From the NCBI RefSeq assembly GCF_028641065.1, contig NC_073396.1:19902001-19966000 (forward strand): a DNA stretch of 64,000 bases. The letters are read 5' to 3'. Positions 1-64,000 of the stretch are shown here, piece after piece. Source of the stretch: Leucoraja erinacea. Taxonomy: Eukaryota. Both the position numbers and the translations under genes were made by a program. Within the stretch, counting starts at the first letter, position 1; every line of letters begins with the position of its first letter. Below the pieces are notes generated by a model. That model made no database searches and was not told the DNA's origin. It saw only the letters and a list, made by a program, of their open reading frames with translations.

Positions 1-361
1 TGTATAGGTAAAATAAAAATGTGTAGATATGTAAATTAAATTTATTATGTTTATCATTTAAGATTTCATAAATACTGGTTTCAAATCAAGTATCACAACA
101 ACAAAATTGTAACTGAGTACTTAGATTTAATACTTTAAAAAAGGAGAGCAGTGTAATGTATTCGTACATATTCATGAATAGGTTAATGAGTTGGTGTTGT
201 CTATAAGCAGGGAATGTTGGGTTATAAATCTTTCTCGTGATCCAGGCAACCTGCGCGTAAGTTGTTATTCATTCTGCCGTCCGGAATATAACAAATGGCA
301 ATTGAGTGTGTCGGCCAAGTGGTAGGAAAGGGATGTCCTTTTCATTGTAATTAGATATGGT

Positions 362-415
362 CTTCTTCTTCTTGTGTTTGAGGCAGCAGAGGTAATGTAA
401 CCCCTCCAGGCGTTG
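362..415 (-). mobile_element. 54-bp (GAA)n-tailed retroposed insertion with 8-bp target duplication
   Basis: GATATGGT at 354-361 and 416-423; (GAA)n tail on the minus strand. Confidence 0.7.
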
Positions 416-909
416 GATATGGTGACTTAGTTGTTCCTCTGCTGACCTAGGTAGCTGTGTTTCCCAGGTAGTTAGCCGCTTACTTTTAATTTCTTATTAA
501 GTACATAGAAAAAAATCAAAACCACGACTGGCTCAAATCAATTATGCTCTAGTAGCACCACACTCACCACGCACAGTATGAAAACGTACAAGAATGTACA
601 AGAATGTACAAGGGTCCGATGCACAGTATGTGAATTCACAAGAAAAGATTTATAGATAATGGTGATGATGCATACAAGATAAATCTACAAGCTTTAAATT
701 TTACATCTGCAAGATGTAAATTTATAAGCTTGTGGAAGTCTAGCATGCCCAAATCACGAGTGCTGGAGTAACTCAGTGGGTCAGGTAGTATCTCTGGAGG
801 CCATGTATAGGTAACATTTCAGGTCGGGACACTTACAAGCGTTGCTCCAGCACTTGGTGCTCTAAATAAGATTCCAGCATCTGCAGTTCCTTGTGTCTAC
901 AAGAACTGT

Positions 910-1053
910 GGGGTGGAAGATTGTAACCTTCACGTGATCCGCCATGTTTGGACGAATGCAATCAACCCGGCGTGCACAATCAAATAAGATCAAGTAGAAC
1001 AAGTTGTCCTCCAACTTTATGCTGTGCACAACATATGCAAGAAGAAGAAGAAG
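910..1053 (+). mobile_element. Short (GAA)n-tailed retroposed insertion with 11-bp target duplication
   Basis: ACAAGAACTGT at 899-909 and 1054-1064; tail caagaagaagaagaag. Confidence 0.75.
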
Positions 1054-3499
1054 ACAAGAACTGTAATAAGTCAGTTACAATCTGAGAGCAAGAGTTATAA
1101 TCAACGGTATCGGTAGAAGTTGGTATAACGTGTCAGATTATTACCAGATTGTACCTTAACACTGCGATATAACATAAAAAATGAGTTGGCGTTTAATTTT
1201 CAAATGGTATATCCATGTTCCCTCCATGTGAAGTAAAGTGGTGATCTGGGATGCTGCAATGTGTAATATGTAAGTTCACTGTACTAGGCTCTGGTTCTCA
1301 ACGCCAGTTTTTTCAGTTTCCTGAGGTGGCCTATTACCAACATAGTAGTTGCAAGTGGAATCAAATGAGGAAAAGATTGGTGACTCATCATTTGGATTTT
1401 AACTGTCCATTATCCATAAGGTTGCAGTTTACAGAATGTTTGACTGGATGGGGCAGATGCAACAACATTCAAGAAATGTAACCACAAGGACTGAGCAGGT
1501 CAGTGATTGCCACTCCTTGCACTTGATTCAATAACCACTCACTTATCACTGGCATCCTCTGGCCCTGAACCGCAGAACCCAACGTGTTCTTTTTCATTTA
1601 CAAACCATGGGTGTGGTTGGCCAGACTAGCTCCAATAGCCCTTGAACTGAACAGCTTTCTGTGCCATTTTTGCAATGTGTTGGGTTTGAAGTCACAGCTC
1701 TAAAACAACCGCCACCAAGGAGCACTTCCCGCAGATCCCAGCCACAGAATGCCAGTAATGGATCCATCCTGTGGTGGTTATTGAATCCAGAGGCAGGAGC
1801 GCCAGTCACATAAATTGGTCTGTCCTTTTTGGGATGACCTGCATTGAGATGACCTGCCCCAGATATAGAGGACAGACTCCCTTCCAAAAGGAACTTTGAC
1901 TAAACAGCTAGATTTTGATGACAATCTGGTAGTTATTGTGGTCATTTTTGCTAACAGGTTAGAATCATTACTGCACAGAACAACCACACCTTGGTGGTTA
2001 TTTGTAGAGCAATCCACACTATCCTAATCACATTCCCCTGCACTTTTCCCACAACTTTGCAAAATTTCCCTGTCCAAATATTCTATTTTTAAAGTTCTAA
2101 CTGATTCTATCATCTTAACGTGGATTTTCAGATTACTGATAACAATATCTGTTGTAATTTCTTCATTAACTTCACATGAAGTCATATAGAATGGAAACAG
2201 GCCCTTTAGCCCACCATGTCCATGCAGATCATTGAGCTTCCATGAACACTAATCCCATTTTATTCTCCCACATTCCCATCAGGTCCCTGACATTTTTCCA
2301 ACACCTACACACTAGGGGTAATTTACATGGGCCAATTCATTTATCAGCCCACATACTTTTGCAATATAAGATAAAACCAGAGCACCCAGTGAGACCCTTG
2401 TGGTTAAAGGGAGCACATGCAAACCACATAGACAGCATTGTAGGTCAGGATTGAACCTGGGTCACTGACTGTGCCACTGTGCTTCCCAATCTTCTTTGAT
2501 CAAAGGGTTGAATTAAATTAGTCAAACATGATTTCTCTGACGACTTTTCTTTATTAAATCAAACCTTTTCAAGTCTTCTTCTCAAGCCAATTTTCCCCCC
2601 ACTGATTATAGTTTCCAAAACTAAGATTAAACTGCTCTAATTTTACCTGCCAGACACATCCTCACGCCATTTTTCAAACAAAGGTGTCACAGTTGTCATT
2701 TTCCAGGATTCTGGCATTTCCCATCTATCTAGGGTGGGTTGAAGATTATGACAATATCTACAGCCATCCTATCTGGACTGTTATTTGAAACTCAGCCAGC
2801 TTTTCCAATACCAGCCTTCCAATTAATTTTATCCCATCCATCTACTTACCTTGTCTTCTATTAATTCATCGTTTTCATTCTCAGATATAACATACCCCTC
2901 AAATGTTTCTGTCCTGATCTCTTTCTTGACTCAGACGTCTCTCTTGCTCCCCTATTGGTCCCACTCACTTGCTATTTACATGCCTGTGGAGGCCTCATAC
3001 TTTCTTTGTTTATATTAATTGCTATTCGATTCTCATTGTCTCTCCTTGCACATTTTGCTTTCCTTTTCATCTTTGTCTCAGTTTATAATTTACAGTCTGA
3101 TTCACACGTGAATTATCTGGTTGACATATTCCATGCACCTTTCTTTGTTTCATCATGTTCTTAATCTTGTTTGTCATTCAGAGGGCTCTGGATTTTATTT
3201 TTAGATACCAGATCTATTTAATTAACAATTTAAATTCCATCCAGAACCCATGGTGGAATCTGCACTCAATGGATCCTGGATTGTTAATTCAATACCAGTC
3301 ATTATAACACTGTAACCCATAATTATGCTGCACCTTGTCCTCCTGTATTTTTCACCATTAAAAAGAAAGAGTAAAAGTCACAGTAGAACGGAACTTTTTA
3401 TTGTTACTATTGCTAACATGTTAGAGTCACTGCTGCACAGAAGAGCAACAACACATGGCTGGCTCTCTATAGAGCAAACCGATTTATTCTGAATCCTGC

Positions 3500-5110
3500 C
3501 AGGAGTAACTGTAAAGGCGGAGATAATAGTGGCATTTGTGACCCTTTTAGATAGGCACATGGATATGCAGGGAATGGAAGGATGTGCATCACATGCAAGC
3601 AGATGAGATTAGTTTACCTTGGCATCGTGTTCAACACAGATATTAAGGACTGAAGACCCTGTTCCTGTGTGATACCTTTTTATGTTCTATCTATATTACA
3701 TGAATGGTAGGGCCCTGGGAACATTGTACAGCAGAGATATCTAGAAGAACAAGTACATAGTTCCCTAAAAGTGGTGTCGTAGATAGAGAGCATGGTGAGA
3801 TAGGCAAATTGGCCTTCATCAGTCAGGGAATTGAGTGTAGACGTTGGGACATTATGTTACAGTTGTACAAATGTTTTATTCAATTTTGGTCACTCTGCTA
3901 TAGGAGAGATGCCATTAAGCTGAAAAGAATGTAGAGAACACCTACAAGGGTGTTGCCAAGACTCGAGAGCCTGAGCTATAGGGAGATTGGGCAGGCCTTG
4001 GGGGCAGGAGCTGAGAGGTGATCTTACAGAGGTGAATGCACACTTTTTCCCAGGGTAGGGGAATCTAGAATTAGAAGGCATAGGTGAGAGGAGAAAGATT
4101 TACTAGGAACCTAAGGGGCATCTTTTTCACTCAGTGGGTGGCAGGTATATGCAACAAGCTGCCAGAGGAAATCATTGAGGCAGGTACAATGACAACATTG
4201 GTAAGTTTCAGAAATATCAGGGAATTGAGGAATTGTGAGGTGTTGCACTTTGGGAGGTCAAATGAAAGAGGAAAAGTATGCAGTAAATAAATGGCAGGAC
4301 CCTTAACTGTATAGATGTACTGAGGGATCTAGGGGGTCCAAGTCCATTGCTCCCTGAAAGTGGCAACAAAAGTAGTAAAGAAGGCATATGGTTTGTTTAC
4401 CTTCATCTGTCCGGGCATTGGGTATAAGAGTCAGGAAATCATGTTGCAGCTTTATAACATTTTAGTTAGGCTAAGTTTGGAGTATTGTGTGTGATTCTGG
4501 TTGTCCATTGCACCGTCCACACCCAGGAGGATGTGGTGGCTTCAGAGAGGGCACAGAAATTTACCAGGATGATGCCTGGATTGGAGGATATTAGCTATAC
4601 GTAGAGGTAGGATAAACTTGGATTGTTTCCTCTGGAGCATGAAGGCTGAGGGAAGACCTGATAGAAATATATAAAGTTATGAGATCATAGCTGGGGTAGG
4701 CAGTCAGAGCTTCTTCCCTAGGTTGGAAATACTAGAGGGCATATTTTAAGGGCAGAGATACAGATTAAAGGAGCTATGCAAGGCAAGTCATTTTTTACAC
4801 ATAATGGTGGTGGGTGCATGGAATGCACTGCCAGGGATGGTAGAGCACTCAGGACAGTGGTTTTTAAAAGGTACTTTGAAGGCATATGAACATGCAGAAA
4901 ACAAGGGATATAGTTAACATACAGGCAGAAGGTGTTAGTTTCATTTGGTAATATGGGCCGAAGGGTCTGTTCCTGTGCTGCACTGTTCTATGTGTGATAT
5001 AATAGAGGGAACTAGCCTAGAAGAGATGAGGCATGGGGCAGATCAGTCATGTTGAATGTAGGGCATGTTTGAGGGGCTAAGTGGCCTCCTCCTGCTCCTA
5101 TTTTCTTGTG
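3500..5110 (+). mobile_element. Cluster of degraded CR1 3' fragments
   Basis: Repeated CR1 C-terminal motifs (FFTQWVAGICNKLP, CEVLHFGRSN) and gggccgaagg tails. Confidence 0.7.
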
Positions 5111-8089
5111 CTTTTGAGCAGGAGGCTCACTTCCATTTTCTCTCTGGGAAATAATGTGTCCTGTTTGCTTAACCATGTTTGCACAAAAAGCAACAGAAAG
5201 TCTTGTGCAGGAGAGAATAAAAAATGTTTCTCTCACCACAATCATTGAGCTGTGCAAATTGGAGCCAGAGCTCCCCTTGTTGGCTGAACATCAACAAGGC
5301 ACTGTATCAGACAGACTGGAGTCGCGGTCAGTTCTGACTCACTTTAACTTTCAGAGTCTCTAAAAAGATGACTCAGGAATGTACTGCTTCCCCCAGCCTG
5401 ACTTGTGACAGTTCCAATAACAAGAAAAAAATTGTATATAAACCAGCGATCAGTTAAGAATGTATCTGATTGCAGGATCCACTCTCAGAACTTTCCCTTG
5501 GTTTTGTACAATTTATAACCTCCTTCTTCTTAAATAAATTTATTCCCATGCATTTTTGGCCTCTTTCATACTTACTGGAATTTTATTTTTATTCTTATCA
5601 ACAGTTACTAAACTTCAAAAGTATATCTCTGTGCGAAAACAATTTATTATCTTGATGTCACAGCACTTCAATTATTATACTGAAAACAGCATTACCCTAG
5701 ACCTTCTTCATTCTGAGTCCCAACCCAAAATGTCTCCTATTAATTTTCTCCAGAAATGCTGCTTGACTCACTGAGTTATTCCATCACTTTGTGTTAATCA
5801 GCTTAGACAATCTTCTCTAGCTCTGGCACATTGTCAATAATTTCCATGGCACCCTCACTGGTGATACCAGACTCTTCCTGAAATGTGGTGACAAGAACCT
5901 TTGCACTTCTGTAGATGTGGCCTTGCTGGTGTTTAATACAGCTCCAGCCTAATCTATATGCCCTTGAATTCCTTGACCAATTCAAGACCATAACCCATAT
6001 TTACCACCTTATCCACATGTCCTTACATCAGCAGAGATCAGCAGATATGTATTCCAGGGCACACATTTCTCTTTATCTTGCCTTGTTTGCCATCCTAAGG
6101 GCTTTGTTTTGGTTGCACTACATACTTGAATTTTGCACTATTATAGTCTGGAAACCTGGTATTACTGATTATTAATTTATGGTATTATTGCTTGCCATAG
6201 ATTTATTTGCATGTTATTGCGTTAATAGGCCTGTGAAACTGCAGTAAGAATTTCACATGACAATTAAACACTCTTGATCCCCATTACATCACCTCACATG
6301 TCTACAGATCAAATTCCACTTGAATGCCCATCTGACCAATTCATTGATATCTTCTAGCAGTGTACAGCTTTCCTTCTCACTATCAACCAATATCTGCAAA
6401 CAATTTAACCATGGATTTCACATTCAAATAAAAATCATCGATGCATCTTAAAAAGTAATGAACCCAACACCGAGGCATGCAAACAGATCACCAAACTTCC
6501 TTTGTTCTCAATCACTGTCGATCCTGGATGTATGGCATTATATTTTTCTGTCCAAATGTCCAGGTGTGTACACTTGCTATAAAGTCCAGATTGAAGTTAT
6601 GAGAGGCATAGATAAGGTAGACAGTCAGAACTTTTCGCCTACGTTGGAATGACAAAGATTAGAGGGCTTAGCTTTAAAGTGACGGGAAAAACTTTAAAAG
6701 GAGATGTGCGAGGTAAGTTTCTTTTACACAGAAACTGTAGATGGGTGCCTGGAACGTGCTGCAAGGGGTGGTGGTGGATGCAGACACGATAGTGACAGAT
6801 AAGAGGCTTTTGGATGAGCATATGGATATGCAGGGAATAGAAATATATGGATAACTTACAGGCAGAGATTAGTTTAACTTGGCAACACATTTGTCACCAA
6901 CATTGTGGGTCAAAGGGCATGTTCTTGTGTTGTTCTATGTTCCATCCTAGCAACACCAAATATGTTACCTTCATTAACGCTCCTTACTGCTTCTCGAAAA
7001 ATTCACTCAAATGAGTTTGACACAACTGTGCTAATTATCATCGATAAATCTATGCTTTTCTATACAGTGTTCTACATTAGCATTCTTCCAGTCCACTGAT
7101 CACAGCAGCCAGACTGTTCAACAATAATGTGTTTAAGAAAGTACTGCAGATGCTGGAAAAATCGAAGGCAGACAAAAATGCTGGTGAAATTCAGCAGGTG
7201 AGGCAGCATCTATGGAGCAAAGGAACAATGATGGCCAGATGACTTCCTCTCGAGCTGCTCTTAACATGGATGGAAGACATTTCATTCAGACCTGCCAATT
7301 TTTCTGTTTTATATAATGGTTAGTAACAAGAAGAAATCAGAATGATATTATCGATTAGGCATTGTTCGAACAAAGAAGAGTAGGGGTATTATTTTTTCTC
7401 ATAGTGTTAGGCGTTGGATGTCCAACAGAAGCTTCATGGGAGGCAAAGTATGTGCTGTCTTTTAAATAAGAAATGAATGGATATTTGAAAATAATATATG
7501 GGAATTGATCAGTAGATGACTCTCGGACAGCTAGACAGCATGGTTAATCAGGGCCGAATGAAATATTTTCTTAGTCAGGAGAGGAGATTGGTTTAACTTG
7601 GCATCATGTTCAGCCTGAACATTGTGGGTCAAAGGGCCTGTTCCTGTATGGTTCTATGTTCTTTGTCTTGTTTTTCCTTTGAACTTGATTCATTTTGCAT
7701 TGCTGCACCCTTGACACCACCTCTAGATTTCTGTCTGATACAGTTCAGTGGAACTTTGGAATCCTTCAAGCCGATTCCAGTGGATACAAAGCACCCAAAC
7801 AATTCATAATCAAAGACCAGTACTGCTGCTGCAAGAACAGATGTGACCCCAAAGGTTGCTGGATATATATATATATCTCCAAGATTGATCCACTGTGACA
7901 TACACTCTCAGCAGGAAATTATTTGCCCAATGACAGCAGGAACAGATATGAGAGGGCTATTACATGGAACCTTCAGCTGAATACCCAGCCAGAATGGTTC
8001 TATGATGGGAGCAGAGAACCACAATGTTCTCCCCAGAATTCCAGATAAAAACTCTTGGATGGGGCTGGAAACAGTGTTTGTCTAAAGTT

Positions 8090-8337
8090 ATTGGGTAGCT
8101 TACACCCCAGCGGTATGAACATTGACTTCTCTAACTCCAAGTAGCCCTTGCTTTCCCTCCCCATCCCCTCCACCTTCCCAGTTCTCTGACCAGTTGTACT
8201 GTCTCTGACTACATTTTAACTCTGTACCGCCCACTCCCCAGTCTGAAGAACGGTCTCGACCCGAAACATCACCCATCCCTTCTCTCCAGAGATGCTGCCT
8301 GTCCCGCTGGATACTGTCCAGTATTTTGTGTCTACCT
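8090..8337 (+). mobile_element. Penelope-like 3' fragment with degenerate hammerhead core
   Basis: Encodes LGSLHPSGMNIDFSN as at 34.0 kb, followed by CTGAAGAACGGTCTCGACCCGAAACATC at 8243-8270. Confidence 0.75.
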
Positions 8338-10129
8338 TGTGTGAAGCTAGCTCTGTTGTTAGTTCATCAAAGCCTTCACATCCCACGTTGCAAGACAGCT
8401 TTATTGAAACAGATTGCCAGAAGCAGGTTGCCAATTATGTGTTAAAGGGTTTGTTGACTTCTTCTCTGATTGATGTCTGCTTTGGTTTAAAAATAATGGA
8501 AAAAAATGAGGCCCATTCTGCATCTGAAGGATTGAGACCAAGTTGTAGGATGTCTTGGAATAAAGAGTTATTTAGTTTAGTTTGGTTTAGTTTAGTTTAT
8601 TGCTAAATAGGAAAGAAAGCCATCCAACTATTCAAGGCTACCGTTCTGCAATCTTGCATAAAGTGTATTTCAATAAATTACATGGGCAATACTCAGTCAA
8701 TGAAACATGCATAGGATGTGATAGCATCAAAAGCAACTTAGACCTTCACTACAGTGTGCTGAGCCCACCAACTACTAAATAAGCATCAACACTCATTATT
8801 CATAGCACAAGGCAAGAAATACAACCTAAGTTGATTTGTTTTAAATTAATTTGGCTACATTTTGCAGCTGTTATCTCAGCTGTTTGCTTGACAGTTTATT
8901 GGTTTCCTGTATCTTTGGAAATCTAAAGCTAACATCCCTGCTTTACAGACTGAGACCATAACTGGCAAATACTTCAATGCTAAGCTGAGAGAGTGCATAC
9001 TTCTGGAGATGCTGTCAGGCAATAAGCTAAGGTCCTGGTCACTCTTCAAAGAAGATTAATTTTCTTGGTTTAAAGACCAATGTTTATCTCTAAACCAAGT
9101 CCTACAAAAATGGATTAGATGATTTATCATCACATCATTGTTTGCAAATACACATTGCTTCTGCATTTAATACATCCAACAGTGACCATACTTGTTAGCT
9201 GTTATGGATATTCAAAAATTCTAGAAAAAGGCAATGGAATGAAGCAGGTGTTGGGGAGGTTGGGACTTTCACATCAACTCTATTCTGTAACTTCCAAGAT
9301 AGTTGCATGGAGAAAGGTATAAATAAATGACTAAAAACCACAATTTCTTTAAGAACAAAGTTTCATATTCTGCATATTTCAGAATATGTGGGTTTTCAGG
9401 TGTATTTGAGGAGGCAATGCTGGATTCAGTTGTTCAAACATCTCAATTCTCTCAAAAAATAAAAGATCTCCTTAAATGGTCAAGAAGATGGGATAAATCT
9501 CCTGTGTGATAGCACATAAAGCCAACAACTGCTGATGGCATAGCATGGCAATCAGCCAGGCTGGTGTCCAGTTACAAAGCCATTTCCATACTTAGTTCCT
9601 TTACACCCACCCAGAATACTCGAACATGAGCCACAGCAAAATGTCTAGATCAAATTAACCCAAGGGCACACAAGGGTATCTTCTCCTCCATCTCCGTCCA
9701 TCAACCCGCCAGAAAAGTCACTTTTATGTTTAATGCAGAGAATTAAATTCTATTATGTAATCATTTAGTCACTTTGACTAATCACTTTTGCAAACTCTCG
9801 GTTCATGGCTTTGCAACCTGACACTCTTTGAGAAAGCAAAAATTGGAGAGCACAACAAAAAAAAAGGTTTATAAATCCCAAATTATGAGCTCAGACTTCA
9901 AAGGTTTCAGCGAACCCTCGCTATATATTTTCACAGGAACAGTTGGTTGCAAGCTTATAATTGCAGCTGCTGCTTTCTGCTCCACTGGTTAGAGATTGAA
10001 TCCGGACCGTTCATTCAGCTTTAATGTTCCTAGTTTGTAGATACCATGCAGAGAGTTACAGTTCTAAAATAATACGTTAGCCCAGGTAATGCTGTCAGCC
10101 AACCACCAGTTAAATAAAGAAGAACTTAC

Positions 10130-10187
10130 CTGGTGTCACAAAGATCAGAAGAGAGAGGAAGATACTGAATGAGACCAGTCCCTTCAT
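10130..10187 (-). CDS. SRL: First coding exon (signal peptide MKGLVSFSIFLSLLIFVTP) of probable sarcalumenin; rest of the gene presumably left of the window
   Basis: Context aaaATGA, 19 mostly hydrophobic codons plus 1 nt, consensus donor CAG|GTAAGT, TATA-like box about 40 nt upstream. SRL lies downstream of TFAP4 on the same strand in other vertebrates and begins with a short phase-1 signal-peptide exon. Confidence 0.78.
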
Positions 10188-10214
10188 TTTGACTGTCAGA
10201 AGCAACCTGCCAGC

Positions 10215-10290
10215 GATCAGTAATATATAGGGGAGAAGGTCAGAGGTTAGAGAGTGACCTTAAAAGGCGGAATCAGAGGTCAGAAGTCCG
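10215..10290 (-). promoter_or_regulatory. Candidate SRL core promoter with TATA box and clustered nuclear-receptor half-sites
   Basis: CTATATATTA (10230-10221); AGGTCAgAGGTTA DR1-like (10237-10249); TTAAGGTCA ERR-type site on the minus strand (about 10263-10255); another AGGTCA at about 10277. Confidence 0.55.
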
Positions 10291-12105
10291 CAGTGACAAT
10301 TGGCATTTGATGAGATCACTGAGCGACATTATGGTTGTTCTGCGTTCTTTGCATTAGTCACAAGCCAATACTGTAAGGCTTTATTCGGACAGTTTGTTAG
10401 TAAAACTACTTTTTTAATTTATTCAGCCTCGTGGGTTTTAAGACCTCAGGATATATGCTTTTGTCTGAATGTATATTCCAAATCAGCAATGATTTTTAAG
10501 TGTAGATAAATTTCCCAAGAGTTGCATTCATACAAGATTACATTTCATACATAAATTTGCTCTTATTAAATATTTTAATACATTTTCTTTAAAAACAAAT
10601 ATTTTATGAAGTAAGAGTGTTTAATTGTCATTTGTACCAACAATGGAATGATGAAATTCTTACCTGCTGCAGCTTAGCAGGCCCGTAAATGCAATACAAA
10701 CAGATGAAAATATAATAATGTAAAAAATCAATAATTTAATAGCTGTAAAATTAGGTAGCCGTAATAGTGCAAACAGCAGATTCTGTTGTGCAACTAAATT
10801 CACTGTCCATAGAACTTTATAGTTGCTGAGGTTAGAGTAATGCTGTGTTTAAGAGCTTGATGGTTGCTGGGAAGAAACTATTCTTGAATCTGGTGGTTAA
10901 GGGTATTCAGGCTGCTGTACCTTCTTCCCGATGGTAGTAACAAAATGAGAGTGAGGCCAGGGTGGTGTGGGTTTTTGAGGCAGCACTTCTTGTAGAGCCC
11001 TTCAATGTTGAGGAGATCAGTATCTGTAATGGACCAGGCAATGTCTACCGCTCTGTTAAATCACCTTCTTTGCTGGACGCTCGAGTTGCCAAACTAGACC
11101 ATGATGCCACCAGTCAGTATATTCTCTACTGTACACCTGCAGAAGTTCAATACAATATTCCTCTTCACCTGTACACCTGTAGAAATTTAGTAGAGTATTC
11201 GTCGACCTGCCAAATCTCCTCAATCTGCTAATTAGAGAAGAATGAAGAAACAAGAAACTGCAGATGCTGGTTTACAGAAAAAGACACAAAGTGTTGGCAG
11301 TATCCCGGAAAACATGGATGGGTGATATTTCTGGTTCAGTCTGAAGAAGAAAGCAGAGACATTGACGAGGTCTCTTTGAAATTGCATCAATGTGCTGGGC
11401 CCAGAAATGTAGCCAAAGTAGATATTTTAAATGAACTTTCCATCTAACCATCTCTTTTCCCTGTCACTGTATAGCAGACTTTTAAATTGCAATATGATTC
11501 CTTGAATAAGAGCAAACCAAGTTAGACTGTCTCCCACCATACAGAGATGAAAGTCAGCTCTTCGTTCTACTGCTACCTTGTTATCTTTTTCCAGTGTCAT
11601 TTTGTTCTGGTCTTTGTTTTGCTCCATATAGCCTGCTCTGTTTTCTGTATTTCTATCTCTCTTTTTCTATTGGGAATTTACTCAGTTAATATCTGGCATA
11701 ATAGATAGTATAAGAGTGAGTCATGAGCTGGAATCAGGTGGTTTATATATATTGTAGATTACTGGCCATGAATGAAAAACTGGACTCGCACTGAGGTATT
11801 TTGTTTATTCATTTTCTGGATCTCAGCATCAGCGGCAAGGCCAGCATTTACCGAACATCATCTCTACTTGTTCTTGCGATGGTAGTGCTGGGCTGCTTTC
11901 TTGAATCAATGCCGACCTTTTAAGAACATAGAACAGTACCCATCAACAAGAACGGGCCCTTCGGCCCTCAATGTCTGTGCCAACCATAGCACCAAATGAA
12001 ATAAACCCCATTTGCCTGCACAGTGAAGTTACCTTTGGTGAAGTTACACCCACAGTGATCTTGCAGAGGATTAGACTCAGTAACAAGGAAGGACCAGGGA
12101 TATAT

Positions 12106-13007
12106 GATTTAGATTAGATTAGATTAGATTAGATTCTTTATTTGTCATTCAGACCTTTTGGTCTGAACGAAATGTCGTTGCCTGCAGTCATACATATAAT
12201 AATAAACAACAAAACACACAATAAACACAAATTAACATCCACCACAGTGAGTTCACCAGGCACCTCCTCACTGTGATGGAGGCAAAATCTTAAAGTTACT
12301 GTCTCTTCCTTCCTCATTCTCCCTCTGCGCTGAGGTGATACCCCACCGGGCGATGGTAGTCAGTCCCGCGGCTCAACCGAGCTCCGCGAACGGGCCGTTT
12401 CAAACTCCGCGGCCCCGGGTGGTCGAAGCCGCCGCCCTCCAGTCCTGCAGACGCAGCTGTTGCCGCGGGAGCTCCGGAAAACAGGCACCAGCCTGTGACC
12501 TGCAAGCTCCCGACGATGTCATCCACTGGCCCGCGGCCGAGCCCCAGATTCAGGTCGCCGCTGCCTCAGCCACCGGAGCACCGTCTTAGCCCCATGCCGG
12601 GCTGCCCTCACCAGAGCGCCGTCTCAGCCCTGCGTCGTGCCGCTGCCACTGGAATGCCGGAACGCCGCCGCTGCCGCTGCAGCTCGAAGACGGCCAGCCT
12701 CGCGCTGGTGAGTCCTGGCTGGCTCTGTTTCCTTAGCCTCGAGGTCGGTCGCAGTTGGAGGCCGCCAGCTCCGCCATTAGGCCTCGGCGCAGACGGAGGC
12801 AGAGAATGGGGGAATACGACAAGAAGAGTCGCATTCCCCCGAAGGGAGAGACAGAAAACCACGTTTCAGCCCCCCTCCACCACACATAACACAGCCTAAT
12901 AACTAAAATTTGACTAAAACAAGACAGAGAAAACAACAAAAAAAAGTAAAGACATGCGGACTGCAGGCGAACCGCAGCTGTTCAACAGCGCCGCCACTTC
13001 CGGATAT
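12106..13007 (-). mobile_element. Non-autonomous GC-rich retroposon (copy A) with (TCTAA)n tail
   Basis: GGATATAT duplicated at 12098-12105 and 13008-13015; 3' stem-loop TTCAGACC-AAAA-GGTCTGAA; AATAAA then microsatellite tail. Confidence 0.8.
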
Positions 13008-13665
13008 GGATATATTTCCGTCGGAATGTTGTGCTACTCGGGGGAGTAAGTTGCAGGCAGTGGTGTTCCTGTGAAGCCATTACCTTTATTCCTGGTGGCA
13101 AAATGGCTAGTTCATGAGCTATTATGACTATTAGACAGTTGCTTCACTGGCCTTTGGACTATCTCTCTTAAATAAAGACCAGTTCCCAGTGGAACTTTGC
13201 ATGGCTGACTGGACATGTTTGGTGCCTAGGCCGATGCTAAGTGATTCTGCTGGCGCTGCATTTGAGCTTAGCAATGAACTAAGTGCTAGTGGGTACAGCT
13301 AGTGCTTCAGACGGAATTTCACAGTCAACCATATAGATAGTTCTGGAGTCACATTATAACTGACCGAGTTAAGGACAGCAAATTTCATCCCCCAAAGAAC
13401 TGTAGAGAACCAGGTGGATTTCTCAAACAATCTGATAATTACATAGTCTTCCTTTTAACAACCGTGTGGTGATATTTCCACCAACATGCTAAATTATTCA
13501 CTGGTTAAATTCCACAGCTGTTAATCCAAGTAATTGAGTCATACAGCAGGACAACTGGCCCCATGGCCCAACTCATCTGTACTGACCAAAGTGCCCATTT
13601 AGTCCCATCTGCCTGCGTTTGCTCCATACCCATCCAAACTGAAAGTCATATATTAATTGTGGCAG

Positions 13666-14556
13666 TTTATACACCGTGCCGCTACCATACACATAGGGTT
13701 TAATGTAGAATTGCAGATAGAGACTTAAAGTGGAGAATCTGTCAAAAAACACAGCACAGTATCTGGTAATCAGGACAGCAGAGGCCTGCGCCATGTACCT
13801 CCAGGGGTGCTGGGGCGATGGCTGCCCTGCCGGAAGTCTGTTCGTCTTTTCACTCTTTTTTGTTATTTTTTAGTTTTGTTTTAATGTTCTTCGGTTTGTT
13901 TTACGTGGGTGAAAGGGGAGGAGATCGGGAGAAACTTTTTTTTCAGGTTCTTACCTTCCCGGAGGTGATCAATTTTCGGATCACATTCTCCGGGCTCTGC
14001 GGCCTTCCATCGATGGAGCTGGAAGCCTCCTCGGACTGTCGTGAGCCCCACCGTGGGGCGTGGACTTAACATCGGAGCTGATCCCTTGCCTGGGATCGCT
14101 CCCACCACAGCCACCGCAGCCACTGCGGACTTTACCATCAAGAGCTTGCAGCCTCGGGTGAGGCCAAGTCAGGGGCTCCAATGCCACAGAAGGTTCGTCC
14201 AGCCCCAACGCGAGGTTCGATCGCCCGGCGCGGGGGAGCTGACATCCCCCTGATGCAGGAGCAGATCGCCTCGATGCGGAGGGCCCGAACGCCGCCGGCT
14301 ACGGGAGTCAAGATCGTCCCGTCAACGGGGGCTCGAGGCCCACGACCGAGGAAGAACTAAGGGAAGGACTTGAACTTTATTTCACCTTCCTTCACAGTGA
14401 GGAATGTGTAGGAGTCACTGTGGTTTATGTTCATGTTAAAATGTGTTTTTGAAGTGATCTGTTACTTTTAATTGTATGACTGACCTGGCCAATGAAATTC
14501 CTCGTATGTTGCAAAACATACTTGCCGAATAAAGTGTGATTCTGAATCTGATTCTG
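13666..14556 (+). mobile_element. Non-autonomous GC-rich retroposon (copy B) with TCTGA-type tail
   Basis: TTGTGGCAG duplicated at 13657-13665 and 14557-14565; same architecture as copy A. Confidence 0.75.
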
Positions 14557-15177
14557 TTGTGGCAGCTCAGTGCAAAACTAACCGTGGTTAGTGACCTCAC
14601 CTTCCACATCGCCTTCCACCGTGTCCCACTTGGATAGGAAAGTAACATCAGCCAGGGGTTTCTGTATTGTCAGGCAGTGGACATAGTTTATTGGGAATTA
14701 GTTGACAATTATCTATCAATCTATCTATATATTACTAAAACTCTTATCTTGTTTGTTTCTATCTATCTATATATCTATCTATGCGCGCGTATCCACGTGA
14801 TCCAGGAACTACTGCAAAACAGTACATGATAACGTAAGATTTTTGCACCGCTTTACTCACTGTGGTGGTTTGTGTCAAGTTTAGTTAAGATTTATATTAT
14901 ATTTCATGTTATTAACATTTTTAGATTTACAAAATCCCAACTTGAGAAAAATTTCTTCCCTGTAGCTATGATGTCACAATGGGATTGTAGCCCTGCTCAC
15001 AACATCTTTGCTGTCCAAGTACACTGAGTCCTGCTAGCCCTAGCAAGTCCAAATGCATTTTTTAAAAGTCACAGTACACTGAGTTCTGCTGGCTGGCAAA
15101 TGCAATTGCATTTTTTTTTAAGTTTAAAAATGAGGGAGGGTGAATAAGACAAAATAAGCAGCCCCTGCACAGGTGGG

Positions 15178-15350
15178 GTCTATGGGTGAGTGGTGGAATA
15201 TTGTGTTGGGGGAACGGGTTGCGTTGGGGAAACGGGTTAGTGGTGGAATATTGCCTTGGGGAACGGGTTGTTTGAGGGACCAGGTCTCCCGTGGGGGCTA
15301 TGGGTGAGTGGTGTAATATTGCGTTGGGGGAACGTGTTGCATTGGGGGAC
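15178..15350 (+). repeat. Subterminal tandem repeat (about 60-bp period) in the Helitron unit
   Basis: gggtgagtggtggaatattg(t/c)gttgggggaacg occurs three times, with one more copy at 16840-16870. Confidence 0.8.
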
Positions 15351-15390
15351 TAGGCCTCTCGTGTAACAGGGACCCAACAAGTCCCACTTG

Positions 15391-16226
15391 ATTTCAAGAG
15401 TTCAAGAGAGTTCAGGAGGCATTTATTGTCACTTGCACCAATTGGCACAGTGAGATGTGAATTACCATACAGCCGTACGAATAAAAAGAACACAATACAG
15501 ATTCAGATTCAACTTTAATTGTCATTGTCAGTGTACAGTACAGAGACAACAAAGTGCAGTTAGCATCTCCCTGGAAGAGCGACATAGAATATGATTTCAA
15601 TAAATAAATCTACACGATAGAATCCAACGTGAACATCCCCACAACAGAATCAACGTTTCCCACTGTGAGGGAAGGCAAGTTCAGTCCTCTTCTTCTTTGT
15701 TCACCCGTGGTCGGGACCTTCAGGCCCTCTCACCGGGATGATCGGAGTTCCGGCTTCTGAACGGAGAACACTCTCAGCAGCTTAAGTCCACAGGCCGAGC
15801 TGGACGGAGCTCCAACACTGGCGATCCCCGGCGAGAGGTCCTAGGATGTTAAGTCAGAGCCGCTCGCGGCTGGAAGCTCCGCAGACCACAGCTCCACGGG
15901 GTTAGACAGCAGTCCCAGCGCTCCGGAGATCCGGCAATACACAGTAAGGCATCATCGTCCCGCTCCACGATGGAATCCAGTGCTGCGCCGCTGCTGAAGC
16001 TCTGGCTGGTCTCCAGACAGTTGGTAGGGAGGGGAGGCGAAGACGCGGCTCGGAGAATAGACGCATCCTCGACCATGTAGTGACTGAGAAAACAGTTTCC
16101 CCCAACCCCCACATAAAAAACCCTCCAGAAACATACTTTTAGAGACTAAAAATAACAAAAAGGGTGAAAGGACAGACAGCTGCTGGTGAGGCTGCCGCAT
16201 GCAGCGCCACCCGATGACGTACGACG
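15391..16226 (-). mobile_element. Non-autonomous GC-rich retroposon (copy C) inserted in the Helitron 3' terminus; itself contains a Rex1 3'-tail insertion (15500-15610)
   Basis: Splits cccacttg|gtctagt. 15500-15610 matches the 3' end of the 44.9-46.2 kb Rex1 copy and is flanked by TACA. Confidence 0.75.
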
Positions 16227-16264
16227 GTCTAGTGTATTTTATTAAAACTTTCATCTTGTCTGTC

Positions 16265-16266
<2 letters not shown>

Positions 16267-16344
<78 letters not shown>
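16267..16344. repeat. (TG)n microsatellite, about 39 units
   Basis: Directly visible. Confidence 0.98.
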
Positions 16345-16349
<5 letters not shown>

Positions 16350-16519
16350 CTGCCTACCTGTGTGTGCATGTGATCCAGGAGTGGAACCGGGGGCAAGGAT
16401 GGGGTTGGAGCCCGCGCGGAGAGAGAGAAGATCAGCACCCCCCCCCCCCCCACCCCCCTCCCGTCGCCGACATGGTGGAGAAAAACAGTGCCGGCAGTGG
16501 TTTACATCAAAATCCTGGG

Positions 16520-16772
16520 GAGGTAAGGTGGGAGACTGGGAGGATTGAGGGAGAAGAGGGGGTAGGGAGGGGAATGTGGGGGAGGTGAGGAGGGAGAGTG
16601 GGGGGGTGGGATAGGAGGGAGGTGTGAAGTGGGGAGGAATGAGATAGCAGGAGAGGAGGGGTTTTGGAGGGAGTGAGTGAGGGTAGGGGAAAGGCAGAGG
16701 AGGGAGAGGTGAGGGAAGGAGTGGGGGAGGGGAGGAGGAGAGGGGAGAAAAGAGGGAGGGTGAAGAGGAGGA
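16520..16772 (+). repeat. G/A-rich purine tract (G-quadruplex / H-DNA potential)
   Basis: About 250 nt of almost only G and A with many GGG runs. Confidence 0.8.
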
Positions 16773-19210
16773 GCGTCACAATGGGGATTTCTGACATCAC
16801 AACAGGAACCCGTCAGCCACGCCTGCGCAGTTGGGGGCTATGAGTGAGTGGTGGAATATTGCGTTTGGAGACCAGCCCTCCCTTGTGACAGGGACCCAAC
16901 GGGTCCCACTTGGTCTAGTATAAAATTAAAAGTCTTATCTTGTATGTATGTATGTTCCTGAAATACAGCCAAAACGGTACACGATAGCGCAACAATTTTA
17001 GGGGTGCCTTACTCACATTCGCCTGCGGTGTGCAGTAGCAAGTTTTGTTCGTTTTATCAAAGTAATTCCCTTTATGAACTCTTTAATTAACTTTCTACCC
17101 ACTGGGCCTTGTGCAGTGCTCTCCTGGCCTGTTAGCCACACCTGCACAGCGGTATCCGTGCGTGCGCAGTTGAGGGAGGGTTGCCGGGCCCACCGACATA
17201 CTCAGATCGCCATTTTGACTGGCATCACAACAGGGATCTCTGGTCTCACAGTGGGTCCACGGGTAGTCTCTATAAACTTTAATTAACTTAATTAACAGAT
17301 GACCCAGCCATCTTCCCATTTCTGTCAGTAAGAACCATCTGTGAGGAAATTGGTAATCACATTTTCTAAATTAACCCCACTTCAAAAGTATCTAATTTCA
17401 GTAAAGAACTCTCTGAAAGGAATGTTAAAAGAACTATAAGAATGCAAAGAGAGCAAGACTCAAGGAACTGCAGACACTAGAATGTTGGCAAAACACCCAG
17501 TGCTGGAGAAGCTCAGTGGGTCAAGCAGCATCTGTGATGGGAATGGATGCTGTGTCTTGTGGTAATGCTTTGCTCTGGAACCCTACTTCAGGTCACTCAA
17601 TGTGAACACAAAGCTTCCTTCTGTGAGTCAACCTCAGGGAAAAAATTGAGAAGAAAATGTCACTGTTTTGCAATGCACCTCCCTGATTTTCAAGGCAAAA
17701 CCTGCATGTCAGTTTATTTTGCTAATTAGAGCAATCTTGGATGTTCTGTTATTTGAATGGCATTGGTGGGCATGCGTGTCAGTGCAAACTTCCCTCTCTC
17801 CTCTGACACCTCTTCTCCTGCCTGAGCTGCAAACTGCAGTGATTGGGGGTGGAGTGTAGGAGTGGGGGTGAAATTGACAAGAGCTGGGAGTCGTGCTTCG
17901 GCCCCCACTGTACCGATGGCAGACATCCACGGATTAAACATCACCAGCTTGAGTATTTGCTAATGTACAGGGAAAGGGTTGACTCCCCCTCGACAAGCAG
18001 CACCTGCCACTGCTGTTAAAACAGCAGATGTATTTGCCGAGGGCAGAGCTGGAGGGGATTAGCACCACGTAAATAGCAGTGGATGCCGTTATTCATCGTA
18101 CCCATGACACAGGATTGCTTCTCCTCTCTGGCATCGCAGGACCAATCATTAGCTGCCACAAGCAAGAGAAAAGACCCATGTGACCTGCTGCTGGCATCCT
18201 CCCTCCCACCCCCACTAATCCCCTCAGCAGACAGGCCAGCAAAAAGACACCATCATTCCTTTTATTTCCTTTGCTTTTCTGTACATTACCCACCCACCAA
18301 ACCCATCTAACATTAAGCTGTGCCACAGATATACCTTGATGTTTAAATTATCTCAATCCTCCACATCCCCAAGTTCTTCAGACCTCCGATATCCTCACAT
18401 TTCTCAGCCGCAGACTCATGCCATCCAGAATTTAATCACCTTGCCAGCTTTCATTTGCAAAGGCCTTGAGTTTTGCACTTTCTTCCCTAAACCTCACCAC
18501 CTGTCATCTGTGATACAGATTCAAAACCTTCCCGTACCATTTACATAAATTCCGTTTATGAATTTTCACTATAACATTATTGATATTTTAGGTGCATGTA
18601 GTGGAAAATAGATTTACAAATAGCATGCCACTGCCTGCTAACTGGAAATGTCATCCGTAATACATTTTGCTCAGTCACTTTAATTTAAATCAAATTCTTT
18701 GTGTCCTTTTTACATCTCAAGTAATAGCTGTTCCGCAATTTGTCAAATTCAATAAAAGCATCATTGGATGTTTTGCCGCAGTAATGCACTATATTAAGGT
18801 ACTGTCATGCAGGTTTCGGGTCTGTAGATGGGTCCCGACCCGAAACCTCACCTATCCATGTTCTCTAGAGATGTTGCCTGACCCACGGAGTTATTCCAGT
18901 ACTTTGTGTCCTTTTGGGTAAACCGGCATCGGCAGTTCCTTGTTTCTCCACCTTTTATATTTACTGTATAAAGTCTAAATGTTATCGTTGCCTTTAATTT
19001 GACAGTTCTATTTGCAATTTCTCTATTCCATTTAATGGAGGAATTCACTGGGTTTAATCTAGAACAAATGATATCTGGAAACAAGTTGAGTAGTGGGATC
19101 TATCCAAAATAAAACAAGTAATATTAGAAATAAAGATCTCACACGCATTTAGATTCACACTCGTGTAATCAGACACAAAAATATCATTAAAATAAAAACA
19201 AAGTACAAAT

Positions 19211-19216
19211 TTTATT
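19211..19216 (-). terminator. Candidate TFAP4 polyadenylation signal AATAAA
   Basis: AATAAA on the minus strand about 530 nt past the stop, followed by a U/GU-rich tract (ttgtactttgtttttattttaatg...tttttgtgtctg). Confidence 0.55.
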
Positions 19217-19744
19217 TCTCTCTTTGCATGGCAGGTGCCTTTTTTTCCACTTTCTTTAACAAAATATAATAGTTTTTCCATGAACACAAACCTCGTCTCA
19301 ACTTATAACTCAAATACAGATACAGGAAGAGATGGGAGGAACTAACAAAACAAACTACATGAAAGGACACTGCTTAAAAAAAAGAACTACATCAGTACAA
19401 TAAAGGGGGGTGATTACTGAAGTGGTTGCAGTCACACCGAGGACATCCCCTCAGTGGACTGAACAAATTGGTAAGTGCTTGAAATTCCACCCCCCTCCCC
19501 CAGAACAAAAGGTTGCTAAAATGTCCTTCAGCAACTCTTCAGCTATGGATTCCAAGGTAGTCATGAGAAAGGATGTTGAGATCCCCTCTGGTATGGTCCA
19601 GATTTCAATAGCCAATCACTCCCGGCTATTACTGTTTACAGTATTGGGAAAGTCCAAAAGATACTCCAACTGTTTAATTCCTTTTTCTGAGAATAACACA
19701 GGGAATGCCACCTGGATCGATCCCAGTGTGGTGCAGCTCCAGTG

Positions 19745-19921
19745 TCACGGGAGCACCCTCTCCACGGGCCCCTTCTCCTTGCCCAGCTTTCCATTTTCTG
19801 TTGCCTCATTCTCCTCCCTATCTGACTCAGTATCAGACCAAGCTCGGCTGGGCTGGACAATCACTACTCGTCGCTGCTCCTCTTCTGGCCTTTCCTGAGT
19901 TCCCTCAATGTGCTGGATCGC
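19745..19921 (-). CDS. TFAP4: TFAP4 exon 7, coding part to stop
   Basis: Acceptor ggcAG; AIQHIEGTQERPEEEQRRVVIVQPSRAWSDTESDREENEATENGKLGKEKGPVERVLP then TGA at 19747-19745. This frame is not in the ORF track. Confidence 0.93.
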   Translation of the reverse strand, partial: AIQHIEGTQERPEEEQRRVVIVQPSRAWSDTESDREENEATENGKLGKEKGPVERVLP

Positions 19922-22900
19922 CTGCCATTTTAAAGAAACCCATCATTAGTCAAATGAAGAAAGAAATCCTACAACAGTCCATGGTGGTGGTAATTTACTT
20001 GCAAGATCTCAGGCTGATCCAAGTCCTACTTTGGGTGCTTTTTCTCCCTTGGCCGGCGACAGCAACAAACAGGTAGATTGTCTCTGCAGAGACATGGGTG
20101 AAGGGCAGGAAGGGCCAACAACACAATGTAGCATAGTGTAGAATCTTGAGGCACATCAGGGGTAATGTTTAAAGGTTTCAAGGTCAGTTTATTGTCACAT
20201 GTACCAATTATGGTGCAGTGAAATTTGAGTTACAGAGAAGATGGCAATGCAGTGCCAATTAAGGTCGGCATCACATGATGTACCGGAACACTTCAAATAA
20301 AGCTATATGGATACACGTTCGGAACAAAAAGTAGATGACTTTGTTGAGGATACACTTCAGGCCTGGCGTGTCCCCATTAGTGTGAAAGGCAAGGACAATA
20401 AGTTCCAGGAACCTATGACAAAGTTCCTGACAAGTATAGGGAGTTGAAAATTGGGAAGCCCTTCAGGATTACAGAAATGGGGGATACTCAAAGACATTAT
20501 GAAATACTACTTTTGTTTTCTGTCCTCTAATCAATCCTATGTTCATTCAAAATAATATCCCCAACCATGGAGCCATTTTTTAGTAATAATCTTGTGTGCG
20601 ATAGTTTAACACACCCCTTTTGAAAATGAAGATAAACATTTGCTGATCCCAAAAGTCAGTCTGTCCGTTCTTTTTGTTATATTAAGTATGTGTTAAAAGT
20701 GTGTTTTAGTGTTCCTTGGTTTGTTTTATGTGGGGGTTGGTTGGGGGGGGGGGGGGGGGGGGGGGGGGGGATTGGGGGAAACTTTTTTTCAATCTCTTAC
20801 CACTACAGAGATGCAATCCGTATCGTATCTCCGTCCCCACTGCGGCCTAACATTGTGGAGTTGGCGGCCTTTCCTGGAGACCAACCCGGTGCTCCAAGCC
20901 ACAGGACTTTAACATTGCGGAGCTTGCGTTCCCATTGCTGGGGATCGAAGTTTCAACGCGGGGCCCGTGGACTTTAACATTGTGAAGCCCGCGGTCTCTG
21001 GAAAGAGGAGGCCGAATCGGGAGCTCCATGCCGCGGAGAGAGTTTCAACCGTCCCGACACGGGAGTTTCGATCACCCCGACGGGGGCTTCGGTCGTCGGT
21101 TGCAGGGGCTTTGATCGCCCCGACGGCGGATGGTTTGACTGCCCCGACCGTGGAAGAAGAAGACCAAGAATATTGAACTTTATTACCTTCCATCACAGTG
21201 AGGAATGCGGAATCCACTGTGATGGATGTTTATGTTAACTTTTATGTGGTTGTGGGTCTTGTTGCTTTTCACTTAGTATGGCTGTATGGGTAACTTAAAT
21301 TTCACTGTACCTTAATTAACAATAAACTTGATCTACCCACATGCTGATCAAACACTATTTCCTTTCATATCAGCAGAAAAACTATTGAATCATTTTCTAA
21401 ATGTCCTGTTACCATATCCTTAATAATAGATGCCAGTACATCCTCTAAAATGTTTAGCAAAAGTTCCTTATTCTCCCTGTCCCAGCTAATAGCTGCAATT
21501 TTCTCAACAGCCTTATTAGATCTGCATCCTCCCTATCTGCTAGATCCACTCCATGCACAAGTGGACTGTGGAAGATCAGCACTAATAACTCTGCTAATTT
21601 TGCATTTGTTTCTTCAAGAAACCTAGAATATAGACCAGCATGTCCAACGGACCTGTCAGTTTTTAACCCCCTTAACCCCCCTTCAATGTTGGTAGATCCT
21701 TGGTGTCCCAGCATTTCCAGCACAGTCCCTACATTTTCTACGACATGGCAAGTACTGATATTTTTTCAAATAACTTGATCAAAATCTATCCTCCCCATTT
21801 TTAATTCTCCTGCCTCTGAACACTCACAATTATTTCTATTTGCAAAGTTACAGAATCTTATTTTATATTTCTTGCTAGTTAACTCTAATATTCTGCCTTT
21901 CTCCTCTACAATCAATTTGGGGTCACCTGTTGCTGAGCCCTGTAACTGGTAGTGCTTTCCTTCCCCCTGGTCAGTCACGGGAGCAGGGCAGCAGCCTCAC
22001 CTGCACAATGGTGTCGAGGTTCTGTCTTGACGTAGTGGAGGAGCTGTTGATGACTGAGGAAGGTCCCATCGTCACCACAGTGACTTGGTGCGAAGGCAGC
22101 GGAGGTGGAGTCTGCACTATAACAGTGGGGTGGTGGGTTGGTGCTGGGATGATGTGTGCCGGCAGCAGCTGAAAGACAATGAGGGGAAAAGTAGTTTGCA
22201 AAACGTTAACTGAGAGTTGCTCACTCAACTTTAGCAGAGGCACAAAACAGAATGTAGAATTGTCCCTTGTGTGTAGGATAGTGCTAGCATATGGGGATCG
22301 CTGGTCAGTGTGGACTCCGTGGGCTGAAGGGCCCGTTTCCATGCTACATCTCTAAATTAAACAGCACATGAAACATAGAAAATAGGTGCAGGAGTAGGCC
22401 ATTCGACCCTTCGAGACTGCACCGCCATTCAATATGATCATGGCTGATCATCCAACTCAGTATCCTGTACATGCCTTCTCTCCATACCCCCTGATCCCTT
22501 TAGCCACAAGGGCCACATCTAACTCCCTCTTAAATAGCCAATGAACTGGCCTAAACTACCTTCTGTGGCAGAGAGTTCCAGAGATTCACCACTCTCTGTG
22601 TGAAAAATGTTTTTCTCAGGCCTTTTAGCCCACAATATCCATGCTGAACATGATTCCAAGGTAAACTAATCGTATCTGCCTACATGTGATCCATATCCCT
22701 TCATTTCCTGCATATCAATGTGCCTATCTAAAAGCCTCTTAAATGCCACTTAAATTATTGAAGCCCATTCTTAGGCAGTGAAGACCAATCTGAGCATATA
22801 CTGTAGCTCTCTAATGCAGCCACCATCCTGTTTGTTAATGAATTAATACTGCTGTTTGCTCAGTTAGATTCTGTACTGGAGACAGAAGGAGCTGCGGATG

Positions 22901-24378
22901 CTGGAATCTTCAGTAAAGCACAAAGTGCTGGAGTAACTTAGTGGGTCAGACAGCATTACTGGAGGTTATGGATAGAAGATGTTCAGGTCAGAACCCTTCT
23001 TCAGAAGAAAGGTTCCGCCCAATATGTTGCCCATCCATGTCCTGCACAGATGCTGCTTGACTTGCTGAGATACTCTAGCACTGTGTTCTGCTTAGGTTCT
23101 GTAGTGACGCTCAACATTCTTTGGATTTGGTCTTCACACTGAAACATGAACTCTATTTCTCTTTCCACAGATGCTGCCTGACCTATTGAGTGTTTTCCAT
23201 TATGAGCAAAAAACAACCTGTTGGAGGAACTCAGTAGGTCAGACAGCATCTGTGGAGGGAATGGACAGACTGAAGACAGGTCCAATTAGAAACACCGTCT
23301 GTCCATTTCTCACCCCCCAGATGCTGCCTGACCTGCTGGGTTCCTCTAACGGTAAGATTCCAGCATATGTAGGCTCTTGTGTCTCTATAGATAAGTACTA
23401 TTTTTATTTAGAATCGTCAACCTATTTATGCCTTGCATTTATCCTATTTTTCTGGTGGCTGATATTTACAAGGTCTAATTTTGGACTCTTCACTTGGAAG
23501 CATCCTCTAAATTAACATTTTTTGGCACAGATCAAATACCAAATTTCCACTCCAGAGCTCCTCCTGGTTTTGGACTAATCGAAGTACCACGGTCACCCAC
23601 GGCTCAGCTCGGGACCCGTGTGGAGATGAGAGGTACGTTGGCCCTAGTTGCAGCTCTGCATGCTACAGAGGGAAGCAGTGTGTCGGGGGCCGAGGGCTGA
23701 CCTGTGTCATGTGTCGGGGTTCAAGGTCCTGCAGCTCGCCCTGCTGAAGCACCTTGGACTGTTCCAGGTGCTGCTGTTGCAGCTGTACGTGTTGCGCGAT
23801 AGCCTTTAGCTTCTCGGGGTAACCGTGGGCCTCCAGCGAGCGAACCTGCTGACAGATAGACCTCATCAGTCTTGTGGGGGCAGCACACCACAGGAGGGAT
23901 TCCCCACATGTTAACGTAAAGAGGTTGAAGCCTGCTGCCCAATCAATGTCCACGCTTCATTGGTATTGGTTTATTATTGTCATGGTTTATTATTGTCACG
24001 TACCAAACTGGATGCTATCCAGGCAGATCATTCACGTGTACATCAGGTAGTGCAAAAGAGAAAATAAACAGAGAAAGTGCAGAAAGTGCAAGGGTCACAA
24101 CAAGGTAGAGTGGGAGATCAGGAATTTGTCCCCACGAGCGTATGAAAGGTCCATTCAGTAGCAGTGGGGAAGGAACTGTTCTTGAATTACATATTAGTTT
24201 ATTATTATCATTTGAATCGAGATACTGCAAAAAACATATCTGGTGGTATGTGCTTCTAAGCTTCAGTACATTCTGCCCGATGGGTGAGGGAAGAAGAGAG
24301 ATGGCTGGAGTGCGAGTTGTCCTTGATTATATTGGCTGCTTTCCCAAGGCAGCATAATGTGTAATGTGTAAATTAAGT

Positions 24379-24410
<32 letters not shown>

Positions 24411-27400
24411 GGGAGAGAAAGAAGGCTGGTCTGCGTGATGGATTAGGCTACATCCATAACTCTCTGCAATATCTTGCGGTCTTGGATAGAGCAAGTGCCA
24501 AACCAAGTTTAGTGCATCACAACAAGATGCTTTTTATGGTGCATTTGTAGAAATTGAGAAGAGTTGTTGAGTACAAGGAGGATCCTGCTGTTGGTCCTTT
24601 TGTTGACGAGCTCCTCGATACCCCATACATTAGCAGCTCTGTGTCCAGCAGGGTGCAGCTCTTTGCATATTAGAGCTGAGACTGAATGAAGGGCATGTAC
24701 TGGATTGCCACAATGCACTGCACCCTCTCTCACCACTCCTAACATCATTCTATGGACACCAACTTGTCCATCACACCTTGATCAGGGATACAGTTTGTCC
24801 TCACTATGGGGAGGTTCAATCATGAGATCCACTGGGTCGAAGCTCTGATCCTGCCCACCATCCACATCCAGACAAATGCTAATAAATCCCATCCCTTCCA
24901 TCTGCACCTCACACTGCCTCGGCAAGGCCACAAGCATAATCAAGGACCATTCTCCCCCTGGTCACTCCCTCGTCCCCTTTCTCGCATCAGACAAAAAATA
25001 CAGAAGTGTGAAAGTACATACTTCCAGATTCAGGGACGTTACTTCCCAGCTGCCATCAGGCAACTGAACCATCTTATCACCAACTGTAGTGGTCCTGAGC
25101 TACGATCCACCTCATTGGAGACCCTCGGATGATCTTTAATTGGACTTTACCTTGCACTAAACGTCATTCCCTTTATCATGTATCTGTACACTATGCATGG
25201 CTCAATTGTAATCATGTATAGTCTTTGCTGACTGTTTAACACGCAACAAAAGCTTTTCACTGTAACTTAGTACAATAAACGAAACTAAACTAGTGGGCGG
25301 TACGATGGCGCAGCGGTAGAGTTGCTACATTACAGCGCTTGCAGCGCCAGAGACCAGGGTTCGATCCCGACTATGGGTGCTGTTTGTACGGAGTTTGTAA
25401 GTTCTCCCCCTGACCGTGTGGGTTTTCTCCGAGATCTTTGGTTTCCTCCCACACTCCTAAGACGTACAGGTTTGTAGGTTCATTGGCTTGAGTGTGTATA
25501 CTTGGTATACGTATAAATTGTCCCCTGTGTTAATGTGCGGGGATCGCTGGTTGATGCAGACTCGGTGGGCCGAAGGGCCGGTTTCTACGCTTATCTCTAA
25601 ACGATAAACTAAACTAATAAAACTTAGGGTACGGTTTCCTATCTCTCATTCAAAGTGGCCCAAGATTAAAACTGTGCCCTCCTGGTCTGCTCAATTTAAC
25701 ACTGGTGGTCCTGTTAATGAAACCGTATCAAGCCAAAGCTCACCAACCTGTTCCTCCAGCATCATCCTAACCGAGCGTTCTTTATCCAGCTGCTGCCGCA
25801 GTTCGATCATCTCCCGTTTCAGGTCCTCTAGCTTCTCATCCTCCCACACATCAGGGGAGCCAATTCCTTCGTCTTTATCCTCTGCACGCCTCCGTTTGGG
25901 AGAGGAGCCGCTGTACTCCTGTGTTCCAAAGACAAAGCTCAATTAAACACAGTGGCAGTTAGACCAGGCACAAAGTCTTCTCTTATGCAAGAGTACACAG
26001 TGCTGGAGTAACTCAGCGCGTCAGGCAGCATCTCTGGAGAAGAAGGATCAGTGACGTTTCAGGTCGGAACCTTTCTTCAGCAAGATGCAAGAGGGCAGCT
26101 TCTAAACCATCTGTCTTTGAGTTTAAAGGCTATGAGTTTAGGTTTAAAGGTTTATTACAAGATAATAGAATGACAGGCATTAAACAAAGTGCTGGCGAAT
26201 GCAGACTATGGGCATGTCAATGCTGGTTTACAAAAAAAGTGCTGCAATAACTCAACGGGTGAGGCAGCATCTCTGGAGAACTACCCACTACAATCAATCT
26301 GAAGAAAGGTCCTGACCCAAAACATCACCTATCCATGTTCTCCAGAGATGCTGCATTGACGAGACCACAGCTAGAACACTTACACTTTGGTAGGACAAAT
26401 ACAAATGCAGCTTCTTCATTAAAGGCAGACCACAAAATATTGCTGTGCAGAAGTATCTGACTGCCGTTTTATACTGAAGAGTGTTGGCGAGACCGTACCA
26501 GGACAGTACATGGCTGTTGTCCCCTTATTTAAGCAGGCATTTGCTTGTATTGGAGGTGGATGGGATATGAATGGTGCTGTCACAGACCTATTTGACAAGG
26601 AAAAGTTGAGCAGGATGGGCTAATGCGGTTTAGAAGAATGAGAGGATCACAATATTCTCAGGGCCTGACAGGGCAGATGCCGAGAGGATATTTCTGCTCA
26701 CGGAGTATTCTAGAAATCTAGAGAAAGGGGGCTCATGCCCCTTGCTAAAAAAATTGTGCTTTGCAGCCATCTACTGCACATGATAATCTCTAAATGACAG
26801 CCACCAGGTGAGCTCTAGCACCCCGTTCCATCAACCTCCCGTGACTACGCCCACTGGTGATGAACAACAGCACTGCGCTCACCTAGTCCCGAGGTGGGGA
26901 AAAGGTAGTTGCCAATGGCCACAGCCATGCCATCCATCTCCCATCTCAACACTGTGCTCACCTGAATGAAACGCTTCAGCTGCGAGTTCTGTTGAAGTAG
27001 CCGTGTTTTCTCCTGCTCGAGCGAGAATATATATTCTGCAGTTTGCTGCAAAATGGCTGCCTGTGTGGAAAGGACAATAGTGAGCATGAGTGGGCTTCAC
27101 CACTACATCACCCAGCCCAGGGTAGTCACTTCTATCAGGAAGCATGCGTTTCATAAGGAGCTGATCAAGTATAGGAAATCCCACCACCAAAAGGTTTCCT
27201 CATAGTACTACAGGACTGATCTTTCATTTTGCATGTCAGATTGTCCACTTAAATGACTTAACTCACAGGAGTCGTTAATCCAAATGGAAAAGGAGAATTA
27301 TCTAAAACAAAGCCCTCTCCCAGAGAATTATCTGAAACTCACCCCTCCCCTGGAGATAGATACAAAAAGCTAGAGTAACTCAGCGGGACAGGCAGCATCT

Positions 27401-30400
27401 CTAGAGAGAAGGAATGGGTGATATTTTGGGTCGAGACCCTGCCCTGGAGAATTATTTGTAACAAAGCCCTCTCCTGAATACTAACTGGTACAGTCCCATT
27501 CCCCCAGCTAAGCAGCCGAACCGTACAACCCCCATCCCCCCCAGCAGATGAGGTTGCAAACCATTCCGGGACTCTCTGTTGAGTGCTCAACTGTTCTCCC
27601 GACCGACCTGTGGGGAGCACATGAATAAGAGTTTGTGCCTGACCTTGCTGAGTTTCTCGCCATCTGTGTGTGGGATGAGTGTCTTCAGGGACTGAAAGCC
27701 GGCGTTGATGCTTTGCATTCGACGTCGCTCATTGCTGTTAGCGATCTCTCTCCGTATCCTCCTCTCCTGATCTCTCTGAGATTCCTGGGACAGTGGAATG
27801 TTAGCCAAGCTGCAAGAAGAACAGGGACCCTTTTAGCTTTAGTTCACCAAATCCTTGGACAGTATGGTCCCTGCCGAAAAAAATTCAAACCTTGCCCAAT
27901 AACATGAACCGCACAGGTGCACTGATTGGCCCAAAATGATTACCATTTCAACAGCTGATCCATCAGGAGGTTGGTTTAGTTTAGTGATACAGCATGATGC
28001 AGCTCTTCAGCTCACCGAGTCTGTACCAACCATCGATCACCTGATCACACTAGTTCTATGTTACCCCTACACATTAGGGGCAACTTTAGAAGCCAATTAA
28101 CCTACAAACCCACACAAAGTCTTTGGAATGTGGGAGGAAACTGGAGCACCTGGAAGAAACCCACACCATCACAGAGAGAACATGCAAACTCCACACAGAC
28201 ATCACCCGAGGTCAGGATCAAACCTGCATGTCCTGCGGTTCTACCAGCTGCTTCACTGTGCTGGTTTACAGTCCCCCATGTAACCACTTACAGAAAAATC
28301 AATATTCAGTCATCTGCAAATTATTTGTCATGTGGAAGGAAGCGACAGAGGCTGGATAACTCAGCCTTCATATTTGTTACTACGTTCTACATTAATGTGA
28401 ACGCTGGTACAAACGGACAGGTTGTACTTACAACCTCTGATCAACAGTGAGACTACTGCTCCACTAGGGGGGGCTGCTGTGTGATTCATTTAATAGGTGG
28501 GTTGCACGTAAGGTCATCAGGTCAAAGGGCATGACGTACGGAGTAGCTCAATCCTTCTGGAGTACAAGGAATACACTAGTAACACATGAAACACATACTT
28601 TCTTTCCTGTTAGAAACTGCAAAATTGTAGAAATAGGGGTAACCGTGAGAGAAAACCGCCAAAATCACTGCAGCTCACTGATTGCGGATTGAGGGCAAGT
28701 CCCGGCCCACGACCGCCCGGGGCTGGAGTCACCCTCCAATCGAAACCCGAGCACCAAGGTGCTAATGACGGTTGGAGTGGATCCCTCGGGACATAAAGAC
28801 CTTTTTTACCCAAAAAAAATTATTTACTCAAAATAACATCTGAAACATAAACTACATATTTTACCTGATGGAAAATCCAAAAAAATTAAAATCGAAAATT
28901 TGGACCCAGACCTCCTCAGTCACGCTCAATTGCCCCCCTTAAAAATCAAATTGCCCCCCCTGTGGGGCGTACGCCCCATGTTGGGAACCACTGGTCTAGT
29001 CCCTCCGCCCACCCAGAGACACTGACTGCGCTGCACTGGCACCGGACCCTGACCCCCACACCGGGGTGATTCACCCCCCCGCTTCACCCCCCCCCCCCGG
29101 ACAACGACCCCCACATGGGGTGATTCTTCCTCCCCCGGGTGCCAGGCGTTTCACTGCCAAACACCGGCTGTGGGGACAGAAGGCCCGGGGTCCGCGAGTG
29201 TGGAACCAGTCAGTGTGCTGGGACAGAAGACGGGCCCGCTGTACTGTCAGCCATAGTAAGTGTTTACCTGCCGTTCACCACTTGTACTCCAGAAGGCGTT
29301 GCGTGGCAACAGTACGGATAATGGGTCGTGACCTCGACTGCCATGCAATCTCCCTATCGGAACAGCTTCCCACCACATGCCGTACGTGGCAGAGTAAATT
29401 TAGAATGGCAACCATTGTCAGGAAGTGCTTGCAGATGTACGTTCTGAACTGTTTTTCAACTTTTTTTATATGCAAATATTGGTTTCTGTTTTTATCAATG
29501 GACTTAGAAAAACAAAAAAATCAGTTACTTCAGGTTGGCAGCTTTGTAGGCTCAGCCTGAAACTGATACTTTGAATTGCAGAATTACCAGACTCAGTATC
29601 AGGTAACAGTGACTTGTCCAAGTCTTTTCAATTAACCCTTTCAATTCTAGAGAGGCAGAATGAACCAGTAAATTTACAGGTGCACCATTGAAAGCATTCT
29701 GCAGGTAATTGCAGACAGTCGTGCATGTAGCCCAGTGCATCACCCCAACCAGCCTCTCACCCCTCCACCAACTCCATCTACACTTCATACTTCCTCGGGA
29801 TTGTAACCTACATAATCCTGGACCACTCAGACTTCGGTCATCCCTCTTCTCCTGTTGGACAGCAGACACAAAAGCTTGAAAGCACGTTCCACCAGATTTA
29901 GAAATAGCTTCTTCCTCGATTAAGTCAGACTATTGAACGGACATTTCCCAAGTTAAGCATGTATTCCTGATCTGCCAATCAACCTCATTGCACTTGTTTT
30001 CTTTGCACTTCCTCTTTAGTGTAACTATATTCTGCACTCTTCATTTTCTATTTTGCACTACCAGTTATAGTCATACCAGGATAGCATGCAAAAAAAACAC
30101 CTTTTCACCATAATCTCAGTACATGTCACAATAATAAATCAGTATAGAATGAACAGCACTGTCAAATACAGTATTGTACAAGTATCAACAAGGTGTGCAT
30201 TAAGTCAATGCACTTGGCACAGACAAGTTCAATGCAGGAACAGGCAGCAAAAACTATACATGTCAAAATACAAAACACGCACAGCCCAATAGTGTAAATG
30301 CAAATACCAGGAGCACAACTGAATGTGTCAGTGCAATCAAATACCACACATGTAGCTGAACCCAATTAAATGCTGCACAATGTACATATCGCACAAGAAC

Positions 30401-33400
30401 AGTTCAGTATTGTACAAGCACAGATATGTACGAACACAATCAACTACTGAACAAGCAGCTCAAATACAAATATGATATTGGTACAGGGTACAGATACCTT
30501 TATAGCACAACCAAATACAACTGCGGTCTCTGAATCTCATGGGAGTGAAACTACTATTTAGCAAAATTGAATCTATTAAAGATTGTCATCCTACACCGCC
30601 TGCTCGTGTAAAATCTTTAAAAGGGCAGTCAATGAAAATAATAAGCACAATTGTCAAATGTACATGTCCAGCCACAGGGTGGAATTTGGTCGATTGATTG
30701 AGAGATACAGCATGGAAACAGCCCCTTTGGCCCACTGAGTCCACGCCGATCATCAATCACCCATTCACACTAGTTCGATGTTATCCCACTTTCCCATCTG
30801 CTCCCTGCACACTAGGGGCAGTTTTCCGGGTAAGTGCAAAGGAGGTAACAAAATGTTGACCTCCACTATACGCAAATGCAAACCAATGGGTTGTTCGTAA
30901 CTTCAGGTTATCATTTTCGTCAGGGGAATGAGGCTGAATGTGGCCCATACCCCCAACTCCTGGTCCATCTCTGACAGGGCAAACACAGCAGAATCCTATT
31001 CTTCTTTTCTCCACAGGACCTGCTGAGTTCCTCCAGTAGTTTGTAGGAACAAGGAACTGTAGATACTGGTTAATACACAAAAGAACAAAAAGTGCTGGAG
31101 TAACTCAGCAGGTCAGGCAGCATCTCAGGAGAACATGGAAAGGCGACTTTATGGATCGGGACCCTTCTTCAGACTTAGTAGAAGGTAAACCAGCACCTGC
31201 AATTCCTTGTTTCTGAAAGATTGGATAAATTGGGGTTGTTTTCATTGAAACACAGGAACACATGTACATGATAGTAACCTTAACTCAACTCCTGCATCCT
31301 CTGGTCATCCTTTACCAACTACTTACCAATAATTTATCTGCCAATACCTTTGAGAAGGAGAGTTCCAAAGACCTCATGGGTAAACATTCACCTCATCCCC
31401 CTATTTTTTTAAACTGCTTCCTCCAGCTTAAAATTTTGCCACAAAGAAATATTCTCTCCATGCACATTGTATGAAAATCTTCAGGGTCATAAGTTACAAT
31501 CAAGTTGCCTGTCACTCTTCTAAATGCCTGCAGGAGCAACTCTCAGCCGTCCAACGTTTCCCTGTAAGACACCCTGCCCAAAATAGGTTTGTCACGGGCA
31601 TAGTCTATTTCCCAGGGTAAACTATAGGGGCAATAGATTAAGGTGAGAAGGGGAAAAGATTTCAAAAAGGGACCTGAGGGAAATTTTTTCCACAGTGGCG
31701 GATGTATTCATGTAACGAGCTGCCAGAGGCGGTTGTAGAGGCATGTACAATAATAGTTCAAAACACATTTAGACAGGTACATAAATATAAAGCTCAAATA
31801 GGTATATTGGTCAGAATGAATGAGTTGGGCAGAAGGGCCTGTTTCCAGGCTACGTAACTCTATGACCCTATAACTTTCTCTGAACGACTTCCAACATATT
31901 TACATCCTTCCTCAAATAACAAGAACATTACTGTACATTAGACTGCAGATCTAATCTCATCAATGCACTATATAACTGAAACATAGCCTTCCCTCCTTTT
32001 CTAGTTAATTCCTCTTGAAATTCTTAAACAGTTTAATTACAAGTAAATAAATACGTGTTATTGGCAAAAGCACCTAAAACCAGCAGCATAGGTTTAAAAT
32101 GATTGTGAAGGGATTAAATAGAAAAGGAGGAATTATTTTTATCCACCAGAGAATGATGGGCATGTGGAACTCTTGAAAGAGCAGCAGGCACAGATACTCT
32201 TGACACGTTTAAACAAGCACTTGATGAGCAGTAATCTGCAGGGGCTCTGGACCTGTTGCTGAAAACTGTGATTAGGTTAGATAATTATTTTTTGACTAAC
32301 ATTGATACAATGGGCCAAATGGCCTCCTATGTCATAAATCTTCTACAATTATAATGTAAACTAGTTAGCATTTGCGCATTTAAGGAGAACTTGATGCATG
32401 GTTAAGAGCATCTCGGAAAGCATAAGAGGAAATTCCACAGTGTAAACATTACCATTGTCAACCTAGACAAACCACACTGATCCCAGTCACGAACGTAGAG
32501 CAGCGCAGCTGGTAGAATCACTGCCTCACAGCATCAGAGACCCTGGTTCGCTCCCGACTACAGGTGCTGTCTGTGCGGATATTGTACATTTCATCCCACC
32601 TTCCAAAGACGTGCAGCTTTGTAGGTTAATTGTCTATGTAAATAGCCCTTCATATGTAGGATGCGAAAATGATATAACATGGAACGAATGTACAGGTGAT
32701 CGATGGACGTCGTGGGCTCGGTGGGCCTGTTTCCACGCTGTATTTCTAAACTAAACGCTTCTACTTCCTCAGAAGACCGAGGAAATTCGTTATGTCTCCT
32801 ATGACTCTTACCAACTTCAACAGATGCACCATGGAAAGCATCCTATCCGGGTGCATCAAAGCTTGGTTTGGCAACAGCTCTGTCCAAGACCACATGAAAT
32901 TGCAGAGATTGTGAACACAACCCAGTCCATCACACAGACCAGCCTTATCTGCCCGCCTGGCCTTTAACTTCATTTACACTCACATTGCCTCAGAAAAGCA
33001 GCCAGCGTAATCAATCACCACTTACATGCCGGTCATTCTATTTTGTCCCTGTCACTGTCTGAAGATGGTACAGAGGCTTGAAAGCATGTACCACCAGATT
33101 GCCGAACAATTCTTCTCGCTGATATCAGACTCTTGAACGGACCTCTTATAGATCAGGATTTATTCCTGATCTTCCAATCTACTTCATTACGGCCCTGCAC
33201 TTCCTTTATTTACCCTTTCTCTATTACACTATATTGAGCACTATGTTTATTTTCTCTTTGGTGCTATTTGACCTACTCATGACCTACTCATGAATTTCCT
33301 GGATAGAATGCAAAATAAAGTATTTCACACTCTCTCAGTACATGTGACAATAATAAACCAATACCAAAACAAGAGGAGTTTAACGAACCACAAGCACTGG

Positions 33401-36400
33401 CTTTGATCATATTAGCCCTACGAGATGTTTGTAGGCTGTGATCTGTATTTTTATTTATTCAGTCTCCAACAATGGTGTTGCCATTGGCAAACCTGAAGAG
33501 TCCGAACTGCATCTGGCTACACTTCGTGAGTACAGATTGGGTAGAGTGTAGGAGGAACACCACAACACAGCCTTGAGGTGCTCCTGAATAATTTATATTT
33601 ATTCAGTGTCTTTGACAGTGATAGAATGTGATGCTGGTCCCAGATGAGGTGTTAACATCTCAGACAACCCGTCCTGGACCCAGCATGTTGATAGAAATTT
33701 GAAGAAGGCACGTCATCTCTAATCTCCTACATTTTTAAAGATATTCGGTATGTCACTGAATAGTCTAACAAACTAATACAGTTTGAAATGATCCTGACAG
33801 GTTTCATCATGGCCTCATACAGAAATTACAAGGTAGACAAAAGTGTCTCAGCGGGTGCAGCATCATCTATGGAGTGAAGGAAATAGGCAACGTTTCGGGC
33901 AGAAACCCTTCTTCAGACTGATGTAGGGTGGGGGGGGGGAGGGGTGGCGTGGAGAAGAAAGGAGAAAGAAAGAGGAGGAGCCAGAGGGCTGAGGGAGAGC
34001 TGAGAAGGGGAGGAGACAGCAAGGGCTACCGGAAATTGGAGGTCAATGTTCATACCGCTAGGGTGCAGACTGCCCAAGCGGAATATGAGGTGCTGCTCCT
34101 CCAATTTCCGGTGGTGCTCACTCTGGCCATGGAGGAGGCCCAGGACAGAGAGGTCGGATTCAGAATGGGAGGGAAGTTGAAGTGCTGAGCCACAGGGAGA
34201 TCAGGTTGGTTAATGCAGACCGAGCGGAGGTGTTCGGTGAAACGATCGCCAAGCCAATGATTGCTTGGGTCCTTGAATGAGTTGAGGGGGGAGGTAAAGC
34301 GACAAGTGTAGCATCTCTTGCGGTTGCAAGGGAAAGTGCCCGGGGAGGGGGTGGTGTGGGGAGGGAAGGGAAGAATTGACCAGGGAGTTAAGGAGGGAGC
34401 GGTCTTTGCGGAAAGCAGATAATTAGCATATGTAGAAAGCAGACAAGGGACGAGATGGGAAGATATGGCCAGTGGTGAGATCACGTTGGAGGTGGCGAAA
34501 AAGATGGAGGACTATTTGTTGTATGTGGCGGCTAGTGGGGTGAAAGGTGAGGACTGGGGGGACTCTGCCCTTGTTGTGAGTGGGGGGATGGGGAGAGAGA
34601 GCTACGGGGTATTGAACAGACCCTAGTGAGAGCCTCATCTATAGTAGGGGAAGAGAACCCCCGTACCCTGAAGAATGAGGACATTTCCGATGCCCTGGTG
34701 TGGAACAGCTCATCCTGGGAGCAGATGCAGCGTAGACGGAGGAATTGGGAGTAGGGGGATGGAGTCCTTACAGGAAGCAGGGTGGGAAGAAGTGTAGTCT
34801 AGATAGCCATGGGAGTCAGTAGGTTTATAGTGGATGTCGTCAGAAGTCTATTACCTGCGATGAAGATAGTGAGGTCAAGAAATGGTAGGGAATTGTCAGA
34901 AATGGTCCAGGTGTATTTGAGTGCCGGGTGGAAGTTAGTGGTGAAGCGGATGAAGTCAGAGAGTTGTGTGTGGGTACAGGAGGTAGTACCAATGCAATCG
35001 TCGATATAGCGGAGGTAGAGGTCGGGGATGGGGCCCGGGTACGTCTCGAACAAGGATTGTTCGACGTACCCTACAAAGAGGCAGGCATAGCTGGGACCCA
35101 TGCGTGTGCCCATAGCTACGCCTTGTATTTGGAGGAAATGGGAGGAGTCATAACGAAAAGTTATTAAGGGTAAGGACCTTTAATTACAACAGAGGCTATA
35201 GAGAACGGCACATGATGGATTGGGCTGAGCACAGGTCAACCCAATCTATCATCCATTGGGTTGATACAGCTGTCCCCTCCTTCTAAAGCATTTACACAAG
35301 GTGCAAGAAAGTGGCATCTATCATCAATGATCTCCACTATCCGGGTATGCCCTCTTCTCACCACTACCACCAGTTAGGAGGTACAGAAATCTGAAGGTTC
35401 AGGAACAGCTACTTTCCTAGAACTGTCAGGTTCTGGAACTGACCTGCACAACCCTAATCTTACCTCGACAATTGAACACTACAGATCACCTCTTGTACTA
35501 TCGTGGATCAATTTTTTTTAAATTGTATTTTCCACTGATGTCTTGTTTTTGCAGTCTTTTTCTTTTCACTGTCCTGTAGAATTTAACGTGCATTTTATGT
35601 TTTGTGTTGTTTAAGTCTATGTGCTTGTGATGCTGCAACAAGCAAGATTTTCATTGTACCTGTACCTCACCATACTTGTGCTTCCGACAATAAACTCGAC
35701 CTGAACTTTAGACACAAAAAGCTGGAGTAACTCAGCAGGACAGGCAGCATCCCTGGAGAGAAGGAATGGGTGACGTTTCGGGTCGGGACCCTCTCTTCGA
35801 CCTGAACTTGACTTGACGTGTTATTAGTCACCCGGCAAGTGAGAATACAGACAGTACAGGAACAGGCCCTTCGGCCCACAATGTCTGTGCTGAACATGAT
35901 GTCCAAGTTAAACTAATCTCCTCTGCCTGCACTTGACCCATATCCCCTCCATATCCCTATCTAAACGCCACTAATGTATCTGCCTCAACTACCATCCCTG
36001 GCATGTTGCAGGCACCTACCACCCTCTTTGTAAAAAAATTATCCAGCACGTCTTCTTTAAACTATCCCCCACTCACCTGAAAGCTACCCTCTAGTCATTG
36101 ACATTTTCACCCTGAGGAATGGTTCTGACCCTGATCCCTCTGAATTTCACTCAATTGCTTCCCATTGACAGCTGTATCACAGTCAAACAGCCCGTACTAC
36201 CCACCTTGTCACAGTATCAGATGCTGTCTTCCTCCCTTTGGACAGCTCAATTGTAATCATATGTAGTCTTTCAGCTGACTGGGTAGCACATGCCAAAAAA
36301 AGCTTTTCACAGTACCTCAGTACACGTGATTATAAACTAAACTAACTTCTCAAAGCTGGCTCAGTGGCACAGCTAGAAGACCCGCTGCCTCACAGCACCA

Positions 36401-37579
36401 GATTAAATCGTGAGTTTGGGTGCTATCTGTGGAGTTTGCCCGTTCTCTGTGGGTTTCCCCCCCCCCCCACATGCCAACAACGTGCCTGATTCGAGGTTAA
36501 TTGGCCCTCTGTAAATTGCCCCTACTGTGTATGGAGTGGATGAGAAAGGTAGAATGCCATAGAGCTAGTGTAAATGGGTGATCAATGGTTGGTGTAAATT
36601 CGATGGGCTGAAGGGAGTGTGCCGTATCTATCAATCAAACATCTCGAAGATAGACACAAAAAAGCTGGAGTGACAGCGGGGCAGGCAGCATCTCTGAAGA
36701 GAAGGAATGGGTGAGGTTTCGGGTCGAGACCCTTCTTAAATATCTCACCTAGGATATTTAAGGTATTGAATGGGAGGAAGAGAGGAGGCTGAGTGTTTCA
36801 GTGGCAGCACCTGCCGCTGTGACTGGGTGGGAGTAGTTTGTCCTGAATGCTGGGGAATCCTGTCCTGTCCGGAGCCCGCAAAGGGAAGCTTCACTCCCAG
36901 AGTTCCTCGGGGCGCCTCTAGAACTACAACTCCCGGCTTGCCTGCGTCCAGCGCCGCAGAGAGCCAGGCAGGCCCGAGGCGCCACTCGGCCTCATCTTCC
37001 GCCCGACCCGGGCTTTCTGAGCGGCGGGGTAACCCACACCTCACGCCGCCTCCACAGAGTCACTTTGGACACTTTCTTCTCCCGCCCCCGCTGCTGGGCT
37101 TTTAAACCCGGTCTGACCGCCTGCAAACTCTCCTCCCCCCACACACCCACTCCCCGGACAGTGATCAGACCCACGTGCGCCCCGGGGTGAGGGGGATACA
37201 CCGTGCACGCCCCCGGTCCCGGGCCCCGTGCGCGCCCCCGGTGCCCCCCACGTGGCCCTGTGGTGGAAGGTCCGGCCGCAGCCGCCCGTTGCCCTGGAGC
37301 CGCCGCCGCCGCCGCGCGCGTCCACGTGCGCGCCCGCAAGCCCCGCCGCTGCCGCTGCCGCCCCCGGGTCCTCCCGCCGCCCCCATCCCTCTCCTCCTCC
37401 ACCAGCGCGGAAAACGGAGCAGTGCTCACAGCAAAAAAAAACCCGATACATTAAAAAATAACACACAGAGGGAGATAGAAAAGTACACACCTACAGAGAC
37501 CTCCTATCACTTCTTTCTCACTCTTCCTGAATTCCTGGAATGAAGATACCTTCTGAGTGGGCACCACGAAATATTCCAT
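19745..37579 (-). CDS. TFAP4: TFAP4 (transcription factor AP-4, bHLH-leucine zipper), spliced CDS join(37579-37491, 27809-27644, 27060-26962, 25918-25748, 23845-23702, 22168-22001, 19921-19745), 1014 nt, 337 aa
   Basis: Seven exons joined by GT-AG introns give one open frame MEYFVVPTQKV...RIRREIANSNERRRMQSINAGFQSLKTLIPHTDGEKLSKAAILQQTAEYIFSLEQEK...SRQNLDTIVQAIQHIEGTQE...VERVLP*, recognisably vertebrate AP-4. Confidence 0.97.
20655..21332 (+). mobile_element. Non-autonomous GC-rich retroposon (copy D) in TFAP4 intron 6
   Basis: T-rich tract, poly-G, GC-rich core, CCATCACAGTG hairpin and AATAAA tail, as in copies A-C. Confidence 0.7.
22001..22168 (-). CDS. TFAP4: TFAP4 exon 6 (Pro-rich, TIV motif)
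   Basis: Acceptor tttcAG, donor CAG|GTGAGG; 168 nt; LLPAHIIPAPTHHPTVIV...SRQNLDTIVQ. Confidence 0.95.
23702..23845 (-). CDS. TFAP4: TFAP4 exon 5 (Q-rich)
   Basis: Acceptor tcagcAG, donor CAG|GTCAGC; 144 nt; VRSLEAHGYPEKLKAIAQHVQLQQQ...HMTQ. Confidence 0.94.
24378..24408. repeat. Poly-G run (also 20743-20770)
   Basis: Directly visible. Confidence 0.9.
25295..25617 (+). mobile_element. tRNA-derived SINE (HE1/V-SINE type), full length
   Basis: A box TGGCGCAGCGG, B box GGTTCGATCCC, V-domain-like ggtttcctcccacac, CR1-type tail gggccgaagggc and (TAAAC)n end. Confidence 0.85.
25748..25918 (-). CDS. TFAP4: TFAP4 exon 4 (basic PKRRR patch, DEGIGS degron-like motif, zipper 2)
   Basis: Acceptor acAG, donor CAG|GTTGGT; 171 nt; EYSGSSPKRRRAEDKDEGIGSPDVWEDEKLEDLKREMIELRQQLDKERSVRMMLEEQ. 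Confidence 0.96.
26051..26080 (-). ncRNA. Minimal hammerhead-like core in a Penelope-derived short repeat (TFAP4 intron 3, sense orientation)
   Basis: CUGAAGA-A-AGGU(UCCG)ACCU-GAAA-CGUC. Confidence 0.5.
26962..27060 (-). CDS. TFAP4: TFAP4 exon 3 (helix 2 and leucine zipper 1)
   Basis: Acceptor ttccacacAG, donor CAG|GTGAGC; 99 nt; AAILQQTAEYIFSLEQEKTRLLQQNSQLKRFIQ. Confidence 0.97.
27644..27809 (-). CDS. TFAP4: TFAP4 exon 2 (basic region, helix 1 and loop)
   Basis: Acceptor tcttcttgcAG, donor AAG|GTCAGG; 166 nt; LANIPLSQESQRDQERRIRREIANSNERRRMQSINAGFQSLKTLIPHTDGEKLSK. Confidence 0.97.
28760..28993. mobile_element. hAT/Charlie-like DNA transposon end (left boundary uncertain)
   Basis: Terminus GTTGGGAACCACTG (reverse complement CAGTGGTTCCCAAC) followed by GTCTAGTC, a Charlie-like target; partner terminal repeat not found. 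Confidence 0.5.
32760..33368 (+). mobile_element. Degraded Rex1/Babar 3' fragment
   Basis: ctacttcctcagaag...tgcaccatggaaagcatcct...acatgtgacaataataaacc, similar to the other Rex1 copies; similar pieces at about 10.6-11.2, 24.0-25.3, 29.7-30.1, 55.6-55.9 and 61.8-62.2 kb. Confidence 0.65.
33830..35180 (-). mobile_element. Penelope-like retroelement, 5'-truncated and frameshifted (RT plus GIY-YIG-side remnants) with 3' hammerhead-type repeat
   Basis: MGTRMGPSYACLFVG, YLRYIDD, LPFLD, PCNRKRCYTC, RFTEHLRS...VAQHFN, EEQHLIFRLGSLHPSGMNID; 3' end carries CTGAAGA...GAAACGTT. Confidence 0.9.
33887..33916 (-). ncRNA. Minimal type I hammerhead-ribozyme-like core at the Penelope 3' end
   Basis: CUGAAGA-A-GGGU(UUCU)GCCC-GAAA-CGUU; stem II present, palindromic AACGUU stem III, very short stem I. 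Confidence 0.6.
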
Positions 37580-38130
37580 GCCTTCCTCTCGGAGTGGGAA
37601 GGGAAAAATTCCTCCCCCCAAAAATAATAATAATAGCAGCGATGAATAACGTGCGGGCTGCGTGCGTGTGTGTGTGTTTCCAGCTGATCGCTGTATCAGA
37701 TGGTTGTAAATGGCGGGAAACAGCTGGTGCTTTCGCAGCACCGCCGCCTCCTTCCGCCGGCACCGGGATTGCATGTAAACAAAGAACTATTGTCCAGTGC
37801 CCCGCACCAGGCTGCTGCCGAGTTAGGGGCCAGAGCTCGGCGGGTTTTGGGAGGATCGTTATGCACTACAAGTACAAGGGTAAAGAGGAAAGGAATGGTT
37901 GAGGGAATGGGGAGGGGGGGTGTGTTGCAGGAGGGAGGGTGACGGGTGGGTTCTGCATGCGCCTCTGTGTGTGGGGGTGAAGCGGCTCATCAGCTGACGG
38001 CTGGCAAAACCGAGAGGAACAGCAACAGCTTAGTGACATTGGAGCAGCTGAGAGCAGAGAGGCGCAAACACAGCCCCACACGCCCACTCCGTCCGGCCCC
38101 GCTTTAAAGAGACAGTCTTTAAACGTTGCA
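36860..38130 (-). promoter_or_regulatory. TFAP4 CpG island / promoter, 5' UTR and start of intron 1
   Basis: Dense CpG and GC content around exon 1. CACGTG x3 (37172, 37249, 37323), CAGCTG x4 (37681, 37721, 37991, 38045), E2F-like TTTCCCGCCA (37720-37711), CCAAT (38042-38038). Confidence 0.8.
37491..37579 (-). CDS. TFAP4: TFAP4 coding exon 1 (MEYFVVPTQKVSSFQEFRKSEKEVIGGLC-S)
   Basis: ATG at 37579; donor AG|GTGTGT at 37490; 89 nt, phase 2; matches the AP-4 N-terminus. Confidence 0.95.
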
Positions 38131-38849
38131 GGCACCCTGCCCTGTGTTAGATGCTGAGGTTCCAGTGATACCGTGGGCTGTGGTTGTAACAGGAGCGACA
38201 GAAACCCCCTGAGCTGCAGGAAAACATGACATGGCTGCTCTACGGTTAAAGTGTAATTATATTTATTTTTCGCCTAATGTAAGATGACAGGAAACAATTC
38301 ATTAATTTCGCGAGGGATGATAAGCGGATGCAAAGACGTTGGAGGCAGATCAGAGAAAACTTACTGGCCCGGTGGCTGGAAGTGAGCGGGTTGTTTCGTG
38401 AGGTAATGTTGGCCGAGCTCGGTTTTGTATACCTTCGATCTTCCAGCATCTGCAGTTCCTTCTTGAACACATATCGGTTTGAACCCGCTGGGGTTTAAAA
38501 TCCTGAGGGGAGTCAACGGGGCGGATGTAGAAAGAATTCTCGTGTTGAACTAGGCATCATTGTTAAATAATGGATTGCTCATTTATCACAGGGATAAGGC
38601 ATACATTTCCCCTCAGAGTTGTAAGTCATTGGAACGCTCTTTCTCAACGAGAGGTGGAAGCAGTGCTCCTTGAATATAAGGTAGATAAGTCATTTGAGAC
38701 ACAAGGAACCGCTGGAGGATCACAGTGGGTCAGGCAGCATCTGTGGAGGGAATGGAGTGGTGATGCTTCAGATTGGACACACTGATAGAGAGAGAGGGAT
38801 ATTTGATGAATAATCAGCTGTCATATATGGATGGTGGGGCAGGCTCGAG

Positions 38850-41160
38850 GGGAGAGACATAGAAAGAGACTCTGCATTGATTACTCTCAAACTATAAACC
38901 AGTTCACGGAGCTTGATGCATATCCATTACCTCGTATGGAGGAGATTACATCCATATCAATACATTTGCTAAGTATAAGATATTCTCTACTTTTGACTTT
39001 AAAAGTGCTTACTACCAAATTCCTTTGAAAGAATCAAAGAAGAAATCCACTGCGTTTGAAGCAAATGGGAAATTATACCACTACTGCAGAGTTCCTTTTG
39101 CTGTAACTAATGGTGTGGCTGTTTTTCAGAGAGAGACGGACGAACTTGTTGAACAGGAAAACCTTAAAGATATTTTCCCTTATGTTGATAATATAACTAT
39201 TGCAGTAAAAGACCAAGCTGAACATGATGAAAATGTACAACGGTTTTTAGATGTTGTACATTCTAAAAACAAACATTAAATGAGGCTGTCAATAACATCA
39301 GTGTCATCAATTAATATTCTTGGTTATTGGGTTGGAAATGATATAATAAAGCCTGATCCAGAAAGACTCCAGCCACTCAAAGAGATACCTGTTCCAGCTA
39401 CATTAAACTCTCTACGAAGAGTTCTTGGGATGTTTGCATATTATGCTAAATGGATACCAAATTTTTCTGACAAAATTCAACCTTTGATTAGAGAAAAATC
39501 TTTCCCCCTTGACTCTACAGTAATTGGTGCCTTTACTTCTTTAAAGAAACAATTAGAATCTGCGACATTACACGCCATCGATGAGGATCTCCCCTTTGTT
39601 GTTGAATGTGATGCAGTATCAGCAACATTAAATCAAGGAGGACGACCAGTGGCTTTCATGTCTCGTACTCTCCAAGGTAATGAATTGCACTACCCACCCG
39701 TCGAAAAGGAAGCTGCAGCAATTATTGAAGCAGTGAGAAAATGGAGTCATTTCCTTGCTCGCCAACACTTTTCACTTTGATAACAGATCAGCGTTCAGTA
39801 ACTTTTATGCTGGATAATCGGAAATGAACGAAGATTAAAAATAGTAAAATTCATGAATGGAGGATTGATTTATCTGCATATAGTTATTCAATTGAGTACC
39901 GCCCTGGTAAGGATAATGTTGCTCCGGGTACATTAACTCGAGCATTTTGTGCCTCTGTTCATTCTTCTGCACTCACTGATCTTCACAATGGGCTGTGTCA
40001 TCCTGGAGTCACTCGTTTGTTACACTATGTTCGCTCCAAAAACGTACCTTTCGCTACAGAAGATGTGAAGATGACGTGTGCTTCATGTAGAATCTGTGCT
40101 GAATTAAAACCAAGGTTCTTCCATCCTGAAGAAGGAAGATTGATCAAAGGTACTCAACCTATGGAACGTTTGAGTATTGACTTCAAAGGGCCTTTACCAT
40201 CCTCCTCTCAAAATGTTTATATACTTACTATAGTTGATGAATATTTGAGGTTTCCATTTGCCTTTCCTTGTCCAAATATGTCAGCTGCTAAGGTTATCAA
40301 ATGTTTAGATCAACTGTTTTCATTCTGTGGATTTCCAAGTTACATACATTCTGATAGGGGCACCTCATTCATGTCAAAAGATTTAAAAGACTACCTTTGT
40401 AATAGAAGAATTGCAATAAGTAAAACAACACCATATCATCCTATTGGAAATGGTCAGGTTGAGAGGTATAACGGAATCATTTGGAAAGCAGTGAAACTGG
40501 CTTTAAAGTTAAATGACATACCAGATCAGCAGTGGGAATGTGTTCTACCCGATGCATTACACTCCATCAGATCTCTACTGTCAACTGCTACCAATACTCC
40601 TCCACACAAGCGGTTCTTTAACTTCAAACGGTGTTCTTCTAGTGGTACTTCTCTGCCATCATGGTTGACTAGCCCTGGGCCTGTGTTGCTTCATCGGTAT
40701 GTCCGATCAAATAAGAATGAGCCTTTTGTTGATGAAGTTGAACTGACTGATGTCAACCCTTCTTATGCAACTATCAAGTATCAAGACGTCAGTCAACGGT
40801 CTCACTTTGTGACCTTGCACCATGTCCGTCTTCTCCATCAGCTCCGTCACTTCTTGATAACATTAATCGAGAACTTCCTCCATATGGAAACTTCTATAAG
40901 AAATTCGAAAATTGTAAATGTAAATAACAATATGAGTGAAGTTGATGACCAAGCAATGCATGTACCACCAGCTATTGAAACACCATTATCTCCTGAAGCT
41001 CCAGTGCTGCGACGGTCATCAAGACGTACTAAACCTCCTTACCGTCTCAACTTATAAATAGGAGGGGAGAATGAAGTGGGCGCATGTGCGGGGCTTTTCC
41101 AGAGTGTGCACATGTGCGGGGTATTTCGGGCAGGAAATACCTCGCACGGTATCTGCCTCC
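38850..41160 (+). mobile_element. Decayed Ty3/Gypsy LTR retrotransposon: pol remnant (RT, RNase H, integrase), polypurine tract and start of the 3' LTR
   Basis: RLCIDYSQTINQFTELDAYPLP, RVPFAVTNG, YVDN, LNQGGRPVAFMSRTL...EKEAAAI, HHCC zinc finger, IDFKG/HSDRG/GQVER DDE triad; frameshifts and stops; PPT aggaggggagaa (41060-41071) followed by TG at 41072. No gag or 5' LTR seen. Confidence 0.93.
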
Positions 41161-42134
41161 AGGGATATGGATCACATACAGGTAGATATCACTTTATCTT
41201 GGCATCATGTTTTACATGAACATTGTGGACCAAATGGCCTGTTCTTGTGCTGTACTGTTCTGTGTTCTATGTAACATTGCCTGTCCATTCCCTTCACAGA
41301 TGTTTCCTGACCCGCTGAGCTCCTCCAGCACTTTGTGTTGTTCTTAAGTCTGTACACATTAGTTGAGGAACGTGTTGGAGCTTGCACCATAGTAAAGGCT
41401 CTGCTTTGTAACCATCTGTTTTGTGATATTCAGGAGCCTTCGTGTTCTTAATTAAACTTCAGTCACTTTTGCAAAACCCTAAAATCTCGGTTTTAGAGTA
41501 ATAATTATATGTTGCTCGGTACAACAAGAGGAATAATACAAAAACTCAGATTGACAGAAGTGTAGCAAAAACAAAGCATCTGCTCCTGGAGATATATTTT
41601 TGAAGGACTGGTCATGTGACATTTCAGCGTGGAATTCCACAGCTCCTGACATGAACACCGTCATTCCACCAGCCTACTCCATTACGTTGTATAGTTAGAC
41701 ATCTGTCTGAAGAAGGGTCTCAACCAGAAACATCACCCATTCCTTCTCTCCAGAGATGATGCCTATCCCGCTGAGTTACTCCAGCACTTTGTGCCAAATT
41801 TCCAAATCCATCAGCTCCTCAGCATTTTTTGGCTCTCTCCACTAAGAAAATATTCCAATCTGGTTTTTTTTAATTGACCCAGTGTGGATATCGTCACACT
41901 TCCATACCTCTGCTCTGAGAACATAGAACAGTGCAGCATTCTGGTAAATCTCTTCTGCCCCCTCTCATAAACCACCAAATTCATCCTTCAATGCGGCGAC
42001 CAGAACTGCACGCAATACTCCAAACGCAGCTTGACCAAAGTCCTATAAAACTGCAACATGACTTCCTGACTTGGGAGAGTTTAGTCACTTACTTTATTTG
42101 TCTGTGCCTCTTTATATCCTTCTAGTCCCACCTT

Positions 42135-43740
42135 AGAGTCATAGAGTGATTCAGTGTGGTAATAGGCCCTTCGGCCAAACTCGCCCACACCGGCCAACAA
42201 TGTCCCAACTACACTAGTCCCACTTGCTTGCGCTTGTTTCACATCCTTCCAAACCTGTCCTATCTATGTACCTGACTAACTGTTTCTGAAACAATGGAAT
42301 AGTCCCAGCCTCAACTACCTCCCCTTGCAGCTTGTTCCATACACCCACCACCTTTTGTGTGAAAAAGTTACACCTCGGATTCCTATTAAATCTTTTCCCC
42401 TTCACCTTGAACCTATGTCCTCTGGTCCTTGATTCCCCTACTCTGGGCAAAAGACTCTGTGCATCTATCCGATCTGTTCCTCTCATGATTTTGTATACCT
42501 CTAGAAGATCTCCCCTCATCCTCCTGTGCTCTATGGAATACAGACCCAGCCTACTCCACCTCTCCCTATAGCTCACACCCTTTAGTCCTGGCCACATCCT
42601 CATAAATCTTTTCTGAACCCTTTCAAGCTTGATAATATCTTTCCTATAACATGGTGCCCAGAACTGAACACAATATTCTAAATGTGGTCTCACCAACGTC
42701 TTATACAACTGCAACATGACATCCCAATTTCTATACTCAATACTCTGACTGATGAAGGCCAAATTGGCAAAAGCCTTTTTGACCACCTTATCTACCTGCG
42801 ACTCGACCATCAAGGAACCATGTACCTGGACTCCTAGATTCCTCTGCTCTACAACACTACCCAGAGGCCTACCATTTACTGTGTAGGTCCTGCCCTTGTT
42901 CGACGGCCTCAAAATGCAACACCTCATACTTTTCTGTATTAAATTCCATCAACATTCCATACATTCCTCCACCCACCTGGCCAATCGATCCAGATCCTGC
43001 TGCAATCTTTCACAACCATCTTCACTATCTGCAAAACCACTAACTTTTATATCATCAGCAAACTTGCTTATCTTGCCCTGTATGTTCTCATCCAAATCAT
43101 TAATGTAGATGTCAAACAGTAATGGGCCCAGCACTGAACCCTGAGGCACATCACTAGTCACAGACCTCCAGTCCGAGAAGCAACCTTCCACCATCACCAA
43201 CTGCTTCCTTCCATGAGCCACTTTGCTATCGATTCAGCTATCTCTCCTTGGATCCCATGTGATCTAACCTTCCAGAGAAGCCTACCATGCGGAAACTTGC
43301 CGAATGCCCTACTGAAGTCCATGTACACAACATCTACAGCTCAGCCCTCATCAATCTTTTTGGTCACATCTTCAAAAAGATCAATCAGGTTTGTGAGATG
43401 ACCTCCCACGTACAAAACCATGTTGACTATCCCTAATCACCCCTTGCCCATCCAAACGCCTGTATAACCTATCCCTCAGAATACTCTCAAGTAACTTACC
43501 AAGTACAGATGTTAAACTCACCGGCCTATAGTTCCCAGCATTTTCCCTGCAGCCCTTCTTGAAAAGGGGCACAACATTTGCCACCCTCCAGTCTTCCGGC
43601 ACCTGTACTGTATTTAAGGATATATCTGATCAGGCCCTAGAGATTTGTCTGCCTTCAAACACGACAGTACCTTCAGTACTTCGACAGTAACCCTGACTGC
43701 TCTCAAGATACTTCCAGTGCGTCCTCCAATTTCCTCCGTC
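42135..43740 (-). mobile_element. CR1-clade LINE, 5'-truncated, RT region to 3' tail
   Basis: [57 protein letters not shown]; disrupted frames. Confidence 0.92.
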
Positions 43741-43759
43741 CTACTGTCTTTCTCCTCGA

Positions 43760-46700
43760 TAAATAAAGTTTTTCCTCATCTCCGTTCTAAATGGCCTACC
43801 CCTAATTCTTAAACTGTGGCCCCTGGTTCTGGATTCCCTCAATATTGGGAACATGTTTCCTGCCTCTAGCAAGTCCAATCCCTTAATAATCTTAAATGTT
43901 TCAATAAGAACCCCTCTCATCCTTCTAAATTCCAGAGTATACAAGCCCAGCCTCTCCATTCTATCAACATATGACAGTCCCGCCATCCCGGGAATTAACC
44001 TTGTGAACCTGCGCTGCACTCCCTCAATAGCAAGAATGTCCTTCCTCAAATTTGGAGAACAAAACTGCACACAATACTTCAGGTGTGGTCTCACTAGGGC
44101 CCTGTACAACTGCAGAAGGACCTCTTTGCTCGTATACTCAACTCCTCTTGTTATGGAGACCAACATGCCATTAACTTTCTTCACTCCCTGCTGTACCTGC
44201 ATACTTACTTTCAGTGACTGATGAACAAGGACCCCCAGATCCCGTTGTACTTCCCCTTTTCCCAACTTGACACCATTCAGATAACAATCTGCCTTCCTGT
44301 TTTTGCCACCAAAGTGGATAACCTCACAGTTATCCACATTAAACTGCATCTGTCCACTCACCCAACCTGTCCAAGTCACCCTGCATCCTCATAGCATCCT
44401 CCTCACACTGTCACTTCACACTGCCACCCAGCTTTGTGTCATCCGCAAATTTGCTAATGTTACTTTTAATCCCTTCATCTAAATCATTAATGTATATTGT
44501 GAATAGCTGCGGTCCCAGCACCGAGCCCTGCGGTACCCCACTAGTCACTGCCTGCCATTCTGAAAGGGATCCGTTAATCCCTACTCTTTGTTTCCTGTCT
44601 GTCAACCAATTTTCTATCCATGTCAGTGCCCTACCCCCACTACCATGTGCTCTAATTTTGCACATTAATCTCCTATGTGGGACCTGTGCAAATGCTTTCT
44701 GAAAGTCCAGGTACACTACATCTACTGGCTCTTCCTTGTCCATTTTCCTCATTAATCCTCAAAAAATTCCAGAAGATTAGTGAAGCATGATTTCCCCTTC
44801 GTAAATCCATGCTGACTCGGACCGATCCTGTTACTGCTATCCAAATGTGCTGCTATTTCTTCTTTTATAATTGACTCTAGCATCTTCCCCACCACCGATA
44901 TCAGGCTAACTGGACCATAATCAGGATCCCTATCAGTTCGCCTACCGCAAGAACAGGAGTACGGAGGATGCCATCTCAACGGCACTTCACTCCGCCCTCT
45001 CCCACCTCGACAACAGAGACACTTACGTAAGAATGCTGTTCATCAATTACAGCTCAGCATTCAACACCATTATACCCTCTAAACTGATCACCAAACTTGG
45101 TAACCTGGGCATCGACCCCTCCCTCTGCAACTGGATACTGGACTTTCTAACCAACAGACCCCAGTCTGTTAGGTTAGACAAGCACACCTCTTCAACCCTC
45201 ACCCTGAACACCGTTGTTCCACATGGTTGTGTGCTGAGCCCCCTCCTCTACTCCCTCTTCACCTACGACTGCACACCTGTATATGGTACTAACACCATCA
45301 TCAAGTATGCAGATGATACAACGGTGATTGGCCTCATCAGCAACAACGATGAGTTGGCCTATAGGGAGGAGATCCAGCTCCTAGCAGCATGATGCGCTGA
45401 CAACAACCTGGCCCTTAACTCCAAGAAGACCAAGGAGCTCATTGTAGACTTCAGGAAGTCTAGGGGCAGCACGCACACCCCCATCCACATCAACAGGACG
45501 GAGGTGGAATGTGTTTCCAGCTTCAGGTTCCTGGGGGTCAACATCTCCGATGACCTCTCTTGGACCCACAATACCTCAACTCTGGTCAAGAAGGCTCACC
45601 AGCGTCTCTTCTTCCTGAGGAGACTGAAGAAGGTCCATCTGTCTCCTCAGATTCTGGTGAACTTCTACCGCTGCACCATCGAGAGCATCCTTACCAACTG
45701 TATCATAGTATGGTATGGCGACTGCTTTGTCTCCGACCGGAAAGCACTGCAGAGGGTGGTGAAAATTGCCCAACGCATCACCGGTTCCTCGCTCCCCTCC
45801 ATTGAGTCTGTCCAAAGCAAGCGTTGTCTGCGAAGGGTGCTCAGCATCGCCAAGGACTGCTCTCACCCCAACCATGGACTGTTTACCCTCCTACCATCCG
45901 GGAGGCGCTACAGGTCTCTCCATTGCCGGACCAGCAGGTCCAGGAACAGCTTCTTCCCTGAAGCTGTCACACTACTCAACAATGTACCTCGGTGACTGCC
46001 AATCACCCCCCCCCCGACATTCCTCCCACAGGAAAAACACTATGACTGTATGCATGTAAATAGATTTATTTATTGAAATCATATTCTATGTCACTCTTCC
46101 AGGGAGATGCTAACTGCATTTCGTTGTCTCTGTACTGTACACTGACAATGACAATTAAAGTTGAATATAAATCTGAATCTGATAATTCCGTTTTCTCTCT
46201 CCCGCCTTTTCTTAAAAAGTGGGATAGCATTAGCTACCCTCCAATCCACAGGAACTGATCCTGAATCTATAGAACATTGGAAAATGATCACCAATGCGTC
46301 CGCGATTTCCAGAGCCACTTCCCTAAGCACCCTGGGATACAGACCATCACGCACTGGGGATTTATCAGCCTTCAGTCCCATCAGTCTACCCAACACCATT
46401 TCCTGCCTAATGTGAATTTCCTTCAGTTCCTCCATCATCCTAGGTCCTCTGGCCACTAGTACATCTGCAAGATTGTTTGTGTCTTCCTTCATGAAGACGG
46501 ATCCAAAGTACCTGTTCAACTCCTCTGCCATTTCCTTGTTCCCAATAATAAATTCACCTGTTTCTGTCTTCAAGAGACCCACATTTGGCTTAACTAATTT
46601 TTTCCTCTTCACATACATAAGAAGTTTTTACTCTCCTCCTTTATATTCTTGGCTAGTTTGCCTTCGTACCTCATCTTTTCTCCCCGTATTGCCTTTTTAG

Positions 46701-46860
46701 TTATCTTCTGATGCTCTTTAAAAGTTTCCTAATCCTCTGGCTTCCCACTCGTCTTTGCTATGTTATACTACTCTTTTATTTTTACACTGTCCTTGACTTC
46801 CCTTGTCAGCCACGGTTGCCTCTTACTCCCCTTAGAATATTTCTTCCTCTTTGGAATGAC
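43760..46860 (-). mobile_element. Second CR1-clade LINE (ORF2 RT), interrupted by a Rex1/Babar insertion
   Basis: [38 protein letters not shown]. The reading resumes at 46187 (DWRVANAIPLFKK) on the other side of the insertion. Confidence 0.92.
44922..46181 (+). mobile_element. Rex1/Babar-clade LINE, 5'-truncated, nested in CR1
   Basis: [54 protein letters not shown]; TGAATC-type tail; ATAAT duplicated at 44917-44921 and 46182-46186. Confidence 0.9.
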
Positions 46861-47170
46861 ACACTAGAGGCAGGAAACATTTCCCGATGTTGGGGGAGTC
46901 CAGAACCAGGGGCCACAGTTTAAGAATAAGGGGTAAGCCATTTAGAACGGAGATGAGGAAATACTTTTTCATACAGAGAGTTGTGAGTCCGTGGAATTCT
47001 CTGCCTCAGAGGGTGGTGGAGGCCGGTTCTCTGGATGCTTTCAAGAGTTAGATAGAGCTCGTAAAGTTAGTGGAGTCAAGGGATATGGGTACAAGGCAGG
47101 AACGGGGTATTGATTGTGGATGATCAGCCATGATCACATTGAATGGCAATGCTGGCTCGAAGGGCCGAAT
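46861..47170 (+). mobile_element. CR1 3' fragment, inverted relative to the 43.8-46.9 kb copy
   Basis: About 110 bp is a near-identical reverse complement of 43765-43870, then continues into the CR1 3' UTR. Confidence 0.8.
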
Positions 47171-47505
47171 TGGAGGAGCAGCAACTCATATTTCGCTTGG
47201 GCAGTTTGCACCCCAGCGGTATGAACATTGATTTCTCTAATTTTAGGTAGTCCTTACTTTCTCCTCCCCTTCTCAGCTCTCCCTCAGCCGACTGGCTCCA
47301 CCTCTTCCTTTCTTCTTCCCGCCCCCCCATCCTCACATCAGTCTGAAGCAAAGATCCTAGAGGAGCTCCTCTAGTATCTTTGGTCTGAAGAAGGGTTTCT
47401 TTGCCTATTTCCTTCGCTCCATAGATGCTGCCTCACCCGCTGAGTTTCTCCAACATTTTTGTCTACCTTCGATTTTCCAGCATCTGCAGTTCCATCTTAA
47501 ACATA
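47171..47505 (+). mobile_element. Penelope-like 3' fragment interrupted by a 34-bp palindromic insertion
   Basis: EEQQLIFRLGSLHPSGMNIDFSNFR*, then the same 3' repeat as at 33.9 kb. Confidence 0.8.
47349..47382. mobile_element. 34-bp palindromic micro-insertion with 8-bp target-site duplication
   Basis: GTCTGAAG [CAAAGATCCTAGAGGAGCTCCTCTAGTATCTTTG] GTCTGAAG. Confidence 0.75.
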
Positions 47506-50500
47506 AGACTATGCCATCTAGTTTTAGAATTCTACCCTGTGCGGAAGACTGTGAACTTCTAGTTGGGGCCTTTGGGTTAGAAGTGGCAGAACTTTGGATG
47601 AGTTACTCCATCTGTTCCCTTCTGTAGCCTTGTGTGTTCACCCCTCCACCCAGACAGAGGAACCAAGCATCCATATTTCAGTGAAAATAAAATTCTTGTG
47701 AACTTCTGACTTGAGGCACGTTATGACTTCTGTGAAGTTTTTTTATTGGATGGTGCCCAAGCCTGTGTGCTTGTCCCAGAAGTGGATCTGCCATCACACA
47801 TTACAATCGCTCCACTCTTTCAAACTAATACTCCAACAGACCTTCATCATGTATCTGTACATTGGATGGCTCGATTGTATCATATCCACTTTCTACTGAC
47901 AGGTTAGCACGCAACAAAAGCTTTCCACTGTACTGCGGTACATGTACAATAAACTAAACTAAACCCAGGACAAAGCAGATCTCCAAAAACAGAACAATGA
48001 AATTCTGACTTACAGCATGATAACAGGCTTGTAAACATAATACACACAGATAATGTATAATAAACAAAAACAATCTTTAAATTAGTAATCAAAATACTAA
48101 TGCAAAAAAACCCTAAGTCCTTAGTACAACTAAACATAGTCCATAGAAGTTCATAGCTGAGGTCAGTGTTCTGAAGTGTTCACGAGTCTGATGGTTGTTG
48201 GGAAGAAGCTGTTCTTGAACCTGGTGGTCACGGTTTTCAGATTTCTGTACATTCTCCCAATGTATCCTCAGTAATTGTTAATTATTGGTCTTTTTAAGTA
48301 TTTATTGCTCTCAGGTAGTGTCCACAGTGTATTCTATGTATTTTCTGTCTGCGTTCGTTTTGAATCTGTGGGTTTGTTGGTTGGGGGCTTCTGGACATCT
48401 GAATTTCCCTGAGGGGATCAATAAAGTATTTATTATTATTATTATTAGTTTGCGAAAGGTGTTATTATGCTGCTTGGAGCTAAACACAGGGAGCTCTGAT
48501 CTGTCCGTGAGAATTGTGTTAAACCACTCTCTCTCCATTTATTGCTGCAGAGGGATAATAATTCAGTCACACCCAGTTACCGCTCTCTTAATATTTTACT
48601 ACAGGCCCTCAGACTGAGCATGTAACATTCAAGTCATTTCCTGGTCAAATGTGCTGCAAATGAGAGTTTTGGCTTAACCCATCACCCAGACCGGCCTCCA
48701 CCCCCACCCATCGACTCCATCTACTCTTCATGCTGTCTTGGGGAAAGCAGCCAACATAATCAACAACCTTCTTCATCCCATTCATTCCCCCCCCCCCCGT
48801 CTCCCCTCTCCCATCAGGAACACTAAAGCTTAAAAGTGCGTACCACCAGACTTGGGAACAGCATCTTCTTCTTTGTTATCAGCCCACTGAAGAATCTTCC
48901 CATAAGCTCGTGTACAGTCCCGATCTTCCAACCTACCTCATTGTGGACATTTTCTCTGTCACAGCTATAAAGCTGTAACACTATATTCTACTCTCTGGTA
49001 TTTTTCTCTTTGTACCTGTTGTACTTGTGTACGGCTTGATTGCACTCATGGATAGTGTGACCTGATTTGATTGAACAGCAAGCAAATAGAAGCTTGTTGT
49101 TGTATCTCAGCACACGTGGCAATAGTAAATCAATACTAATACCAATCAGAGATATTCCGTCATACTCAGTTACAACTCTCTTTAATATTTTAGGACAAGT
49201 GTACTGTGCTTGTTCCATTTAAGTCAACACCCAGAGAGTTGTGAATTTGTGGAATTCTCTGCCTCAGAAGGCAGTGGAGGCCGATTCACTGGATGCATTC
49301 AAAAGAGAGTTAGATAGAGCTCTTGGGGCAAGCGGAATCAAGGGAAATGGGGAGAACGGGATTGAGGATGATCAGCCATGATCACATTGAATGGCAGTGC
49401 TGGCTCGAAGGGCCGAATGGCCTACTCCTGCACCTACTTTCTATGTATTTCCTAGTCATTAATTAAATGTGCTGCAAATGATTGATGAACAGAACTGCAC
49501 ACAAATTCATACATCTTAATTAAATGTCTCTGAGTCTTATTTGTTCCAATGAAAGCTAGCCCTGCCTAGTCAGTTCCCCCTCATAACTCCTTGCCACCAT
49601 TGATTGCCCCCAGATTCTGGAACGGTTTCTTCTCCACTGTTATCATACAACTGAAAGGTTCTACATAAGTTAGGATTTGTCCAGATAGTTTTCACTGAAT
49701 TTCCATTCATTACTATACCCCTTCACTTCCTCCTCTTTCTCACAACACGTTTAAAACTCTTCTCTAATCTTACTAACCGATGGCACCATTCTTCCAGCAC
49801 TCCCACTTATGCCTGGAATGTTTCCTCCTCAGTGGAGACCAGGTGTTCCTTGACGAGCCAGTCTTGGCTCAGTGCACAGTGCCCTCACCTCCAGGTCAGG
49901 TGGTTAATGCTTCAAGCTTCAGCACAAAACCTGAGCCAACATTCCCGCTGACGTTCCGAGGATGCACTGCACTGTCAGACACACCTTTACACCGTGCCCT
50001 CCACACTGCTCCAGTAGGCTCAACATTCCTGCACGTTCCAGCTCCCTGGCCTCAGGATCTACCAGCCTCTTCCTCTCTAACCACGGCCCTCCGACTGTTT
50101 GGGTGACATGGAGAAGTTGAGCCGAAGGGGCTGTTTCCCTGCTGGATAAATACAAGGCAGAGTCTGTTCTCACAAGTGGATACAACAGGTCATTCTCCAA
50201 TGGTGCAAAGAAAAAGAGGGTTTGTGGAGTGCAAGTCCGCAGATCAATAAAATAGATAAAGTGATTGAGAATGTACACACATGCTTATTAGCCGAGTACA
50301 GCAGGCAGATTGTGCTATAACAACATAGCAACATGTGGATGCTGGAATAGAGTCATCAAGTCACACAGCACGTAAACAGGACAGATGATGTTTTGAGTAG
50401 GGACCCGTCAGACGGAAGACTGCACAGTTCTGGTTATCACACCACCAGGCAGATGTAATAACACAAGAGAATTTGCGTGCAGTTCAAGTCGCTATTACAG

Positions 50501-51029
50501 GAAGGATGTGGAGGCTTTGTAGAGGGTGCAGAGGTTTACCACGATGCAAACATACTTGACATGCTTGTCCTGCCCTTTTCTCTTCCAGCTTTCTTCCTCC
50601 ACCACAGTCATCTGAAGAAAGGTCCTGACCCGAAATATCCCATCTATTTTCTCCAGAAATACTGCTCGACTGGCTAAATTATTCCAGCACTGTGTCTTTT
50701 TTTTTTAACCAGTGCCTGGATTAGAGATGGTTAGCTGTATGAAAGTTTGGACAACTTGGATTGTTTTCTCTGGAACACAGGAGGTTGAGGGGATAAGGAA
50801 TGGAAGTATATAAAATTATGAGAGCATGTATGGGGTATACAGGTGGTGGAGGCAGTTACAATAGTGGCATTTTTTAGGCTTTCAGATAGGCACATGGATA
50901 TGGAGGGATATAGATCACATACCAGGAGGAGATTAGTTTAACTTGGCATCATGTTCAGCATGGACATTATGGGCCGATGGAGGCATAGATAATGAACGCA
51001 ACATGTTCCTTTGGCTGACCAAAGAAGCT

Positions 51030-51335
51030 TTAGACTTTAGAGATACAGCGCGGAAACAGGCCCTTCGGCCCACCGAGTCCACGATCACCCCGTACACTAG
51101 CACTATCGTACACACACTGGAGACAATTTTTCTTTTCTTTTTTACAGAAGCCAATTAACCTACAAACTTGTACCATCTTTGCAGTATGGGAGGAAACTGG
51201 AACACCCGGAAAAAATGCAATGCAGTCACGGGGAGAATGTGCAAACTCCGTACAGACTGCACCCGCAGTCAGGATCAAACCCGGGCCTCTGGCGCTGTAA
51301 GGTAGCAACTCTACCGCTGTGCCATTGTGCCACCA
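51030..51335 (-). mobile_element. HE1/V-SINE copy
   Basis: Reverse complement of the 25.3 kb SINE (head tggcacagcggtagagttgct, tail gggccgaagggcctgtttcc). Further copies at about 2170-2480, 27975-28260, 32500-32755, 36358-36635 and 62560-62665. Confidence 0.8.
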
Positions 51336-52084
51336 TTAAGCTGCAGCTGCTGGAACCTTGAGCAATACAGGAAGCTCTGGAGGAACTCAGCAGGTCAGAC
51401 AACATCTGTGGAGAGAATGCATTGGCGATGTTTCGGGTTGGGACCCTCTACCCCTACTTCATCACAGAGTTGAGAGAGGCAAGGAATATTCATGCTCTTG
51501 ACAGCATGGGATTGGAGATGCCTCTGATCTGATCTGTGTGTGTCAGCAGCATGAACGTTGCTCTCCGGAGCCACACGGTGGCAATGCTGTGGAGGGTTGG
51601 AGGAGGTTGCTCCCGGATTTTGGTCCCAGCTGTGATTGGATATATCCCAGGATGCCTTGTCATATGACCTCCCCCCCTCATCAGCTGCAATTAGTTGCTG
51701 ATCCCAGCCGTGCAGCAGCATTCCACTGTCCTGCACCAAATGCAACAATCTGAGGATTTGTTATCCAAATGGATGATTCCTGACTCGATCAAACTGATTA
51801 TTTTTAAACCATGTACTAATTTTTTTCAGGAAAATTTATGCAGAACATTTCACAATCGATTACGTTGTTCTTAACAGTCAACTAAAAATGGTATTAACGT
51901 GTAGTCACTATTTGTATGTTAGGAATTTAGCAGTACATTTGCACAAAACCTGCTCCCACAATCAGCAGTTATAATGACCAGAGGACCTGTGTTGATTATG
52001 TTGGATATGGGATAAATCTTGGCCTCTAGTTAAGCAAGAGTCAAGAGTGTTTTATTGTTTATTCTTACTTGCTGCAGCACAGGA

Positions 52085-52399
52085 TCGAATAGGATTCTCC
52101 TAAACTTCTAGAGGTGCACGGGAGAGAGCATTCTGACTGGTTGCATCATGGCCTGGTTCGGCAACTTGAAAGTCCAAGAGCGAAAAAGACTACAAAAAGT
52201 TGCGACCACTGCCCAGTCCATCACCGGCTTTGACCTCCCCACCATCGAAGGAATCTATCGTAGTCGCTGCCTCAAAAAGGCAGCCAAAATCATCAAGGAC
52301 CCACACCATCCTGGCCACACACTCATCTCACCATTACCATCAAGAAGAAGGTACAGGAGCTTGAAAACTGTAATGTCCAGGTTCAGGAACAGATTCTTC
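52085..52399 (+). mobile_element. Rex1/Babar fragment forming an inverted repeat with 52419-52726
   Basis: The same peptide (AWFGNL...RLQKVATTAQSITGFDLPTIEGIYRSRCLKKAAKII) is encoded on opposite strands. Confidence 0.9.
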
Positions 52400-52418
52400 C
52401 TGAACTTCTTCCTGAAGA

Positions 52419-53465
52419 GAAGAAGCTGTTCCTGAACGTTGCAGTTTGCAGGCTTCTGTACCTTCTTCGGATGGCAATGGTGAAATGAGTGTGTGGCCAG
52501 GATGGTGTGGGTTCTTGATGATTTTGGCTGCCTTTTTGAGGCAGCGACTACGATAGATGCCTTCGATGGTGGGGAGGTCAAAGCCGGTGATGGACTGGGC
52601 AGTGGTCGCAACTTTTTGTAGTCTTTTTCCCTCCTGGACGTTCAAGTTGCTGAACCAGGCCATGATGCAACCAGTCAGAATGCTCTCTATCGTGCACCTG
52701 TAGACATTTAGGAGAATCCTCTTCGACATGCCGAATCTCCATAATCTTCTCAGGAAGTAGAGTTGCTGATGTGCCTTCTTTATAATTGCTTCGGTGTGCT
52801 GGGTCCAGGAAAGATCTTCGGAGCTATGCACGCCCAGGAATTTGAAGTTATTGACCCTTTCCACCATTGTCCCATTGATGTGAACAGGATTGTGGGTCCT
52901 CATCCTTCCCCTACCAAAGTCCACAATCAGTTCCTTGAGAGCCAGGTTGTTGTGCTGGCACCATTTGGTCAGTTGGTCGATCTCACTTCTATATTCTGAC
53001 TCATCCCCATCTGTGATTCGTCCGACAAGAGTGGTGTCGTCAGCGAACTTGATGTTGGTGTTTGCACTATGTCTGGCTACACGGGCATGAGTATAGAGTG
53101 AGTAGAGCAGGGGGCTGAGCACAGCCTTGAGGGGCTCCCGTACTGATTATCACTGAGAATGAAAAGTTTCTGCCAATTCGAACAGACTGTGGTCTGTGGG
53201 TGAGGAAGTCGAGGATCCAATTGCAGAGGGGTGCGCAGAGACCCAGTTCCGTGAGTTTCGTAACCAGCTTGGAAGGGATGATGGTATTAAACGCCGAGCT
53301 GTAGTCTATAAACAACAGCCTGACGTAGGTGTTTTTATTGTCCAAGTGGTCCAATGCGATGTGGAGAGCCAGTGAAATTGCATCCTCCGTTGACCTGTTG
53401 TGGCGGTATGCGAACTGTAGTGGGTCGCGGTTCTTGTCGAGGTAGGAGTTGATGTGCACCATAAG
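52419..53465 (-). mobile_element. Rex1/Babar-clade LINE fragment (RT)
   Basis: [52 protein letters not shown]. Confidence 0.9.
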
Positions 53466-56400
53466 AACTTCCCTAAAGACACCAGAGACAGCATATGATG
53501 TAGTTTTGAGCACAAAAAACAAACTGCCGTAGGAATTCCTGTTCCTTCAATAACTTCCCTGTTCCCGATAGTCTGAAGAAAGGTCCCAACCTGATAGGCC
53601 ATGTATGTCCCCGTTCCCGTCAATCCCCTTCCACCCCCCGCATGCTGCCTGACCAGCTGAGATCTTCCAGCACTTTGTGTTTTGTTCCAGAATATGGTTC
53701 CAGCATCTGCAGTTCCTTGGGTCTCTAGTCCCCATTATCCATCTAAGAGAGCAGTAAAGTCTCAATTTAATATCTCATCTAAAATCTCCAAGAAAGGCAC
53801 AGGAATGTTTTTTTAATTTATTCAAAAAATAAACTTTATTCATTCAATATATGGAGGAAATATAATACACTTGGTACATTTCTTTATTTTTGCATTCACA
53901 GTGTCATCGAATCAGGCTTTAAATATGTTCATCTCTCTTAAGTTGAAAAAATCCATAAGCTTTTGACCAGGAGTTTTTTGCAGCTGATTCTCAGCTGATG
54001 CTAGTACAGCTACGTGGGCAAATTACTGATGAGGCAGAAATATGAAATAAGAAGAAAAAATGTTGAAAATACTCAGCCGGTCAAGCAGCACCTGTGCAGA
54101 GAGAAAAAAGGTATGAACATGTCACCAATGGTAGTCAATTAATCTGAATCTCTGGAAGACACAAAGTGCTGGGGTAACTCAGCGGGTCAGGCAGCATTTC
54201 TGGAGAATGTGGATAGGTGACATTTCTTTGTCAGGACCCTTCCACAGGCCAATTGTTGCGTGGGGTTGGGGAGAGGAGGGCCAGGACAGACAAGGAGTTG
54301 TTTGATAGGCAGATGGTTGGACAAGATGAAAAAAACAGAAGCAGAAGGTGTGAGACAAAGTGATAGATGTGTGAATTGTGAAGATAGAGGAAGGAATTTA
54401 CGTAAAAGTGGAGGTACAAGTCCAGATGGGGCACAGAGGAGGGGATGGGGGTGTGGGAGGATGGTGGGTGTTAAATGGGAGAAGAAGGGAGAGGGGGAGG
54501 GTTATGTAGTGACCCAAGCAATTTATTTATCTGCATTTGTTAAAGTTGCAAATTGTTGCTTAAAATATAAACAGTTAATGTAACACGAAGAGACTCTGGC
54601 AACGTCATGTTTACATTCTAATAGATAAGGTACTAAATAATTCTGATTTAACCTCATGTCAATCCTGCCCGTCACATTCTGATCAGAGCTATTTGAAGTA
54701 GGTGATATAAAAAATTATCGCAGAATCATCAAAATATGTGGGACAGAGGAAACATTATGGCCACAAACAGGTCTATTTAAGCCACCCCCGCTCTCAGACC
54801 TAGCCTTAAAACATAGAAAAGCACAGAAACATTCCCTTCGGTGCACACTGTCAGCGCCGAACATGATGCCAAGTTATACTAATCTCCAATGTGATTCATG
54901 TTCCTATCTTAAAGACCCTCAAATACCACTTTAATATCTGCTTCCACCACCATCCCCAGCAGTGCATTCCAGGCCCCACCACTCTCTGTTGCCCCGCGCA
55001 TCTCCTTTAAACTTTGCCCCTCTCACCTTAAACCTATACCTTCTAGTCTGACATTTCCACCCTGGGAAATAGCTTCTGACTGTCTACCTTATCTATGCCT
55101 CTCACAATTTGATACACTTTGATCATCATGTAGGTAACAACTTCTCAAGGGCTCATCCATTTTCCTCCCTTCACCGCCCTTATGTTGTGCCAGTACTCTT
55201 TGAGTGAAAAAATATTTACCTTCACTGCTTTCCATTCCTTCCACCAGTTAACCTAGACCTATGTTGTTATTGACCCCTCTACCAAGTACCCCTCTCCCAT
55301 TCACACTGCATAAGCATCTCTTAAGTTTAACCTCAGTTAAACATTACATCAGCCTCCTATTTTTTGCAAAAGCCAGTCTCTCTCTCCTTGTAAAATAATT
55401 CTTCAGCCTAACTAATGTCCTTCCAGGAATGTCGTTGGCTGTCTTTTCCTGTCAAAGTTCTACGTGATGTCAGATCCACTAATGTGGTGAACTGAGATGG
55501 CCAGCAAGCTGCAGTTCAGGGGGCATATTGTCAATGCGCACTAAACACTAGCCTTGCCAGCACAATCTACATCCTAAAGAGCACGCCAGAATCATCAAGA
55601 GCCACACCACCCTGGCCACGCTCTCATTTCACTCCTACCATTGGGAAGAAGGTACAAGAGCCTGAAAACTGTGACCACCAGATTCAAGAACAGCTTCTTC
55701 CCAACAACCATCAGCCTCTTCAACACTGCACAACACTGTCCTGAGTAACTATCAACTTCTATGGACTGTCCTAGGTTATTTATTTAGTGGATTTATATAT
55801 TTATCTGCATGCTTTGTGTTTATGGGCCTGTTAAGCTGCTGCAAGTAAGAATTTGATTGTTCCATTGTCAGTACATTTGACAATTAAACATCTTTAATCT
55901 CTTGTGTAGGAAGGAACTGCAGATGCTGGTTTAACCCGAAGATAGAAATAAACTCGCTGAGTTACTCCAACTTTGTGCGTCTATCTACTCTTTGAATTGA
56001 ATCTGATTTACGCTCTTGACTGGAATGAACAACTGAAAAATTCTTGGAAATTTGAGTACCTATTATTTGTGTTGAGCAGTTCCTGCCAAGCACCCAGGTA
56101 AGTAAAGTCAATTCTGTTGACCACTAGGATGGCAGATGACCTAGTAATTCTCAGTAAAACAAGCTTGTTCTCTGAGGAGACATCTGTCCCAAAGCAGCCT
56201 AAATTCAATAATACCCAGGAGACACAAGGAACTGCAGATGCTGGAGCAAAACACAGAGTACTGGAGGAACTCAGTGAGTCAGGTGGCATCTGTGGAGGGA
56301 AATGAACAGGTGATGTGTTGGGTCAGGACCACTGCATAATACACTGTATTGCAAACGCCAAACAAACATACTTTTTTTGTAGCTAAAATTTAAAAATACT

Positions 56401-56904
56401 ATGGTGACTGGAAGCCAGAAACATTCAGCAGGTCAGGCAGCATCTGCGGAAGAGAAACTAAGTGTATCTACACTATCTGACGAGGGTCCTGGCTGCAGCA
56501 TTGCAAGCACATGGACTCTGACAACACACAAACACAGACACACTGGAGCATCAGGAACTGTGTGGCATGACCAACCATCTCCATCAACAACTTCCCCCAT
56601 CACAGTTGGATGCGGAGGAGATGTGCTTTGTTGACACCACTGTAATCAGTTCCATTCACATGAAGCAGCCCATTGCCAGAAGCAGTAAACTGGACCATGT
56701 TCAGGCATGGCTGATGTTACCACAAAAATACCCAACTGCATGAAGAGAATTTCTAACCATATACCCTTGACATTCAGTGACAGTATCGTTGTCAACTAAC
56801 CACACTATCAAGTAGAAACAAAGAACTGCAGATGCTGGTTTATACCAAAGACAGGCACAACGTGCTGGAGTAACTCAGCAGGTCAGGCAGCATCTTTGGA
56901 GAAA

Positions 56905-57782
56905 GATTAGTAAATTTGCAGATGATACAAAGTGGGTGGTATTGCAAGTGAAGATGGATATCAAAAATTGCAACAGCATCTTTATTGGTTGGCCAGGTGG
57001 GCTGAGGAATGGTAGATGGCATTTAATACAGAGAAATGTGAGGTGTTGCAATTTAACATGCGCAGGACCTACAGTTGATGGTAGGGTTCTGGGGAGTGTT
57101 TTGAACAGAGGGATCTAGGAGTGTGGGTGCATGGTTCCTTGAAAGTGGTGTCACAGGTAGATAGGGTGGCCAAAAAAAACTTTTGGCACATTGGCCTTCA
57201 TCAGTCAGAGTATTGAGTAAAGAAGTTGGGAGGTTATGTTGCAGTTATGCAAGACATTGGTGAGGCTGCATTTAGAGTATTGTGTTCAATTCTGGGCATC
57301 GTGTTACAGGAAAGATGTTGTCATTGGAATGGGTACAGAGAGGATTTATGAGGATGTTGCTAGGACTTGAGGGTCTGAACCATAGGGAGAGGTTGAACAG
57401 GCTGGGTCTCTATTCCTTGGAGCTCAGGAGGATGAGGGGTGATCTTATAGAGGTGTACAAAATCATGAGAGGAAAAGATCGGGTAGACTCAGAGAGTCTC
57501 TTGCCCATAGTAGAGGAATCGAGAACCAGAGAACATAGGTTTAAGGTGAAGGGGGGGAAGAGTTAATAGGAATTTGAGGGGTCACTTTTTCACTCAAAGG
57601 GTGGTGGGTGTGTCGAACGAGCTGCCAGATACGGTAGTTGAGGCAGGGACAATTGCAATGTTTAAGAAACAATTAGACAGGTACATGGATAGACAGGTTT
57701 GGATGGATATGGGCCAAATGCAGGCAGATGGAACTAGTGTAGATGGGACATGTTGGGCGGTGTGGGTAAGTTGGGCTGAAAC
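56905..57782 (+). mobile_element. CR1 LINE 3' fragment
   Basis: SKFADD start, RRMRGDLIEVYKIMRG, HFFTQRVVGV, CR1 tail. Confidence 0.85.
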
Positions 57783-58479
57783 ATAACCCATCCTTTTTCT
57801 CCAGATATCTTTCCTGACCTGCTGGGTTACTCCAGCACCTTGTGTCTATCCCTGCCACACTTTCAACATGGTGCCGGCCTCCATTAACCAGAAACTCAAC
57901 TGGACCAGCAAGCAGGAGCAGGTTAGCCGGGCAGCACACAACAAGAAACTCATCTCCTGATCCTTCAAGGCACAAGTGATGGAACACTTGAGGTATCGAG
58001 AGATGAGCACAACTCCAGTACAAAGCTTTTCACCTGATTCTCATCCCATCCACCATCACTCCAACAAGAAGGATTGATCCGAAAGGCTACCTATTCCTTT
58101 TCTCCAGAGATGCTGCCTGACTTGCTGTGTCTATCTTTCATTAACCCATGACCTCTCTCGCCAAGAAGAACGAGGGCTTCAGATGCATGGAAGCACCATC
58201 ACCAGGTTATGCACAAACCTCATTTGGAACCATAGCATCCTTCCAAGTGTTAGTCCTGGAACCTCCTTCCTAACAGCACCATGGGGCACCTTCACCGAGG
58301 TCAACAAGGCACAGCCGGACTTTCTCAAGGACTATTAGAGATGGCAGTAAGTATTGACACAAAAGGAACTGCAGATGCTGGCAATAAGTATTAATCTTAC
58401 CAAAAGGGAAAAAAATAGCCACAAAGAACAGAATACTCCAAGGCGAGACATTGACCAGACACAGACCACACCTGAAGGA

Positions 58480-58950
58480 ATAAACCCGACTCCAGGGCGG
58501 GTTTGCTGTGTGATCCGAGCGCTTTGTTAAAATACAAATTAAACGAGGGCGGTCTGCTGCTTCTTACTGTGAATTGCAACCGTGCAATAAGGAGGACGCA
58601 TCGACTGATGGACATTGCAGGGTTCGCTGCCCCCGGGGGAGAGACGGGGACAAAGGGCGGAGCCGCTTCAACGGCGGGGGCCGGGAGTGTGGGGCGTGGA
58701 GGGGGCGGCCGGGCATGCGCCCCGCGCCGGCCATGGAGCTCCGGGACAGAGGGACGGCGGGTCGGTGCGGCAGCAGCAGCGGAGAGCGAGAGTGACAGCG
58801 GCGGGAGTTGCTGCTCGCCTCCCCCCGGGCCACGGCTCTAGCACTCGGGACATCGGACCCCCGGCCGGAGCAGGTAGGACTAGCGCACCCCGGGGGAGGG
58901 AGGGTCAGACCCGGGACACCGGGTGTCTCTTCCCGGGACCCTGAGTTTCT
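58480..58950 (+). promoter_or_regulatory. CpG island with probable non-coding first exon ending at donor CAG|GTAGGA (58873); likely GLIS2 by synteny
   Basis: Isolated CpG/GC-rich island, several GGGCGG boxes, strong 5' splice site at 58873/58874. Gene identity rests on synteny only; no GLIS2 coding sequence is seen in the window. Confidence 0.55.
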
Positions 58951-59504
58951 TCCCCACCGGTACACGGTGTCTTCCCCAACCCTCCACCCCTCCCCGAGAC
59001 ACCGGTTTCACCCCTTCATGGGACACTGTCTCCCCCTCCCTCCCGGGACACTTTCTCTCCCTCCATCTATGACACTGCATTCTGCAGTCTCCCGCCCTAT
59101 AATTCTATGTCTTTCCCCCCTCCCTGGGATGGTCCATAACCCCTGCACCCCACCAGTGTCACACTGTGGCCCCTCATCCCGCCCCATACTGTACTGTCGC
59201 CACCTCCCACTGTTACAATGTCTGGGTGCTCGACTGTCAACCCCCTCCCCACCTTTAATACTGTACCTTGTGCTTATTGTTACATTCCATTCCCAGTGTT
59301 GTGATGTAACCTGTGCCAAAGACTGTGTTATAGCCGGCTCTTGTGTTTAATTATCATCCATTGTAGGTGTTATAATGTGGCCCGTTCCCTAAAGACACTA
59401 GTTCTCTCCCGGTGATGTATTGATAGCCACTGTGGCCCAAACTGTTGTCTTGTAGCGATGATCTAGTTGTACAGCAGTTTACTTTCAGTGTTATACTGAA
59501 GACC

Positions 59505-59950
59505 ATAGAGTAATATAGCGTGGAAACAGGCCCTTTGGCCCAACCTGCCCCATCTACACTAGTCCCACCTGCCTGTGTTTGGCCCATATCCCTCTAAACC
59601 TATCCATGTACCTGTCTAAAGGCTTAAACATTGTGATAGTACCTGTTTCAACTACCTCACAGCAGCTTGTTCAATACGCCCATCACCTTTTGCTACCCCT
59701 CAGTTTCCTATTAAATCTTTCCTCTCTCACCTTAAACCTATGTCGTCTGATTCTCAAGTCCTCTACACTGGACAAACGACTGTGTTTATACCTCTGATCT
59801 ATTCCTCTTATGATTGTGTACATCTCTATAAGATCACCCCTCATCCTCCTGTACTCACTGGAATAAAGTCCTAGCCTGCCCAACCTCTCCCTGTAGCTCA
59901 GGCTCCCAAGTCCTGGCAAAATCCACAAAAATCTTCTCTGTACCCTCCCA
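59505..59950 (-). mobile_element. CR1 LINE 3' fragment
   Basis: RVQRRF...YRERLGRLGLYS...RRMRGDLIE. Confidence 0.8.
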
Positions 59951-62900
59951 GTCATACCACTCTCGCTGTCATACTGATGGCCACTATATGTTGTCACCGC
60001 CCACTGTTCTGTCTGATGACCCATTTTCAGTTACCATGTAACCAACTAGTCCATTTTCAGAAGATAGACACAAAATGCTGGAGTAACTCAGCGGGATAGG
60101 CAGCATCTCTGGAGATGTTCCTGGAGATCTCTGGTCTGTTACTCCAGCATTTCGTGTCTATCTAGTTTAAACCAGCATCTGCAGTTTCTTCCAACCAGTC
60201 CATTCCCATTCCTGCTTTAGCATTAGAGGAGTTTGGGCAAATGTGGAGCTTCAGAGTTTGAGGGGAGACCTGATAGAACTTTATAAAATTATGAGAGGCA
60301 TAGATAGGGTAGATAGTCAGAACCCTTTCGCTAGGATGAAAATATCAAAAACTAGAGAACATACAGTAACTTAAAGAGGAGAGGGGGAAAGTTTAAAGAA
60401 AATATGTGGGACAAGTTTTGTTTACAGAGGGTGGTGGGTGCCTGGAACGTGCTGCCAGGGGTGGTGGGGGAGGCAGATAAGATAGTGGGGTTTAGAGGCA
60501 TTTTATTTTCTAACTTTAGTTATTGACATATGTACAGATGACACAACTTTGCATTACCCAAAATCACGGTGGCTTATTTTACTAGGAACACAACTCACCA
60601 GTATGGTGAGGGTTGCCAGTGATGGTGGTGCACGAGAGAACAGCTTTTAGATAGACACATGCATATGCATGAATGATGGGACATGGATCATGTGCAGGCA
60701 GAAATAATTGGTTTAATTTAGCATCATGTTCTGCCAGATATTGTGAGCCAAAGGGCCTTTTCCTGTGCTGCACTGTTCTATGTTAACTATAATACTGCAG
60801 CCCACACCTAGCATTCTGATATATTATGCCAATGTTGTTCTGTAGTGATTTCCTAGTGTTGCACTGAAGTGAACTTCCAGTGTTACTTCATTTACCTCAC
60901 AGATAGACTGTAGTTGGCTGTTGGTGCTGTACTGTAGTCTATTGGTGTTACACTGTGACGTCCTCAATGCTATACTGTAGTCCACTTCTATCTTGCACTA
61001 TACCAACTTCTATGTTGCAGTGGGACAATGAAAGGTATAACTTGCATTCACCTCGCATCTTTCACAATCCCAGAGCATTTAAATGAAGGCTCTAACTGCC
61101 GTCTGGTGTATATGTGAGAAGTCTCAATGATTATTTACTACATCTGTCTTGTGTCCTGAACAAACACTTATCCCTCCAGCAGTATGACTGCAGCAAACAA
61201 TCTGGCCATTTTATTCGTTTGGTGAGTTTTTGGTGTACAGATCAGTTGCGTGCTTCCTTACAATGCAATGGTGATTATCGAACAGTGACGACAGAACATT
61301 TTGGTGTTGTTTTAGTATTGCCACACAAGAAATAGTGAAAAGCCCTTGTCTGAGTGCTATCCCATTGAATCAAATAATACAATACATCAATACAATCAGA
61401 CCAAATTAAAAATGTAGAGCAAAGAGAAACATACAGAGTATAATTTTCATCATTGTGGCATTATGTAGTCCAATGTCCACAGGTAGATTGAAAGATCGGG
61501 ACCCTGGCATATAGGAGAACCATTCAGTACTCTGATAAGAGAGGAAGAAGCTGTTCCTGAGTTGGAGATAGTTTTAGAAAATGCCGTATAGTTTATTCTT
61601 CCTATTTCCAAATCTGCTTGAAATATATTTGTTGTTATAAGTGCTCTTTCTGTGGACCGGTACACATTTAACAGTTCACATAGAGCTTACGGCTGTACAA
61701 CAGTTTAGTTTATAACATTTTAGAGGTGCCGGTACACCATGCCGGTGCATGCCGTCACAAAAAAACACTGGCTGCTATAGTAAAGGGAATCCTAAAAAAA
61801 TAGCAAATATCATCAAAGACCCACAGCACATTGGCCATGCTCTCATTTCATTCCTATCTTGGGAAGAAGTTACAGGAGCCTGGAAACTGTGACCTCCAGG
61901 TTCAAGAACAGTTTTTTCCTTTCAACCATCAGGCTGCTCGAACATCACACAACACTAATCCCAGCATCAATGCACTTTTAGTGTACCATGCATGTACTGA
62001 GGTACAGTAAAAAGCTTTGGTTTATGGACTGTCGTTGCACTACTGTCTTTGGGTTTTGTACTAGTATTATGGTTAATAATTTATTGATTTAAAAAAAAAA
62101 GAGATTATTATGTTTTATCAGTGATTTTGCCTTAATGGGCCTGTGAAGCTACTGCAAGTAAATATTTAATTGTTCTGATGTCGGTACTTAAGACAATGAA
62201 ATAGTGTAACAAAGAACTGCAGATGCTGGTTTAAATCAAAGATTGACACAAAATGCTGGAGTAACTCAGCGGGTGAGGCACCATGTCTGGAGAGAAGGAA
62301 TGGGTGACGTTTTGGGTCTTCAGACTTGAGTCTGAAGAAGGGTCTCGACCCGAAGTGTCGCCTATTCCTTTTCTCTAGAAATGCTGCCTCACCCATTGAG
62401 TTACTCCAGCATTTTGTGTTTACAATGAAACAGTCTTGACTTGGCTATTAAAAGAAGCACAGCAGGTAGTATACAATCTACACATATCACATGATAAGAA
62501 GTAGTCAATTTTTAGAGATGGTATTTGCAAGTGTAAATGTTGCCCAGGATGCTGAGAGAATGCCACATGGTCACAGGGAAAAGGTGCAAACTCCGCACAG
62601 ACAGTATCCGAGGTCAGGATTGAACCCGGGTCTCTCATGCTGTGAGGCAGCAGTGCTTCCAGCTGTACAACAGATGCCTCGCCAGTACCTCGCCAACGTT
62701 GCCCAGTACAGAGTTAGATAATGAGGAGCAGTGGCAAATGTAAACCCATTCTTCCCCGGCACCTACAGTCTGGGGAGCTCCTGGCTGGGAGCCAGCAGGC
62801 TGTCTCTGCACAGGAGTTAAAGGCATGATGAACTTCTTGAAGCACAGTTTGGAGCAAAAACCTTGCTGCGAGACCTGGAAAAGGAGAATTCTTCACCTCC

Positions 62901-64000
62901 TTCCAGTTAGCTAGTATTGGAATGCAGATGTGTGTGGAATTTGGAGAGTACAGGATCTGTGATTACCCTGTTCCCCCCCCTTAGTCAGCCGGCTAGACAG
63001 CTGACTAAACTGTCTGGACACAAACGTAAAGAATGGTCCCATGGTGAAACGCTGCCTCTCAGTCTGTGTAAGTCTGGCGTGAGCTGCAGCAGCCAGGAAG
63101 AGCGGAGACTGATTACTATTTCTCTAATATTTAAGAACATGTTAAAAAAAACAGTATGATCAAGAGCACATCCCGGTTGGCTGTCTGGGGGGGGTGGTGG
63201 GGCTGCCTGGCGGAGCTCGGATTACATTATACTCCCTCTTAGAAATAAAACAAGAACCTGAGGAAATGAAGCTGCATCGGCAGATTGAACCATCTAACTT
63301 GTTCAAGCTGGAGTGCCTGGAATGTGCTACCATGGGTGGTGGCGGAGTTGATATCATTCATAGTGGTGTTTCAGAGACTTGTGGATAGACACATGGATAT
63401 GCAGCGAATGAAGGGATATGGATCAAGTGCAGGCAGATAAGGGTTGGTCTTGGCAACATGTTCGACACAGACATTGTGGGCTAAGAGTCACGAGAGTTGA
63501 AAGTGTTTAATTGTCAAATGGAACAATGAAATTCTTTTAGATAGGCACATGGATATGGATCACTTGCAGGCTTGGAGTTTAGTTTAACTTGGCATCATGT
63601 TCAGCCTGTGGGCTGATGGGTCTGTCCCTGTGATGTGCTTTGGGTTCTAACTTAATGAGATGCCTCTACAACAGTATAAGTTTGAATAGATAGATACATG
63701 AATAGGAAAGTTTAGAGGGAGATGGGCCAAATGCTGGCAGGGGAGACTAGTTTAGATCTTGGTCAGCATGGGCTAGTTGGATTGAAGGGCCTGTTTCCAT
63801 GCTACGACAATGATAAATCAAGATCATGCAAATCAATATTTATAATTTAAACCTTTTAAAATCTTGTTAATACTCTGGTGCAAAACATGCAGTGCTAAAG
63901 GAAATCAGCGGATCAGGCAGCAACTGTGGGGGGAATGGAGAGATAACGTTTTGGGTCGGGACCCTTCTTCACACTTTCTGTGGCGTATCTGCTCAGCAAT

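Follow-up and report, generated by a model that had tools for sequence, protein, structure and literature searches.

An abundant family of composite skate retroposons that lacks ORFs and is probably mobilised in trans by Rex1 LINEs

LINE derivatives without open reading frames include RIME/Ingi, Vingi-N, RTESINE, Bov-A, and R2 derivatives, and the paper that treats them names RTE, Ingi, Vingi, and R2 as their only sources (Kojima 2018, PMC5786205). In Rex1/Babar LINEs an oligonucleotide repeat follows the conserved 3′ UTR, and 5′ truncation is frequent (PMC6274825). The chondrichthyan SINEs HE1, SacSINE1, and CmiSINE/SINE2-1_CM carry tRNA heads and have HER1, CR1, or L2 as partners (PMC3747384, PMC5499810). 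With the bipartite ORF-less LINEs (PMC5786205), the skate family described here shares the absence of an ORF, a LINE 3′ end, presumed Pol II transcription, and mobilisation in trans, together with a LINE-like 5′ end that is significant here for one copy (E1) only; unlike them, its partner would be Rex1. With Rex1/Babar LINEs (PMC6274825) it shares the 3′ end, oligonucleotide repeat, 5′ truncation, and a similar 5′ layout, but it lacks their endonuclease-RT ORF and contains a foreign CpG-rich core and module. Like the chondrichthyan SINEs, it is non-autonomous with LINE-derived tails that are exchanged between families; it is set apart from them by the lack of a tRNA head and by its Rex1-type tails. 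A non-autonomous element paired with Rex1 is described in Nematostella (SINE2-5_NV with Rex1-24_NV; PMC3747384), although that element, unlike the skate family, is a tRNA-headed Pol III SINE of a cnidarian. The SINEBase definition specifies a length <1 kb, at least 100 copies, Pol III transcription, and a head that shares 60% or more identity with tRNA, 5S, or 7SL (PMC3531059), and the skate family fits it on size and high depth, not on head or Pol III. A literature search, judged by titles, opening lines of abstracts, and selected passages, listed no paper describing the family, and the pairing of an ORF-less element with Rex1 appears to be little described so far.

The window (the whole stretch of DNA analysed, 64,000 nucleotides of Leucoraja erinacea) contains four elements, E1 to E4, of 678 to 897 nt (<1 kb). 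Positions are those of the window:

12107-13003, minus strand: E1, full-length copy of 897 nt; the orthologous site is empty in organism F
12863-13003, minus strand: E1 head, with GC-rich leader, U-rich tract, and G patch, resembling Rex1 5′ ends
12238-12280, minus strand: E1 module hairpin, 14 bp, with an acceptor-like AG ending at 12271 that is weaker than in E2-E4
12107-12172, minus strand: E1 tail, with stem-loop (12143-12172), AAUAAA (12137-12142), and 5-nt microsatellite (TRF)
12102-12106 (left) and 13004-13008 (right): probable 5-bp target duplication of E1, placed from the record coordinates of the empty-site contig
13657-13794, plus strand: single-copy DNA upstream of E2, opening with a 9-mer repeated at 14557-14565
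13795-14556, plus strand: E2, full-length copy, with hairpin (14392-14423), acceptor-like AG ending at 14397, and AAUAAA (14528-14533)
15391-16226, minus strand: E3, full-length copy, with hairpin (15637-15670), acceptor-like AG ending at 15663, and true tail (15391-15456)
20655-21332, plus strand: E4, copy without the leader, with hairpin (21189-21226), acceptor-like AG ending at 21198, and AAUAAA (21321-21326)

The original prediction had described four homologous elements on these strands that have a CpG-rich core and lack both a tRNA A/B-box head and an RT ORF, and all of this was borne out. By local alignment, five of the six head pairs scored above every one of 100 dinucleotide shuffles (z 6.3-9.9), the pair of E1 with E4 (z 3.4) not exceeding all of its 100, and all six module pairs scored above all 100 (z 4.7-21). 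Core pairs gave z values of 27.7 (E2-E4), 8.4 (E1-E4), 5.6 (E2-E3), and 2.4-3.8 (the remaining three). CpG observed/expected was 0.77-0.91 in the elements versus 0.41 in the window. Repeated 14-mers numbered 11 versus a shuffle maximum of 6 in E4, whose core contains internal repeats of about 63 nt and 21 nt, and 14 versus 13 in E1, 6 versus 7 in E2, and 2 versus 6 in E3. Neither a sense ORF of at least 120 codons nor an intact ORF1 of the HAL1 or Ag-Sponge type occurs in E1-E4, and protein searches with them recovered only exonised or ORF-called copies. An HMM built from the four copies recovered no further full copy from the window and had no match among 80 LINE loci. We conclude that the four elements are one abundant, recently mobile ORF-less repeat family.

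A size of 0.68-0.90 kb, high copy, and a LINE-type tail would also suit a SINE that Pol III transcribes and whose head has gone unrecognised; the Nematostella element (PMC3747384) offers a Rex1-paired precedent. We regard such a SINE as highly improbable, and the idea is largely refuted already: E1-E4 showed no tRNA similarity, their heads showed no similarity to 5S or 7SL and no A box plus B box arrangement, and Rfam returned 0 matches at gathering score and only chance-level ones at E≤10, with no ribozyme or other family. Moreover, each copy contains two to six T-runs (≥4 T) within its first 150 nt that would stop Pol III, which argues against Pol III transcription. The reading as a non-autonomous, non-Pol III retroposon family, made originally from the letters alone, thus stands on repeat depth, shared parts, T-runs, and negative head searches.

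Summed contig depth over E1-E3 was about 10^4 times that of the flanks in organisms A, D, and F, a value that is not a copy count. Across E1, depth in run X1 was 1.15M at 12159-12311 and 0.16M at 12771-12923, versus 21-44 in the flanks; it was thus highest at the 3′ module and at single-copy level beyond the 5′ end of E1. Because the DNA depth is skewed to the 3′ side, many copies are probably 5′-truncated. E1-type heads were rarer and E2-type heads commoner in organism F than in A and D. Organism F also carries the empty E1 site: a contig of run X13 joins 11700-12099 to 13004-13396, with 19 letters in about 790 of flank differing from the window, and E1 has therefore moved recently. The duplication at E1 is probably the 5 bp listed above rather than an overlapping 8-mer. 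At E2, each of three DNA runs covers 13666-13794 by one contig at the depth of the flanks, so the repeat part starts near 13795, and 130 nt separate the 9-mer from the homologous start downstream of it; 13657-13794 is possibly a 5′ extension of E2 inside a target duplication. E3 interrupts the 3′ end of another repeat and has no target duplication, and E4 has an offset 8-mer as a candidate duplication. The start first given for E2 is corrected accordingly, and two clear target duplications are not supported at the coordinates proposed for them.

The 3′-skewed depth, the LINE-type tails, and the 5′ truncation of E4 are also what one would expect if the elements were plain 5′-truncated copies of an autonomous LINE that went unsampled and has a very long 3′ UTR. 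This seems distinctly unlikely, since the starts of E1-E3 are homologous and carry a head that resembles a LINE 5′ end, depth drops to single copy past the 5′ end of E1, the 3′ UTRs of the window's RT-linked copies and of loci L001 and L004 lack core and module, and, among the protein relatives of an E4 frame, the only longer one is a host gene model without RT. Core plus module, about 450-630 nt, matched none of the 80 LINE loci, which include four near-full-length Rex1 from other hosts, and E1-E4 are not collinear with the RT ORF or 3′ UTR of autonomous Rex1; tail ends alone align. Among the loci compared, the elements are accordingly not simple collinear truncations of a LINE UTR, the outcome that the prediction itself had named as counting against it. 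Because core and module match no sampled LINE, the family is a composite, unlike elements made of LINE 5′ and 3′ ends only, and not a plain internal deletion.

Matching the heads to LINE 5′ UTRs, a step proposed with the prediction, gave similarity beyond local composition for E1 and not for E2 and E3. Against four full-length Rex1 5′ ends, all from non-skate hosts, the heads of E1, E2, and E3 ranked 1, 3, and 15 of 986 window segments. The E1 head scored 48-53 against these four (block-shuffle p 0.002-0.008), which scored 43.5-56.5 among themselves (one pair 91), while the similarity of the E2 (p 0.01-0.6) and E3 (p 0.14-0.5) heads is explained by local composition. An HMM of the four heads had no match, a protein profile of Rex1 N-termini did not match at the heads, and searches of genome and viral contigs for further Rex1 5′ regions yielded no relative. 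By nucleotide sequence, the E1 head lies no farther from the four Rex1 5′ ends than most of these lie from one another.

Three further features bear on the tails and the partner LINE:

44910-46183, plus strand: 5′-truncated Rex1 LINE, RT region (Pfam RVT_1) and 3′ UTR
15495-15612, minus strand: nested 5′-truncated Rex1 3′ end in the 3′ part of E3, 95% identical to 46061-46178
20178-20225, minus strand: orphan tail fragment of E3/E4 type with intact stem-loop (tail profile E 1.3e-6)

The LINE at 44910-46183 is 85% identical in DNA to full-length L001 over 1057 nt and contains the peptides of published Rex1 primers (PMC4635592) about 550 nt apart, and by these peptides at this spacing the partner LINE is Rex1; at the DNA level the primers have 6 or more mismatches, and peptides and spacing alone match. 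It is a candidate for the partner lineage and for the source type of the piece nested in E3. Joints in other copies skip 15499-15640/15647; the apparent inner tail of E3 is a nested Rex1 scrap, not E3's own. There are three tail types among the four copies, the true tail of E3 and that of E4 being one type (z 10), contrary to the claim that the tail differs in each. When 146 AAUAAA-type sites were ranked by an anchored stem-loop, E1 came first, the RT-linked tail at 46153 third, E3 fourth, and the orphan fragment sixth, and the tails of L001 and L004 have the same stem-loop form. A profile of 8 RT-linked tails detected E3 (E 0.005) and, weakly, E4 (E 0.26) and missed E1 and E2; the stem-loop filter misses E2 and E4 (part of whose tail stem is deleted) and recovers a single one of the RT-linked training tails in the window, and a covariance model of Rex1 tails contained no base pairs. 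Together, the tails, predicted to be Rex1/Babar-like, do look Rex1-type with their stem-loop, AAUAAA, and microsatellite: structure indicates this for E1 and E3, the profile for E3 and weakly for E4, and layout alone for E2.

The module was said to fold in all four copies. The four stems are present in the sequence as written, and folding exceeded shuffles in E1 (z –2.95) and E4 (z –2.84), not in E2 (z –0.45) or E3 (z –0.14); the E2 stem is missing from the 76-nt MFE and has 8 bp in a 131-nt context. The covariation analysis suggested for the hairpin found 1 of 13 pairs changed on both sides, a score reached by 233 of 500 shuffles (with four sequences, the analysis has little power), and the left arm varies in 1 of the 13 paired columns versus 8 for the right arm. 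Exact-pattern scans of viral, metagenome, and genome contigs for the hairpin returned 0 stretches. With no covariation and with constraint mostly on an acceptor-like left arm, the proposal that the family retains a structural element is unsupported in the sense of an RNA structure under selection. The left arm reads as a putative splice acceptor with its AG in the hairpin: under criteria chosen after the sequence was seen (branch-like, pyrimidine-tract, YAG, and AG-free), which 44 of 8679 window AG sites satisfy, the AG of E2, E3, and E4 qualifies and that of E1 fails. The inverted heptamers are reminiscent of V(D)J signal heptamers; we rejected a V(D)J signal because E1, the one copy checked, had no nonamer at 12 or 23 nt by eye.

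SVA and LAVA of apes are composite non-coding Pol II retroposons with a CpG-rich, internally repeated core and acceptor-like sites; they have L1 as partner, a poly(A) tail, and Alu- and ERV-derived parts. The skate family is like them in its composite non-coding build, CpG-rich core, and acceptor-like sites, with no homology implied, and unlike them in its Rex1-type partner and microsatellite tail. An SVA-like alternative is that the elements are terminal-exon traps with no real promoter, in which host Pol II transcripts would read in or splice onto the acceptor, stop at the following UGA, end at AAUAAA, and be copied by Rex1, the hairpin tuning the acceptor. The scarcity of such AG sites and the constancy of the left arm favor this, as do the possible 130-nt extension at E2 and a gene model of Leucoraja erinacea that includes an E4-like copy as exon sequence in antisense orientation. 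However, the criteria were post hoc and excluded E1, three copies (E1-E3) share a homologous 5′ start, no second copy of the 130 nt upstream of E2 was seen in the DNA runs, and neither the joints listed (15 of 727) nor the loose ends listed (24 of 7526) include one at the acceptor. Splicing within the element, from donor-like sites onto the acceptor, was rejected, as no fitting joint is among those 15.

Polyadenylated RNA of organism D bears on the same question. E1-E3 have the same strand bias (e.g. 3041 versus 178, 1508 versus 97, and 88 versus 11), which is suggestive of sense transcription on the assumption of a usual library type; with library orientation uncontrolled, the A-rich strand may instead have been captured in antisense. 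At the module, RNA depth was about 3.5-fold below that at the head (855 versus 3041; 504 versus 1508), so full-length element transcripts alone would not give this pattern. Of the reads, 752 run on into one upstream flank, and this one read-through locus, which fits an exon trap, supplies many of them; no sharp start sites were seen in these reads. We tentatively infer Pol II transcription from an internal promoter and consider the exon trap an unlikely account of the family.

Our preferred reading, to which we give a probability of about 0.7, is a skate family of composite retroposons of Pol II type, high in copy number and without ORFs, that Rex1 LINEs mobilise in trans. Its head would descend, probably, from a Rex1 5′ end; its CpG-rich core would grow and shrink through internal duplication; its conserved module would be a splice-acceptor-like sequence with the AG in a hairpin; and a Rex1-type 3′ end would close the element. 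A full-length copy would be transcribed by RNA polymerase II, from the head or by upstream read-through. Other LINE clades are known to follow a stringent-tail principle, and by extension from it the Rex1 endonuclease-RT may recognise the terminal stem-loop and prime at the microsatellite tail. Insertion at a new site with a short duplication, as seen at E1, would follow, many copies probably being 5′-truncated, and subfamilies may have changed or re-tuned their tails to follow different Rex1 lineages. It is doubtful that all these features combine in the strongest form, namely a recently active skate superfamily of Pol II retroposons that has gone undescribed and is the first ORF-less derivative class of the Rex1 clade. 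In that form the family would have kept a Rex1 promoter head, swapped tails among Rex1 lineages, and carried a hairpin-masked acceptor, stop codon, and polyA signal; its tens of thousands of copies would act as terminal-exon traps under regulation, and cartilaginous fish would have arrived at an SVA-like design independently.

If the preferred reading is true, Rex1 joins the four LINE clades that give ORF-less Pol II passengers according to PMC5786205, and the family bears on the question left open there of whether so few clades are listed because of sampling or of biology. Divergent stem-loops in the tails would be natural variants for mapping recognition by the Rex1 RT, and the presence or absence of copies among close skate relatives could provide phylogenetic markers. 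Our guess is that automated annotation probably lumps the family under 'Rex-Babar' or 'unknown'. The family may be a large, young part of skate genomes and may supply them with CpG-rich sequence and splice signals.

The window is vertebrate DNA rich in repeats, with the following elements and features:

12107–13003 (−): retroposon copy E1
13795–14556 (+): retroposon copy E2, its homologous start at ~13795
15391–16226 (−): retroposon copy E3, with a nested 118-nt Rex1 3′ end that contig joints show to be absent from other copies
20655–21332 (+): retroposon copy E4, without the leader
14720–15390 and 16227–16930: two related non-coding repeats of high depth, with a GC-rich hairpin and a CTAG-type 3′ end, which we take to be Helitron-like; E3 lies inside the end of the first
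34050–35179: fragments whose translation, by its motifs, resembles a Penelope-type RT and GIY-YIG endonuclease
36900–37550 and 58400–59000: two CpG-island-like stretches (GC 0.57–0.61), possibly host gene promoters
38917–41057 (+): Gypsy-like pol region in several frames, in which visual inspection shows motifs of RT, RNase H and integrase
42214–46627 (−): CR1-like LINE fragments, into which a Rex1 copy (44910–46183, +) is inserted
52085–52726: inverted repeat of 257 nt with 95% complementarity, made by an inverted duplication of the 3′ part of a Rex1 copy (52340–53546, −)
750–63965: common short interspersed repeat of 70–100 nt, with at least 16–20 copies on the plus strand and 10–13 on the minus strand

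For E1–E4, head, core, module and tail were delimited separately, and each part was compared pairwise between copies against 100 dinucleotide shuffles. Head pairs exceeded all shuffles in five of six comparisons and module pairs in all six; core similarity was clear for E2–E4 (z 27.7), E1–E4 (8.4) and E2–E3 (5.6) and weak for the remaining three pairs. Mean column identity was 54%, and the copies therefore represent distant subfamilies. Matches to 11700–16262 (E1–E3 only) were collected, at 80% likeness, from three sequencing runs of DNA and one of RNA. Summed contig depth, which is not a copy number, was 21–101 in unique bins (13077–13535) versus 0.6–1.15 million at the E1 module, a contrast of ~10^4. 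In the three DNA runs, depth peaked at the 3′ end of copies, as expected from 5′ truncation or stronger 3′ conservation.

The E1 site is empty in organism F: record 9 of its DNA run X13 joins 11700–12099 to 13004–13396, with two letters between the joined flanks and 19 other letters in ~790. In organisms A and D, flank contigs continue into E1. Clear target duplications had been described for two copies; for E1 the record coordinates fit one of 5 bp (12102–12106/13004–13008) around an element of 12107–13003, assuming that the two unplaced letters are 12100–12101. The 130 nt upstream of the E2 start are single-copy in all three DNA runs, in which we saw neither a source copy nor an empty site for this stretch; the 9-mer that begins at 13657, its first base different in D and F, is found again at 14557, and the two may be a duplication flanking E2 with a 5′ extension. 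E3 splits the 3′ end of another repeat, presumably of Helitron-like type, whose intact form lies at ~16890–16920, and no target duplication flanks E3. We conclude that E1–E4 are members of a real, abundant and recently mobile family.

The lack of a tRNA head and of an RT ORF, both originally described, held up: ARAGORN and Rfam gave nothing relevant for E1–E4, and sense ORFs are all below 120 codons. An A box paired with a B box occurs in none of the four copies, and the first 150 nt of each contain 2–6 runs of at least four T. For the 179-codon frame on the antisense strand of E1, Pfam gave no match, and a search of 1.84 billion representatives gave one relative, an unnamed ORF call from a different copy whose core is not the same. 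Among protein relatives of a frame of E4, the only longer one is a gene model of Leucoraja erinacea (82% identity over 62 residues), which makes a skate or a near relation of skates the most likely host. Judged by sequence, the family is neither a SINE nor coding. Of two Leucoraja erinacea gene models, one includes an antisense E4-like piece (P0140) and the other Rex1 RT sequence (P0054), which would reflect exonisation or annotation artefact.

Several LINE fragments in the window have RT C-termini matching the profile of partner ORFs. Peptides of Rex1 primers, as published in the available part of PMC4635592, occur at ~550-nt spacing in two long window fragments and in L001 and L003 (Rex1 LINEs from other hosts); the partner LINEs are therefore assigned to Rex1. 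A filter for anchored closing stem-loops at or below −5 kcal/mol passes 12 of the 146 AAUAAA-type sites in the window, with E1 ranking 1, the RT-linked tail at 46153 ranking 3, E3 ranking 4 and an orphan E3/E4-type fragment ranking 6; the filter is insensitive, as E2, E4 and the other RT-linked training tails of the window fail. The same form is present in the tails of L001 and L004. A sequence profile of eight RT-linked tails found the E3 tail (E 0.005) and the E4 tail (E 0.26) and missed those of E1 and E2. Support for the predicted Rex1-type tails is thus good in E1, E3 and E4 and comes only from layout in E2, and the tails do not differ in each copy as proposed, one type being common to E3 and E4 (z 10).

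For the heads, we compared the 5′ ends of L001, L003, L004 and L006, which are near-full-length, come from metagenome contigs and are not skate (the nearest named protein relatives of L001 are teleost). All four start with a GC-rich leader followed by a U-rich tract, the order seen in the elements. Three of 32 pairwise tests (E1–L001, E2–L003, E3–L006) were reached by 0 of 500 shuffles, and among 986 window segments the heads ranked 1 (E1), 3 (E2), 15 (E3) and 87 (E4). Under block shuffles keeping local composition, only E1 was significant (p 0.002–0.008; E2 0.01–0.6; E3 0.14–0.5), and neither an HMM of the heads nor a protein profile of Rex1 N-termini at the element heads gave a match, which leaves a Rex1 origin of the head likely but unproven. 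Rex1 ORFs (L001:111–270, P0001–P0018) start with a hydrophobic signal-peptide-like stretch, then a conserved Y-x-R-x-x-L-L motif; the U-rich tract of the elements lies at the place matching that stretch. Core and module have no match in any of 80 LINE loci.

The module was described as folding in all four copies; the stems are indeed present in each, and they are better than shuffles only in E1 and E4. Covariation did not bear the hairpin out (1 of 13 pairs, a score reached by 233 of 500 shuffles of the four sequences), and stem variation is lopsided (one of 13 columns in the left arm versus eight of 13 in the right). The left half runs from a branch-like hexamer through a pyrimidine tract and CAG to UGA, and resembles a 3′ splice site. 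Splice-acceptor criteria chosen post hoc, with the sequence already known, select 44 of 8679 window AG sites, including those of E2, E3 and E4; E1 fails. Because of that choice, and because no junction falls at the module AG among the few joints and loose ends listed for E1–E3, we treat the acceptor as a lead only.

Transcription was sampled for E1–E3 in ~6% of one polyA run of organism D. All three copies show an excess of reads on one strand (~2- to 18-fold, depending on the bin), which would be the sense strand in a library of the common type. Several points speak against taking this as the activity of an internal promoter: the orientation has no control, 88% of matched reads continue into unlike sequence, 752 reads extend into one upstream flank, the head of E1 and of E2 is ~3–3.5 times as deep as the module, and sharp transcript starts were looked for and not found.

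We found no description of the family in the available portions of the literature (including PMC7245038, PMC6274825, PMC9004415 and PMC3708506), Repbase and Dfam being outside this scope; either may hold a catalogue entry. In the parts of PMC3747384 and PMC5499810 available, chondrichthyan SINEs are tRNA-headed, with HER1, CR1 or L2 as partners, and the former lists one tRNA-headed Rex1 SINE, from Nematostella; the skate family does not pass the SINEBase head criterion as given in the accessible text of PMC3531059. ORF-less bipartite derivatives are reported, in what is available of Kojima 2018 (PMC5786205), only for RTE, Ingi, Vingi and R2. The skate family works in a similar way, but its foreign middle keeps it from being a plain member. 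We conclude, at roughly two chances in three, that Rex1 carries the family as a composite, ORF-less passenger of Pol II type.

Follow-up and report, generated by a model that had tools for sequence, protein, structure and literature searches.

Dispersed hammerhead-bearing repeats in a skate genome region as probable truncated ends of Neptune-type Penelope-like elements

A stretch of 64,000 nucleotides from the skate Leucoraja erinacea (assembly GCF_028641065.1, contig NC_073396.1, positions 19,902,001 to 19,966,000), here called the window and numbered from its first letter, contains a short repeat that recurs many times on both strands and, at one place, stands with a hammerhead-like motif behind a Penelope-like reading frame. 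An earlier note, made from the letters alone, took the repeat for a non-autonomous family of ribozyme-bearing retroelements mobilised by the Penelope reverse transcriptase (RT). The question raised by the locus is whether these units are such a family, with working ribozymes, or the ends of larger elements that were copied incompletely. We consider it probable that they are the 3′ pseudo-LTR ends of several Neptune-type Penelope-like (PLE) subfamilies, mostly 5′-truncated insertions. The links to the end of the open reading frame (ORF), the scattered 5′ starts, the optional tail and the head-to-head pairs are the reasons for reading them as truncated insertions of autonomous elements.

The repeat unit and its parent element

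Using a profile built from the window, we found 42 repeat pieces that cover 3438 bp, or 5.4% of the 64 kb; the same profile gave no match in any of 10 reversed or shuffled controls. All 12 coordinates given in the earlier note fall within the profile matches, and its description of the unit as very high-copy holds at 42 pieces in 64 kb. The full unit exceeds the length first described. Of the 36 bodies that extend to their own 3′ end, 14 are followed by a tail of 35–40 bp, and tails are also found alone or inverted (at E ≤ 0.5 the window has 22 tail matches and its reversed control 1). With tails included, the repeat amounts to 4041 bp, 6.3% of the window. The copies are ~18% diverged and form no tandem array, none of the 16 tandem-repeat rows for the window having a period above 33. 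The positions of the copies and junctions discussed here are collected in Table 1.

The segment following the predicted cut site was used to assign 36 of the 42 pieces: 9 are type A, 2 type B, 12 type C and 8 type D, with 5 unclear. Types A and B both include copies joined to the last codons of the ORF and its 3′ UTR (8239+, 33924−, 47378+), and the statement that the unit recurs without any ORF has to be corrected, as 8239+ and 47378+ are preceded by a 3′ UTR and, before it, the terminal part of the endonuclease ORF. No ORF link was found within the window for the 12 copies of type C or the 8 of type D. The upstream leaders of type D vary in length; two of its copies, 26292+ and 50606+, have a common C-rich leader upstream of the core. 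A long pyrimidine-rich stretch lies upstream of the copy at 54257−. The flagged copy, that is, the one behind the Penelope-like ORF, lacks ~8 bases of other family members; sequences aligned to it show this as an insertion at 33845/33846 and as loose ends at 33847. In the copy that begins at 47160, the hammerhead core contains a 34-bp near-perfect palindrome (47349–47382) with a direct duplication of ~8 bp on its flanks. The palindrome is in no other copy of the window and looks like a very small DNA-transposon insertion.

Table 1 Features of the repeat and its parent element in the window
Feature	Position	Strand	Details
Minimal type I hammerhead motif, flagged copy	33883..33922	−	sole complete copy of 28
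Flagged copy, rest of pseudo-LTR end	33830..33888	−	no tail; ~8 bases of other family members missing
Pyrimidine-rich 3′ UTR and last codons of ORF	33918..34055	−	candidate retained intron, 138 nt
Penelope-like ORF, 5′-truncated, frameshifted	34039..35173	−	RT end, thumb, Cys linker, endonuclease without GIY-YIG motif
Second long copy, type as flagged	47160..47503	+	ORF end, 3′ UTR, interrupted hammerhead, body, tail
Third long copy, type A	8088..8339	+	ORF end, 3′ UTR, hammerhead with broken stem II base, CG lost
Solo copy	25985..26087	−	core intact, A-U at stem II base, CG palindrome, core-proximal helix I absent
Solo copy, type A	35709..35802	−	core broken
Solo copy, type A	41699..41798	+	8 bases of upstream leader; stem II base and CG lost
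Cluster	22874..23389		five bodies, two tails, two head-to-head junctions
Head-to-head pair	62200..62424		palindromic junction at core start; tail on one arm only
Head-to-head pair	26232..26355
Body with tail, inverted tail at its 5′ end	30995..31215		further fragment
Body with inverted tail at its 5′ end	756..902
Inverted tail joined to short body fragment	55900..55986
Head-to-head pair of short fragments	60057..60190		tail on one arm

That the unit derives from Penelope, as the earlier note had it, agrees with the position of the flagged copy behind a Penelope-like ORF remnant (35173–34039), its hammerhead lying ~120 bp downstream of the broken RT–endonuclease ORF. The RT remnant is 84% identical to Leucoraja proteins and 79% to Amblyraja proteins, followed by shark and ray proteins, and in tblastn a whale shark relative gives an alignment of 204 aa at 57%, as expected of a Penelope-type RT. 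When six relatives were scanned, RVT_1 was found in five and GIY-YIG (PF01541) in three; the full-length relatives carry one or the other or both. A deletion of 33 aa removes the GIY-YIG motif from the endonuclease of the flagged copy, the parts on either side of it being alignable. Between RT and endonuclease, at about 34330–34300, there is a cysteine linker of the form C-x4-C-x2-C. A linker of the form CX2-5CxxC marks Neptune and Nematis elements (PMC8557442, PMC3846280). Judged by this linker, which is common to Nematis too, the parent would be a Neptune-type, endonuclease-bearing (EN+) PLE.

There is no full-length or tandem (pLTR-ORF-pLTR) parent in the 64-kb window. Metagenome and viral contigs scanned for the unit motif gave no match, and a scan with a whale shark relative yielded 74 candidates, of which none was confirmed. 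The 5′ junction of the ORF remnant is spanned by contigs from two runs with different species labels (35123–35333 with no differences, and 35123–35331 with 9 differences and 6 gaps), and the Penelope insertion is therefore old. Just beyond this junction there is a short imperfect hairpin (35205–35265). Pieces of the ORF also appear as exons in skate gene models, namely DCC isoform X2, a TDRD5-like protein, a DUF4518 protein and nicotinamide riboside kinase 1.

Other mobile elements are present in the window. An LTR-retrotransposon remnant at 38917–41057 has RT, RNase H and integrase domains in Gypsy-like order, and LINE fragments lie at 42214–46627 and 52255–53546, some with RVT_1 matches. A short tail at 35830–35920, which we take to be CR1-like, has 14 further matches in the window. 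Three GC-rich stretches (12360–12900, 36850–37540 and 58400–59000) contain overlapping low-complexity frames and are possibly host promoters or first exons.

The hammerhead motif and its decay

The 3′ end of the Penelope-like element reads as the earlier note stated, and all parts of a minimal type I hammerhead with an ACGU palindrome are found in the flagged copy. The minus strand from 33916 to 33889 is CUGAAGA-A-GGGU-UUCU-GCCC-GAAA-CG-UU, that is, the core CUGAAGA (33916–33910), an extra A, a 4-bp stem II, GAAA and the palindrome. Helix I consists of 2 bp, a 2×2 loop and a further 2 bp, and the predicted cut follows GUU, between 33889 and 33888. A strict descriptor has two matches in the window, 33916− and, without stem I, 26080−, which are 7.8 kb apart; it has none in 100 shuffles. 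A loose pattern of the core occurs 7 times vs 1.13 expected. The Rfam hammerhead families have no match in the window at E ≤ 1, nor in 33800–34000 at E ≤ 10, and the assignment as a hammerhead therefore rests on the descriptor.

The remaining copies are far from complete. Among the 28 pieces that reach stem II, CUGANGA is kept in 12, GAAA with UH in 10, both in 4, both with stem II in 2 and everything in 1, and the expectation that the copies carry an intact core is not borne out, the two descriptor matches being all that the window contains. Compared with the consensus, the non-CpG core positions of the 20 core-spanning copies, a choice that favours core matches, differ at 26/200 and the downstream positions at 86/676 (Fisher p = 0.90), so that conservation of the core in excess of the rest of the repeat, which the earlier note proposed as a test, is not seen. 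Losses are heaviest where CpG is concerned: mismatches amount to 55/158 in the CpG columns, 8 of 20 copies no longer have G12, and 4 of 28 still have the palindromic CG.

Stem II had been said to vary while staying paired. The three variants that were named do exist; all four pairs are kept in only 12 of 28 copies, and covariation, the other test proposed, is absent. In an alignment of 23 of the 28 copies (23129, 38779, 47378, 50410 and 58067 left out), stem II is 84.6% paired, double changes number 3 vs 7.7 in shuffles, and the covariation score of 0.149 lies below the shuffled mean of 0.178, 476 of 500 shuffles scoring as high. At position 10.1 an A stands opposite C, U and A in 4, 2 and 1 copies, respectively, and the A-U variant of stem II is best explained by a G-to-A change that happened to combine with CpG decay. 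On the sequences, then, the ribozymes appear to be mostly dead, with the core decaying as fast as the rest. The copies in a single window record decay after insertion and say nothing about selection on master elements. When six copies were folded, all z-scores were −1.2 or higher, and we therefore make no claim of a conserved tail structure.

RNA of the family was looked for by aligning ~6% of a raw polyA run from a related species to 33600–35900, counting only reads at least 80% alike. The 2.3-kb stretch attracted 23,968 of 7,335,232 reads (0.33%). Depth is highest over the two units (2505 and 6662), falling to 932 at the ORF end and ~186 over the RT, that is, in the same direction as the 5′ starts of the genomic copies (unit > ORF end > RT). 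The reads are 1:1 by strand over the hammerhead units and 3.4:1 over the RT (34447–35139); the latter are probably mostly antisense to the element, if the library is reverse-stranded as the CR1-like tail suggests. Reads resembling the type A copy carry on into a C-rich leader at one end and the tail at the other (loose ends at 35792 and 35709). A pile-up of read ends at the cut site, for which the earlier note proposed to look, does not appear: no accumulation of molecule starts or ends is listed for 33600–35900 in this fragmented, related-species polyA RNA, which is pooled over old copies and gives a weak test.

Truncation, fold-back and the origin of the short copies

The 5′ starts of the 42 pieces are scattered. 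Twenty-two lie inside the unit (model positions 15–81), 20 pieces extend to the core, 3 to the ORF end and 1 as far as the RT, and the very short copies exceed the long ones beyond what one constant rate of truncation across the RT would give. Neighbours are often close, with 12 of 46 gaps at or below 40 bp vs 1.4 expected; 8 of these 12 pairs are head-to-head (p = 0.003), and an inverted truncated copy is found at 7 of 34 loci. Strong 5′ truncation, a neighbouring truncated copy in inverse orientation and a tail on one side are features described for PLE insertions (PMC8557442, PMC3846280, PMC2377424). Comparison of the target sites of 9 tailed copies, which are themselves ~18% diverged, gave best shared words of 0–7 bp and no convincing duplication.

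Three Rfam microRNA matches fall on fold-back pairs, including 62264–62402 and 23158–23340. All are below the gathering scores and lie on head-to-head pairs of the repeat, and we regard the microRNA identity as false; for annotation this means that such pairs give false microRNA matches. If transcribed, the hairpins at 62264–62402 and 23158–23340 could form double-stranded RNA.

To the anatomy, ORF links, tail, inversions and neutral decay observed here, a mechanism can be fitted whose priming steps and ribozyme chemistry are taken from the literature. The RT–endonuclease of the element would nick DNA and begin copying within its own RNA. Two start sites are envisaged, matching the two 3′ ends that the copies have ~95 and ~135 nt downstream of the core, and the choice between them would make the tail optional; two internal RT start sites are known to define the tail in another element (PMC11167929). 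Most cDNAs would stop or fold back within 50–150 nt, leaving solo ends and head-to-head pairs, and the hammerhead would be copied along with them because it lies just upstream of the start sites. In the full-length tandem parent, cleavage would take place only as a dimer and probably with the help of the protein. Minimal hammerheads are reported to cleave weakly and as dimers only (PMC4209133; PMC6765202, citing Lunse et al.), and cleavage to be protein-assisted and dispensable for insertion in vitro (PMC11167929). Once inserted, copies would no longer be selected and would decay, most rapidly at CpG sites.

A separate non-autonomous family of working ribozymes, as first proposed, does not agree with the absence of excess core conservation and of covariation, and the anatomy fits truncation. 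In a narrower form, types C and D at least would be an element of ~130–150 bp with master copies of its own, moved by the Penelope RT in trans. We regard this as rather unlikely. Types A and B are ORF-linked, the leaders of type D differ in length, more than half of the pieces (22/42) start inside the unit, the unit is not found in tandem and there is no sign of selection on the ribozyme among the copies. What speaks for it is that within the window none of the 20 type C and D copies is preceded by an ORF end, that some starts cluster near the core and that short units far outnumber ORF pieces; non-autonomous PLE derivatives have also been published, in Chlamys (PMC8557442) and as tandem retrozymes of vertebrates (bioRxiv 10.64898/2026.07.22.740005). 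A non-autonomous origin may hold for the 12 copies of type C.

The clustering of several 5′ ends and fold-back junctions 1–4 bases upstream of the core (62323, 31177, 63978, 22993/23013 and near 11345) could mark a real 5′ end, and the sequence TCAGTCT just upstream of the hammerhead fits an initiator consensus. The short copies might then be run-off cDNAs, from a transcript that starts just upstream of the hammerhead and is primed at the tail site of the 5′ pseudo-LTR, with the RT running off the 5′ end of the RNA; for the Anolis element in vitro, internal priming near the start of the ORF gave products whose length was determined by the template's 5′ terminus (PMC11167929). Against this, at least six copies retain part of the upstream leader, no common molecule start is listed in the related-species polyA RNA, and upstream sequence that differs between subfamilies can mimic a boundary, which makes such an origin quite improbable. 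A regulatory role, for which the scattered hammerheads would have been retained and would act as trans dimers within host transcripts, is hardly credible. The share of polyA reads on the 2.3-kb stretch, peaking over the two units, and the complete flagged copy would suit such a role, set against 27 of 28 copies that lack part of the motif, a core not conserved in excess, unit reads at 1:1 by strand, so that sense copies are not depleted, and no listed pile-up of ends. For a dimer of the flagged copy, the cleavage-competent fold is at −9.9 kcal/mol and the best dimer fold at −33.4 kcal/mol, values from the nearest-neighbour model only. Truncated ends of Neptune-type elements remain the reading that we prefer.

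A candidate intron and comparison with known systems

In the three long copies, 123–138 nt separate a candidate donor, G|GTATGA in the last codons of the endonuclease, from a candidate acceptor, the CAG directly before the core-proximal U of helix I. The candidate intron is retained in all three genomic copies, and its part behind the ORF end is 73–83% pyrimidine. Two gene models, DCC of Amblyraja and TDRD5-like of Rhinoraja, leave the endonuclease sequence at the donor codon and in the same phase. A donor at the stop codon was set aside, as the upstream donor matches the gene models. Three patterns for genomic copies with the exon joined to the hammerhead gave no match; this is consistent with the known retention of introns by PLEs and proves nothing. 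No splice joint for it is among the 15 joints listed of 1,637 in the polyA reads of the related species. A dip in depth over the candidate intron was rejected as evidence of splicing, the same dip being found in DNA contigs. In Penelope of Drosophila virilis, the pseudo-LTR contains a 75-nt intron that extends to the 5′ end of helix I (PMC2377424, PMC4209133). We therefore put forward tentatively, as a possibility, that the terminal repeat of a vertebrate Neptune-type element holds a spliceosomal intron of ~120–140 nt with its acceptor exactly at helix I of the hammerhead. If this is true, the coupling of splicing and ribozyme is conserved across Penelope clades, and the arrangement of the fly is ancient and not a one-off.

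Solo hammerheads of truncated Penelope elements are already known, and the new leads are the density and the intron-like stretch that ends at helix I. Solo minimal hammerheads from truncated PLEs are reported to be massive in number and widespread, Latimeria and Xenopus having thousands, and single motifs are called 'probably related to truncated PLEs' (PMC4209133, Cervera and de la Pena 2014), and tandem retrozymes and PLEs have been reported across vertebrates, including one chondrichthyan (bioRxiv 10.64898/2026.07.22.740005). Our literature search found no paper on the repeat family in skates; the family may be present in repeat libraries, and supplements of the papers may include chondrichthyan families. 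For annotation, the result names one of the commonest repeats of this genome region as a Penelope-like end piece. Should the density be the same across the genome, skates would provide a very large number of copies for studying the purpose of the hammerhead, the start sites of the RT and the retention of introns; with ribozyme-derived ends at ~6% of the window, they would be the richest known record of where the Penelope RT starts, stops and folds back.

The flagged motif corresponds closely to the minimal type I hammerheads of metazoan PLEs (PMC4209133) in its core, the extra base between 9 and 10.1, the G10.1-C11.1 pair, the palindromic 15.2-16.2 and the weak helix I. As in those elements, the motifs lie in the terminal repeat, are mostly dispersed singly and occur as close pairs on opposite strands. 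The differences are a stem II of 4 bp here and 7–8 in Schistosoma, and a main text there that, as far as checked, names no cartilaginous fish. The density is far higher if the window is typical, with 2 descriptor matches and 42 remnants in 64 kb vs ~4,000 (Latimeria) and 9,000 (Xenopus) motifs per genome, counted with that paper's own descriptor. Neptune EN+ PLEs (PMC8557442, PMC3846280) share the RT, the Cys-rich linker, the C-terminal endonuclease, the 5′ truncation, the inverted truncated copy and a one-end tail of 30–40 bp; in the skate, the GIY-YIG motif is deleted from the flagged copy and there is no partial tandem in the window. Poseidon PAc of Anolis (PMC11167929) likewise has its hammerhead roughly 110–150 nt upstream of two 3′ ends and no RNA-seq ends at the cut site; it belongs to a different clade, and its mechanism was shown in vitro and is inferred here. 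Drosophila virilis Penelope has its intron end where the skate's candidate GT, pyrimidine tract and CAG stretch ends, splicing being proven in the fly and the skate intron being a candidate from sequence. Non-LTR retrozymes (PMC7229834; bioRxiv 10.64898/2026.07.22.740005) are also short and non-coding, with a type I hammerhead and a relationship to PLE terminal repeats. They form head-to-tail tandems with a ribozyme in each unit, whereas the skate copies are solo or head-to-head with cores mostly broken; as the unit forms no tandem array, these copies are not retrozymes in the sense of PMC7229834.
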